From a virus (lineage: Duplodnaviria; Caudoviricetes): a stretch of 38,333 bases of DNA. Location of the stretch: IMG/VR virus record IMGVR_UViG_3300038475_000012, positions 1-38,333 of that record. The stretch is one strand, 5' to 3'. The translations under genes were made by a program, and so were the position numbers. Positions 1-38,333 of this stretch are shown piece by piece. Position 1 is the first letter of the stretch, and each line of letters opens with the position of its first letter. Under the pieces are notes generated by a model. It saw only the letters and a list, made by a program, of their open reading frames with translations, did no database searches and was not told where the DNA came from.

Positions 1-127
1 CAGGAAATAGAAGCGCTCAATTTAATTGGATAGCAGTAGGCTTAATATAATAATTTAAATAACTCTATACAAACATATGGCATCTGCAAAAAGTAGGTAC
101 TACGCTAATCAAGTAAAAAAGGGGAAA
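1..127. repeat. 127-bp terminal overlap, identical to 38207-38333 (circular contig)
   Basis: First and last 127 nt are identical; the fibre ORF end and the start of ORF 77 continue across the junction. Confidence 0.97.
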
Positions 128-1816
128 ATAACTCAAGCTCAATCTTCAAACGCAATGGCGGGAAAAGGATTGAATGTATCCAGTTCAAGTACACCAGCTC
201 CATTAGTGGGACAGGGACCGTTACTTCCAGGACAAACTAGAGCATCAACCTACGCAGGACCGAGTCTTCCGGGACAAGTTCAACCAGGGTACTATGATTA
301 CTCTAATAACTCGGTAGATTACAATACTTCTCCTTCTAAATCTTCTTCAAAAAAATCATCAGGTTCTTCGTATTCAACTAATCCTAGTGTTTCTACTGGC
401 AATGCTTTGACTGATGCAATGTCTTCAATTACTAATAGGAGTATGGCTAGTCATGCGATGAATAAATCTAACGGAAACGGAGGAGGATTAACAAATACAA
501 TATTTAATCCGGCGACTGCTCCTATAAATGGAATATTAAAAAAGTTTGGAAATGGAATGCCTGATTTGGGGGGTGATTCTTCTTTAGGATTGAACACCAA
601 AGGAACTATTTACGATTTATCTAGTTATCCCAATAGCACAAATTCATCTTTTAATAATCCTTATATGCTAGGAAATTCAGGATTTATAGACACTGGCAAT
701 CCTTTATCTATGGCTGCGGAAAATCTTTATAATCAAAATCATAAAGGAACGGTAGCAGGAGAAGAAGGCTGGATTGATACTGGTCATTCAATGCAAAGGG
801 TAGGTGGACAAAATGATTCTTCATATCATTATCCGTCTAGTGGGGGAGATGAACAAAAAAATCCATTAACTAATTCAAGAAATTACACTCCTAACGCTTT
901 AGAAAAAGCCTACCAATCTCCTCAAATTCAATCAGACAACGCTACAGTCCAAAAAATGGGAGGTAGGGGAAACTTTGCAACCGGAGAATACGCTAATGGA
1001 GCAGGAAATTATGGATTTGATGCTGGGGCTACTTATGGAGGAGGACAGAAAAATAATGGAAATACTATCTGGGATGAAATAAAAATGGCTATAGGCGGGA
1101 TACCAACTGCCAACGCTCAAGAAATTCCTCAAAATTATGCATCAACTCCAAGAATTACTGAAAATCAATGGAACCAAATGGTTGGAGGAGATAACTTTAA
1201 CCGAAATATTCTTTCCGAATATCCATTGCAAAATTCTCAAGAAAATCAAGGAAATTCCCAAGTAAATTCTCAATTAAATCAGGGATATGGAGGAGGAGTA
1301 AGTGGAGCAGACAAACAGACTCAAGCACTTCAGCAGTCTTATATCCAACAGCAGATGAAAGACTTAGGAAAGCAAGGAAAATCACAAAAGAAAGCGTTAG
1401 CTGATTTAATCAGTTCTATAAAAGACGAGTACAACAAAGCAGTCCAACAAGGTACAGACACGATGAACAAGAATGAAGGACAAGACCTGCTTCAACAGAA
1501 CGCTGCTTTTGCTGGTGCTGGTTCAGATTCCAACGACCCTCAACTGCAACAATACAGAGAAAGGATGCAAAACGACTACGGAACTCAACTTTCTCAAATG
1601 CTAGACAACCTAAGCACCCAAAAGAACAAGAGTATTAAATCAGGAAATTCAAGTTATCAAGATTCAATGAATACCATTGATAGTTCTAAAAAAGCGGCTA
1701 AGTATAGACTAGCTATGCTTTTAGCTTCAATTCAAAAGAAGAACGCCCAAGCGAACTACAGCCCTTATGGATACAGTGATGGAACTCTTGAAAATGACCC
1801 TAATCTTTTTGGTTAA
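77..1816 (+). CDS. Putative internal virion/ejection protein
   Basis: 579 aa, S/N/G/Q-rich low complexity with C-terminal coiled coil; follows nozzle and fibre genes on the circular map, as in podoviruses. Confidence 0.55.
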   Translation: MASAKSRYYANQVKKGKITQAQSSNAMAGKGLNVSSSSTPAPLVGQGPLLPGQTRASTYAGPSLPGQVQPGYYDYSNNSVDYNTSPSKSSSKKSSGSSYSTNPSVSTGNALTDAMSSITNRSMASHAMNKSNGNGGGLTNTIFNPATAPINGILKKFGNGMPDLGGDSSLGLNTKGTIYDLSSYPNSTNSSFNNPYMLGNSGFIDTGNPLSMAAENLYNQNHKGTVAGEEGWIDTGHSMQRVGGQNDSSYHYPSSGGDEQKNPLTNSRNYTPNALEKAYQSPQIQSDNATVQKMGGRGNFATGEYANGAGNYGFDAGATYGGGQKNNGNTIWDEIKMAIGGIPTANAQEIPQNYASTPRITENQWNQMVGGDNFNRNILSEYPLQNSQENQGNSQVNSQLNQGYGGGVSGADKQTQALQQSYIQQQMKDLGKQGKSQKKALADLISSIKDEYNKAVQQGTDTMNKNEGQDLLQQNAAFAGAGSDSNDPQLQQYRERMQNDYGTQLSQMLDNLSTQKNKSIKSGNSSYQDSMNTIDSSKKAAKYRLAMLLASIQKKNAQANYSPYGYSDGTLENDPNLFG

Positions 1817-1819
1817 ACT

Positions 1820-4800
1820 ATGAACATATTTGACTTAATAAATCAAAAGAACCGCCGTGATATAGCGGCAAGCCAACAGGCATTCAACAGTGTCAAGAAT
1901 TTCGTTACTCCGATACAAAAGAATGTTAGTAATTTTGTTGACCAAAAAATAGCGAGACCGATAGTCAATGAAATTCGTCAAGTACCTAGGCAACTTTTAA
2001 ACTTCGCAAAATCTCCTTCTCCTAAATGGATTCAGCCTGCAGAAAACAAAGTAAAAAATTATATTCAAAATCCTGAAAGAATAACAAAGTCAGTATGGAA
2101 TAATGTTACTCCTTTTGGTACGGTTGATAAGGTAATGAATGATACGAGAACTCCTGTTGGAAAGTATTTTCAACCTACTCCTCAATTAAGAATAAGGGAC
2201 GTAATGAGAGAAATACCTCACGGAGCTTATGAAACCGCTAAAATGTTTCCACAAGCGGCAGAAAGATTTGTTGCTTCAGCATTAGAAGCTCCTAACTCAA
2301 TAAGAAAAGGACAGGCGAGTGGTAGATTTTACAACACTCCTTTTGGGAGGGTAAATTCTTTTCAATCAGAAGCTCAAAATAGAGTTCAAAGAGGTGACCC
2401 TTTATGGAAAGCGATAGGAAATCCAGCTATTGATACCTTGCTTGCCGGTCTTGATGTTAGTCAGTTCGCAAAACCTATTTTTAATTCGGCTAAAAGTATT
2501 AAGTTTTTACCAGAAGAAGTAAGAAATATTGCCAGTGATTTGACGACACCATTAGGAAAAACAATGCCTAAAACTATCCCATCAAGAGTTGAGAATCTTA
2601 ATCCTAATGGTATATTTCAAGAAGGAACAGGAAACTTTGCTCAGGGTGGAATACCACAAGTTAGAAACCTAGAAAATCCCGTCAGACAAACAGGAGGATT
2701 TAGAATACCCGAACAACAAGTGCAAGTTCCTTTTGAGTTTAAAAGTAAATTATTAAATAGAGCAGGTTTGACAGTAAAAGATGAAGGATTAGGAAAAGCT
2801 GGTTATAAAAACCCTCTTATACAAGAAGGAGGGATATACCCGAATAAACAAGAGAATATTAATACCGGGATACAAAATGCTAAAGAAAAATCTAATACCC
2901 CAACCAGATTTCCTATTCAGGGAGAAAACCCAGTTATTGAAAAACCAAAAGTTTCTATTCCGCAAGACACTAAAAATAAAGTAGAATTAAAAATAACAGG
3001 GAATACAGAAAAAGAGAAAATTCAAAGTGCGATAGTAAATTCAGAAAGAGTTAAAAATGAATTAAATATCAGAGGAAAGGATGCTTTTGTAGATGCTAGA
3101 AAACTAAGTCCCAATGACCTTAAATTAGCGGAACAATACGAAACTGGTCAATCTATTGATGATTTAGCGAAGCAAGCAGAAAACCCAAAGCAATTTAAGA
3201 AGGCAATGAATAAAGTTGCTGATTATTATGACTTTCGTTTGGCAACTGACAGGGCTTTGGGAGGAGAAACACCACTACGCCAAAATTACATTCCTCATAA
3301 TTGGGATTTAAGCAATCCTCAAGATTTAGCCAGATTTAATGAAATTGCCCGCCAAAGGGGAATCCAACCATACAACGGGTTCAAATCTCAACCCAGAGTT
3401 TTTAAAACTTATGCTGAAGGAGAAGCATTAGGATTTAAAAGACAAAACCCAAATATATTGGGAGACTTACAAAACGATTACGGAGCTTCTTCCACTGTAT
3501 TAAGCCGTCAAGCACTAAAACAAGGCTTAGGAGAATCCGCACCTGGAAAAGTGAGTATGAATGGAATGGGACAAACCCCCGAAGGAAAGCCATTTGTCAA
3601 TTCAAATATCCCAGGACTAGAAGGAATGTCTTTCCATCCGGATGTCAATAAAAATCTAAAAGGATTCCAACCCAAAACCAATCAAGATGTTTTCCAATTA
3701 GTAAAAGAAAAAGGATTAGTTGGAGGATTAAAAGAAGGTGGATTTTTAAATACAGTCGGGACACTTTATGACAGAGCCACCCAACCGATGAAACATTTTC
3801 TTTTAAACTTTTCAGGATTCCATTCAATCAATGTCAGTGCCAACTATTCAGGATCTTCGTTGTTTGAAGCGAATATGAAAGGGACTAAAGGAATAGCCGA
3901 ATCAATCCCTTCATTTTTAAGTGAAACCTTCACCAAAAAAATAGAGGATGGTTTTAGAAGTAAATTAATTCCAGGGACCGATATGTCTATTTTTGACGCT
4001 GGACTTCGCAGTGGAGTAAATATGGACAGAGGGATTCCAGCCGCAGGATTAAGAAGATTAAATCCTTTCACTGCTCAATCAAGAGCTATCTTTGACCGAG
4101 AATTGCACACCCTTAAATTAAATTTAGTTGACCAAGTATTTTCAAGTGGAAAAGTTAATCCAGAATCACCGCAAGGGAGAGAGCTAGGAAGGGAGATAAA
4201 TCAGATAATGGGAGAGATGAACAATCATACAATGAATATCAACCCTAATTCTCAAAAGTGGATGACCAGGCTTTTATTGGCTCCGCAATTCACCGAATCA
4301 AAATATGTAACTATTGGAAAAGCTTTGACTAAAAATCCCACTAAGACTTTAGCTCTCAAGGCAGTAGTAGGAAAATCTATCGTAATGGGAACCTTGGCTT
4401 CACTAGGAACTCTTTTGGCAACAGGTAAATTCCCTAACTTACAGCAACTATTATTAAACTATACTATTGCTCCCGATACTCAAACTAACCTTGAAAGTCC
4501 CAGTGGAAAGAAACAAGATGTATCGTGGCCTCAAACTTTTGTCAGTGAACCATCTAGACCGATTGCTGGTCTTATGCAAGGGAGTACCGATGCCCTAACC
4601 CACTATGCGCAATCCAGACTTAATCCAGTTCTTTCTGATATGGTTTCCGCTTATACCAATAAAGATTACTATGGCAATCCGATAGTTGACCCAAATTCTG
4701 ATAAATCAACACTTTCCCAATTAGCAAGCAACGTAGGAGTTGGAGATTTACCGATAGGGGTTCAACAGATTCAAAGTTTGATGTCGGGAAAGCAAACAAT

Positions 4801-5635
4801 TCCTCAAACTGCTATCAATGTGGCTGGACTTCGGACGCACGTTTCTCCCAATGACCCTACCAATGCAATGTGGCAAGACTATGCCGACCAAAAACAGATT
4901 GCTCAAATCCAACAGGATATGAGATATGGGAAAATATCTGAAGCCAATGGAATGAAACAAATTGAAAATTTGAAAAATCAACAGACCGATGCCGCATCTA
5001 AAAGTAATCTACAATCTGGTGATGTCCAAAAAGTTAGTTCTCCAAGTGGTGATTACTATAAATATAAGACTTCCCAAGGTATTGCCTTCGCTGATACCCA
5101 ACAACAGGCCGATAAAGCGGTCGCTAAAGATAAACTGAAAGCTGATTTACAAAGTGGTCAAGGGATAAATGCAGTAGACAAATACAAACCAGGGACACTC
5201 ACAACCTCGATGATCAACGACCTATACGATAACGGAGATTTAGACGAATCCACCAAATACCAACTAGACAGAAGGATAAACAAAGAAACCTCTGTCAAGA
5301 AGGCTACTTTTGTCAAAACTCTTTTAGATAAGAAAGACCCCGAAACTTTAAAACAGATGTATTCAGACGGAACTTTAAGCCCCACCTCAATAGACGATAT
5401 GTTTGAAAACGGACTCATTCCGCCTAAACAGGCTTACGCATTACAGATGTATCTTTATAAAAAAGACGTTGCCGTAGGAAAGACACAAAGGAAAGGATAT
5501 AAAGCTATGTCTACTTTCGATAAAAAGTTAAAGTTTAAATACGGACAGCCTCAAAAACAACCACAACAGAATCAACAGCCTCAACAATCTAAATACACAA
5601 CACAATTTCGTAATCCATTTTTTCAAACTAAATGA
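1820..5635 (+). CDS. Large internal virion/ejection (DNA delivery) protein
   Basis: 1271 aa; size, position and C-terminal NKDYYGNPI-type motif are typical of podovirus large ejection proteins. Confidence 0.6.
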   Translation: MNIFDLINQKNRRDIAASQQAFNSVKNFVTPIQKNVSNFVDQKIARPIVNEIRQVPRQLLNFAKSPSPKWIQPAENKVKNYIQNPERITKSVWNNVTPFGTVDKVMNDTRTPVGKYFQPTPQLRIRDVMREIPHGAYETAKMFPQAAERFVASALEAPNSIRKGQASGRFYNTPFGRVNSFQSEAQNRVQRGDPLWKAIGNPAIDTLLAGLDVSQFAKPIFNSAKSIKFLPEEVRNIASDLTTPLGKTMPKTIPSRVENLNPNGIFQEGTGNFAQGGIPQVRNLENPVRQTGGFRIPEQQVQVPFEFKSKLLNRAGLTVKDEGLGKAGYKNPLIQEGGIYPNKQENINTGIQNAKEKSNTPTRFPIQGENPVIEKPKVSIPQDTKNKVELKITGNTEKEKIQSAIVNSERVKNELNIRGKDAFVDARKLSPNDLKLAEQYETGQSIDDLAKQAENPKQFKKAMNKVADYYDFRLATDRALGGETPLRQNYIPHNWDLSNPQDLARFNEIARQRGIQPYNGFKSQPRVFKTYAEGEALGFKRQNPNILGDLQNDYGASSTVLSRQALKQGLGESAPGKVSMNGMGQTPEGKPFVNSNIPGLEGMSFHPDVNKNLKGFQPKTNQDVFQLVKEKGLVGGLKEGGFLNTVGTLYDRATQPMKHFLLNFSGFHSINVSANYSGSSLFEANMKGTKGIAESIPSFLSETFTKKIEDGFRSKLIPGTDMSIFDAGLRSGVNMDRGIPAAGLRRLNPFTAQSRAIFDRELHTLKLNLVDQVFSSGKVNPESPQGRELGREINQIMGEMNNHTMNINPNSQKWMTRLLLAPQFTESKYVTIGKALTKNPTKTLALKAVVGKSIVMGTLASLGTLLATGKFPNLQQLLLNYTIAPDTQTNLESPSGKKQDVSWPQTFVSEPSRPIAGLMQGSTDALTHYAQSRLNPVLSDMVSAYTNKDYYGNPIVDPNSDKSTLSQLASNVGVGDLPIGVQQIQSLMSGKQTIPQTAINVAGLRTHVSPNDPTNAMWQDYADQKQIAQIQQDMRYGKISEANGMKQIENLKNQQTDAASKSNLQSGDVQKVSSPSGDYYKYKTSQGIAFADTQQQADKAVAKDKLKADLQSGQGINAVDKYKPGTLTTSMINDLYDNGDLDESTKYQLDRRINKETSVKKATFVKTLLDKKDPETLKQMYSDGTLSPTSIDDMFENGLIPPKQAYALQMYLYKKDVAVGKTQRKGYKAMSTFDKKLKFKYGQPQKQPQQNQQPQQSKYTTQFRNPFFQTK

Positions 5636-5820
5636 ACGAAGAACCAGAAGAATTTATAAAGACAGTTTATAAAGTTTCAGAATCAGATATAAGAAAGACG
5701 GGAGTAACCCAATGCGTTCATCACGCTTGGCAAAAATTAAATGACAACGAGATTTACTGCCCTGTATGTCAAACAGGAGCGATAGTAAATCCTGAATGTC
5801 TAGACGATTATGTCAAATAA
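5632..5820 (+). CDS. Small Zn-ribbon-like protein
   Basis: CxHxW...CPVC motif; ATGA overlap with the upstream gene. Confidence 0.55.
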   Translation: MNEEPEEFIKTVYKVSESDIRKTGVTQCVHHAWQKLNDNEIYCPVCQTGAIVNPECLDDYVK

Positions 5821-6148
5821 CCAAATAGGAATGACAAAGTATAGCAGTCAATACATTGATAACCTTTCTTTTGACGATGGTTTAAAAGTAAAGGTTGTTG
5901 AGATTGTCAATCCAGACGGGAGTTTGCCATCACTGGCTACTTCTGACAAACAAGACACGGGGAATACAATTCTACAATCAATAGCTGGTTTTAACATACC
6001 GAAATTCGATGAAATTGCTGTAACTTATCCGACGACTTCGAGTGAAGTTTATACATATAAATTAGCCTCTGCGACAGTTGGAACGCTCACAGTAACTTAC
6101 AGCGATGCAGTTACAAAGCAGATTATAACCAATGTAAAATTAACATAA
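5810..6148 (+). CDS. Hypothetical virion (tail-associated) protein
   Basis: Beta-strand-rich T/V/Y C-terminus, coupled to the fibre-like gene. Confidence 0.5.
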   Translation: MSNNQIGMTKYSSQYIDNLSFDDGLKVKVVEIVNPDGSLPSLATSDKQDTGNTILQSIAGFNIPKFDEIAVTYPTTSSEVYTYKLASATVGTLTVTYSDAVTKQIITNVKLT

Positions 6149-7044
6149 TGGGACTGAAATTTAATCCTACAACTCAAAAATTAGATTTAGTTAATCCCGC
6201 TACAGCTCCTGCCGGTTCAAACACTCAAATTCAGTTTAATTCAAATGGAGTTTTTGGAGCTGATTCAAATCTTATTTGGGATGCGACAAATCATAGACTA
6301 GGAATTAAAGTGGCAAGTCCATCTTATGATTTTCAGATTGGTGATTATTCAACTGATTATTTTATGTCACTTTGTTCTCAAAATGTTGGAAAGAGTCAAA
6401 TTCGTCTTAACCATTACAGTGATAAGTACGGGTTTACAATAGAAAACAATTCTATAATTGGGGGTGGATGGGGAACATTTAATATCCTACGCCATTTCGG
6501 AAGTTCCGCTGGAACCGCTGCGTTTACTCTCAAGGAAGATACTGGATTCGCTGGTATTTGGACAGCAGCCCCCTCTTGTCCCTTTGAGGTTACAGGAAAT
6601 ACCTATATCAACGGAGCAATTTCAATAGGAACTCAACAATCATTTAACAGTGCGATGTATCTTTGCAATGGTTACGGCGGAGGGACAGAAATCAGATTTA
6701 CCAATACGCAAACAGGGGGTGGTGATTGGTCATTTGGAACAGGATATTCATACGCAGGGGGAGTAGGAAATTGGTATTTTTATAAGAACGGAACAAATTC
6801 AGGTGTAAAAATGGTTTTCGATGTCAGTGGCAATATTGGAATGGGAGTAGTTAGCCCGACGGCAGTGGTTCATATCAAGGCAGGTGTTGCGGCGGCAGGA
6901 GGCGCACCTTTGAAATTTACAGCTGGAGTTTTGAACACAACTCAAGAATTAGGATCGATGGAATTTACTGATGACGGAACTGTTGGTCATCTTTATATAA
7001 CTAGAAATATAGCAGGAGTATTAACTAGAAGTTTAATAATTTAA
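6148..7044 (+). CDS. Tail fibre/spike-like protein
   Basis: GSNTQIQFN motif and repeated G(N)IGxGxxSP units typical of phage fibre proteins. Confidence 0.65.
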   Translation: MGLKFNPTTQKLDLVNPATAPAGSNTQIQFNSNGVFGADSNLIWDATNHRLGIKVASPSYDFQIGDYSTDYFMSLCSQNVGKSQIRLNHYSDKYGFTIENNSIIGGGWGTFNILRHFGSSAGTAAFTLKEDTGFAGIWTAAPSCPFEVTGNTYINGAISIGTQQSFNSAMYLCNGYGGGTEIRFTNTQTGGGDWSFGTGYSYAGGVGNWYFYKNGTNSGVKMVFDVSGNIGMGVVSPTAVVHIKAGVAAAGGAPLKFTAGVLNTTQELGSMEFTDDGTVGHLYITRNIAGVLTRSLII

Positions 7045-7048
7045 AATT

Positions 7049-7279
7049 ATGGAATTTTCAAAAATTGACGAGACAACACTTGGGGAAACCAAACCAGTGA
7101 AAGAAGAAACAATACATTATGATTATGATTTCTTAAAATCCAAAGAGGCTTCGATACAAGCCGACCTAGAAGAAGTCCAAAACCTAATCGCACAATGCGA
7201 AAGCCTAGGAATAAAATCAAAGTCCGAGATTGAAGTAAAACCAATAGACACCAAATCGATAACAATTAACTCTAAATAA
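7049..7279 (+). CDS. Hypothetical protein (possible fibre chaperone, coiled coil)
   Basis: ORF track; acidic coiled-coil stretch directly after the fibre gene. Confidence 0.5.
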   Translation: MEFSKIDETTLGETKPVKEETIHYDYDFLKSKEASIQADLEEVQNLIAQCESLGIKSKSEIEVKPIDTKSITINSK

Positions 7280-7435
7280 ATGGAAAGAAAAATCACTCAA
7301 GAACTCTTGCAAGAAGTTCTAACCTACATCGCATCAGCTCCCACTGGAAATATGCCTGCCGGAAAAGCCTACGAAATAATGAACAAACTGCAACAGCTTC
7401 CTGAAATCAAAGAAGAAATTAAAGAAGAAAAGTAG
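7280..7435 (+). CDS. Hypothetical 51-aa protein (MERKITQELLQEVL...)
   Basis: Translated by hand; abuts the upstream stop and is preceded by AACTCTA. Confidence 0.6.
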   Translation: MERKITQELLQEVLTYIASAPTGNMPAGKAYEIMNKLQQLPEIKEEIKEEK

Positions 7436-7477
7436 ATTTATAGCAATCATTTCTGATTTGCGGATAGCTATAGAGAA

Positions 7478-7846
7478 GTGATTGCGATTAAGCCTAATTA
7501 TATGTGCGTTATGGATGAAAAACTAAAAAAAGAAATAGTCGCAGAGGTTTGCGAAGCTCTACACCCTTTGATTGAAAAATCAGTCAAAACTATTCACACA
7601 ATGTCGCCCGATACGAAATCCAGATTTGAGCAACAAGATATTAAAATGGATAGAATTTTGGAAATGTCGCAACAAGCAAAAGACCACCAAAAAGAATACG
7701 GAAGAATGACAACCGAAATGTACACCGTCTGGACAAATTCAGGCAAAGCCGTAAAGGTTATCCAGAAGTTTTTTATTTTTGTAGGGATAGTAACGGGTGG
7801 AATTATCGGAATAATAGAATTGATTAAATATATGTTTAAAAAATAA
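7478..7846 (+). CDS. Membrane protein, coiled coil plus C-terminal TM (holin-like)
   Basis: C-terminal hydrophobic helix; lies in the lysis region; true start probably 7502 or 7511. Confidence 0.5.
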   Translation: MIAIKPNYMCVMDEKLKKEIVAEVCEALHPLIEKSVKTIHTMSPDTKSRFEQQDIKMDRILEMSQQAKDHQKEYGRMTTEMYTVWTNSGKAVKVIQKFFIFVGIVTGGIIGIIELIKYMFKK

Positions 7847-7870
7847 ACTAGATAAGGAAGGTGATTTTAT

Positions 7871-8065
7871 ATGAGTTTAAGTGAAATAGTGATAAAAATT
7901 GTAGGAATAATTTTAGTCATAGTCGGATTAGCCTTAATTCTTTCTGTAGTAGGAGTAAATATTTTAGGTATAGGAGTTTCTAATATCTGGGTTGCGCTTA
8001 TTTTTGGAGTTGCCTTTCTTGGTGCTGGAATATGGATAATTCGAGGAGGAACAATATCCCTATAA
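7871..8065 (+). CDS. Two-TM small membrane protein (holin candidate)
   Basis: Two strongly hydrophobic segments; SD-like AGGAAGGTGA upstream. Confidence 0.55.
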   Translation: MSLSEIVIKIVGIILVIVGLALILSVVGVNILGIGVSNIWVALIFGVAFLGAGIWIIRGGTISL

Positions 8066-8138
8066 TTATTGCCTTCAGCTTTTTATGAGAGAGAGCTGAA
8101 ATGCGGTTGTTATTGAGTTCTTTCAACGGAGGTGTGCT

Positions 8139-8210
8139 ATGCGAAGAATTTACTATTGGCTTTTCTTGTATCATCGGTGGCGTAAAAGGCGTGAGTTTTC
8201 TAAATGGTAG
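8139..8210 (+). CDS. 23-aa basic/aromatic peptide
   Basis: GGAGGTG SD upstream of ATG; MRRIYYWLFLYHRWRKRREFSKW. Confidence 0.45.
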   Translation: MRRIYYWLFLYHRWRKRREFSKW

Positions 8211-8224
8211 GGAGTATAAGAGAA

Positions 8225-8341
8225 ATGTACACAATGCTTTTGGAAAAAGAAGACCCGTTTGAATGGTGCCGTTGGTGCCCCTATCACGGGAAACCAGAAA
8301 AGTGTGATAAATGCACGGGAGGAGGAAATGAAAAACGCTGA
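8225..8341 (+). CDS. 38-aa Cys-rich Zn-finger-like peptide
   Basis: GGGAG SD; CRWC...CDKC. Confidence 0.5.
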   Translation: MYTMLLEKEDPFEWCRWCPYHGKPEKCDKCTGGGNEKR

Positions 8342-8474
8342 CAACCTTGTCCAATGCCCGATTTGCAAATGCCCGATGTTTTTGGACGATGATTGCAAAA
8401 AGTACTGTTGCTCGCAATGCAACGTCCAGCTTTCTGCAGGTCATCTCCTCAACAATCGTGGGCTTACCCAATGA
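8328..8474 (+). CDS. 48-aa Zn-ribbon peptide
   Basis: GGAGGAGG SD; CPIC...CSQC; shorter start of track ORF 8259..8474. Confidence 0.55.
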   Translation: MKNADNLVQCPICKCPMFLDDDCKKYCCSQCNVQLSAGHLLNNRGLTQ

Positions 8475-8611
8475 CCAGCGTGCGAGGCAACAACCTCAAT
8501 CGCCAAGACGGAAGCCACAAAGTTTCCGTCTCAATTCCTGCTTAGAGTTCTATATATTATTAACCCCCCTTTTTAATATAAATCTCTCTAGGCAGAAATA
8601 GGGATAAATAT

Positions 8612-8770
8612 ATGGACGGAGGAGAACCAAGAGGAGAATTATTTGCAATATTCTTTACCGGAGTCATTTTGATGATGGTAAGTCTTTATTTTCTCTTAAA
8701 ACAAGCTGGAATAGATTTATTTTTAACGCCAGATTACATAATCGCATATTTAAAAAGTTTAGGACTCTAG
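8612..8770 (+). CDS. 52-aa membrane peptide
   Basis: Translated by hand (MDGGEPRGELFAIFFTGVILMMVSLYFLL...), one TM segment. Confidence 0.5.
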   Translation: MDGGEPRGELFAIFFTGVILMMVSLYFLLKQAGIDLFLTPDYIIAYLKSLGL

Positions 8771-8951
8771 TCGGTAACAATGCCTAGGACGGGTTATCGG
8801 CTTGCCTGACGAGGCAGTTCTTGTGTGTAGCCCCTGCCAAAGGTGAATGCAAAGCCAAGGACACTGGACTAATCATCCGCATAACCCTACAAAAAAGCTG
8901 TGATGGCTAACAAAAAGGGTTATGTCTAATGAAAATATTATTTGTACCGAC
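8770..8951 (+). ncRNA. Candidate structured RNA upstream of the endolysin
   Basis: Closing stem GTCGGTA/TACCGAC; inner stems TGCCT/AGGCA, GTTCTTG/CAAGGAC, CATAACCCT/AGGGTTATG; GC-richer, ORF-free; strand uncertain. Confidence 0.5.
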
Positions 8952-9069
8952 GATAAATTCACAATCAAAGTTTTAGCAGTCATTTTAATAATTTTAATTA
9001 TGTTTTTTTTGGGAACTTACAAAGTCTGCTCGGCTTTGAGTAAAATTCCAAGAAAAATATATAATCAAT

Positions 9070-9672
9070 ATGGCAATACATGGGATTGATGTTTCAAAAT
9101 GGCAAGGAAATATAGACTGGACAAAAGTGAAAAAAGATTTTGCCATTTTAAAATGTACGCAAGGAGAAAAATTTATTGACGCAAAGTTCAAACAGAACAA
9201 AGAAGAAGCGAGAAAAAATAATATTCCTTTGGGATATTACCATTTTTCCAATGGCGATAACGCAATAAAAGAGGCGCAATGCTTTATTAGAAATGTAGGC
9301 GATATAGCACAAGGAGAGTTTTTGGTTTTGGATTTTGAGATTAAATTACAAAATCCAGTTACTTGGTGTTTAGATTGGCTGAAAGAAGCTGAAAGGTTAG
9401 TTGGATTTAAACCATTGATTTATCTTAATTCTTCAACAGCTAAAATTTATAATTGGCAACCGATAATAGATAGAGATACAGGCTTGTGGATAGCCAATTA
9501 TGGCTTAAATTTGCCAGTGGTGGGATTAAAACCGCCAGCTATAGGCAAGTGGCCTTTTTATGCGATTTGGCAGTATTCAAGCCGTGGAAAAGTGGCCGGA
9601 ATAAATGGATATGTTGATCTGAATTATTGCAAATTCGGAATTGATGTTTTGGAAAAGTATGGAAAGGCTTAA
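9070..9672 (+). CDS. Endolysin, GH25 muramidase
   Basis: GIDVSKWQG, GYYHF, LDFE, LWIANY, WQYSS and VDLN motifs. Confidence 0.95.
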   Translation: MAIHGIDVSKWQGNIDWTKVKKDFAILKCTQGEKFIDAKFKQNKEEARKNNIPLGYYHFSNGDNAIKEAQCFIRNVGDIAQGEFLVLDFEIKLQNPVTWCLDWLKEAERLVGFKPLIYLNSSTAKIYNWQPIIDRDTGLWIANYGLNLPVVGLKPPAIGKWPFYAIWQYSSRGKVAGINGYVDLNYCKFGIDVLEKYGKA

Positions 9673-9808
9673 GCGGCTCGGGAAGTCTCAGCATTTTGTG
9701 TGCCGAATTATGAAAGATGGTGTTAAGAAGATTTACGACCCTTGGACAAATTCCGTATTGCCATTAAATTACTATAAGTTTGTATCGTATAGGAAATTTA
9801 AGAAATGA
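9659..9808 (+). pseudogene. Remnant resembling the C-terminus of a C39-like peptidase
   Basis: 49-aa frame containing QHFV...IYDPW, overlapping the GH25 stop in the +1 frame. Confidence 0.45.
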
Positions 9809-9816
9809 TTAAAAGG

Positions 9817-9845
9817 TTGCATAACAATTAAATATCTGTTATAAT
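9817..9845 (+). promoter_or_regulatory. Sigma70-type promoter of the HNH gene
   Basis: TTGCAT-17 nt-TATAAT with TG at the extended -10 position. Confidence 0.7.
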
Positions 9846-9917
9846 CTACTCATAATTAGCTTGAGAATAAGAATGGGTAGATTCTCTCAAGCGTCTACCC
9901 TTTCTTGTTAAAAATTT

Positions 9918-10475
9918 ATGCCAAAGGGTATTTACAAGAGAGTCACACACTGGAAATTATCGGAAGAACAAAAAAGAAAAATAAGCGAAGCCAATATAGG
10001 AAGAAAAAAAGGGGGAATGCTTGGAAAAAAGCACTCTAATGAAACTAAAAGAAAAATTAGTTTATCGCAACTGGGTCAAAAGCGCTCTCCATTCACGAAG
10101 GAACACAAATTAAAAATTTCTCTTGCACATAAAGGAAAACCAAGCCCTAATGGGATGCTGGGTAAAAAACATTCTATACATACAAGAAACAAAATGTCGG
10201 AATCTCACAAGGGGAAAAAATGTTATTTATGGAAAGGTGGTATAACTCCTGAAAATCAAATAATAAGACATTCTATTGAAATAAGATTATGGAGAGAGTC
10301 TGTTTTCGCTCGTGATAATTGGATTTGTTACGAATGTGGAAAGAGAGGAGGAAGTTTACAGGCTCATCATATAAAATCATTTTCTAAATATCCAGAATTA
10401 AGAACAGCATTAGATAACGGGATAACATTGTGTAAAAAATGCCATGAAAATATTAATAAGAAAAAATATAATTAA
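9918..10475 (+). CDS. NUMOD3-repeat HNH homing endonuclease
   Basis: Repeated GKKHSxETKRKIS units; CYECG...LQAHHIK...[10 protein letters not shown]. Confidence 0.92.
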
Positions 10476-10535
10476 ATATGTAGTTAGAAAAATTAAATTT
10501 TTAATAAGATTTTGGAGTCAAAATCGAGAAAAATA

Positions 10536-10697
10536 ATGGATACACAAGAGATTCAAAAAGAAAGTCTGCTTCTCTTAGGAATCGGGGCAGTATCAACAGG
10601 GATTGAAAGGATGGATGTTAACATCGTTCTAGGCATTGTGTTGGTAGTAGTCGGAGTAGGTTTAATTTATCTGCGTGGCTGGTTAAAGGTTAGTTAA
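10536..10697 (+). CDS. Small two-TM membrane protein (holin candidate)
   Basis: Hydrophobic helices; last gene of the late arm; ATG 10536 preferred to the track start at 10512. Confidence 0.5.
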   Translation: MDTQEIQKESLLLLGIGAVSTGIERMDVNIVLGIVLVVVGVGLIYLRGWLKVS

Positions 10698-10756
10698 AAA
10701 AAGAGCCTAGATGAGAACCCAAGTAATACTTTTAGTTCTGATATCTAGGCTTTTTA
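10696..10756. terminator. Bidirectional intrinsic terminator between convergent arms
   Basis: AAAAAAGAGCCTAGAT...ATCTAGGCTTTTTT stem with A/T tracts on both sides. Confidence 0.8.
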
Positions 10757-11077
10757 TTTAAAAAACGAAGTTCTTGCTCTCGCGCATTTAACTGAACAGC
10801 AAGGAACATAATCAGATTTTAGCCTTAACTTCATTTTTTGTTCGTTAGACAGTTGAAATTCCTTTTTACACTCAGGACAAATTGCTTTCTTTTCTTCCAA
10901 GAGTTTGTTTTCTGCTTGAAGTTCATAAAATATCCTCTTTTTTTCATAAGTATTGGTCGGCAAACATTCTTTCATCAGTCTTTCATTTTGTCTTATTTTT
11001 TCTTGGTTTGAAATCATATGTTTTTGGTTTTTTATGGAGCAGTCTTTGATTGTTATTTTATCTGGTATGTTTCTCAT
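10754..11077 (-). CDS. Hypothetical Zn-finger protein
   Basis: CPECKKEF...CCSVKC. Confidence 0.6.
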   Translation of the reverse strand: MRNIPDKITIKDCSIKNQKHMISNQEKIRQNERLMKECLPTNTYEKKRIFYELQAENKLLEEKKAICPECKKEFQLSNEQKMKLRLKSDYVPCCSVKCARARTSFFK

Positions 11078-11276
11078 ATTATTTTAGTTTATTTATTATA
11101 TTTCCGACTTGTTCAGAAAATATAAACAACAAAGTCAAACTTAACGCCACCGACCAACTAGAACTTGTCCACACAAAATAAAGAAGCACAATAGAAAATA
11201 TCAATCTTATTAACACCGCTAAATCTAGTTTATACATTTTATTTTAATTTAATAATTAACTCTCTAAAAACTTTTA

Positions 11277-11693
11277 TTATGAGGCATCAGATATATCTTT
11301 TAATCTTTCCAAAAAAGCTTCCTTTACGCTCTTCCAAAATATCTTTTTATCTTTTTGATGTTTCGCCATACTGATAAATTCTAAATATCCTGCTAAAGCT
11401 ATTTCAATCAATTCGTCTGCAACTTCTGCCTGTTCTCCGATATAAATATCATCCTTGTGAAATATAGTCATATTATCACCTTCATAAATTTTGTGCATTT
11501 TTATAATGTTCATTTGATAGGCTTGTTCTATAGATTTAATGAGGAATTCTTTAATGTCATCTATTGTGAATAAAATATCCCCCTTTTTGTTTTCATATTG
11601 CAATAGGTCTCCGATGTATGTTTTTTTACCTTGTGTATCAAACTTCTTTCTGAAGTTGTCCATTATATCTTCTATTGTTTTATTTTCTTTCAT
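11277..11693 (-). CDS. Hypothetical early protein (MKENKTIE start)
   Basis: ORF track; begins with a shared 23-bp repeat. Confidence 0.65.
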   Translation of the reverse strand: MKENKTIEDIMDNFRKKFDTQGKKTYIGDLLQYENKKGDILFTIDDIKEFLIKSIEQAYQMNIIKMHKIYEGDNMTIFHKDDIYIGEQAEVADELIEIALAGYLEFISMAKHQKDKKIFWKSVKEAFLERLKDISDAS

Positions 11694-11697
11694 AAAA

Positions 11698-11934
11698 TTA
11701 TAGTTTTTTTATTGATTTAATGCTTGGGAGTAAAGCTACTCCTTCTCCAGATTGGGCTACTATATCCTTCATCTTTTTATCCATAATTTCTTGGACTTCC
11801 GTATAACTAGAAGCGGAAACTATCTCTATACCATCGGTGCTTATTTCTTTTACTGAAAACAAACCAGTATGTAAAATCTTTACTTCGTATGATACCTCGT
11901 ATTCTCTTTTCTCTATTGTTTTATTTTCTTTCAT
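11698..11934 (-). CDS. Hypothetical early protein (MKENKTIE start)
   Basis: ORF track; begins with the shared 23-bp repeat. Confidence 0.65.
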   Translation of the reverse strand: MKENKTIEKREYEVSYEVKILHTGLFSVKEISTDGIEIVSASSYTEVQEIMDKKMKDIVAQSGEGVALLPSIKSIKKL

Positions 11935-12076
11935 TTTTTTCTTCTAATTCGTTTATTTTATCTAATAATTCCCTCATAGCTTTTTTAAAATTTACCTTGT
12001 TTCTGTTCACTCCATAAGTATACATAAGCCGTAATGTCCAATACACCTAATATTCTATTGTTTTATTTTCTTTCAT
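11921..12076 (-). pseudogene. Third MKENKTIE gene, interrupted by TAG at codon 10
   Basis: MKENKTIEY* then the frame stays open for 41 more codons to TAA at 11921. Confidence 0.5.
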
Positions 12077-12084
12077 ATTATTTA

Positions 12085-12315
12085 TTAGGTTTTTAATTTA
12101 GATAAAATATCGTCTAATGCAATTTCGTATTCCTTGGTTTTTCCGATTAATTCCATTGTTTCTATCATCTCTATTATCCGCGCTTTTCCGTCTTCTTTGC
12201 CTTGTTGATAGCTTAATTCTTTTTGTTTGCGAATGAAGTCAGTTACATCTTCCATATATCCGCTTCCGCCTTTAGTTAATTCACAAAATTTTTCTTCCCA
12301 TTGTTCTTTTTTCAT
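12085..12315 (-). CDS. Hypothetical early protein
   Basis: ORF track; YQQGKEDGK motif common in small phage proteins. Confidence 0.65.
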   Translation of the reverse strand: MKKEQWEEKFCELTKGGSGYMEDVTDFIRKQKELSYQQGKEDGKARIIEMIETMELIGKTKEYEIALDDILSKLKT

Positions 12316-12482
12316 ATTATTTATTTAAGTTTCCAAATAGTTCATCAATCACTTCCGGTCTATATTCGACTTCCGCCACTCCGGTATAGGTTCCGCAGAT
12401 TTCGCATCGACCTAGTCCGTATTTTATAGGTCGGTATTCTTTATGTTTTTCTCCGCAACTATGGCAGATTTGTTTGTACATA

Positions 12483-12833
12483 TTATTTTTCATTTAAAAC
12501 CCAAATTATCCAAAATATCGCTCCGATGTATATTGAGCCGAAGATAAGAACTAGCGGGTCTTGCGAATACAGATAAATTGATACAATTTCCCAAGCTATC
12601 CATAAGAGAATAGCTGATACTAAGAAATACAGTGTTCTCCATAAATACTTTTCGATTATTGCGAAATTATATCCTATCGAAAACGAACTAATTCTTTTCA
12701 GTAATATAGGTTTTTCTTTACAGTTTTTAGTTTCCCATTTGCAATGTTGATATCCCCATTTAATTCTATTCATAGATTTTTTTTCGTAAGCGGATGAACT
12801 TCCGCAAATTCCTTTATTCATAAGTTTTATCAA
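12483..12833 (-). CDS. Membrane protein (2 TM)
   Basis: Hydrophobic C-terminal half. Confidence 0.55.
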   Translation of the reverse strand: MIKLMNKGICGSSSAYEKKSMNRIKWGYQHCKWETKNCKEKPILLKRISSFSIGYNFAIIEKYLWRTLYFLVSAILLWIAWEIVSIYLYSQDPLVLIFGSIYIGAIFWIIWVLNEK

Positions 12834-13260
12834 TTAAGTCTTCTATATTAGGAAAGTTTATTTGTATATCTAATCTTTCAGCTATCGCCCGCTCAAATAC
12901 TTTTATCAATTCTGAAAATTCTATCTTGTCCAGTTTTGCGGTCGAGTCTTTTTTGAACATCTTTTTCCCTGTTAGCCGGAAGAAGTCTTTTAGTATTGTC
13001 GGAGTGATTGGTATTTCTGTCGGATTTTTTATAAGCATATCAATCGTCAATCCTTTTTCATTGGCTTCATCTGAAATCTGTTTGAGCCAGAGATGCAAGG
13101 CGTCATTTTGATTAAGGCTTCTTATTCCGCTTACTTTCTTGCAACCTCTGACTTTTAGTCCTAACTGATGAATAGCCTTGGTGGCTTCTTGTTCATTTTC
13201 CGATTCCACTAGGATTTTAATTTCAAATAGTTTCTTCATAGATTCGCGCCTAAGGCTCAA
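12814..13260 (-). CDS. NinB/Orf-like recombination protein
   Basis: RSLNQNDALHLWLKQIS...STAKLDKIEFSELI pattern; likely start 13239. Confidence 0.7.
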   Translation of the reverse strand: MSLRRESMKKLFEIKILVESENEQEATKAIHQLGLKVRGCKKVSGIRSLNQNDALHLWLKQISDEANEKGLTIDMLIKNPTEIPITPTILKDFFRLTGKKMFKKDSTAKLDKIEFSELIKVFERAIAERLDIQINFPNIEDLIDKTYE

Positions 13261-13285
13261 AATGGACTTGTACGGGCTTTAATCA

Positions 13286-13840
13286 CTAAAAGGCTACATC
13301 TATGTCGGGTGTTTCTTCTGAGGGCTGTTTCCACTTCTTATCGAAAGGATTTTCTCCGTAGAAAAGAGCCTCTAGTTTTACCGGATTATCTTCAACCATT
13401 TTCTTTTCTTTATCATTCAAAGGTTTGTGCGGGCTGGCTATTGTTGAGTATCGCCTATCCATTCCTTTTCCTGTTCCGGTTATTGAGATATCGTATTCAG
13501 TTACATCTCCCCAGTCTTCATTGGTTAAGTAAGCCTCTAAATCTCGCATTACGCTGGCTTGCGTGAGTTCAAGAATCTTAATTCCGCTTAAATCGTTTCT
13601 ATCTATCACTGGGAAAGCCCAGAAATGCTTAATGTTATAAGATCCATTGTCTTCAAGTTTTATATCGGCTGGTTTTTCTTGCGGATTGTTTTTTAATCTG
13701 ACTGGTTTTTTATCTTGAGTCCAGTACTCAAAACCTATTACCGCGTTGCCTATTACTCGGAACTTAATTGTTCCTTCTATTAACTTCAAATAGTTGCTTG
13801 ATTCTTTGGGTGCAACATAACCCTTTGGTAAGAATGACAT
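13286..13840 (-). CDS. Single-stranded DNA-binding protein (gp32-like)
   Basis: YLKL..G..KFRV, IKILEL, WGD..EYDI.I...G.G pattern and acidic tail ending DIDVAF. Confidence 0.65.
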   Translation of the reverse strand: MSFLPKGYVAPKESSNYLKLIEGTIKFRVIGNAVIGFEYWTQDKKPVRLKNNPQEKPADIKLEDNGSYNIKHFWAFPVIDRNDLSGIKILELTQASVMRDLEAYLTNEDWGDVTEYDISITGTGKGMDRRYSTIASPHKPLNDKEKKMVEDNPVKLEALFYGENPFDKKWKQPSEETPDIDVAF

Positions 13841-13844
13841 AGTT

Positions 13845-14033
13845 TTATTTATAAAAATTATTACGCTCGTTATCTTCTCTTTCTTTATCTTTCATTCCAT
13901 AAGCGTCAGGATGTAGTGGCCAGTTATCACATAGCCAATCCACAAACATATCATTTCTTATGGCATCTATCAGTCCGCCGTCTTTGGGGTTTTCTGATAG
14001 GTCTGGGCATTCAACCCTCATTGGTTTAATCAT
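13845..14033 (-). CDS. Hypothetical protein
   Basis: ORF track; in the early operon. Confidence 0.6.
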   Translation of the reverse strand: MIKPMRVECPDLSENPKDGGLIDAIRNDMFVDWLCDNWPLHPDAYGMKDKEREDNERNNFYK

Positions 14034-14041
14034 AGTTTTTC

Positions 14042-14094
14042 AGCAAGGAGAGTAGTAGTCGCGAGGAGTTGCGCCTCATACTACCCTCTTTGCT
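14042..14094 (-). other. Long hairpin capped by GAGG-CGCAACU-CCUC (T-loop-like)
   Basis: AGCAAAGAGGGTAGTA pairs with TACTACTCTCCTTGCT; ends 8 nt before ATG 14033. Confidence 0.6.
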
Positions 14095-14111
14095 AGTTAC
14101 GACTTAAGATA

Positions 14112-14411
14112 GGGGGATTGATAGGATATTATATCCAGAGAGTTGGTTAAGTATTCTTTAACAGTTCGGATTTTAAGATTTCTGGTGTTATTAAAATAAT
14201 GGTTATTGATTACAATTTAGCATTTAAGATTTTTTCTAACTTTCGCTCTAACCAGCTGAGCTACGAGGTTTCCCCCGACTGGAATCGAACCAGTGACATA
14301 AAGTTCCAATAGAATTTAGATAATGGAGTTGTAAATTGCAATTTACTGCGATGTTTAAGGCACATCGTCCAAAGCCTTCTCTCTCGCTATATAATATCCA
14401 TCCAATCCCCC
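14112..14411 (-). ncRNA. ~300-nt structured ncRNA with a circularly permuted tRNA-like domain (YrlA/Y-RNA-like)
   Basis: Terminal stem GGGGGATTGGATGGATATTATAT / ATATAATATCCTATCAATCCCCC encloses T-arm, GAAA-capped acceptor stem and D-arm (14238-14305). Confidence 0.85.
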
Positions 14412-14418
14412 AATAAAA

Positions 14419-14715
14419 TTATTTATCGAAAGGATTTTCTTTATCAGTGAAATCAACGTCAAATTCCCAATTGGCTTTCTGAATTGAAGCATCTAACTTT
14501 CTGAGTGATGACGCATACTTATCATATTCTGCGGTAACTTCAGAAAGTGTCATTTTAGGAACTTGGATTGATACTTCATCTACTTGTTCAGATACATTTA
14601 CTCTACTTACTTTAGTGGCAAATATACCTTGTTCTCCCATAGCCTTTATAGGCTCTAATTGATTAACTTTTTTTTCTAGTTGCTTTCTTAGAAGCAACGC
14701 TTGTGCAATTTTCAT
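14419..14715 (-). CDS. Short DIP1984-like coiled-coil protein
   Basis: N-terminal MKIAQALLLRKQL and C-terminal LRKLDASIQKANW match my recollection of the family termini (MKLAEAL..R / LD..IQ..NW). Confidence 0.7.
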   Translation of the reverse strand: MKIAQALLLRKQLEKKVNQLEPIKAMGEQGIFATKVSRVNVSEQVDEVSIQVPKMTLSEVTAEYDKYASSLRKLDASIQKANWEFDVDFTDKENPFDK

Positions 14716-14732
14716 TTAATTGTTCTTAATGA

Positions 14733-15314
14733 TTATAAATACTTTTTGTATTCGCCAGTGTTGTATGTAGTCCAGCGAGTCCAAGATCCTTTGTCCTTTA
14801 TCTCTTTTGCTATCCTGATATTCTCAGAGGTATTTTTTAATATTGCCTCGGAATAATCGTGATAGATTTGAGATATTTGGAATAAACCGATACTTGGTTT
14901 TGACAAGTGATTATCGCCTATCCTGTCAGCTACGCCGCCTGATTCGGCAAGCATAATTGCTCTAGCTACGGGATAGTCTTCTTCTCCGAAAACCTTGTAC
15001 ACTTCTTTCTCAATGTCGCTAGAGGGGAAAGTTGACGATCCAGAGCTTCCCTTAGCTTCCGATAACGGGATAGGAGATGCTTTCACTTCTCCGTCCTTGT
15101 CATTACCATTGGAAGCCCCTAAAGCTTCATTTATCTTTATGCTTACTATGCTTGAAGCCAGTAATTGTTTATACAGCGGTTTAACCTCATAATATAAAAT
15201 AGTGTAGGAAACCCCTATCGACAAACATATTACTGCTAAAAAAAATCTTGAGTTTTTAAGTTGCCTCCAGTAACGCTTGGTTACTTCTTTCCCCCATTGT
15301 TTGAATCTTTTCAT
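14733..15314 (-). CDS. Membrane-anchored lytic transglycosylase (SLT/lysozyme-like)
   Basis: N-terminal TM; IMLAESGG catalytic Glu, GLFQI and W..W motifs. Confidence 0.8.
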   Translation of the reverse strand: MKRFKQWGKEVTKRYWRQLKNSRFFLAVICLSIGVSYTILYYEVKPLYKQLLASSIVSIKINEALGASNGNDKDGEVKASPIPLSEAKGSSGSSTFPSSDIEKEVYKVFGEEDYPVARAIMLAESGGVADRIGDNHLSKPSIGLFQISQIYHDYSEAILKNTSENIRIAKEIKDKGSWTRWTTYNTGEYKKYL

Positions 15315-15348
15315 TTTGAGTATTGCTACTCACCCTTAGCTTTTTGTT

Positions 15349-15744
15349 TTAATTTTTTAATTTTTCTGCGGCTACTGATAGGATATTACATCTATCAACG
15401 AACCCAGTTTTACCTATATAGAAATCGTGTTTTATAGGAGGAGTTACCGAGTTATACATTAGTATTCTTTCTTGTCTTGGAAGTAACGGTCCTTGTCCTA
15501 TAAGCGGTTCTGGTTGAGTAATCCATACAGCTATCAGTCCTATTATTACTCCGAAAAATAGCCCTGCACAGATTGCCATTACCCATTTTTGAAAGCTATC
15601 TGTTTTGACTTTTACTAATCTCTTATAGTTCCAATCAAAGTCATTTAGGCATTTAACTGGAATTTTTTTGCTATGCAATAGTTCCCTTATTTCTTCCAAA
15701 GCGTCTAACTCTGAAACAAATTGTCCTTTTTTATTCCTGTACAT
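15349..15744 (-). CDS. Single-pass membrane protein
   Basis: RNKKGQFV N-terminus, TM helix, then PLIGQGPLLP. Confidence 0.65.
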   Translation of the reverse strand: MYRNKKGQFVSELDALEEIRELLHSKKIPVKCLNDFDWNYKRLVKVKTDSFQKWVMAICAGLFFGVIIGLIAVWITQPEPLIGQGPLLPRQERILMYNSVTPPIKHDFYIGKTGFVDRCNILSVAAEKLKN

Positions 15745-16003
15745 TTCCTTGAATTTTATTTTTTATAAATGCCGGAGCTTCTGTGACTTGTTCGTATTCA
15801 TCGCTTGATACTTCGAAACCGATATAGGCGACCTTATCCATATTTAATTTTTGTCCTGACTCTAGTGTGATTTGAATATTCATTTTTTTGTGTCCTTTCT
15901 AAGTGTTAAAATTAATCTTAGTTGCTTTGCCGTTCCGACCCAAGCGACAAGCAGATACGGTTTCTTTTTTTTCATTTGGTTTATGTTAATTGATTACCTA
16001 GCA

Positions 16004-16032
16004 ATGATAGCACAGGTAATACAGAAAGTCAA
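16004..16032 (-). promoter_or_regulatory. Sigma70-type early promoter
   Basis: TTGACT-17 nt-TATCAT with TGC extended -10. Confidence 0.75.
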
Positions 16033-16042
16033 GGGCAATATT

Positions 16043-16210
16043 TCACTTTACTTTCAATAACTCTCTTTCTTGGCTTATTATGGCAAAAATACGCTGTCTT
16101 GATATACCGTATTTTTCAGTAAGTTTTTTATAAGTCCATCCCTTTTCTCGCAACTTTAAAATAGTCCGATTTCTTTTTTCAAGTTTCAAAAGTTTTTCCG
16201 CGTAAGTCAT
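16043..16210 (-). CDS. 55-aa HTH DNA-binding protein (Mor/Cro-like)
   Basis: Translated by hand: RNRTILKLREKGWTYKKLTEKYGISRQRIFAII. Confidence 0.75.
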   Translation of the reverse strand: MTYAEKLLKLEKRNRTILKLREKGWTYKKLTEKYGISRQRIFAIISQERELLKVK

Positions 16211-16287
16211 TTTTTTTAGTTAAATTTATTATTGCTTATTTAAGCCTAGTTCTAGTTTCAAGGCTATCTATGTACCATTTAGTGGTG

Positions 16288-16599
16288 TCAATCCTGTGCT
16301 GGCGACCTTTTTAAACTTTTTAGGGCAATTCTGCCCCGCTCAGCCAACTTTTCTTTTTCTTCTTTAGACAATGCTTCAAATTTAATCTTTCCAGCATATT
16401 CGGCATCAGTTAATCCTATTTTTGGAAGCCCCCATTTTTTTCCAATTTGCAACCTTACATTTTTTTCCATAGTGCATTTTTTATCACCGCTAACAGATAC
16501 TCTTAATTTAATATCCATATCAAGTGGACATTTTGGAACATCGCAGAAATCAAAACGAGGGCAGTCTTCCATTATTTTTACTTTTGTTGCTTCGTCCAT
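16288..16599 (-). CDS. Hypothetical Cys-containing protein
   Basis: CPRFDFCDVPKCPLD motif; has its own promoter. Confidence 0.65.
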   Translation of the reverse strand: MDEATKVKIMEDCPRFDFCDVPKCPLDMDIKLRVSVSGDKKCTMEKNVRLQIGKKWGLPKIGLTDAEYAGKIKFEALSKEEKEKLAERGRIALKSLKRSPAQD

Positions 16600-16627
16600 T
16601 TTTTAAATCTTAACTAGTTACAAAGTA

Positions 16628-16656
16628 ATACTAGCACGGAATAGAAAATATTGCAA
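16628..16656 (-). promoter_or_regulatory. Leftward promoter of the divergent pair
   Basis: TTGCAA-17 nt-TAGTAT with TGC extended -10. Confidence 0.65.
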
Positions 16657-16664
16657 GTGTGTGC

Positions 16665-16693
16665 TTGACACAATGGAAAAAATAATATATACT
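16665..16693 (+). promoter_or_regulatory. Rightward promoter of the divergent pair
   Basis: TTGACA-17 nt-TATACT. Confidence 0.8.
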
Positions 16694-16803
16694 TAAAACA
16701 GTTGAAACATAACAAGTTGGAGAGAATTGTTGGATGAATTGTGCTTATTGTCTTGCCGAGCATAATTTCCGAAAGCTTCCCGCAATTCTCTCCCTTCCCA
16801 AAT

Positions 16804-17553
16804 ATGAAAAAGATTTCAATTACTAATTTCAGAAAATATGTTTCGATGATTGAAAGGCTGGAACAAGAATTTTCAAGATATCCCTTGGTGGAAGAATTTA
16901 TTGTTGAATCTGAATTAGATGAAGAAACTGCTAAAGAGATCTATTATTTTATTAGAGATGATGTTGAAATACCAGAAGATGACTCCAGCAGTTATGAATT
17001 AATTATCAGAAGAGGATTGGGAAACAACGAATTAAAAAAACTCAGGGTTAAATCAAATTTAACTCAGGCGCAGTTAGGAATTAAACTAGGATTTGGAAAA
17101 CAAACAGTTACATCTTGGGAAACCTGTAGGGCATATCCTAGTGAGTATCAAAGAAAAAAAGTAGCTAAGTTTTTTAGAGTTGATGAGAATAATCTTTTTC
17201 CAAAATGGCTGGAGTTTATCGCGGACGAGATTAAAAACTCAGAAACTGAAAAAGTTGTGGAAATAGGAAAATTAAGACTGAACAATCCTGACGTACTTAT
17301 GATTGAAGATGATACTATGAAATCTCCAGAAAGAATTATAGATCAGATAAAGGGAAAAGAGCTATTAGAAAAAGCAGAAAAAATATTAACACCAAAAGAA
17401 TTAAGCTTAATTAGGTACCGATTTGGTTTTGAAGACGGATCTACTCACACGTTAGTCGAAACTGGAAGAGAATATGGAGTTACGCAAGAAAGAATCCGAC
17501 AAATTGAAGCTAAGGCAATAGAAAAAATAAGAAATCGTTTAGTTTCCTCTTAG
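16804..17553 (+). CDS. Regulator: sigma70 region 3-like + XRE HTH + sigma70 region 4
   Basis: LKKLR...LTQAQLG..LG...QTVTSWE (XRE); LTPKE...IRYRFGFEDG..HTL.E.G..YGVTQERIRQIEAKA (region 4); ATG 16804 follows a leader hairpin. Confidence 0.85.
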   Translation: MKKISITNFRKYVSMIERLEQEFSRYPLVEEFIVESELDEETAKEIYYFIRDDVEIPEDDSSSYELIIRRGLGNNELKKLRVKSNLTQAQLGIKLGFGKQTVTSWETCRAYPSEYQRKKVAKFFRVDENNLFPKWLEFIADEIKNSETEKVVEIGKLRLNNPDVLMIEDDTMKSPERIIDQIKGKELLEKAEKILTPKELSLIRYRFGFEDGSTHTLVETGREYGVTQERIRQIEAKAIEKIRNRLVSS

Positions 17554-17573
17554 GGAAAGTTAATAATTAAATT

Positions 17574-17867
17574 ATGAAATACGAAGATTTAAAACAACTC
17601 GCCGAACAAGGAAAAATAATCTTCACAAAAACGGAAGGAAATATTTATACCCGACAAGTTCCGGTATATTCCAAAACTAAAGGAATGTGGGGAGAGTCGC
17701 TTAATCTTAAAACCGGAGAAGCTAAAAAGAAATGGCTGGGAGATGTTGAAAGCTATAAACTAGTAAAATATCACAAAATAAAGTATTTCTGCCGAACTAA
17801 AGAAATGGCTGAAAATGAATTTTGGAAGATTACAAAAAAAGATTATATGGAATTAAAACTAATTTGA
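17574..17867 (+). CDS. Hypothetical protein
   Basis: ORF track. Confidence 0.65.
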   Translation: MKYEDLKQLAEQGKIIFTKTEGNIYTRQVPVYSKTKGMWGESLNLKTGEAKKKWLGDVESYKLVKYHKIKYFCRTKEMAENEFWKITKKDYMELKLI

Positions 17868-17892
17868 CAAAATAACTTTTTTCGTGTACAGT
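17864..17892 (+). promoter_or_regulatory. Promoter of the replication genes
   Basis: TTGACA-17 nt-TACAGT, followed by a hairpin at ~17935-17977. Confidence 0.6.
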
Positions 17893-17995
17893 AAAAATAT
17901 GGAAAAATACGCTAAAAAATTTGAACATCAACACACCTCAACAAGTCGCCCTTTAGCGGGGCCCAGCTTGTTGGGGTTTTTTAGTGTTTAAATTT

Positions 17996-18697
17996 ATGGC
18001 ACAAAGGAGAATGTTTAGTTTAAAAATAGTGGGAAGCGACGCTTTCTTGGATATGCCAGTTTCAGTAAGGGAACTGTATTTTCAACTAGGAATGTATGCG
18101 GATGACGATGGTTTTATAAATCCAAAAAAAGTTATTCGGATGATTGGATCGGCAGACGATGATTTAAAGATGTTGATAGCAAAAAGATTTGTTCTTCCTT
18201 TCGAAAATGGAGTGGTAGTTATAAAGCACTGGGCGATAAATAATCTCATCCGAAAAGACTTTTATCAAGAAACTCTTTACACCGAACAAAAAAAATTATT
18301 AGCTACTAAAGAAAACAAGGCTTATACAGAAGCAAAAAAGAAAAATGTTAACAAAATGTTAACAAATTGTCATCACAGTATAGGTAAGGATAGGATAGGT
18401 AAGGTAAGTAAAGATAATACTACCGAACAAAGTTCGGATTGGGATAGTGATAAATATATAGAATCTCTATGTAGTTCTACAAGAGAAGATTTAAAAATAG
18501 TTGGTCATTATATGAAAATAAAAAAATTAAAGTTTCCGTCGAAAAAAACCGCCACCGCTGAATTTGGAAGAAATATAAAATCAGCTGGAGAATTATCTGA
18601 GTATTCAAAAGAAAAAAGAACATTAGCAGTTAATCAGGCGGCGAAAATGACAAAGCAGTGGACACTTTTAACAGTTTGTAAATATATAAATAAATAA
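17996..18697 (+). CDS. Phage replisome organiser/replication initiator
   Basis: MAQRRMFS.KIV.SDAFLDMP...LYF.LGM.ADDDGF N-terminal domain; IGKDRIGK linker; upstream of DnaB. Confidence 0.85.
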   Translation: MAQRRMFSLKIVGSDAFLDMPVSVRELYFQLGMYADDDGFINPKKVIRMIGSADDDLKMLIAKRFVLPFENGVVVIKHWAINNLIRKDFYQETLYTEQKKLLATKENKAYTEAKKKNVNKMLTNCHHSIGKDRIGKVSKDNTTEQSSDWDSDKYIESLCSSTREDLKIVGHYMKIKKLKFPSKKTATAEFGRNIKSAGELSEYSKEKRTLAVNQAAKMTKQWTLLTVCKYINK

Positions 18698-18698
18698 A

Positions 18699-19697
18699 AT
18701 GGAACCATACGAATTAACCCTTAGAAAAAAACACGCAAAAGAAGAACAAACATTCAAAGAATATAAAGACGCTATTGGTATTGAATCTGTTTCTAAAAAA
18801 GATGTTGTAATGGCTGGATATGATGAATTGATGAAAACCGATGCTAAAGATATCATAAGTTTTGGGTATCATTGGCTGGATATCAAATTATCAGGAATAT
18901 TCCCCGGACAATTGATCCTAGTCGGAGGAGAATCAGGAACTGGAAAATCAACTTTTACAATTTCAATAATTTATAAATGCAAACAACCCACTGCTGTTTT
19001 TGCCTTAGAGGAAAGATTAGAAGATTACGGAAAAAAAACATTGTACTTTGAAATAGGAAAATTAAGGCGTCAAGATGGAAAAAAGCAATATCCTTGGAAT
19101 GCCTATATCCGAGGAGAAATAAATAAAGATGAACTGTTTCTTGAATATGTCGCGCGGGCTTATGAAAATCTTAATCAAAAATATCCTTATTTTCAGAAAA
19201 TGGGAAAAATGGCAACCATAGATTTAGTAGAAAAAAGGCTTGAATTACTGGCATTTGAAGGAATTAAACTTGTGCTTATCGACCATTTGCATTATTTTGA
19301 TTTACTTGTCGGAAAGAACAGCAAGACTGATTATATCGAGCAAATAATGATTAGGTTGAGATTATTAGCTATTAGGCTTAAAATATCAATAATAATTGTT
19401 GCTCATTACAGGAAATTAAACGGAAATAGACCAACGCTAGATAGCTTTAAGGACTCTATAGCTATTGTACAAAATGCTTCAACGGTTATAAATTTATGGA
19501 GAAACAGGGAAGAAGGAACCATTGAAGATAAATATAAAACTCAATTTATTATTCCAAAATCAAGAGACTTAGGAGGAGAAGGAAAAATTGATGTTATTTT
19601 TAATCCCAGTACCGGAGAATATGAAAAGGCGGAAAAATGGATCGCCGGAGTTCCAGTGATAGAAAATAATTATGATATAAATAAATTAGATTTATGA
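18699..19697 (+). CDS. dnaB: DnaB-like replicative helicase
   Basis: Walker A GGESGTGKST, LIDHLH Walker B, DSFKDS.AIVQNA, K.R finger. Confidence 0.88.
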   Translation: MEPYELTLRKKHAKEEQTFKEYKDAIGIESVSKKDVVMAGYDELMKTDAKDIISFGYHWLDIKLSGIFPGQLILVGGESGTGKSTFTISIIYKCKQPTAVFALEERLEDYGKKTLYFEIGKLRRQDGKKQYPWNAYIRGEINKDELFLEYVARAYENLNQKYPYFQKMGKMATIDLVEKRLELLAFEGIKLVLIDHLHYFDLLVGKNSKTDYIEQIMIRLRLLAIRLKISIIIVAHYRKLNGNRPTLDSFKDSIAIVQNASTVINLWRNREEGTIEDKYKTQFIIPKSRDLGGEGKIDVIFNPSTGEYEKAEKWIAGVPVIENNYDINKLDL

Positions 19698-19876
19698 ACG
19701 AAGAAGAATACAAAACAATAATGGGATTAAATTCAAAAGATATCGGAAACGTTAAATTACTTCGTGCTTTTGTGAATGAAAAACTAAAAGAAAAAGGATA
19801 TAACAAATTGCGTGGATATAAATCAATGAAAGAGTTGCTAGCAATAAAAATTAAGTCAATGCTAAACTAATTGAAG

Positions 19877-20145
19877 AAAATACTTATAGTGAATAACTAA
19901 TTTAAAAATATATGAAAAAGTATCTGATAAAAATAATACGAGAAGCATTATGGGATGTAGAAGATAGAATCAATGACCACAAAAAAATGAATCTAAATAA
20001 TACATCAGACTTGGCACAACTTATAATTGATTCTAGAAATAATAATCTGACATTAAGGTCTAGAGATTTTTTAATGAGAATGAATATACATCCGGACGAA
20101 TTTCTTACAAAAGAACATATAAAATAAAATACTTATAGTGAATAA
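19877..20145 (+). repeat. 20-bp direct repeat AAAATACTTATAGTGAATAA flanking one gene
   Basis: Copies at 19877-19896 and 20126-20145. Confidence 0.85.
19912..20127 (+). CDS. Hypothetical protein
   Basis: ORF track; lies between the direct repeats. Confidence 0.6.
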   Translation: MKKYLIKIIREALWDVEDRINDHKKMNLNNTSDLAQLIIDSRNNNLTLRSRDFLMRMNIHPDEFLTKEHIK

Positions 20146-20536
20146 TATGCAAAAGACAAAAACTCAAATAAGAAAAGACTGCGTTAAAATTGCAAAAATG
20201 ATAGTCAAGCACAAAGCTAACTACAAATGCGAAAAGTGTGGAGCTGACGGACGAGTAAAACAAATGCAAGGATCGCATATCTACCCGGAAGGAAGATACA
20301 CCTCAATGAGCGCCGACCCAGACAATATTTTGTGCCTTTGCGCTGGTTGCCATATGTGGTCAAACGACAGCTGGCACGAAAATCCCTTAGAGGCGACCGA
20401 ATGGTTTCACAAAACCTTTCCAGAACGTCACCAGAGGCTCAAAATTGACGCACAAGCGTCGAAACACTGTGATATATACTTCTGGAAGGATAAACTCGTA
20501 GAACTTAAAAATGAATGGATTAAATTAACTAATTAA
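20138..20536 (+). CDS. HNH/NinG-like endonuclease
   Basis: CEKCG...GSHIYP...DPDNILCLCAGCH; likely start 20147. Confidence 0.8.
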   Translation: MNNMQKTKTQIRKDCVKIAKMIVKHKANYKCEKCGADGRVKQMQGSHIYPEGRYTSMSADPDNILCLCAGCHMWSNDSWHENPLEATEWFHKTFPERHQRLKIDAQASKHCDIYFWKDKLVELKNEWIKLTN

Positions 20537-20546
20537 TAAAATAAAA

Positions 20547-20750
20547 ATGAAACCATTTTTTATCCAAGGTTGGTGCGGAAGGTACACTTACGAAAAAAAG
20601 GATCACTGGGGAAAAGAAGTTTTAGGAGAAGGAACAGGACATAGTGTTTACGGGCTTGATGAAGACGGACAGATTTGGAAATATACTTGTCAAAAAGGAA
20701 ATTGGGATTGGGCAAAACTAGAAGACACAAAACCAACAGAAAATATTTGA
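20547..20750 (+). CDS. Hypothetical protein
   Basis: ORF track. Confidence 0.55.
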   Translation: MKPFFIQGWCGRYTYEKKDHWGKEVLGEGTGHSVYGLDEDGQIWKYTCQKGNWDWAKLEDTKPTENI

Positions 20751-20775
20751 CAAAAAGTAAAATCGGGTGTATAAT
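20747..20775 (+). promoter_or_regulatory. Consensus sigma70 promoter heading the late arm
   Basis: TTGACA-17 nt-TATAAT. Confidence 0.85.
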
Positions 20776-20803
20776 AGGGAAAACTGAATATAAAATAAAT
20801 AAA

Positions 20804-20853
20804 TACGAAGACAAAGGGCAAAGTTGCCCAATTAAAAGTCTTCGTTTTTTTTT
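20804..20853 (+). terminator. Terminator-like hairpin in the late leader
   Basis: ACGAAGAC/GTCTTCGT stem with inner GGGCA/TGCCC, followed by a T run. Confidence 0.55.
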
Positions 20854-20941
20854 GATAAGAGTGTTAGTGATACACCCGTATTGCAAAGAGGGCTCAAACC
20901 CTCTTATCAGTAAAAAATTATGAAAGGTAAACGGAAACCTT

Positions 20942-21409
20942 GTGGAAAATGAGCAAGAGCAAAAAACAGATATTGACAATAACGGAGTTGAACAACCTTC
21001 GGATATTGAAGTGCCTAAGAAATCTTGGATTGAAGAAATGTGCCAAAGAGAAGCAACCCCAAAAGCAGAAAGGACAGAAACTATAGAAAAGTTTTGTGAG
21101 AGATATGGAATATCAGTAAGTACATATTCATATCAGCAACGCAAAAAAGAAAATAGAAAAAGAGTTGTTGAAATATGGCTTATTGAAGCATCTAATGGAG
21201 GTAATGAAGTATTAGCTAAATTAAAAGAAAACGCATTAGAAGGAAAAGAAAAATCAATAGAGATGTATTTAAAATTCGTATTAGAATTAGCAGAGAATTT
21301 AGATATTAAATCAGACGGAAAAGCATTACAAGTTATTTTTGATTCAGCCTTTAAAGATTATGGTCCGATTGCATCCAAAGCAGAGAGAGATAGTTCAAAG
21401 CAAGGATAG
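20942..21409 (+). CDS. Terminase small subunit (putative)
   Basis: HTH-like FCERYGISVSTY, C-terminal LDIKSDGKAL; overlaps TerL. Confidence 0.7.
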   Translation: MENEQEQKTDIDNNGVEQPSDIEVPKKSWIEEMCQREATPKAERTETIEKFCERYGISVSTYSYQQRKKENRKRVVEIWLIEASNGGNEVLAKLKENALEGKEKSIEMYLKFVLELAENLDIKSDGKALQVIFDSAFKDYGPIASKAERDSSKQG

Positions 21410-22544
21410 ATTCAGAGTATTATTGGCTGGACGAAGATTTGGTAAAACAGTATTAGCTGTAGAGGAATTAGCTTTCAATGCTTTAACAATAAAAAAAGCA
21501 AGAGTGTGTTACATAGCACCGACTTATCAGTCAGCAAGAGATATAGCTTGGGATATGCTAAAGAATAGATTGACTGGAATAGAAGCAAAGATAAACGATT
21601 CAAGATTAGAGATAGAAATTAACGGAAGTAGGATAATGTTAAGAAGCTGGGAGAATATAGAAACACTACGAGGACAGTTCTTTGATTTCATAGTAATGGA
21701 CGAGGTAGCTCAATATAAGAATTTCTGGGTTAATTGGCAGGAAGTATTAAGACCTTGCTTAACTGATCGCAGAGGTAGAGTATTATTTATTTCAACTCCA
21801 TTAGGATTTAATCATTTTTACGATTTATACAATAAGCCGGAATACAAAAGTTTTCATTTTACCAGTTATGACAATCCCTATCTCCCAGTAGAAGAACTAG
21901 ATAAAGCCAAAGAAGAAATACCAGAAGATAGATTCGCTCAAGAATATCTAGCAGACTTTAGAAAGACTCAAGGATTAGTTTACAAAGAATTTAGTAGGGA
22001 AAGACACGTTACAGACGAACAACCCAAACAAGTCATTGATACGATACTAGGAATAGATTTTGGATATACTAACCCAGCGGCTATTATTCCTATCAAGATA
22101 GATTCAGATAATAATTATTGGATTTTAGATGAGTGGTATAAAAGCAAACAAACAACAGAACAAATTGCAGAACAAGCAATGCTCTACAAATCGACAAAGG
22201 TTTACCCTGACCCTGCAGAACCTGATAGAATCGAAATCCTCAGAAAATCTGGCCTTAACTGTCGTGAAGTTTCCAAAGACATTGTGGCGGGAGTTGATAA
22301 CGTTAGGGAATTATTTAAACAAGGAAGGATTCACATTAACCCTGACTGCAAAAACCTTATCTATGAACTCGAGACGTATCGTTATCCTGACAAGAAGCCT
22401 GAAAAGAACGAAGAAGAAAAACCAGTCAAGGAAAACGACCACGCGTTAGATGCTCTAAGATACGCCCTATACACTCACAAGCCTAAGAAAAAGATATCTG
22501 ACCCTATATTTGAACAAAGAGGAACATATTATCAAGATATATGA
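21360..22544 (+). CDS. terL: Terminase large subunit
   Basis: LHPKQ, AGRRFGKT, MDEVA, ISTP, GIDFG, DHALDALRY. Confidence 0.95.
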   Translation: MVRLHPKQREIVQSKDRFRVLLAGRRFGKTVLAVEELAFNALTIKKARVCYIAPTYQSARDIAWDMLKNRLTGIEAKINDSRLEIEINGSRIMLRSWENIETLRGQFFDFIVMDEVAQYKNFWVNWQEVLRPCLTDRRGRVLFISTPLGFNHFYDLYNKPEYKSFHFTSYDNPYLPVEELDKAKEEIPEDRFAQEYLADFRKTQGLVYKEFSRERHVTDEQPKQVIDTILGIDFGYTNPAAIIPIKIDSDNNYWILDEWYKSKQTTEQIAEQAMLYKSTKVYPDPAEPDRIEILRKSGLNCREVSKDIVAGVDNVRELFKQGRIHINPDCKNLIYELETYRYPDKKPEKNEEEKPVKENDHALDALRYALYTHKPKKKISDPIFEQRGTYYQDI

Positions 22545-22825
22545 AAAACAACTCTACAAAAGACATTAATTACTGGAAACAATTATTATTTATTTTAGCG
22601 GATGAGGTGAATGTGCATAATGTTAATTTTCCAGTGGGTGTTGATGAAAACGGAAGTGAAATAGAATTGGAATACAACAAAGACGATGATGATATTTACT
22701 GGGTACACGCTAATGTTAAGAAAGAAATTAAAAAGCCAGAAAGAGTTTGTTTAATTTTAAGAAATATATTTAACCAATGGAACAACAAACAACAACTGAA
22801 CAAACAACACAACCTAAGCCAGTAG
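22541..22825 (+). CDS. Hypothetical protein
   Basis: ORF track; ATGA overlap with terL. Confidence 0.55.
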   Translation: MKNNSTKDINYWKQLLFILADEVNVHNVNFPVGVDENGSEIELEYNKDDDDIYWVHANVKKEIKKPERVCLILRNIFNQWNNKQQLNKQHNLSQ

Positions 22826-24588
22826 TAACTGACCAGCAAATCATAGATACCTTATTCAAAGAAAAGGAAAACTATCAACAGACTAACAATTCTGAACGTG
22901 ATGCAGTCAATGAGATTTATACTGTCTATATGGGAAATACAGAGACTATAGAAACAACATCTAACAAGTCTTACTTTAAGTCTGTAGATATCCCCAAGAT
23001 GCGCACGGAGATAAGTTATATCGTGCCTTTTATTTTTTCCGGTAACCCTGAAATAGAAGTTGAAGGAGTGGGAGGAGAAGACAAAGAAATAGCCCAAATA
23101 TTGGAAAAGATTATCAACTATAGATTTGAAACTATCCCTAGCTTCTATGAAAAGATTGAGGCGTGGGTAAAGCAAGGTGTAACCTTTGGAACTTCACTTA
23201 TAAAAGTTATTTGGAAGTTTGAAATGCAAGACAATGGAGATGGAACTCAAACTCCTATAACAGACGAACCCAGTCTAGATGTACCTAACATTCTAGATTG
23301 TTTTTATAATCCAATCGTATCAGATATAGAATGCCAAAGTTCAATCATATTTAGAAGTGTCTTACCGATAGATGAAGTCAAGAATAATCCGGCTTATGAT
23401 TATGAAAGCCAGATACCTAACGATGACGGAACATCTAAACTAAACAGGGAACGAGTAATATCCGGAAGTTTAAAGACTAACAATCACGACTCTACTAGAC
23501 AGATGACATCAGATGCTATTACTCTAAACAAAGCAGGTGAAGGAATGATAGAAGTATATGACCGAATAACCAAAGACAGGATTCAAACTATTGCAGATGG
23601 AAAGGAACGCTTAATACTAAGAGATAAAGCTAAGGACACAGGATTCATTGAAGTTGTTAAGTTTGTATTTGAACCTAACTGCATCCCTAATAGATTCGAT
23701 GGATTCGGCGTAGGACAAAACACCTTAGGACTTTCGAAAGGTTATCATTCAATTTTTAACCAGACCAAATTCAACGCTACGATGTGCAACAATCCGATGT
23801 TCTATTCAGAAAAGGGAACGATACCTGATAAGAAACAGTTAGTGGCTAAACCCGGTGGGATAGTAGAAATAGACTTAGACGGACAACCTATTCAATCTAA
23901 ATTTGGAGTCATACAATTTCCTGATATAAAACAAGGAGCGATTGAGATACTTAATAAGTTTGATGATGAACATAAGCGCGCCAGTGGAGCTAATGATTTG
24001 GTTCAAGGTTCGGCTTCCAACAAAACCTTAGGACAAGACCAGATAGCTTCAACTTATTCGTCTAATAGATTTGAACTTATTACAAGACGATTTAAGCAAG
24101 CATTAGCAGACCTAGCCAGAATGATGATAGATATGGAACTTAAAAGAATCCAAAGTCCGGAAGCTGATATTCTTAGAATATTCCCCGATGAAGTAGACAC
24201 AGGACAAGTTGACCAAATGGGACAGCCTGTAATGGAAACAGGAATAAGAGAACAGATATATCAACTCTTAATCAGTGAAGACGCTCAAAATGCTAAGTAC
24301 AATATAAAGATTAAAGGCGAGACTACGATAGCCAAGAATAAAGACGTTCAGATAAAACAACTGACTGATGCTTATAATTTATTTGGACAAATACTCCCTC
24401 CTGAAAATCAAATGGAATGGGCAAGAAAGATTTTACAGTTAAGAGGAATAGATGAAATAGATAAACTAGTTCCAGATCCGCAACAGTTCGCTCAAGAACA
24501 AGCCCTACAGCAAATGGAACAGCAACCAGTAGACCCCAATGCAATGGGTCAAGGAATGACCCCTCAACAGCCTAGTCCAATGATGTAA
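22777..24588 (+). CDS. Portal protein
   Basis: 603 aa after TerL; FGTS.IKV.W, PNRFDGFGV, KPGGIVE, ASGAND..QG motifs and Q/M/P-rich tail typical of P22/N4-like portals. Confidence 0.9.
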   Translation: MEQQTTTEQTTQPKPVVTDQQIIDTLFKEKENYQQTNNSERDAVNEIYTVYMGNTETIETTSNKSYFKSVDIPKMRTEISYIVPFIFSGNPEIEVEGVGGEDKEIAQILEKIINYRFETIPSFYEKIEAWVKQGVTFGTSLIKVIWKFEMQDNGDGTQTPITDEPSLDVPNILDCFYNPIVSDIECQSSIIFRSVLPIDEVKNNPAYDYESQIPNDDGTSKLNRERVISGSLKTNNHDSTRQMTSDAITLNKAGEGMIEVYDRITKDRIQTIADGKERLILRDKAKDTGFIEVVKFVFEPNCIPNRFDGFGVGQNTLGLSKGYHSIFNQTKFNATMCNNPMFYSEKGTIPDKKQLVAKPGGIVEIDLDGQPIQSKFGVIQFPDIKQGAIEILNKFDDEHKRASGANDLVQGSASNKTLGQDQIASTYSSNRFELITRRFKQALADLARMMIDMELKRIQSPEADILRIFPDEVDTGQVDQMGQPVMETGIREQIYQLLISEDAQNAKYNIKIKGETTIAKNKDVQIKQLTDAYNLFGQILPPENQMEWARKILQLRGIDEIDKLVPDPQQFAQEQALQQMEQQPVDPNAMGQGMTPQQPSPMM

Positions 24589-24767
24589 ATTTATGATAAC
24601 TCTACACATAAGCAAAAATCATTTCGATTATAAGATTGAGAAGAATGGAAAACAAACGGGTGGGACTATATGCGAAGAGATATTTAATCCTAAACTTACA
24701 GACGGATGGCATAAAAACAAGATTGGAATGAATTTATACAAAACTGTTTAAATGATGAAAAAACTCT

Positions 24768-25076
24768 ATGATAAAACAAAGATTTGTAGATTGGTTCTTT
24801 AGTTCACTGGAAAAAGAATTTAAAGACCAAAATAAGAAAATTGAAAAACTAGAAAAAAAACTGGAATTCCTTGATGGAAAAATTGATATGAATATCGGGA
24901 TAGATGAAAATATCAAATGGAAAGTATATCGTGTTATTGAAGACCATTTCCCCGATGAAATACATACTGTAAAACTAAGAGACGGCAGTGAACTTAAAAG
25001 TATAGTAACAGTTAGTCCGAAACACTGGGAAAGAGTAGACAAGTATATAAAAGAATTAGAAACAAATGAAAAATAA
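24768..25076 (+). CDS. Hypothetical protein
   Basis: ORF track; starts at AAACTCTATG. Confidence 0.65.
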   Translation: MIKQRFVDWFFSSLEKEFKDQNKKIEKLEKKLEFLDGKIDMNIGIDENIKWKVYRVIEDHFPDEIHTVKLRDGSELKSIVTVSPKHWERVDKYIKELETNEK

Positions 25077-25230
25077 AGAAGAACTAAACGAACTCTACGA
25101 ATTGCGTAGAGACTATGATAAAAAAAATTGTGACCCTAAAAATTTAATAACATTGTGTAATAGTTGTCATTCAAAAACAAATTTTAATAGAAAAAAATGG
25201 ATAATATATTTTTCTAGTCCAATGCAATGA
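25066..25230 (+). pseudogene. Chimeric remnant: duplicated gene start fused to an HNH C-terminus
   Basis: MKNKEELNELYELR + DYDKKNCDPKNLITLCNSCHSKTN. Confidence 0.65.
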
Positions 25231-25415
25231 AAGAATATTTAAGATGTTATTTAGGAAATAGAAGAATGAAAAGAAATTATAAATTACAAGAATATCAAGA
25301 TAGATTAAAGTTTTTCCTTCATCCTTGGATTAAGACAGGCTATGCTAAGAACTATAGACTGAGAATAAAGGAAATAATTAAAAGTGCGATACTAATCTGT
25401 TATTACAAGATATGA
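25227..25415 (+). CDS. Hypothetical basic protein
   Basis: ORF track; ATGA overlaps at both ends. Confidence 0.5.
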   Translation: MKEYLRCYLGNRRMKRNYKLQEYQDRLKFFLHPWIKTGYAKNYRLRIKEIIKSAILICYYKI

Positions 25416-25666
25416 ACTCTAAAGACGAACTACAAGAACTCTATACCCTTAAAATGTTTATCGAATCCCAATCATTCCAAAGATACCTGTTACAACCATT
25501 GAAGGATGAAATAAAGAAACTTAGATATGCTTATGACTGCCAATCTTTAAGAGAACTATCAACCGTTAAAGGAAAATCACAAGGATTAAAATTTATTATA
25601 AGACTGATTAAGAATATAGAAACAAGAATTAAAGACTTAGAAATTCAAGACAATCCTAAACTCTAG
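25412..25666 (+). CDS. Small protein between portal and scaffold
   Basis: Position and helical KGKSQGL pattern are typical of this slot in podovirus head modules. Confidence 0.65.
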   Translation: MNSKDELQELYTLKMFIESQSFQRYLLQPLKDEIKKLRYAYDCQSLRELSTVKGKSQGLKFIIRLIKNIETRIKDLEIQDNPKL

Positions 25667-25728
25667 TGTCTTGAGCTTCTAAATTAAAGGTCGATAGAAG
25701 TTCTTTAAAAAATCCAATCTCAAAAAAT

Positions 25729-26451
25729 GTGGATACTAACGAAGAAATAACGACACCCGAAGGGAGCGACGGCGCTACGTCCTCTCCGGATACTGTCGAT
25801 AACGTTACCCAGCCTGTAGAATCTGAAGAAGGCGTTAGCGACGCTAACCAAGAGGACACAGGAGAAGGCACCTTATTGGCAGGAAAGTATAAAAATGTAG
25901 AGGAACTAGAAAAGGCATATCAAGAATCTCAAAAAGCAATGGGACAACTCAGCCAGAAAGCTGGGTTAGTAAACCAACTAGAACAGACGACAGGTATGAC
26001 TTCTCAACAGATTGCCGAAGCATTAGCTAATCAAGAACAGCAACGAATGAACCAAGCTATACAGGATAATCCTGGACTAGCAGCGTTCCAAGAAGTGCAG
26101 TCCTTGAAAAGCCAGCTAGCTTTACAGCAAGAAGAAAAGGAACTGGATAAGTTTCTTACTTCTGAAGAAGGCAAGCCGTACGCTTCCCAACGGGACAAAA
26201 TATTTAAGCTAGGACTTAATCTTGAAAAAGACAAGACCTATGCCGAAATAGCCAAAGAATACTTTGGAGAAACCCGCGCTCAAGGTCAACAAGATGCTTA
26301 CAAGAAGATTGAACAAAAAATAGGTACACAGGCGACTGGAGCATCTCAAGCTGCCCCTAAAGGCAGGGTTTCAATAGAAGATATGAAAGGTATGTCATCT
26401 AAAGAAATGGAGTCTTTTCTCCCTTGGGCTGACATCTCCAATCGTCCGTAA
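25729..26451 (+). CDS. Capsid scaffolding protein
   Basis: Acidic N-terminus, LLAGKYKNVEELEKAY motif, coiled coil; directly before the MCP. Confidence 0.85.
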   Translation: MDTNEEITTPEGSDGATSSPDTVDNVTQPVESEEGVSDANQEDTGEGTLLAGKYKNVEELEKAYQESQKAMGQLSQKAGLVNQLEQTTGMTSQQIAEALANQEQQRMNQAIQDNPGLAAFQEVQSLKSQLALQQEEKELDKFLTSEEGKPYASQRDKIFKLGLNLEKDKTYAEIAKEYFGETRAQGQQDAYKKIEQKIGTQATGASQAAPKGRVSIEDMKGMSSKEMESFLPWADISNRP

Positions 26452-26457
26452 AATACT

Positions 26458-27429
26458 ATGCCATATACCGCATTAGGCACATCCGCCCTTACAACTGGTG
26501 GATTATCTGCCGTTATGCAGGTTTACTACGACAAACTGTTTTTGGAACGAGTTCAAGCAACGAGAAAGTATGACTTTCTTGCAGTACAAAAGATTGTTCC
26601 TAAAAATAGTGGAAAAGTAGTTTACTTTACCCGTTTTAATCAGATGACTGCCAACAAGACTGCTTTGACAGAAGGTGGCTCACCATCTGGTATAAACACC
26701 TCCGCTTCTAACGTAGTTGCAACTGCAGCTCCTTATGGAGCTTATGAAGTCGTTTCGACTTTGTACGAATTGACCACGCTTGACTCAGGTTTGAAAGAAC
26801 ACGTCGAGCTAATGGGACAAAACGCAGCTGAATCTATGGATATCGTGCTTGGTTACGAAATAAACAACTCCGCTACAGTTCAATGCGGTGGAGCTACCTT
26901 CGCTGCTCAAGCCTCCGCTATCGCTTCTACTGACACGTTGTCAGTATCAAGTCTTAGAATGGCTGTTGCTACCCTTAAAAAGAACAAAGCCCCTAAATGG
27001 GAGAACGGCAATTATCGTGCTGTTGTCAACGTTGACGGAGCTTATGGACTACAGGGTGATACGGCTGCTGGAAACTGGGTTAACATTGGACTTTACAATT
27101 CATCGCAAAACGCTGAAATGTTGAAGAAAGGTGTTATCGGTACTCTCTACGGTGTTGATATCGTAGAAACCAATCAGGCTTTCAGTACTTCAGGTGTTAT
27201 CGGAACTGCCTCTATTGCCTGCCGCTCTAATTTCATCGCTGGCAAAGGTGCTGTCGCTGAAATAAAAATCGGTGGACAAGGAGATGCTCGTATAATTGTT
27301 GACCCTCCAAAAGACCCGCTTCGAATGGTTTCGACAGTTGGTTGGAAAGTTGACGCTTACGCCGCTAAGGTGTTAAACGCTGACTGGGTTATCAATATGC
27401 ACGCATACGGAACTGGAACAGCTAACTAA
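26458..27429 (+). CDS. Major capsid protein (N4-gp56-like)
   Basis: PKNSGKVVYFTR, LTEG..P, IGTLYGVDIVET, DPL...TVGWK. Confidence 0.92.
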   Translation: MPYTALGTSALTTGGLSAVMQVYYDKLFLERVQATRKYDFLAVQKIVPKNSGKVVYFTRFNQMTANKTALTEGGSPSGINTSASNVVATAAPYGAYEVVSTLYELTTLDSGLKEHVELMGQNAAESMDIVLGYEINNSATVQCGGATFAAQASAIASTDTLSVSSLRMAVATLKKNKAPKWENGNYRAVVNVDGAYGLQGDTAAGNWVNIGLYNSSQNAEMLKKGVIGTLYGVDIVETNQAFSTSGVIGTASIACRSNFIAGKGAVAEIKIGGQGDARIIVDPPKDPLRMVSTVGWKVDAYAAKVLNADWVINMHAYGTGTAN

Positions 27430-27501
27430 TCAATTTTGATTATTTGGGCGAGTATCTCACGAAATCGCCCAAAGTGAGAAAATAATCAACTAATAAAAAT
27501 T

Positions 27502-27678
27502 ATGAAAAAAGTATCACAGCCTGAGTTGGCTAAACCTAAAAAGAATCAAAGTCCAGGACACAAGTTTAATCAAGCCGCTCATCCTAAAAAACACACTATT
27601 AAATCAAAGAAAATTAAAAAGGTTGAAAAAAATGTAGATGTTCCAGTAATGAATAAATGGAAACCTTTTGGAATGTAA
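27502..27678 (+). CDS. 58-aa Lys-rich protein
   Basis: Translated by hand; its stop overlaps the AAACTCTATG of the next gene. Confidence 0.55.
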   Translation: MKKVSQPELAKPKKNQSPGHKFNQAAHPKKHTIKSKKIKKVEKNVDVPVMNKWKPFGM

Positions 27679-27683
27679 ACTCT

Positions 27684-28187
27684 ATGGCATCAGAAGCAAG
27701 AATAGCATCAAATAAATGGCTTAGAAGAAAAGCCAAAGGAATCAAGGGGGATGTTCTTTCAATAGGTTCAATGAACGATGACGACTGTGAAGGAGGAAAG
27801 TACAGGAAGTACTTTGAATCTGCCAAGTCCTATACGACTTCCGACACAGACTCGGTATTAGGTGAAGTTGATCTTGTACTGGATGTAAAGAAACTAGACT
27901 TACCTGATGAAAGTTACGACTGTATATTCTGTTCTGGGGTATTGGAACACGTTGATGACTTTATGCAAGGAATGAGAGAAATTACCCGTGTACTTAAAAA
28001 TAAAGGAACATTATTACTAGGCGTACCTTTCAGACAAGCAATCCATAGTTACCCGCACGACTATTGGAGGTTCACAGAATATGCGCTTGAATATATGTTA
28101 AAAGATTATAAGATTAAAGAGATAAAACCCATAGATGATAAGGATTTCCCTGCATCCTACTGGGCAATAGCTATTAAAACTCTATGA
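27684..28187 (+). CDS. Class I SAM-dependent methyltransferase
   Basis: VLSIGS, YDCIFCSGVLEHV, RVLKNKG, HSYPHDYWRFT; start moved from 27657 to the motif ATG. Confidence 0.88.
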   Translation: MASEARIASNKWLRRKAKGIKGDVLSIGSMNDDDCEGGKYRKYFESAKSYTTSDTDSVLGEVDLVLDVKKLDLPDESYDCIFCSGVLEHVDDFMQGMREITRVLKNKGTLLLGVPFRQAIHSYPHDYWRFTEYALEYMLKDYKIKEIKPIDDKDFPASYWAIAIKTL

Positions 28188-28402
28188 AAAAAGAATTAAG
28201 CTGGCAATTTATTGCCGCAGACAAGCAGGAAAAAGATGGAAGATTTATGGAAGCTACGATAATTACAGTGAATGCTGTTGATGAAAAAGGAGCATTAAAA
28301 AAAGCGAAGTCTGTCATAAAAAGGAAAATATTTTTTCTAAAATCAGTGGCAGAAATTGATAACAGGATGGATAAAATTATTGATAATATGAAAACTCTAT
28401 GA
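28184..28402 (+). CDS. Hypothetical protein
   Basis: ORF track; motif start. Confidence 0.7.
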   Translation: MKKELSWQFIAADKQEKDGRFMEATIITVNAVDEKGALKKAKSVIKRKIFFLKSVAEIDNRMDKIIDNMKTL

Positions 28403-28662
28403 AACCATTTGGACAAAGATGTATCGTAATTATAGAAAAAAACTACATCAAAGAAAAAGGTAAACAAGTTTTGTTAGATGACGGTTATTTAAAATACGAC
28501 TTACCTCAAGAGGGAAAAGTAATCAGTTCTAACTTAGAAGGAATAAAAAAAGGAATGACTGTTATTGCCAATTACCGAGGAGGGATGCCGGTTATAAAGT
28601 TAGAAAATAAGAAGTTGGTTACTGTAATTTTTGACGCTGACGATATTTATGCAGTCCTCTAG
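28399..28662 (+). CDS. GroES-like co-chaperonin
   Basis: MKPFGQRCIV...GKVI...IKKGMTV...DDIYAVL parallels GroES (KPLGDRVLV...VK.GD.V...DILAV). Confidence 0.65.
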   Translation: MKPFGQRCIVIIEKNYIKEKGKQVLLDDGYLKYDLPQEGKVISSNLEGIKKGMTVIANYRGGMPVIKLENKKLVTVIFDADDIYAVL

Positions 28663-28903
28663 ATTTAGAAAATTAACCGATAGATTCGGTTGGAAGATAA
28701 GACCGATAACTTGTATCATCAATGGTAAACTGACCAGACGACCAGACATCCTAGCAGTAGAGAATCACGGCTTATGGGAGATGACGATACCGAAAAGAAT
28801 CTACAGTTTATCTGACCAGACATATACTGATTTGTTAGGACTGCAACACCCATCTTACTTTGAGTGTGAATCTAAGGCTTATAGTAGAAAATATGGAAAA
28901 TAA
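28649..28903 (+). CDS. Hypothetical protein
   Basis: ORF track 28631..28903; first ATG at 28649. Confidence 0.55.
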   Translation: MQSSRFRKLTDRFGWKIRPITCIINGKLTRRPDILAVENHGLWEMTIPKRIYSLSDQTYTDLLGLQHPSYFECESKAYSRKYGK

Positions 28904-30596
28904 ATTTAAAGTTCTGGCTATCATTACAGACTTAATAAGCAAGAATGGTAAAAAGTTTAAAAAGAAAGGCAAGCCAATTCACGGAGCAATCGGATGGTAT
29001 CGAGTTGTTAATCCTTTAAAAAGACTAGGGGCTGATATTTCTTTAGGAATGACTGTCCGTGCTGATCCTCAAAGTGCAACAGAAATGAAAGCAAGAGGAG
29101 ATATCTGGTTTCTAAAAATGGCTGACAATGAAGGCATAGATTATATCTACGACACTCATAAGAATTTTACTGGTGCTAAACTGATTATAGACATAGACGA
29201 TGAACCAGGAGAAGTTGACGAGAATCATCCCGACTCCAAAGCGATCAAAGAAAAGAAAGATATGCGGATGAGAATGTTAAAGATAGCTGACCACATTGTT
29301 GTGTCTACGCCTAAGCTGAAAGAGTCAATTAAAGACATCAATCCGTATTGTACTGTTATCCCTAACGCAATAGATCCTGACTTGTGGAAGATAAAGAACA
29401 AGTTAAAAAAAGACGGCAAGATTAGGATAGGTTGGATGGCTAGTGCTTCTCATTTCGTTGATACGCCTATCATCAGGCCAGCAATGGAAGAAATTTTAAG
29501 TAAATACCCCAACGTAGAGTTCCATTTTGCAGGATTTACTTGGGATGAATACAAAGAAGATAGATTTTTTCATCACGTTGGAGTAAGAGATTATATGGAT
29601 TTTCCTAAATGGTATGCAAAATTAGGCATAGATATATCAGTCTGCCCTTTAAAAGACAACAAGTTTAACCAAGCCAAGTCAAACATCAAGTGGATGGAAG
29701 CCGCAATGCTAGAAATTCCAACTATAGCCAGTGATACAGAGCCTTATAAGTGCATTAAGCACGGAAAAACAGGCTATCTGGCTAAGAACTCTAATGATTT
29801 TGTTAAATACCTGTCTTATCTGATAGAAAATGAAGAAAAGAGAAGGGAGATAGGACAAAATGCCAAGCAAGCCGTCTTAGATGAGTGGACTACTGATAAA
29901 TTTACCCATTTATACAAAGATTTATTTAAAAATATAGTTGATTTTAAAGAAATAGCTGTAGTTACTGCCATTACAGGAGATAAAGATGATTTAATCGAGC
30001 AAACCAGTTATCAAGGCGTTGAATACATCGCATTTACAGACCAGAAGTCATCTCAATGGAAGACTAGAAAACCCTGCGATAAGTTCAAAGAACCAGTAAT
30101 GAACGCTAAGATACACAAGATTTTGACCCATAAATATACTGATTTGCCCTACATAGTTTGGATGGATGGAAATTGTAAGTTAAAACAAGACCCCCACGAA
30201 CTGATAAAATTGATGGGAGATGAAGACTTTGCTTTCTTCACCCACCCAGGACGAGATTGCATTTATGATGAAGCGGATACTTGTGTTCAATTAAAAAAAG
30301 GAAACCCCAAAGAACTAGCGGAACAGATAAGAGAGTATGCCAAGCAAGAACACGCTCCTCACAGCGGACTATGCGAACTGACTTGCTTTATAAGAAAGAA
30401 CAATCCAAAATCTAATTTAGAATTTGAAAAGTGGTGGGCTGAGATTTGCAGATATTCAAATCGAGATCAAGTTTCCTTTCCGTTAATTTTTAAATATTGG
30501 GAAACTATACCAGGAACTGTTGCCAAGATAGAAGGAAATAAAACCTTTGTCGGCAATGATTTCTTCGAGTATAGGAAACATAAACTCTATGACTAA
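28893..30596 (+). CDS. Bifunctional glycosyltransferase (GT-B/GT4-like + DUF616-like domain)
   Basis: IDIDD, VIPNAID, IGWMAS, KSNIKWMEAAML; C-terminal VTAITGDKD, WMDGN, HPGRDCIYDEA, RDQVSF. Confidence 0.88.
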   Translation: MENKFKVLAIITDLISKNGKKFKKKGKPIHGAIGWYRVVNPLKRLGADISLGMTVRADPQSATEMKARGDIWFLKMADNEGIDYIYDTHKNFTGAKLIIDIDDEPGEVDENHPDSKAIKEKKDMRMRMLKIADHIVVSTPKLKESIKDINPYCTVIPNAIDPDLWKIKNKLKKDGKIRIGWMASASHFVDTPIIRPAMEEILSKYPNVEFHFAGFTWDEYKEDRFFHHVGVRDYMDFPKWYAKLGIDISVCPLKDNKFNQAKSNIKWMEAAMLEIPTIASDTEPYKCIKHGKTGYLAKNSNDFVKYLSYLIENEEKRREIGQNAKQAVLDEWTTDKFTHLYKDLFKNIVDFKEIAVVTAITGDKDDLIEQTSYQGVEYIAFTDQKSSQWKTRKPCDKFKEPVMNAKIHKILTHKYTDLPYIVWMDGNCKLKQDPHELIKLMGDEDFAFFTHPGRDCIYDEADTCVQLKKGNPKELAEQIREYAKQEHAPHSGLCELTCFIRKNNPKSNLEFEKWWAEICRYSNRDQVSFPLIFKYWETIPGTVAKIEGNKTFVGNDFFEYRKHKLYD

Positions 30597-30810
30597 AGAA
30601 GAATTGAAACACAAACTATTAAATTATGATACTGAATATGTTTCTCAAGTTAGGCCTTACGAGGGACAAGTTAGAATGACTGACGGATTTGCTTTTAAAG
30701 ATGATGTTATGGATATGTTCACTGAAGAAGAATTGAAAAAATACTCTGATGTTAAACTTATTCCTTATCCGGAAAAAGGAATAAACCAGTGGAAGATAAA
30801 ACTAATTTAA
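30589..30810 (+). CDS. Hypothetical protein
   Basis: Motif start inside track ORF 30547..30810. Confidence 0.65.
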   Translation: MTKEELKHKLLNYDTEYVSQVRPYEGQVRMTDGFAFKDDVMDMFTEEELKKYSDVKLIPYPEKGINQWKIKLI

Positions 30811-30816
30811 ACTTTA

Positions 30817-31661
30817 TGAAAATTGCACTGATAAATTATGAACAAAATCTTGGAATGGACGCTATCCTTTCCAAGTACGCCCGAATGTTAGAAAGAGAAC
30901 TTATAGACCTGGGACATGATGCCTTTATAACGGGAGAGCCAGTCGAGGCGGATATAAACCATCATATCAATTATATTTCATATAAACCCAGCGGTGGGAT
31001 AGACACCACGATGATTACCCACCTAACAGGAGATTTAAGCCACAGTGAAAAAGAAAAGATAAAGATGTGCAAAGAACAGTCAAAGACTGCTTTCGGAATC
31101 TGTATGAATAAGGAGATAATGGAGAAGCTCATTAAAAATGGAATACCCAAAGAAAAACTGTCTTATGTCCTGCACGCTCACGATGGAATGGAAAGAAGAC
31201 CACGCTTGATAGCAATGATTTATAACGTTTATCCAGACGGAAGGCAAAGAGAAGATATGTTTGTAAAACTGGTAAATTCACTCAAAGATAAATCAGACTA
31301 TGCTTTTCAGATTATGGGTAAAGGTTGGAAGCCGATACTCGACTCGCTTTTGAAGAAAGGCTTACAGGTAAATTATATGGATAATTTTTACGGAGACCTT
31401 TACCAACAGATGCTGATGACTTCTGACTATCTGTTATTCACAGGGGATGAAGATTCACTGGCTCAAAGTATCGTTGATGCAACCAACGCTGGACTTAGAG
31501 TCATAGCCCCGCCCCAGAATGGATTAAAAGTAGAATACCCTTTCAGTAATCAGCAAGAATTGAATCAGATATTTAAAGATATAAACTCTAATCCCGTGCG
31601 TGATTGGACTTGGGAAAACTACACCAAGCAGCACGAAACTCTATGGAACAGATTAAAATAA
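30817..31661 (+). CDS. Glycosyltransferase-like protein (GT-B)
   Basis: MKIALI start, L..LGHD, MGKGW, SDYLL...SIVDA.NAGL.VI. Confidence 0.7.
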
Positions 31662-32179
31662 ATTTAGGAGCGGGGATAAAACCGATAGAAGGATTTATCA
31701 ATGTAGATATCGAAGACTTAGGAAAAGACTATGTAAAAGCTGATGTTAGGAAACTTCCTTTTGATGACAACTTTGCTGACTATATCCTAGCTTCTGAAAT
31801 ATTAGAACATATCCCGATAAGAGATTTGCACAGTACATTAAAAGAATGGAAAAGAGTTTTAAAACCCGGTGGAAGAATGGTTATCAAGTGTCCAGACTTT
31901 GAAGCAATGGCTAAGGAATGGTTATCAAAGTCTTTTCTTCCTCAAGAGTATTCTGAAATGGCGCAAGGGCTTTACGGAAAACAAGCAACAGAAAATGAAT
32001 ATCACCGTTCCCCTATCACAGTTCCTTTAATGCAGTATCTGTTAGGCTCACTGAAATTTAAGAGAGGCGGAATAGTTACTTACTCGAAAGGTCATAAGCA
32101 AATAAGTTATCCAGGTATCAAAGCCAATCCGAGACGAGTCTATAGGTTCGGCACAATACATTGCGATGTTATCAAATGA
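31643..32179 (+). CDS. SAM-dependent methyltransferase
   Basis: INLGAG, INVD, ILEHI, RVLKPGG, CPD. Confidence 0.88.
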   Translation: MEQIKINLGAGIKPIEGFINVDIEDLGKDYVKADVRKLPFDDNFADYILASEILEHIPIRDLHSTLKEWKRVLKPGGRMVIKCPDFEAMAKEWLSKSFLPQEYSEMAQGLYGKQATENEYHRSPITVPLMQYLLGSLKFKRGGIVTYSKGHKQISYPGIKANPRRVYRFGTIHCDVIK

Positions 32180-32667
32180 AACTTAACTTGGCTTGTGGAG
32201 CAGACTACAGAAATGACTGGATAAACATAGACAACAACTCTCAAGGTGATTTTAAAGTAGATATAAAGAAAGATATTTTAAAACTGAAATGGAAAAAGAA
32301 CTCGGTCGATAGTATTCTGGTAATTCATTATATAATGTACTGCACTCCCCCAGAATTAGATATGCTTTTAAAGAGATGGTACGGATGGTTAAAAGTAGGA
32401 GGAGAATTACAGATTGAAACAGGAAACCTTTATGAGATATGCAAGAATATTCTGAAATGCAATACGATTGAAGAATTGCACGGAAAGAATTGCTTAAGGC
32501 AGGTATTCGGATGGGAAGAAACTCACGGTCACAAATGGTTATGGGCTCCAATAGTAGTTAAAGACGCTATGGAAAGAGCAGGATTTAAAGAGGTGGAATT
32601 AGCAAAGGGATACTATCACGAAAATCCAACTAGAGATTTTGTAATTAATGGAAAGAAAACTCTATGA
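32176..32667 (+). CDS. SAM-dependent methyltransferase-like protein
   Basis: LNLACG...WINID, WLKVGG; paralogue of the upstream gene. Confidence 0.8.
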   Translation: MKLNLACGADYRNDWINIDNNSQGDFKVDIKKDILKLKWKKNSVDSILVIHYIMYCTPPELDMLLKRWYGWLKVGGELQIETGNLYEICKNILKCNTIEELHGKNCLRQVFGWEETHGHKWLWAPIVVKDAMERAGFKEVELAKGYYHENPTRDFVINGKKTL

Positions 32668-32900
32668 CTTGGGATGAATTACAAAAACCATTTATAGGAG
32701 GTCATTGGTGGTACTGGATATTAACAGGAAGAAAATACAGTTTTCCTTTTATGAAACAAGACGGATATAAGGTTTATTGGAAAGTAGACGCCAGGCTTCC
32801 TAAATACCAGCAAAAACCCATTGAATGTAAATTGCTTAATTGGATATTTTATTTAGAATGTAAAGTCAATAAATTGAGAAGGAAACTCTATGAAAGGTAA
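32664..32900 (+). CDS. Hypothetical Trp-rich protein
   Basis: ORF track; motif start. Confidence 0.65.
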   Translation: MTWDELQKPFIGGHWWYWILTGRKYSFPFMKQDGYKVYWKVDARLPKYQQKPIECKLLNWIFYLECKVNKLRRKLYER

Positions 32901-33840
32901 AAAAATAGTTGTAGTGGGCGGTGGAGGATTTTTAGGAAGCCACCTAGTCAATCATTTAATTAAAGACAACGAGGTTTTAGTTTTAGATAACCTGATTACA
33001 GGAAAGAAAGAATTTGTCCACCCCAAAGCCGAGTTTATGTGGTGCGACATCACTCATAGTGAAAACCAGCTCATTAAAATATTTAAAGGTTACGATTACG
33101 TTTTCAACTATGCCGCCGAACCTTACATCCCCGTTTCGTTTGAACGACCATTACACGTTTTCGACATCAATGCTAGAGGAGCTTTAATGGTTATGAACGC
33201 CGCCCAAGAGGCAGGAGTGAAAGGAATCCTGCAAGTATCATCAGCAGAGATTTACGGGGACGCTCCGGAACACAAGATAAACGAAGAATATCCAGCCAGA
33301 CCGCATTCAACTTACGGAGCGGCAAAACTGGCTATAGACGCATTAGTCCAAGCAAGGTGGAGAGAATCAGGTTGTCCAGTGATTGCTCTTAGACAGTTCA
33401 ACTGCGTAGGGGAACGAGAAACTCATCCTTATGTAATTCCTGAAATAATCGGACAGTTAAGTAACAGTCCAACAGGAGAAGTCAAATTAGGAAACGATAC
33501 ATTTAGAGATTTTCAATACGCTGGGGACGCTGTACGGATGGCAACGGAACTTTTGGAAAAAGGACAGTTTGGAGAAGTTTACAATATGGGTTCAGAAAAA
33601 GGAATAAAGATATACGACTTGGCATTGCTTATAGGAAATATGATGGGAATACAACCAATGATTATAAAGGACGTAAAGAGAATAAGACCGTGGGACATAT
33701 TTCATTTACAAAGTGATAATACTAAACTCTATTCGGTGATTGATTCCCGACCAGAAGTTTCTTTAGAAGAAGCTTTGAAACGGACAATCGCTGATTATAA
33801 AAAAAATGGATTCATATTTACAACTGGAAAAAGAATATAA
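32890..33840 (+). CDS. NAD-dependent nucleotide-sugar epimerase/dehydratase
   Basis: GGGGFLGS, SSAEIYG, YGAAK (YxxxK), RDF, YNMGS. Confidence 0.93.
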   Translation: MKGKKIVVVGGGGFLGSHLVNHLIKDNEVLVLDNLITGKKEFVHPKAEFMWCDITHSENQLIKIFKGYDYVFNYAAEPYIPVSFERPLHVFDINARGALMVMNAAQEAGVKGILQVSSAEIYGDAPEHKINEEYPARPHSTYGAAKLAIDALVQARWRESGCPVIALRQFNCVGERETHPYVIPEIIGQLSNSPTGEVKLGNDTFRDFQYAGDAVRMATELLEKGQFGEVYNMGSEKGIKIYDLALLIGNMMGIQPMIIKDVKRIRPWDIFHLQSDNTKLYSVIDSRPEVSLEEALKRTIADYKKNGFIFTTGKRI

Positions 33841-34687
33841 GAAGTTTGTCGGTTCAAAGTATGCGGTTAGCTGTAACAGTGGAACATCAGCCTTACATCT
33901 GGCTTTAAAAGCGATAGGAGTAGGTTACGGAGATGAAGTGATAGTTCCAGAATTCACAATGATTGCCTGCGCTTATGCTGTATCGTATTGCGGAGCGACG
34001 CCAGTATTTGTAGATTGCCGAGATGACTTGAGCATTAACCCGTATCTCATAGAAGAAAAGTTGACCGGACGAACCAAAGCAATTATGCCAGTCCATATTT
34101 ACGGAATACTGTGCGATATGAAGACAATTCTAAGCATTGCCAAAGATAACCGATTGAAAGTCGTAGAGGACGCTTGCGAAGCGCAAGGAGCAGTTTACAA
34201 GTCAGAAGCCGATATAACCTGTTACTCGTTTTATAAGAATAAGATAATCCACGCAGAAGAAGGAGGGATAGCCACGACTGACAACAAGAAATATGCTGAT
34301 AGGATGAATTACCTTAAAAATATGTGTTTTAATAAGAAACACAATTATATCCACGAAGAAATAGGATTTAATTACCGAATGCCAGACAGTCAAGCCACAT
34401 TGGCGCTACATTCGCTCCACAATTATTCACAAGAGAAGGAAAGGAGGCAGGAACAAGTTGATAAATATAATAAAAGGTTTGGTTTGAATGTAAAGAATGA
34501 CGCTAACTGGATTTATCCAATCAAGAATGCTGATAACTGGATTAAAAATTACGATGGATTATATGCTGATTTAAAAACAAGAGAATTTTTTAAGCCAATG
34601 AGCCAACAACCACCTTACTTTGATTTAAACTATAAGAATCTGAACGCCTATAGATTATCTAAGCAAGGTATGTACATAAAATTATGA
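33806..34687 (+). CDS. DegT/DnrJ/EryC1/StrS sugar aminotransferase (perosamine synthase-like)
   Basis: NSGTSALHLAL, PVHIYG, EDACEA, SFYKNK, GFNYRM; lacks the usual N-terminal segment. Confidence 0.93.
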   Translation: MDSYLQLEKEYKKFVGSKYAVSCNSGTSALHLALKAIGVGYGDEVIVPEFTMIACAYAVSYCGATPVFVDCRDDLSINPYLIEEKLTGRTKAIMPVHIYGILCDMKTILSIAKDNRLKVVEDACEAQGAVYKSEADITCYSFYKNKIIHAEEGGIATTDNKKYADRMNYLKNMCFNKKHNYIHEEIGFNYRMPDSQATLALHSLHNYSQEKERRQEQVDKYNKRFGLNVKNDANWIYPIKNADNWIKNYDGLYADLKTREFFKPMSQQPPYFDLNYKNLNAYRLSKQGMYIKL

Positions 34688-35145
34688 CAGATGTATTTAG
34701 AGAACGAGTAGAATCGCCCCTAGAGCCTGAAATTGCCCCACAAGCCCCGAAACCCTTTGAAGAAACACCAGTACCCAGTGGGGAAGTAAAAGCCCAAGAA
34801 TCTGCCACGGCGGACGAAAAGCAGATTGAGATATGGGAAGGATTGAACCGAAGAAAGTACATATCAGAATATTTTAATATAAAAGCATTTGAAGGAGAAT
34901 TTAATTTAAAAATGCAAACCTCTCAGATAGACAAATATATTCGAGGGGAAATAGAAAAAAATGGATTTGAAAAGTCTATTGGAAATTATGAAAAGGTACT
35001 TCGAGAACTGGAAGCAGAGATTGGCTCTGATAGACTGGAAACATTTAAAAGGATTTCAAGATTGACAGGATATATTGCGGCATTGAATCGTCTCAATAAG
35101 GCAAAAGAAACTAAAGAAAGGTATTTAAACTCTATACAAATTTAA
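34684..35145 (+). CDS. Hypothetical protein
   Basis: ORF track; coupled to the aminotransferase. Confidence 0.7.
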   Translation: MTDVFRERVESPLEPEIAPQAPKPFEETPVPSGEVKAQESATADEKQIEIWEGLNRRKYISEYFNIKAFEGEFNLKMQTSQIDKYIRGEIEKNGFEKSIGNYEKVLRELEAEIGSDRLETFKRISRLTGYIAALNRLNKAKETKERYLNSIQI

Positions 35146-35167
35146 TATTTAGTGTATAGAGTTTTTT
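35127..35167 (+). terminator. Terminator-like hairpin built from the AAACTCTA motif
   Basis: AAACTCTATACA / TGTATAGAGTTT 12-bp stem running into a T tract. Confidence 0.55.
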
Positions 35168-35208
35168 ATTCCAAGGAGGATGTCCATAGAGTTCGTCCTC
35201 CAAGGAAT
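35168..35208 (+). promoter_or_regulatory. Hairpin with SD sequence in the stem and anti-AACTCTATGG loop
   Basis: ATTCC-AA-GGAGGATG [TCCATAGAGTT] CGTCCTCC-AA-GGAAT. Confidence 0.7.
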
Positions 35209-35228
35209 TAAGTATTTTATACAAATCT

Positions 35229-35810
35229 ATGGCATATACAAAATCTACATTGGCTACATTAAAGCAAAATTTAGCAGACAGGCACGACGGTGGGACGCTT
35301 CCGACAGACTCGGCTACTCTTTCTTATTGGATAAGACTTTTTAATAAAGGAGTCCAGTATTGCGCAGACGCTTTACAGCTTAAAAAGTTAACTTCTTTAA
35401 CGACTGTACTCGGAGTTATCGCTTTACCCGATGATTTCAAGTCTATCAATGCGGTTTTTAGCGGTGCAGAAGAATTGACACAAGTTTCCCCTGATGACGC
35501 TAGTAGCCAAGTAGGTTTTGTTTATTGGATAACTGGCGACCACGACACAGGGTTTACACTTAACGCAACGGCTGACCAAGCATTTACAGTTAAATATGCT
35601 TACTTTCCAGCTGATATGGCAGTGGATGCTGATGAATGTATCATCCCCGACCCAGAGGCTGTAGTGGCTTACGCTTATTCAATGATAAGAAGGGCAGAAA
35701 CCGACCCGATTGGGGACGCTCAAGAATCTATGGATGAATGTAAAAACAGGATCAAGTCAATGAAAAGTGATTATGATAATAATAATTCTAACCAAGAGAT
35801 GACAATGTAA
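35229..35810 (+). CDS. Head-tail adaptor (tubular protein A-like)
   Basis: 193 aa, LPDDF motif; precedes the nozzle gene. Confidence 0.7.
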   Translation: MAYTKSTLATLKQNLADRHDGGTLPTDSATLSYWIRLFNKGVQYCADALQLKKLTSLTTVLGVIALPDDFKSINAVFSGAEELTQVSPDDASSQVGFVYWITGDHDTGFTLNATADQAFTVKYAYFPADMAVDADECIIPDPEAVVAYAYSMIRRAETDPIGDAQESMDECKNRIKSMKSDYDNNNSNQEMTM

Positions 35811-37378
35811 TGCCAAAGTCAAAGATTAAAACTAAAGAATACGATGACTTAGGAAAGGGTATCAATGTTTTTACCCGAGATACAATGATTAAAGAAAACG
35901 AATCCGCTGCTGGGTATAATGTTTGGGCTGTCGGAAAAAACTCAATCGCCAAGCGTCCGGGGATTACTAAGCTTTGTACCATTGCCGGTGGAAAAGCGAT
36001 AGACGGATTAGGATGTTATTACAGCGGAGCGACTAGAAATTTAGTAGCTATTTCAAACGGAGTACCTTATACCATTGAAACAGGAACCGCAGTAACGATG
36101 TCAGCAGTTCCAGCTAGTGCTGGAGCTTTCACTGCAGGAAAACGGCACGACTTTGCTCAAGGTGTAGGGAATCTTTTTACCGCTAATGGAGTAGATAAAA
36201 TAAGATACTTTGACGGAGCGTGGCGAGAAAACACGGCTAATTCAATCGTAGCTTCGTATCTTATATTTTATAAGTCTTGCCTTTGGGCGACAGGTTGCCC
36301 GACTGTAGGTAAAGAATCATCTTTGTATCGTTCAGGGGACGGAGCAACAGTTAATGCGGCAGTTGGTAACTTCACTTATAACGTCAGCACTAACCCTTTA
36401 GCGACTGAGAAATACGTTTCACAATCAGACGGACAGAAATTAAAAGGATTCTTTAAACATCAAGATTACTTGTATCCAGTAAAAGAAAGAAGTTTATGGC
36501 GCTGTTCAGTGGGAACAGATGCGGCACAACTTATTACTTTAGAAATGGTAGACCCTTCCAGAGGTTGTGATTCTCATTTTTCAATAGACTCGGTAGACAA
36601 TGACAATTTTATGTTTCAAGAGCAAGGAGTAATGGCGACCGGATACGAACCGAACATTTTAGACCAATTAAGAACAAATATAATTTCATTAAGGATAGAC
36701 AACAAGATAAAGGCGATAGAAAAATCAAGATTGGATGATGTTTGCGGAATTTACTTTGACAATCATTATTATCTTTCTTACACATCAGGAGGCGGTGGAG
36801 TGAACGATACGATTATGGTTTATGACCGGCAAAGACTTGGCTGGTGGGAGTTCAATATCGGAGCGAATTGTTTTTCAGAATTTAAGGACTCCAATGGTTA
36901 CACTAAACTCTATTTCGGAGATTCAACTGGAAACATCTACTACTTTGACGCAGGAGTAAAATCAGATAACAGTTCGGCTATTCTTACTCAATGGAAAACA
37001 GGAAAGTTAGGTTTTGGAAACTACGCTCAATCTAAGTTTTTTCTACAAACAGTTTTATATTTTGGAAAGACTCCAGGGAATGTAACCATCAATGTTTATA
37101 TCGATGATAAATTAGCAAAGACTGTGCCTAAAAAAATAGGGAATACCGGAACAGCTGGAATAGGTAACTCATCAATAGGAACTTATATATTTGGAGTAGA
37201 GGGAGGATCTTTGACTATTGCTGATAAAGGTGGAGGAGATTTTGTTCCAATTCCAATCAATAAAATAGGACGTAATTTACAGATAGAAGTAACCGATAAT
37301 ACATCCGACAAGGGATGGGAATTAAACGCTTACGAAGTTATGTATACAGAATTAGATAATATGTTTCAACCAATATAA
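35810..37378 (+). CDS. Tail nozzle/stabilisation protein (tubular protein B/P22 gp10-like)
   Basis: 522 aa beta-propeller-like; KRPG near the N-terminus, GCDS..SI, WKTG. Confidence 0.75.
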   Translation: MPKSKIKTKEYDDLGKGINVFTRDTMIKENESAAGYNVWAVGKNSIAKRPGITKLCTIAGGKAIDGLGCYYSGATRNLVAISNGVPYTIETGTAVTMSAVPASAGAFTAGKRHDFAQGVGNLFTANGVDKIRYFDGAWRENTANSIVASYLIFYKSCLWATGCPTVGKESSLYRSGDGATVNAAVGNFTYNVSTNPLATEKYVSQSDGQKLKGFFKHQDYLYPVKERSLWRCSVGTDAAQLITLEMVDPSRGCDSHFSIDSVDNDNFMFQEQGVMATGYEPNILDQLRTNIISLRIDNKIKAIEKSRLDDVCGIYFDNHYYLSYTSGGGGVNDTIMVYDRQRLGWWEFNIGANCFSEFKDSNGYTKLYFGDSTGNIYYFDAGVKSDNSSAILTQWKTGKLGFGNYAQSKFFLQTVLYFGKTPGNVTINVYIDDKLAKTVPKKIGNTGTAGIGNSSIGTYIFGVEGGSLTIADKGGGDFVPIPINKIGRNLQIEVTDNTSDKGWELNAYEVMYTELDNMFQPI

Positions 37379-37395
37379 TCAATTAAATTTAAAAT

Positions 37396-38256
37396 ATGAT
37401 TTATCACCAAAACAATTTCTCAACAAATTTGACCAGCAACACACTAGCAGGAGCAACAACCACACCATTAAACTCTATTCCGACAGTCGCAGCTCAATTC
37501 TATATCGCTTTGGATGCGACTAACATCAACTCTCATTATGAAGTGGTGAAAGCGACTTCAAAAACAGCGACTAACATTAATCACTCCGCTACTTCTTACG
37601 CTCATACTACGACGGAAGAAGTAAGAATGGTACTACCAGCTGAAGAATTAGACTCTTTTCAGTCTTTATTCAATGCTTGGCTTTCAGTTACAGATACTTG
37701 GGCTTACGCTTCCGCTACCACAATTACCGTTCCTGCTGGTGCGGCTTCTACTTATCAGAAAGGAGATAAGATAAGATTTCAAAATAACAGTTCAGGAACT
37801 TATCTTTACGCTTACATTACAGGAGTAGCTGACACAGTTTTGACTGTAACGGGTGACGCAGTTCCAAACGCAACACTAACAGACAAGTATTATTCTAAAC
37901 AAGACAACCCTCAAGGCTTTCCCGGACAATTCACACTTACAAACGGGCACAAGTTTTCAATGAACGGACAAGTGGCGACGCTTAGATATGAAGCCAGCGC
38001 CTTGACTTTACCAACTGGAGGGTTTGAAACAACTTTGGCAGTTGCATTTGACAAAGCTTTTAGCGCTAATCCAGTAGTAAATGTTCAGCTTACCAATGGA
38101 ACTTCTATTTTTGGAGCAGCTGGAGAATGGACGATAGTCAATATTCATACCGCACCTTCAACTACAGGATTTACTTTTCACGCCCGAACGCAAACAGGAA
38201 CTTGGGCAGGAAATAGAAGCGCTCAATTTAATTGGATAGCAGTAGGCTTAATATAA
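37396..38256 (+). CDS. Tail fibre/receptor-binding protein
   Basis: T/A-rich; YQKGDKIR, NPQGFP; C-terminal F..AFS.NP.V...TTGFT...NWIAVG (gp53/H-lectin-like end). Confidence 0.75.
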   Translation: MIYHQNNFSTNLTSNTLAGATTTPLNSIPTVAAQFYIALDATNINSHYEVVKATSKTATNINHSATSYAHTTTEEVRMVLPAEELDSFQSLFNAWLSVTDTWAYASATTITVPAGAASTYQKGDKIRFQNNSSGTYLYAYITGVADTVLTVTGDAVPNATLTDKYYSKQDNPQGFPGQFTLTNGHKFSMNGQVATLRYEASALTLPTGGFETTLAVAFDKAFSANPVVNVQLTNGTSIFGAAGEWTIVNIHTAPSTTGFTFHARTQTGTWAGNRSAQFNWIAVGLI

Positions 38257-38333
38257 TAATTTAAATAACTCTATACAAACATATGGCATCTGCAAAAAGT
38301 AGGTACTACGCTAATCAAGTAAAAAAGGGGAAA

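Follow-up and report, generated by a model that had tools for sequence, protein, structure and literature searches.

The DNA analyzed in this work (the window) is a complete virus record of 38,333 bp with direct terminal repeats. Profile searches showed that it encodes phage genes for a terminase, portal, capsid, endolysin and helicase, as well as a sugar-modification cluster. The sequencing runs that contain it are from peat metagenomes, several of which are possibly its source. A gene for a 98-aa protein (14419..14715) and, adjacent to it, a predicted structured RNA of about 300 nt (14112..14411) lie on the minus strand within a leftward run of small genes. A lysozyme-like gene precedes the pair, and SSB-like and NinB-like genes come after it. 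Another GC-rich interrupted hairpin is located immediately downstream of the RNA (14050-14095), ahead of an ORF at 13845-14033. Concerning the rest of the genome, methyltransferases, glycosyltransferases, an epimerase and a DegT aminotransferase are clustered between the capsid and adaptor genes (27657-34687), a cluster that is likely devoted to virion or DNA glycosylation. No match to an RNA-repair family appeared in a Pfam scan of 46 phage ORFs, and a promoter and terminator scan was not above chance (13 vs 8.9 ± 3). DUF6847 was found in 0/300 further genomes of the phylum of genome G001, and a host assignment is not supported by that scan.

The 98-aa ORF had been read as a DIP1984-like gene in a first-pass annotation of the window, and the family was borne out by a match to DUF6847 (PF20935) of 31.5 bits, above the Pfam cut-off of 27, which covers profile positions 66-140. 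The NCBIfam DIP1984 model (NF038048), whose family length is about 150 aa, scored 37.1 bits, below its cut-off of 70. There are 221 relatives of near length, in 137 clusters at 50% identity. Both single-module and tandem two-module architectures are present in the family. Cellular DIP1984 proteins resemble two copies of the phage module, whereas the phage protein has one, and the motifs LAEAL..R and Q.ANW are common to the phage protein and the DIP1984/DUF6847 family (PF20935, NF038048, 3KDQ). Invariant or near-invariant residues are R10, K11, R38, R72, Q79, N82 and W83; the conserved positions thus include basic and aromatic residues, and the net charge of the phage protein is neutral (15 K/R, 16 D/E). 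AlphaFold, with 87 sequences, predicted a helix, a beta-hairpin and a helix (pLDDT 84). The best Foldseek match was 3KDQ, a structure without known function (prob 0.99, TM 0.57, but E 0.26), followed by prefoldins, with no significant E for any match. A wide structural search retrieved generic helical hairpins alone (best Z 9.5), and sequence searches of the PDB reached 3KDQ as the one entry (E 0.17-1.1).

Linkage and architecture of the RNA

The RNA was delimited by folding and by the alignment of homologues, and its probable ends were placed by the closing helix, which begins at the 8th base past the stop codon, as had been described. A strand of 316 nt folds at a z score of -3.8, and 0/100 shuffles were as good. 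Loci were gathered from viral, metagenome, genome and phage collections. Duplicate contigs (L008, L013, L016, L018, L028, L031, L034), gene fragments without downstream DNA (L041, L042, L045-L050), loci with a short flank (L035, 23 nt; L044, 82 nt) and a partial RNA with a core-model match of 46 bits (L036) were dropped, and 36 non-duplicate short-protein loci were aligned, the phage's own RNA included. The RNA was downstream of the gene in 36/36 of them and in two more short-protein loci (L089 and L090), and it was located 19-21 nt upstream of the start codon instead in L006 and L052. Therefore, the RNA is present in 40/40 assessable short-protein loci, 38 downstream and two upstream, although these loci are related and the counts are not independent. 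Its length across the 40 loci is 256-426 nt, L053 being the most divergent, and the median pairwise identity is 0.61. The protein is also encoded, at 45% identity, in thirteen Vibrio phage records, of which the two opened, both from cultured phages, carry the RNA. A more distant 168-aa homologue in a large phage (L087/L088) shows no downstream RNA, its upstream side having been checked by the core model alone. When 81 sources were scanned, this model met no full RNA without the gene, a weak negative given that the RNA of L053 and, even in genome-wide scans, the upstream RNAs of L006 and L052 escape it.

These results support the dedicated protein-RNA pair that had been proposed, since the linkage is strict and independent of position, and the DNA downstream of the aligned homologues holds the RNA rather than lacking it. 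The DUF6847 gene and its adjacent predicted RNA are a real, widespread and conserved pair in phages and bacteria.

An RNA-first pattern scan returned five stretches, one known locus and four records (three distinct) with the pseudoknot alone; a second pattern gave two matches, both of them chance matches in coding DNA. In L058, L059, L060 and L061 (around 680-740), the lone pseudoknot is placed directly after the stop of unrelated phage genes without DUF6847, which were judged by eye to be structural-type and SPFH-like. It is possibly a portable module for 3'-end protection or processing.

The closing helix P1 was identified by folding and pairing counts: 14389..14411 pairs with 14112..14134 at 21/23 positions, in agreement with the terminal stem of about 22 bp noticed at first, and beyond it the purine/pyrimidine inner stem (GAGAG/CUCUC) was also seen. 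Positions 14379..14388 hold the AGCG side of the conserved internal loop together with the inner stem's 5' arm and pair with 14135-14142, and AGCGAG is present in 20/36 cores. Across homologues, the closing helix is about 30-45 bp long and contains a conserved GCGA internal loop, and its returning strand is immediately preceded by an ACC. The helix is followed by an H-type pseudoknot (14349..14378) formed by S1 (14374-14378/14357-14361) and S2 (14362-14367/14349-14354), whose loop strand 14368-14371 pairs with 14324-14327 to build a third helix, P3. The pseudoknot with the third helix beat its own 25 shuffles in 35/36 cores and all 900 in 31/36. In a sequence-only alignment, 84.6% of the cells were paired and 21/23 pairs presented two-sided changes, some of which stem from alignment register slips; 0-1 of 500 shuffles were as good, and slid controls were 35-48% paired. 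A standard kink-turn register was rejected, as it fits the phage RNA but not L007.

Next to the pseudoknot there is a 16-nt palindrome (14331..14346), a hairpin with a self-complementary 4-nt loop that is predicted to be an RNA-RNA dimer site from the covariation of the loop. Centred by the outer pairs only, the loop is self-complementary in 33/36 RNAs, with six loop types, and 4/5 held-out RNAs pass the same test and add a seventh type. The palindrome duplex is calculated at -15 to -28 kcal/mol vs 0 to -4 kcal/mol for the hairpin. Its stems hold 148 Watson-Crick, 26 GU and 0 AC pairs, by which a DNA operator is ruled out. According to Kretsch et al. (PMC12286853), a self-complementary loop marks real intermolecular kissing loops in OLE and GOLLD. 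The pseudoknot, the palindrome and the ACC anchor had been missed by the earlier reading, which had correctly pointed out that AAAUCUUAAA occurs twice in the whole window, both copies being inside the RNA.

In 24/36 RNAs (L001-L056, first 40 nt past the stop), part of the 5' arm of the closing helix can also form a local hairpin, with an energy of -6 kcal/mol or better. This hairpin is possibly a folding trap or a terminator switch, and the phage's own RNA has no local 5' hairpin of that stability.

The 3' array and the tRNA-like cargo

The strand that returns to the closing helix carries a single-stranded array of about 11 (U/G)AA units in steps of 7-8 nt (14144..14226), delimited by periodicity and alignment and predicted to be a protein-binding track, which ends in the conserved ACC anchor (14144-14147). 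In the phage RNA alone the periodicity is modest (lag 7, p 0.002 in the whole RNA and p 0.013 in the 3' linker; lag 15, p 0.009), 19 lags and two word sizes having been looked at. After excluding three near-copies, the 33 pooled homologues gave z 10 at lag 7, z 7 at lag 8 and z 12-14 at lag 15, with a flat flanking control and peaks at lags 7, 8, 15, 22-23 and 30; lags 7, 8 and 15 were picked after the pooled data had been seen. The periodicity is significant individually in 25/33 RNAs, the longest unbroken chains have 10-12 units, and other arrays are split by hairpin insertions. Spaced A's and the ACC are the nearly invariant columns of the full alignment. A GAC hairpin with a covarying 3-bp stem that closes a GACG loop was observed as a second plug-in module in the 3' array (L004, L024, L026, L027, L030, L033, L037, L040, L053).

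The heptad rhythm that had been described around the tRNA domain is consequently real on the 3' side (pooled z 10-14), where it is strong only across homologues and alternates 7 + 8 = 15 nt. The heptads of the 5' side (lag 7, p 0.015 in 55 nt) coincide with the perfect 16-nt palindrome and a pseudoknot strand, so that structure accounts for them better than an array does. Repeats on both sides of the tRNA domain are not supported.

The tRNA-like cargo (14245..14294) is permuted: a T arm (14278-14294) is followed by a loop-closed acceptor stem (14264-14277) and a D arm (14245-14263), the arrangement of YrlA. The Rfam YrlA model (RF02553) scored 42.3 bits in the phage RNA (E 3e-6), below the gathering score of 69, and 30-41 bits in six homologues. 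Energy alone does not bring the isolated phage domain into a cloverleaf fold, and ARAGORN found 0 tRNAs in the whole window, that is, no cloverleaf tRNA gene with an anticodon arm and a free 3' end. By pattern, 11 of the 40 RNAs have a permuted cargo, 4 a canonical one and 5 just a T loop, whereas 20 have no cargo. Relaxed ARAGORN searches located whole sense-strand tRNAs (tRNA-Gln, -Arg, -Phe and -Ile) inside five RNAs. Sister loci can differ in cargo, since L001 has none and L007 has the permuted form with a branch support of 99/96, and about 8 gains or losses of the cargo were counted, of which strong branches force at least 3. The tRNA mimic is therefore an optional and exchangeable cargo, and mimicry cannot be the whole function because 20/40 phage RNAs lack the T-loop/D-loop pair. 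The cargo region of some RNAs (L005, L010, L011, L017, L023, L026, L029, L043) holds anticodon-like hairpins, alone or inside whole tRNAs, in which a UUUUGGA/U loop (Gln UUG-like) is frequent.

Regarding the first-pass annotation as a whole, the ORF, the stem, the duplicated decamer and the YrlA-like domain were observed again, and the 5' heptads are better read as structure. From its interpretation, the dedicated pair, the array and the Ro60-like niche considered below remain; the two-sided repeats and a constant tRNA mimic do not.

The bacterial form and its genomic context

Downstream of full-length DIP1984 genes in Pseudomonadota, a cyanobacterium, Enterococcus, Streptomyces and genomes of the phylum of G002 there is a shorter element, about 130-210 nt in length. 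Cellular and short phage forms both adjoin an RNA with the same closing motif, which is clear in 10/14 bacterial RNAs, together with a lag 7 signal of z 5. T-loop-like hairpins recur in four cellular RNAs (L073, L076, L081, L082). In the family of G118, which includes the Moraxellaceae genome G003, DUF6847 was above the cut-off in 37/151 genomes. A strict closing-motif test was positive in 16/30 Moraxellaceae loci vs 0/600 shuffles; 10 of the 14 misses were inspected by eye, and eight of them have both arms and two have part. Some further features accompany the bacterial RNAs. A G-rich motif, GAGGGYGGG..CGGGG, often with GGUAG ahead of it, lies just 3' of the RNA (L065, L070, L073, L075, L076, L077, L078, L081), a second RNA-like 5' motif is found behind the first RNA in L081 (after 1935, gene strand), and G313 holds two tandem DUF6847 genes (L078/L080). 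In L063 (374-1402), from a Moraxellaceae genome bin, a WYL/WCX regulator immediately precedes a short DUF6847 gene with its RNA.

RtcB and/or RtcA are neighbours in 11/22 Moraxellaceae loci scanned and also in L074, and in Moraxellaceae the DIP1984 genes are often located between rtcB and rtcA. The other cellular loci examined have unrelated neighbours; the rtcBA link comes from one bacterial family and may reflect one or a few events. TROVE was found within about 4 kb in 0/20 genomes (0/5 phage records, a complete phage genome included, and 0/15 possibly incomplete cellular genomes). These data agree with the niche implied by the earlier proposal that the protein replaces Ro60, but a strict replacement cannot hold because D. 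radiodurans, used as a control, carries both the TROVE and DUF6847 families.

DIP1984 genes on Acinetobacter plasmids are labelled 'septicolysin', and DUF6847 is present on 372 plasmid records. In A. baumannii ATCC 17978, the 'septicolysin' gene ACX60_06185 is followed by a 259-nt gap and then by an RNA cyclase, and Table S4 of PMC6182133 has no sRNA row between them. In the Hi-GRIL-seq tables of strain AB5075 (PMC11472050), the plasmid DIP1984 gene ABUW_RS19620 reaches a high level (mean 982 TPM) and ranks with the commonest chimera partners, with reads that are not assignable to the RNA as distinct from the gene. An abundant unannotated RNA at the 3' end of this gene could explain its chimera frequency.

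Possible function of the protein-RNA pair

The DUF6847 protein and the RNA probably form a physical ribonucleoprotein (RNP), as judged from sequence comparison. A periodic, unpaired and sequence-poor tract is kept with one protein family across phyla, which suggests a dedicated oligomeric binder, and since the position of the RNA relative to the gene varies, the RNA is expected to act in trans. If the closing helix releases it as a stable RNA, two copies may pair by their palindromic loops, and the 7 + 8-nt AA array would be occupied by protein subunits, one module to about 7.5 nt or two modules to 15 nt. The exchangeable tRNA look-alike displayed by the complex could serve as a decoy or tether during the cutting and repair of tRNAs. 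In phages, and this is the least certain step, the complex might protect translation in the early phase of infection against anticodon nucleases of the host or other defences directed at tRNAs. If the RNP exists, a role in tRNA damage is slightly favoured because the tRNA cargo recurs and because of the rtcBA context. Function is nevertheless the weakest step of the argument, since half of the RNAs have no tRNA module, and the whole chain, from RNP to decoy or tether, is put forward as a tentative reading that falls a little short of an even chance.

The same RNP could have a job unrelated to tRNA damage, as a generic scaffold, store or sponge in which the tRNA pieces are passengers in a tolerant loop. 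The repeated loss and gain of the cargo and its absence from half of the RNAs would be expected in this case, and GOLLD linkers sometimes hold phage tRNAs too (PMC12286853). Against it, the cargo is repeatedly a form of tRNA (permuted, whole or T loop only), hairpins resembling a T loop are seen again in cellular RNAs, and the pair is located within rtcBA operons. We regard this explanation as unlikely, although it is the strongest competitor.

In type III toxin-antitoxin systems, the toxin is an endoribonuclease and the upstream tandem repeats each fold into a pseudoknot. A type III-like or abortive-infection pair, in which a toxic protein is neutralized by the pseudoknotted RNA, had been considered in the first-pass annotation, and it would account for the obligate linkage, the pseudoknot, the plasmid records and the one locus behind a WYL regulator (L053/L063). 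A protein gene adjoining a pseudoknotted RNA is indeed the shared trait (PMC13682666). Nevertheless, the proposal fails on fold and layout and is improbable: the model is a helical hairpin with no RNase fold, no known type III endoribonuclease toxin family was matched in Pfam, PHROG or NCBIfam, and the RNA has one pseudoknot instead of tandem repeats and is downstream in 38/40 loci.

Oligomeric proteins such as TRAP and Hfq bind short conserved words at fixed spacing. The array resembles their targets in its about 11 spaced units, so the protein could wrap the repeats TRAP-style as a cis-acting switch that controls termination or translation of the neighbouring genes; the position inside operons and the local 5' hairpin that overlaps the closing helix in many RNAs are consistent with it. 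However, the period here alternates 7 and 8 nt, the predicted fold is unrelated and the target looks like a stand-alone RNA. Moreover, the RNA is on the upstream side in L006 and L052, the genes downstream differ between loci, with a convergent orientation on A. baumannii and Enterococcus plasmids, a switch needs neither a dimer loop nor a tRNA cargo, and the phage RNA is without the local hairpin. This switch seems marginally less credible than the toxin-antitoxin pair.

The palindromic loop and the phage location recall OLE, ROOL and GOLLD, which are structured RNAs of phages or bacteria with covarying palindromic loops that make intermolecular pairs (PMC12286853). An RNA-only multimer of this kind, with the protein as a loose chaperone or neighbour, is very improbable, given that the present RNA is far shorter, is tied to one protein family, was not met in full without its gene by the core model among 81 sources and devotes about a third of its length to a periodic single-stranded tract. 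Their Rfam models gave no match at E up to 1 in the phage or at E 0.05-0.5 in 32 loci. None of these 32 loci had an Rfam match to the RNA scaffold, and no full Rfam family covers the RNA.

The closest known system is the Ro60 (Rsr/TROVE)-YrlA RNP. Its RNA also has a closing 5'-3' helix, in which a CGA-containing loop is conserved, and the permuted T-arm/acceptor/D-arm domain (PMC4201824), and it is likewise found in phages and beside rtcB/rtcA (PMC4201824, PMC7790460). In Salmonella, the operon is rsr-yrlBA-rtcBA, and YrlA was proposed by its authors as a possible nuclease decoy (PMC7790460). On the other hand, the partner here is a helical-hairpin protein of 98-150 aa and not a TROVE ring, the phage RNA has 250-430 nt with a pseudoknot, a palindrome and a periodic array, and its tRNA domain may be missing or take the form of a whole tRNA. 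The least credible explanation is a true Y RNA recruiting host Ro60 beside an incidental DUF6847 gene, as the YrlA-like domain of 11/40 RNAs, the CGA core near the 5' end and the GGCGAA in 3/16 Moraxellaceae RNAs, L065 and L075 are set against a linkage to DUF6847, no TROVE in the 20 genomes tested and 0/36 phage cores with GNCGAA, the core of the Ro60 motif GNCGAA(N)G (PMC4201824). The best reading is that the phage RNA works like Ro60-YrlA and yet fails YrlA membership by score, motif and partner gene.

Returning to the RNP with a tRNA-like cargo, it could represent a second, Ro60-independent class of Y-like RNPs, in which a prefoldin-shaped DUF6847 oligomer would hold palindrome-docked RNAs by a 7 + 8-nt AA track, and plug-in tRNA mimics or whole tRNAs would serve as decoys, sensors or repair platforms, in bacteria with RtcB/RtcA and in phages versus tRNA-cutting defences. 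The Acinetobacter 'septicolysin' would be its RNA-binding subunit. This broader view is held with slightly more reserve than the decoy or tether reading.

No description of an RNA partner for DIP1984/DUF6847 was found in the open literature; an anonymous earlier motif is possible, for instance among the 10,006 unnamed candidates of PMC10690425. The protein-RNA pair is apparently undescribed, and it is likely a new class of RNP. If true, a widespread protein family of unknown role would gain a class of function, and a new class of non-coding RNA would be added in phages and several bacterial phyla. What takes the place of Ro60/Y RNA in RNA-repair operons without Ro60 may also be explained in this way, and the 'septicolysin' label on hundreds of Acinetobacter plasmids is put in question. 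Finally, a natural scaffold that tolerates whole-tRNA swaps would make the role of bacterial tRNA-mimic RNAs directly testable in cultured Vibrio phages and Acinetobacter.

Follow-up and report, generated by a model that had tools for sequence, protein, structure and literature searches.

Late operon and its tagged starts

The window (the whole stretch of DNA analyzed, 38,333 nucleotides of a tailed phage) contains a late operon in which a short word, hereafter the tag, recurs at start codons. The features are listed below, with energies in kcal/mol for predicted duplexes between a tag and the loop of hairpin P1 (see the next section).

61..67, +: AACTCTA at −16 of ATG 77, where the first putative ejection protein begins
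7268, +: AACTCTA at −12 of ATG 7280
20747..20775, +: perfect sigma-70 consensus (TTGACA-17-TATAAT) 5′ of the late operon
22550..25443, +: AACTCTA just inside coding starts, at 22550 (+9), 24598 (+5), 25091 (+25), 25415 (+3) and 25437 (+25 of ATG 25412)
24761..24770, +: predicted target tag, ATG 24768 (unknown 102-aa gene after the portal gene); duplex −11.8
26458..27429, +: major capsid gene, start untagged in 17/17 P1-bearing phages
27438..27487, +: predicted pseudoknot, conserved, behind the capsid gene; tags of relatives cluster just 3′ of it
27677..27686, +: predicted target tag, ATG 27684 (methyltransferase); duplex −14.9
28177..28186, +: predicted target tag, ATG 28184 (72-aa gene), at an ATGA stop-start overlap
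28392..28401, +: predicted target tag, ATG 28399 (GroES/Cpn10-like gene, the start most consistently tagged among relatives)
30582..30591, +: predicted target tag, ATG 30589 (73-aa gene)
30809..30818, +: near-variant AAACTTTATG, ATG 30816; one G-U in the loop pairing, AACTCT in orthologues; duplex −9.2
31636..31645, +: predicted target tag, ATG 31643 (methyltransferase), 11-bp match; duplex −16.3
32657..32666, +: predicted target tag, ATG 32664 (78-aa gene)
32883..32892, +: predicted target tag, ATG 32890 (NAD-dependent epimerase)
34684..35145, +: gene X; its 153-aa product is all-helical and belongs to no known family, and in relatives P1 comes after the 3′ end of the gene

The eight copies of AAACUCUAUG that a preliminary description had placed at late-gene ATGs were all recovered, and all eight ATGs open reading frames; AAACTCTATG likewise has eight copies, all on the + strand and each at one of these ATGs (mean 0.13, maximum 2 in shuffled sequences). 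Three upstream proteins end in KTL*, as described, and in the remaining stop-start overlaps the word is translated in other frames (KLY, ETLW); because the frames differ, no protein constraint accounts for the tag word. The core AACTCTA, estimated by eye at about 22 + strand copies, was counted 23 times, or 22 times if the copies at 61 and 38267, which are one site in a 127-nt end repeat, are taken as one. Every + copy lies in the late arm, and the − strand has 6, the expectation for the two strands combined being 7.0. AACTCTA lies within −30 to +33 of 14/42 late starts vs 0/24 early starts; many copies are at −16 to +25, not immediately 5′ of the ATG. The ATG of the near-variant, initially put at 30817, is at 30816. 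The tagged genes do lack Shine-Dalgarno (SD) sites, as had been noted, although this is not special to them: an SD-like word was found at 4/66 starts genome-wide.

The generic start context of the phage genome is A(−6) A(−5) ... T(−1), but under a position-frequency model of the remaining starts only 0.11 starts of the form AACTCT-ATG would be expected, and 8 are seen. A leaderless promoter right before the tag was considered and rejected, there being no −10-like box 5′ of the eight sites.

Hairpin P1 and its surroundings

A hairpin lies behind gene X, the last gene of the post-capsid cluster, and displays the complement of the tag in its loop.

35127..35164, +: predicted competing hairpin P0, formed between a tag copy in the last gene X codons and the lower stem's 5′ arm
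35153..35223, +: extended stem below P1
35156..35169 and 35209..35220, +: boxes matching 13/16 specified positions of the E. coli RNase III consensus (PMC4357697, in its available text), which is weak and E. coli-derived
35170..35208, +: hairpin P1, predicted excised 39-nt RNA; stem TCC-AA-GGAGGA / TCCTCC-AA-GGA, 2-nt 3′ overhang
35185..35193, +: P1 loop seed CAUAGAGUU, exact complement of AACUCUAUG

In a 300-nt context, most loop bases are unpaired with probability of at least 0.9 (two are at 0.3–0.4), and the fold z-score for 35115–35240 is −4.95. The hairpin is present in 41/55 distinct adaptor-upstream loci of related phages, adjacent to the adaptor gene in 33 and one or two genes upstream in 8; each genome has a single conserved hairpin, displaying the tag complement in a 9–11 nt loop. 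In a gap-free alignment of 14 homologues, double changes occur at 14/14 stem pairs and 93% of cells pair (0/500 shuffles as good; slid controls 36–50%). On the + strand there are 23 G-U pairs vs 3 A-C/C-A, and this prevalence of G-U suggests that P1 acts as RNA from the late strand.

Model R2, built without the window, finds the window's hairpin weakly (E 0.8), and model R1 misses it at E ≤ 1, because the window's loop is 11 nt long and its stem has an internal loop. Scans of further viral contigs gave one new P1 locus, L208. Near-duplicates G003, L078, L086 and L116 were removed before the count of 39 hairpins used below, and the regex matches L124 and L130 were dropped for weak folds. An Rfam scan of the window at E ≤ 1 returned three unrelated weak matches, none at 35100–35230, and no tRNA or tmRNA genes were found in the window. 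No + strand terminator, P1 and P0 included, was called in 20500–38333, and P1 has no U-tract in the relatives examined. Nor was there near P1 a + strand promoter comparable to that at 20747..20775. A cis role of P1 for the adaptor gene was rejected, as the hairpin follows gene X and separates from the adaptor where genes are inserted. Our literature search found no published account of the hairpin or tag; the element is not treated in the main text of the Minerva preprint (10.64898/2026.09.22.753630) as far as available, and six supplementary files of PMC10690425, a source available in part, gave no match, although the hairpin may be among the unnamed candidates of files 1, 2 and 4. One related metatranscriptome held only short, unlike pieces, with no bearing on expression either way.

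An RNase III consensus score of at least 12/16 was obtained for 28/39 hairpins vs 9% of shuffles. In 51 genomes of the likely host phylum, RNase III was found in 48, Rho in 11 and Hfq in none; no Hfq was found among the 50 window proteins scanned. The assignment of the host to Patescibacteria, based on one binned contig and the start context, is likely.

In the fold prediction for the window, P0 out-competes the lower stem, which counts against the excision proposed below. A tag copy, close variants included, lies ~90 nt or less upstream of the loop in 23/39 loci. This proximity suits a reading in which P1 is left uncut and its loop folds back to a single tag on the late mRNA that carries it, as a long-range switch of decay, processing or translation. 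Most tags do lie upstream in P1's own operon, and complementarity as well as the covariation described below would be equally expected. However, 15–20 sites per mRNA are too many for one loop, downstream tags exist too (ATG 77, 7280), and the stem base resembles a cut site. For OppZ, a 3′ UTR-derived RNA of Vibrio cholerae, cis pairing was excluded by experiment (PMC7398697, available text), which serves here as an analogy only. We regard cis action as unlikely, though deserving some weight.

Loop and tag in related phages

Five related phages with changed loops have matching changed tags at orthologous starts. In G007, the loop is CAUAGGGUU and the tag AACCCTATG, where its sisters L039 and L042 have AACTCTATG. 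G012 combines loop UGAGGGUU with tags AACCCTCA and AACCCTATG, and G016 has loop UGAGAGUU and, at the site where G012 has AACCCTCA, tag AACTCTCA. The other two pair loop GCAGAGUU with tags AACTCTGC and AACTCTGT (L127), and loop UGUAGAGUC with tag GACTCTACA (G006). Among the seven variant-loop phages, which are dispersed across the adaptor tree, the complement of the own loop was seen 9 times vs 1.7 expected, and the standard tag 6 times vs 33.9 expected. The agreement is not complete: G022 has loop UAAGAGUU, yet AACTCTATG at two starts, and in G015 (loop GGAGAGUU) the GroES-like start is matched by wobble only, with no exact site near starts. G019, for which no P1 turned up, carries AACTCTATG at a single late start, and four other starts there have AACCCT(A); for G019 and G025, which have AACCCT(A) or AACTCTC near some starts, a search for a matching hairpin found none. 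Counts bearing on wobble-compatible near-variants were 6 vs 0 for AACTTT, but 6 vs 1 for AACTAT. Tag counts were 34/1281 in phages with P1 vs 3/828 in those without (Fisher p = 2.7 × 10−5, inflated by kinship). The well-covered P1-less phages (n = 7) form one clade, so that their lack of tags counts as one event.

Start codons of the relatives were taken from a simple ORF caller. Across 19 loci, 164 late-strand sites were found, 107 of them within 60 nt of a candidate start and 33 at −6; the tags spread from −59 to +55. When exact sites for the own loop were counted at −45 to +36 of starts, GroES-like (11/17), post-portal (7/15) and terminase (4/13) genes were tagged, and capsid (0/17), adaptor (0/29), fibre (0/16) and gene X (0/25) were not. 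Copy number alone does not predict the targets, since the low-copy adaptor and hub genes are untagged.

The joint change bears on the nature of the tag. If AACTCTA were a DNA site, i.e. a protein operator or a recombination or cassette junction, with the loop as its inverted copy in a DNA hairpin, the copies would drift jointly, and direct and inverted copies would change together as observed; the gene content of the post-capsid cluster varies, and G-T is tolerated in single-stranded DNA hairpins too. Against this stand the strong strand bias (22 vs 6), the registration of copies to start codons, core genes included, and the lone inverted copy that is always in a hairpin loop with an RNase III-like stem base; tags within coding starts would also be poor cassette borders. 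A DNA site is thus quite improbable. It is very improbable that the tag is recognized by a phage or host RNA-binding protein and that the hairpin is an unrelated processing site or stabilizer. Translational repressors of the T4 RegA type exist and gene X, adjoining P1, has no known function, but that reading leaves unexplained why the loop is the tag complement and co-changes with it in five phages. Gene X as a recognizable RNA-binding protein or nuclease was rejected (model pLDDT 79, no Foldseek match in PDB at E ≤ 0.001); an Atlas feature search with it gave no usable match.

The preliminary description had offered two interpretations, an SD-independent initiation signal, e.g. by pairing with the 16S rRNA 5′ end, and an operator for a regulator of late translation. 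The former draws on the complementarity of AAACUCU to 16S AGAGUUU, on the fit of the tag to a host-like A(−6)A(−5)..T(−1) context and on the G015 loop UUUUGGAGAGUU, which is identical to a common 16S 5′ end. However, a host-wide start context does not account for the tag: in 301 Patescibacteria genomes it is not enriched, its frequency resembling that of the reversed control, with at most ~20 copies per Mb vs ~210 in the phage, and no early start (0/24) is tagged. Nor does the 16S 5′ end fit well as partner. AGAGTT is preceded by G or A in 150/150 listed host-phylum ends, at the position where the phage loop has U, and since neither purine can Watson-Crick pair with the A of AACUCUA, full pairing fails. 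Helix 1 of the central pseudoknot is made of these bases, and AGAGUU is nearly invariant in 16S, whereas the tag varies with the phage loop. An altered 16S 3′ end as partner was rejected as well, the G001 16S having a normal anti-SD. A host initiation signal is therefore largely refuted and has hardly any probability left, and an initiation-promoting role of the tag is, in general, unlikely. The operator interpretation has held up in its RNA form, the putative partner being the phage hairpin with its complementary loop.

Candidate mechanism and comparison with known systems

That the loop complements the tag and that both change together suggests that a small phage RNA likely covers start codons. 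We consider it reasonably probable, judging from sequence, that AACUCUA(UG) is the site for a small phage hairpin RNA, predicted to be excised by RNase III and to repress translation of late helper genes. Transcription from the 20747 promoter would yield a long late mRNA that has P1 behind gene X on a 22–30 bp stem; RNase III, cutting both arms, would free a stable 33–45 nt hairpin and, by the same cut, separate the head and modification genes from the tail genes. The freed hairpin would accumulate and, without Hfq, form 7–11 bp that cover or adjoin the AUG of the GroES-like gene, the post-portal genes, the methyl- and glycosyltransferases and the epimerase, and in some relatives also of terminase, portal and scaffold genes. 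Such pairing would stop 30S loading and stop-start reinitiation, because SD-less starts need a single-stranded A-rich entry site. As the tag fits the generic start context, a tagged start would stay usable until the RNA builds up, and the hairpin RNA would provide negative feedback inside one operon. Given that capsid, adaptor and fibre starts are untagged, the RNA may set the ratio of mass-produced to low-copy proteins; in this peat phage, it would likely damp assembly-helper genes and spare the capsid gene.

Two related readings assign P1 a positive role. A ribosome- or protein-bound P1 might deliver or retain 30S at tagged starts or stop-start junctions, as a substitute for the SD pairing that an SD-less host lacks; or P1, once excised by RNase III, might be a trans-acting start-site guide whose CAU/UGU loop reads AUG anticodon-like and which recruits ribosomes to tagged late genes or hands them on, as a phage-made anti-Shine-Dalgarno substitute. 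An activator would suit the sharp −6 peak with a loop that reads into the AUG, the many tags at ATGA overlaps and the SD-less genome. However, a duplex over the AUG or at +3 to +33 cannot fit the mRNA channel, the capsid gene, the most highly needed, is never tagged, and tag positions range from −59 to +55. The activator is, in our judgment, improbable, and the guide equally so.

If repression by P1 is correct, protein ratios within a virion-assembly operon would be tuned by a minimal RNA that has many targets and works without Hfq, and SD-less translation starts could be addressed selectively. The pairing is inferred through natural compensatory changes, and P1 and tag form a short, testable RNA-target pair. 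To our knowledge, almost no post-transcriptional regulation has been described in Patescibacteria, the likely hosts. The known phage base-pairing RNAs, in the available portions of reviews, mostly act on lysis-lysogeny or host genes, at one or two sites.

P1 and its tags can be set beside four known systems. Calicivirus TURBS are short motifs at stop-start overlaps that act in termination-reinitiation; they lie tens of bases upstream, pair with rRNA and promote reinitiation. Similarly, the tag at stop-start overlaps would pair with a hairpin-displayed RNA sequence; unlike TURBS, it extends over the AUG, and the phage itself encodes the putative partner. The group B non-SD motifs of GeneMarkS-2 are likewise near start codons of SD-less genes, but are genome-wide and A-rich (PMC6028130, available text), whereas the phage tag is late-specific, not found in host-phylum genomes at such density and mirrored by a phage hairpin.

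OppZ and CarZ are 3′ UTR-derived autoregulatory sRNAs of Vibrio cholerae; OppZ comes from the 3′ part of its operon, pairs with an upstream initiation site there, represses the inner genes and leaves the abundant first product unaffected (PMC7398697, available text). Similarly, P1 lies in the 3′ UTR of gene X and the tags in the same late operon. OppZ depends on RNase E, Hfq and Rho and acts at a single site (PMC7398697, available text); by contrast, P1 has its predicted seed in a loop, many predicted targets, a phage origin and a likely host phylum with Hfq in 0/51 and Rho in 11/51 genomes.

The c4 antisense RNA of phages P1/P7 is processed from a longer transcript (PMC5320573, PMC12197685, available portions). 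As described there, it exposes short seeds in loops, which pair with phage mRNA close to ribosome-binding sites, and seed and target co-vary among related phages, as was found for the hairpin P1 loop and the tags. In those accounts c4 is ~77 nt long and folds into three stems, its seeds a′ and b′ lying in two loops; RNase P cuts it, and it governs antirepressor synthesis. By contrast, hairpin P1 is predicted to be one 33–45 nt stem-loop with an RNase III-like base and has 10–20 predicted targets, late morphogenesis genes of an SD-less phage, with no antirepressor operon among them, and it has no Rfam C4 match. By this comparison, hairpin P1 would act in the manner of c4 RNA or OppZ, but is neither.

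A phage-specific tag at late starts

The window comprises the entire 38.2-kb genome of a phage from peat metagenomes (single contig, 127-nt end repeat), with a perfect sigma-70 consensus ahead of the late operon. The clustered sugar-related and methyltransferase-like genes between capsid and adaptor suggest virion glycosylation.

Features of the window
10754-20750, early arm
14218-14322 (-), weak Rfam YrlA (Y RNA-like) match, E 3e-6, under gathering score; early intergenic gap, T-arm-like tRNA word, then D-arm-like word
21360, terminase, late operon
22777, SU10/P22-type portal, late operon, scaffold next
25066-25230 (+), HNH-like short remnant, portal-scaffold interval
26458, major capsid, late operon, after scaffold
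27684-34687 (+), clustered methyltransferase-like genes (n = 3), glycosyltransferases, NAD epimerase and DegT aminotransferase
28399-28662 (+), phage GroES/Cpn10-like co-chaperonin, adjoining the capsid gene
34684-35145 (+), gene X, 153-aa all-helical protein of no known family
35127-35164 (+), P0, competing hairpin
35170-35208 (+), P1, conserved hairpin
35229, adaptor, late operon, then tail, putative ejection genes and endolysin

The tag, AACTCT(A)-ATG, is real and phage-specific. Its core, AACTCTA, stands within −30 to +33 of 14 of 42 late starts and 0 of 24 early starts in the window, and eight AACTCT-ATG starts are seen vs. 0.11 predicted from the generic start context (A at −6/−5, T at −1); the starts are SD-less, with an SD-like word at 4 of 66. 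The eight full copies of the preliminary description were all recovered; one coordinate was in error, that of a near-variant, whose ATG is at 30816 and not 30817. Four close relatives carry 6-9 copies each of AACTCTATG, nearly all on the same strand and often ahead of non-homologous genes.

The preliminary description had named, as a finding that would refute its reading, that the tag is simply the genome-wide start context of the host. This explanation is rejected, because AACTCTATG, at ~210 per Mb in the phage, reaches at most ~20 per Mb in 301 genomes of the likely host phylum, where its reversed control is similarly low. The base preceding AGAGTT is a purine in all 150 listed 16S 5′ ends of that phylum, drawn from 173 matches in 172 of the 301 genomes with a pattern that misses ends with G six bases upstream. 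One row, genome G191, is unpublished and present in both samples; without it the purine count is 149/149 and the conclusions are unchanged.

The P1 hairpin and loop-tag co-change

Two of the six minus-strand copies of AACTCTA fall between gene X and the adaptor gene; there, late-strand positions 35185-35193 read CAUAGAGUU, in the P1 loop. The usual loop, UUGUAGAGUU, pairs perfectly with AACUCUACA, and with AACUCUAUG via two G-U pairs. A P1-type hairpin lies within 130 nt upstream of the adaptor homologue in 33 of 55 distinct regions, and one or two genes upstream in a further 8, behind gene X wherever that gene is covered; the other 14 include short regions and seven well-covered loci, all of one clade, from which the hairpin is absent. 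Double changes occur in 14/14 stem pairs of a gap-free alignment, the stem sequence being free, among 14 homologues that were picked for a 10-nt loop and whose structure was taken from their own folds, favouring the slid control. On the late strand, G-U exceeds A-C (23 vs. 3), as expected for RNA.

Tags and loops in related phages
GroES-like start, G007: tag AACCCTATG, loop CAUAGGGUU
GroES-like start, G012: tag AACCCTATG, loop UGAGGGUU
GroES-like start, L127: tags AACTCTGT and AACTCTGC, loop GCAGAGUU
Glycosyltransferase start, G016: tag AACTCTCA, loop UGAGAGUU (vs. AACCCTCA at the same start in G012)
Post-portal gene, G006: tag GACTCTACA, loop UGUAGAGUC

In seven phages with variant loops, summed, the complement of each phage's own loop occurs near starts 9 times vs. 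1.7 expected; for the standard tag the count is 6 vs. 33.9 expected. There are counter-cases: G022 retains the standard tag despite loop UAAGAGUU, the G015 loop fits the tag by wobble only, and in G019, where no hairpin was found, some starts bear AACCCT(A) or AACTCT. Sequence, conserved structure, complementarity and co-change are established, and genuine RNA-RNA pairing, whether in trans, in cis or by an activator, is very probable.

The loop UUUUGGAGAGUU (L083 / G015) has the very sequence of a 16S 5′ end common in Patescibacteria, through chance or as a trace of the seed's origin. In G019, four starts that do not belong to the late cluster (oriented positions 36710-37284 (+) and 9843-10031 (-)) carry AACCCT(A), which may represent a second tag system.

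Target genes and a putative trans-acting RNA

The 19 loci that carry the standard loop contain 164 late-strand sites, of which 107 are no more than 60 nt from a candidate start: 33 at −6 (the peak), the others from −59 to +55. Exact sites are also common at transferase and epimerase starts; this target pattern is likewise established.

Exact sites at gene starts
GroES-like, 11/17
Post-portal, 7/15
Terminase, 4/13
Capsid, 0/17
Adaptor, 0/29
Fibre, 0/16
Gene X, 0/25

The GroES-like gene is conserved in the phage family, with Cpn10 matches in 11 of 18 members and GroES structures at E 3e-6. Loop-tag duplexes at the eight window ATG sites, computed as free strands, range from −11.8 to −16.3 kcal/mol.

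No promoter or terminator was found at P1. The stem under every hairpin examined is 22-30 bp, and at least 12 of 16 RNase III consensus positions are present in 28 of 39 hairpin bases vs. 9% of shuffles, the consensus being a weak one, that of E. coli (quoted in PMC4357697); by this E. coli consensus the window P1 base has 13/16. RNase III-type cuts would release an RNA spanning 35170-35208 with a 2-nt 3′ overhang. Among 51 host-phylum genomes, RNase III is found in 48, Rho in 11 and Hfq in none. In P0, the predicted winner in naked RNA, the 5′ arm of the lower stem can pair with a copy of the tag in the last codons of gene X; speculatively, the cut site might be freed by P1 itself or by a ribosome that completes translation of gene X.

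We infer transcription, excision, trans action and sign of the P1 RNA, and hold with moderate confidence that a processed, loop-seeded RNA would act in trans to repress initiation wherever a late start is tagged. Repression is favoured over activation since pairing would occlude the AUG or the first codons, and since the capsid gene escapes tagging.

Likely host, other structures and known systems

Among species genomes, the capsid protein has its closest relative, at 46% identity, on a 31.6-kb phage contig, syntenic with the window, in G001, a MAG titled Gammaproteobacteria. This MAG is 1 Mb, its uS12 bears an internal insertion of CPR type (described for CPR in PMC9297842), and uL30, which 1 of 31 genomes from its phylum yielded, is not found in G001; therefore, the host is likely a member of Patescibacteria, an assignment drawn from one unintegrated contig and a start context similar in the genes of G001 and G410. 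G410:C1, an 886-kb contig from the class to which G001 belongs, has an apparent integrated podovirus-like prophage at ~205000-223000, a distant relative without the tag.

Two further candidate structures map to the late operon.

27438-27487 (+), predicted pseudoknot, conserved, following the stop codon of the capsid gene, a hairpin loop pairing with the strand just downstream (UCUCAC/GUGAGA in the window, CUCGA/UCGAG in L039, CUUGA/UCAAG in L046)
25666-25729 and orthologous sites (G015 25006, G019 16193, G022 3889, G012 482, L148 1076), strong hairpin of relatives, post-portal to scaffold interval

The pseudoknot has no Rfam match. Automatic picking gave a hairpin in 38 loci (and none in six more), of which 24 reach at least 5 bp vs. 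2.5 expected. The pseudoknot occurs in phages without P1 too, and might stabilise the capsid mRNA at its 3′ end.

The literature search found no paper on the P1 element, but supplements of PMC10690425 may include the hairpin with no function assigned to it. As far as the available parts of the sources describe them, P1 falls outside the c4 RNA family (PMC5320573, PMC12197685) and the OppZ family (PMC7398697) by the defining tests of each, but would work in a manner like both.

Follow-up and report, generated by a model that had tools for sequence, protein, structure and literature searches.

Genome context and features of the locus

The stretch of DNA analyzed here (the window, 38,333 nt) is the complete circular 38-kb genome of a podovirus-like phage, with a 127-nt end overlap. 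It encodes a terminase, a P22/SU10-type portal, a capsid protein, a modification block comprising methyltransferase, glycosyltransferase, epimerase and aminotransferase genes, an SU10 adaptor and lysis genes. Among annotated capsids, the closest are ~30% identical to that of the window, and the sole match in a genome collection was a 31.6-kb contig from a bin labelled Gammaproteobacteria. Translation starts in the window are A-rich and SD-less: an SD-like 4-mer is found at 2 of 44 starts, compared with a background of 9%. Together with the canonical -35/-10-like promoters of the relatives, such starts would fit a host among the Patescibacteria. The locus of interest is a hairpin that lies just before the adaptor gene, and its loop is antisense to a short tag found at late gene starts. 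The features referred to throughout are the following, all on the + strand.

34684..35145, +, gene for a 153-aa helical protein of no recognized family; usual upstream neighbour of the hairpin
35127..35164, +, preceding hairpin; a tag copy (35128-35135) is paired with a second antisense copy (35156-35163)
35153..35223, +, predicted alternative long form of 26 bp, with the upstream tag blocked; ends 5 nt before the adaptor AUG
35168..35208, +, main hairpin with a 13-bp core; the pairing is conserved, the stem sequence is not
35173..35180, +, SD-like AAGGAGGA in the 5' arm; incidental, found in 1 of 42 homologues
35183..35193, +, open loop complementary to the tag at starts; its seed AGAGUU (35188-35193) is almost invariant
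35229..35810, +, SU10-type head-tail adaptor gene (PF24175), downstream neighbour; no tag
61..68, +, tag 16 nt 5' of the AUG of a 579-aa gene
24762..24770, +, tag on the AUG of a 102-aa ORF
27678..27687, +, tag on the AUG of a methyltransferase gene; complementary to the loop over 10 nt
28178..28186, +, tag on the AUG of a 72-aa ORF
28393..28401, +, tag on the AUG of a groES-like gene (28399-28662); the most constant target across the family
30583..30591, +, tag on the AUG of a 73-aa ORF
31637..31647, +, tag on the AUG of a methyltransferase gene; its duplex with the loop, 11 bp, is the best in the genome
32658..32666, +, tag on the AUG of a 78-aa ORF
32884..32892, +, tag on the AUG of an NAD-dependent epimerase gene

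The stem of the main hairpin, GGAGGAUG/CGUCCUCC, pairs positions 35175-35182 with 35194-35201 around the loop, and a 2x2 A bulge and 5 further pairs complete it. Its folding energy is -17.9 kcal/mol (z-score -5.4), and none of 200 shuffled sequences was equally stable, bearing out an initial annotation that had described a hairpin displaying the antisense of a late start motif. The loop is complementary to AACUCUAUG, a word found on eight late start codons. There are exactly eight + strand copies of AACTCTATG, at the eight AUG-covering positions listed above, and each falls on an ATG that opens an ORF, so the loop can indeed pair over the AUG of all eight motif starts, as the annotation had it; the match extends to 10 nt at 27678 and 31637. 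Genome-wide, the 10 best + strand partners of the loop include all eight tagged starts, and AACTCTAT is the most over-represented + strand 8-mer (15 observed, one of them a duplicate within the 127-nt end overlap, versus 1.5 expected). All eight AUG tags are located upstream of the hairpin on the same strand and within the same late block, the operon limits being predicted. The tagged starts show no unusual structure, and the AUG tags tested lie in unstructured sequence. Relative to the consensus, the window loop converts two G-U pairs on the AUG into Watson-Crick pairs. The gene at 28399-28662 was assigned as groES-like by its match (E 2e-17) to an HMM of the relatives' proteins, 7 of 8 of which match Pfam Cpn10. 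Three further tags within coding regions (33725, 36906 and 37471) were discounted; they track conserved K-L-Y and N-S-I codons, and silent positions vary.

Searching the main hairpin region against Rfam returned nothing at E <= 1. No promoter was found directly upstream of the hairpin, and a terminator scan of the window called neither the main nor the preceding hairpin. No RNA run was listed as containing the window sequence, and three metatranscriptome assemblies from the same study contained short unrelated matches only and were uninformative on expression.

Several other elements of the genome were noted in passing. Within the head operon, positions 27657-34687 (+) form a variable block with three methyltransferases, glycosyltransferases, the NAD-dependent epimerase and a DegT-type aminotransferase, possibly serving virion or surface glycosylation. 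A protein combining HTH_3 with sigma-70 region 4 (16741-17553, +) is encoded at the early-gene divergence point and is likely a repressor or activator. In the early region, 14218-14322 (-) matches YrlA (Y RNA-like) with a score of 42 bits, short of the gathering score of 69, and an E of 3e-6 for the whole window. A hairpin resembling a tRNA T arm is followed there by a D-arm-like one, and ARAGORN called no tRNA. The window terminase (21360-22544) is 21-26% identical to those of relatives G001, G003 and G005 and 61-74% identical to those of other relatives, which suggests terminase exchange within the phage family. Directly after the capsid stop, 27436-27492 (+) holds a conserved pseudoknot-like RNA that is found in the same place in L010-L014, L022, L027, L031, L034, L039, L064, L071, L072 and L091. 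It consists of an outer helix, an inner helix that varies in sequence and a CUCA-type loop for which a UGAG-type stretch further downstream provides the match, and the window copy has no match in Rfam. L016, L033, L040, L042, L043, L093, L099 and L114 have a second type, which in some cases follows a promoter-like sequence. The pseudoknot-like RNA may protect the end of the capsid message or lead the next gene.

Conservation of the hairpin among related phages

Loci of relatives were collected with protein alignments: 99 were found with the adaptor alignment, and capsid and nozzle searches added 6 and 40, partly overlapping. Alignments were required, single-protein searches with the adaptor or the 153-aa protein having returned no loci. 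Among 59 loci with a distinct homologue of the 153-aa protein, the hairpin was located in 45 by script and in 6 more by inspection, leaving 8 without it. This yielded 43 distinct hairpins, 42 of which were analyzed after one near-duplicate was left out. The loop core is nearly invariant among them (A 42, G 42, A 41, G 42, U 41 and U 34 of 42). Over the first ten stem positions, 345 of 420 cells hold Watson-Crick pairs, 54 G-U and 5 A-C, in a register picked by Watson-Crick pairs alone, and the preponderance of G-U over A-C fixes the + strand as the one that folds. A test of 12 stem pairs was carried out on 16 of the 42 homologues, picked by register for a 10-nt loop such that the count leans to structure; all 12 pairs were found to be changed on both sides, with 95% of cells paired and 0 of 500 shuffles doing as well. 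The full stem spans 18-28 bp across the homologues. Four or more T residues in the 8-nt tail were seen in 9 of 42 only, the remaining 33 having no U-tract, and the hairpin is therefore no classical terminator.

An RNA model built from 16 relatives finds one hairpin copy in each relative that has it. The model scores the window hairpin at E 3.4 only, and on five further records, G016 included, it returned nothing of note; the hairpin of G016 was found by folding. Homology of the window hairpin is based on its position, seed, 3' flank and target.

The initial annotation had placed weight on AAGGAGGA in the 5' arm, describing it as an SD that is rare in this genome and too far from ATG 35229 to serve it, and had suggested that loop pairing might expose it in trans as a ribosome-recruiting adaptor. 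The word is present and lies ~49 nt from that ATG. Its rarity did not hold up: SD-like words are common inside genes, with AAGGAGGA occurring 2 times, AAGGAGG 5 times and GGAGG 39 times. Nor did exposure in trans survive the comparison, since the window phage is the only one of 42 with GGAGG or AGGAG in the 5' arm, the 12 stem pairs are replaced freely, and SDs are unused at starts. We consider the hidden SD to be incidental. A DNA pattern built on the SD stem had matched 9 viral loci that share no genes, and these were set aside as chance matches.

Start tags in relatives and their joint change with the loop

Targets were surveyed in 21 phages, represented by 9 whole or near-whole records and 12 partial loci. 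Exact complements of a phage's own loop fall within -40 to +12 of a predicted start in 65 of 139 cases versus 12.0 expected, while a reversed control gave 2 of 27. These near-start sites cover the AUG in 32 instances, lie in the first codons in 8 and are upstream in 25. Tags are confined to late genes: with late-gene boundaries set by us in three genomes, they were found at 12 of 42 late versus 0 of 26 other genes in the window, and at 5 of 30 versus 0 of 25 and 5 of 24 versus 0 of 28 in two relatives. The groES-like start is tagged most consistently (13 of 15), followed by a post-portal small gene (7 of 15). Tags also occur near two glycosyltransferases (7 of 22 and 4 of 10), the epimerase (3 of 6), terminase (3 of 8), scaffold (2 of 17) and nozzle (1 of 25), and none was found at capsid (0 of 19), portal (0 of 13) or adaptor (0 of 25) starts. 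Tag density is lower at five loci without the hairpin (p 0.008, 21 vs 5 loci), and at hairpin-less groES-like starts the tag is absent in 5 of 5.

Changes in the loop are mirrored by changes in the tag. At the groES-like start (n=21), a phage's own loop pairs with an energy of -10.72 kcal/mol as compared with -8.95 +/- 0.35 kcal/mol for swapped loops (p 5e-5, kinship uncorrected). In 9 of 11 variant lineages the own loop outpairs the consensus loop on its own target, and consensus-type targets favour their own loop in 104 of 121 comparisons. L034, for example, has the loop AGGGUU and the tag AACCCU, while its closest relative, L091, has AGAGU with AACUCU. In L027, L069, L016, L071 and L026 one position each is altered on both sides. 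L153 was first classed as hairpin-less, and its groES-like start reads AACCCU. An exact 7-mer search of L153 for a matching loop failed, and folding then revealed an AGGGUU hairpin directly before the adaptor; two further starts carry AACCCUAUG, so the 6-nt seed swap held. L153 is far from L034 in a quick capsid tree, and the change from AGAGUU/AACUCU to AGGGUU/AACCCU has arisen twice independently. The fit is not perfect throughout. The loop of L033 ranks 18th of 21 on its own target and pairs only with the A of the AUG bulged, own and consensus loops tie in L023, the last loop base of L091 is changed with its tags unchanged, and the minimum-energy fold of L153 shuts most of the loop with weak pairs (-31.6 versus -26.4 for the open form). 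Conservation of the loop and its co-variation with the motif in relatives was the check that the initial annotation had put forward, and both were found; a multi-target antisense RNA, as it had proposed, is thereby supported. Taken across relatives, the hairpin makes up a genuine RNA family of phages that is not yet catalogued, and the comparative evidence for the predicted pairing of loop and starts is good.

Some arrangements in relatives were recorded separately. L025 (2836-2874), L039 (3750-3771), L017, L024 and L093 have 2-4 tandem tags, spaced 10-13 nt apart, before the groES-like AUG. In L017 (2227), L020 (519), L022 (3705) and L024 (122) there is a hairpin 5' of the scaffold gene with the tag partly in its loop. 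On the 3' side of the main hairpin, L026, L031, L033, L036, L038 and L071 have promoter-like -35/-10 sequences followed by a tag-led leader hairpin, in several cases with a T run.

The preceding hairpin and the neighbouring protein

The preceding hairpin (12 bp, z -4.7) pairs the motif with a second antisense copy, just as the initial annotation had noticed, and its tag copy forms the end of the 153-aa ORF. An upstream tag is found in 25 of 42 homologues, and a preceding hairpin of 7 bp or more is formed in 12. For 11 of these 12, the free fold combines the preceding hairpin with a shorter main stem (13-16 bp in ten, 23 bp in one). When the upstream tag was blocked in these folds, the main stem was predicted to reach 24-32 bp. 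The long form of the window RNA has a predicted energy of -28.8 versus -30.6 kcal/mol, a difference of 1.8 kcal/mol. Folding thus predicts that the preceding hairpin switches the main stem between a shorter and a longer form.

The 153-aa protein is predicted to adopt a helical domain (mean pLDDT 82), and nothing was found for it in Pfam, PHROGs, Atlas or fold searches. In a fold comparison the best Z was 4.8; four proteins that we take to be ANTAR-type scored Z 3.4-3.9, within background. Besides the loci described above that have the gene and lack the hairpin, the complete genome G016 has the hairpin without the gene. Since each occurs alone, an obligate protein-guide pair is unlikely.

A model for hairpin function and alternatives to it

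We regard base pairing between loop and tag as very probable. As to its consequence, our preferred reading, held with moderate confidence and with its direction drawn from geometry only, is that the hairpin is an antisense RNA that derives from the operon and acts as a repressor of accessory late genes. On the late message it would follow the head and modification block, and it would build up as a stable fragment, which a double-strand RNase possibly cuts out of the 18-28-bp stem. The loop would then pair with tags at the phage's accessory late starts and block ribosome loading, with a 9-11-bp duplex across -6 to +4 excluding initiation. The preceding hairpin is predicted to shorten the main stem unless a ribosome or another copy of the loop occupies the upstream tag. 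The groES-like, glycosyltransferase, methyltransferase and epimerase genes would in this way come under delayed negative feedback, with synthesis of capsid going on.

A duplex over the AUG or the first codons cannot be held in the initiation complex. Repression is the best reading because duplexes are predicted at just these positions and leave out the abundant virion proteins. The downstream position of the hairpin would make the feedback a delayed one, in line with what PMC7398697 and PMC9438474 describe for OppZ. The ends of the RNA are marked neither by a promoter just upstream nor, in 33 of 42 homologues, by a U-tract, and the predicted duplexes are short (-6 to -16 kcal/mol). A counterpoint to repression is that roughly half of the near-start sites are found 9-40 nt 5' of the start. 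Some of these are part of small hairpins, and pairing there could free the start instead of blocking it. Between blocking and recruiting, both of which the initial annotation had entertained, blocking is favoured, with the expression and the effect of the RNA being predictions.

Activation is possible but doubtful. The RNA would open start structure by pairing or tether a ribosome or initiation factor, providing a private substitute for the SD/anti-SD pair without an SD. The near-absence of SD use in this phage (2 of 44 starts) is consistent with this idea, as are the tandem tags, up to four, 5' of the groES-like AUG, the repeated tagging of variable accessory genes and, in several relatives, a small hairpin that stops ~10-12 nt short of the AUG and has the tag as its 5' arm or loop. 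However, the AUG is covered in 32 of the 65 near-start sites and the first codons in 8, and loop positions 2 and 3 mostly still pair with the G and U of the AUG (37 of 42 and 40 of 42). The most abundant virion proteins are untagged, and no second ribosome surface is conserved, the stems varying freely with an SD in 1 of 42. In an extended form, which we think unlikely, the hairpin would be switched on by translation of the upstream gene and would deliver ribosomes or open starts, forming a private, re-codable initiation code in SD-less hosts that replaces the anti-SD.

It is also quite unlikely that pairing, in trans or within a single molecule in cis, directs how the long late message is folded or cleaved, such that cistrons are cut apart or degraded and translation is affected secondarily. 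Tags do occur at gene junctions, often on overlapping stop/start codons, and the hairpin is on the same strand and 3' of most targets. The 18-28-bp stem could bind a double-strand RNase, and RNase III frees RsaC (PMC9438474). Nevertheless, a duplex of 9-11 bp is short for RNase III, and the fixed AUG register at 32 sites points to initiation itself.

That loop and tag do not pair at all, the tag being a protein or DNA site or having a host-RNA partner and the hairpin serving as a decoy or message-end structure, is very unlikely. The seed is near-invariant, as would be expected of a protein site, and L033 shows no co-variation; the seed also resembles an AGAGUU that we take to lie near the 5' end of 16S rRNA. 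A decoy would need the minus strand, however, and the G-U excess fixes the + strand. Moreover, the sisters L034 and L091 differ in loop and tag alike, early genes are untagged, and relatives without the hairpin are poor in tags, including at the groES-like start. Finally, transcription attenuation, with the loop pairing the 5' arm of tag-bearing terminator-like hairpins such as 35127-35164 to allow read-through into the tail genes, is the least probable explanation, for although U-rich sequence follows the preceding hairpin (kept in 12 of 42) and tag-led hairpins come after promoter-like sequences in the six relatives described above (by eye; 2 of 42 by regex), the preceding hairpin is absent from 30 of 42 homologues and is not called by the terminator scan, its 3' arm has an alternative partner 3' of the main stem, and the tested AUG tags are in unstructured sequence.

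Relation to known regulatory RNAs

Literature searches returned no description of this hairpin RNA. No match was found in passages of PMC10690425 or in six supplement files of that paper, three others of which may list it as a candidate, and the hairpin is not described in the available portions of 10.64898/2026.09.22.753630 and PMC11979758. In its working the hairpin resembles c4 and OppZ, and it is a member of neither. The c4 RNA of phages P1 and P7 (RF01695; PMC12197685, PMC2864571) is likewise a phage structured RNA, an antisense RNA whose loops pair with the phage's own mRNA near the ribosome-binding site, and sequence differences likewise give it phage-specific pairing (PMC12197685). Unlike c4, the hairpin is single, uses one seed for 1-12 late-operon targets and pairs on the AUG itself, and it does not match RF01695 in Rfam at E <= 1. 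Its targets are groES-like, methyltransferase and epimerase genes and small ORFs, whereas that of c4 is the antirepressor (ant) message.

OppZ and CarZ, 3'-UTR sRNAs of Vibrio cholerae, are similarly encoded downstream in the operon they target and on the same strand (PMC7398697 and PMC9438474). They too pair at starts and spare an abundant product, OppZ repressing its own operon behind the abundant first gene (PMC7398697): OppA is spared there, and capsid (0 of 19) here, with groES-like starts tagged in 13 of 15. These sRNAs differ from the hairpin in being bacterial, dependent on Hfq and RNase E, and directed to one main site. The phage hairpin instead has many sites, a seed displayed in a loop, a long stem of free sequence, no U-tract and an SD-less context. 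The 3' end of an OppZ/CarZ-type sRNA is an intrinsic terminator. In the phage family, 4 or more T are found in 9 of 42 tails, and no terminator was called in the window. RsaE and RNAIII of Staphylococcus aureus reach many starts with a short unpaired loop motif by way of the host SD. The phage hairpin also uses a loop motif for many starts, and it differs in that the tag it reads is private and evolves jointly with the loop.

Targets are known for few small RNAs of phages, and most of those in the literature consulted act on one message or on the host. The hairpin brings a predicted regulon of up to a dozen starts together with a conserved core target, and its natural compensatory alleles are ready-made specificity controls. 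It also poses a testable question: how the timing and proportions of late proteins are set from one long message without usable SD strength. With 41 nt, a free stem and a re-codable seed of 6-10 nt, the hairpin would be a minimal programmable translation regulator.
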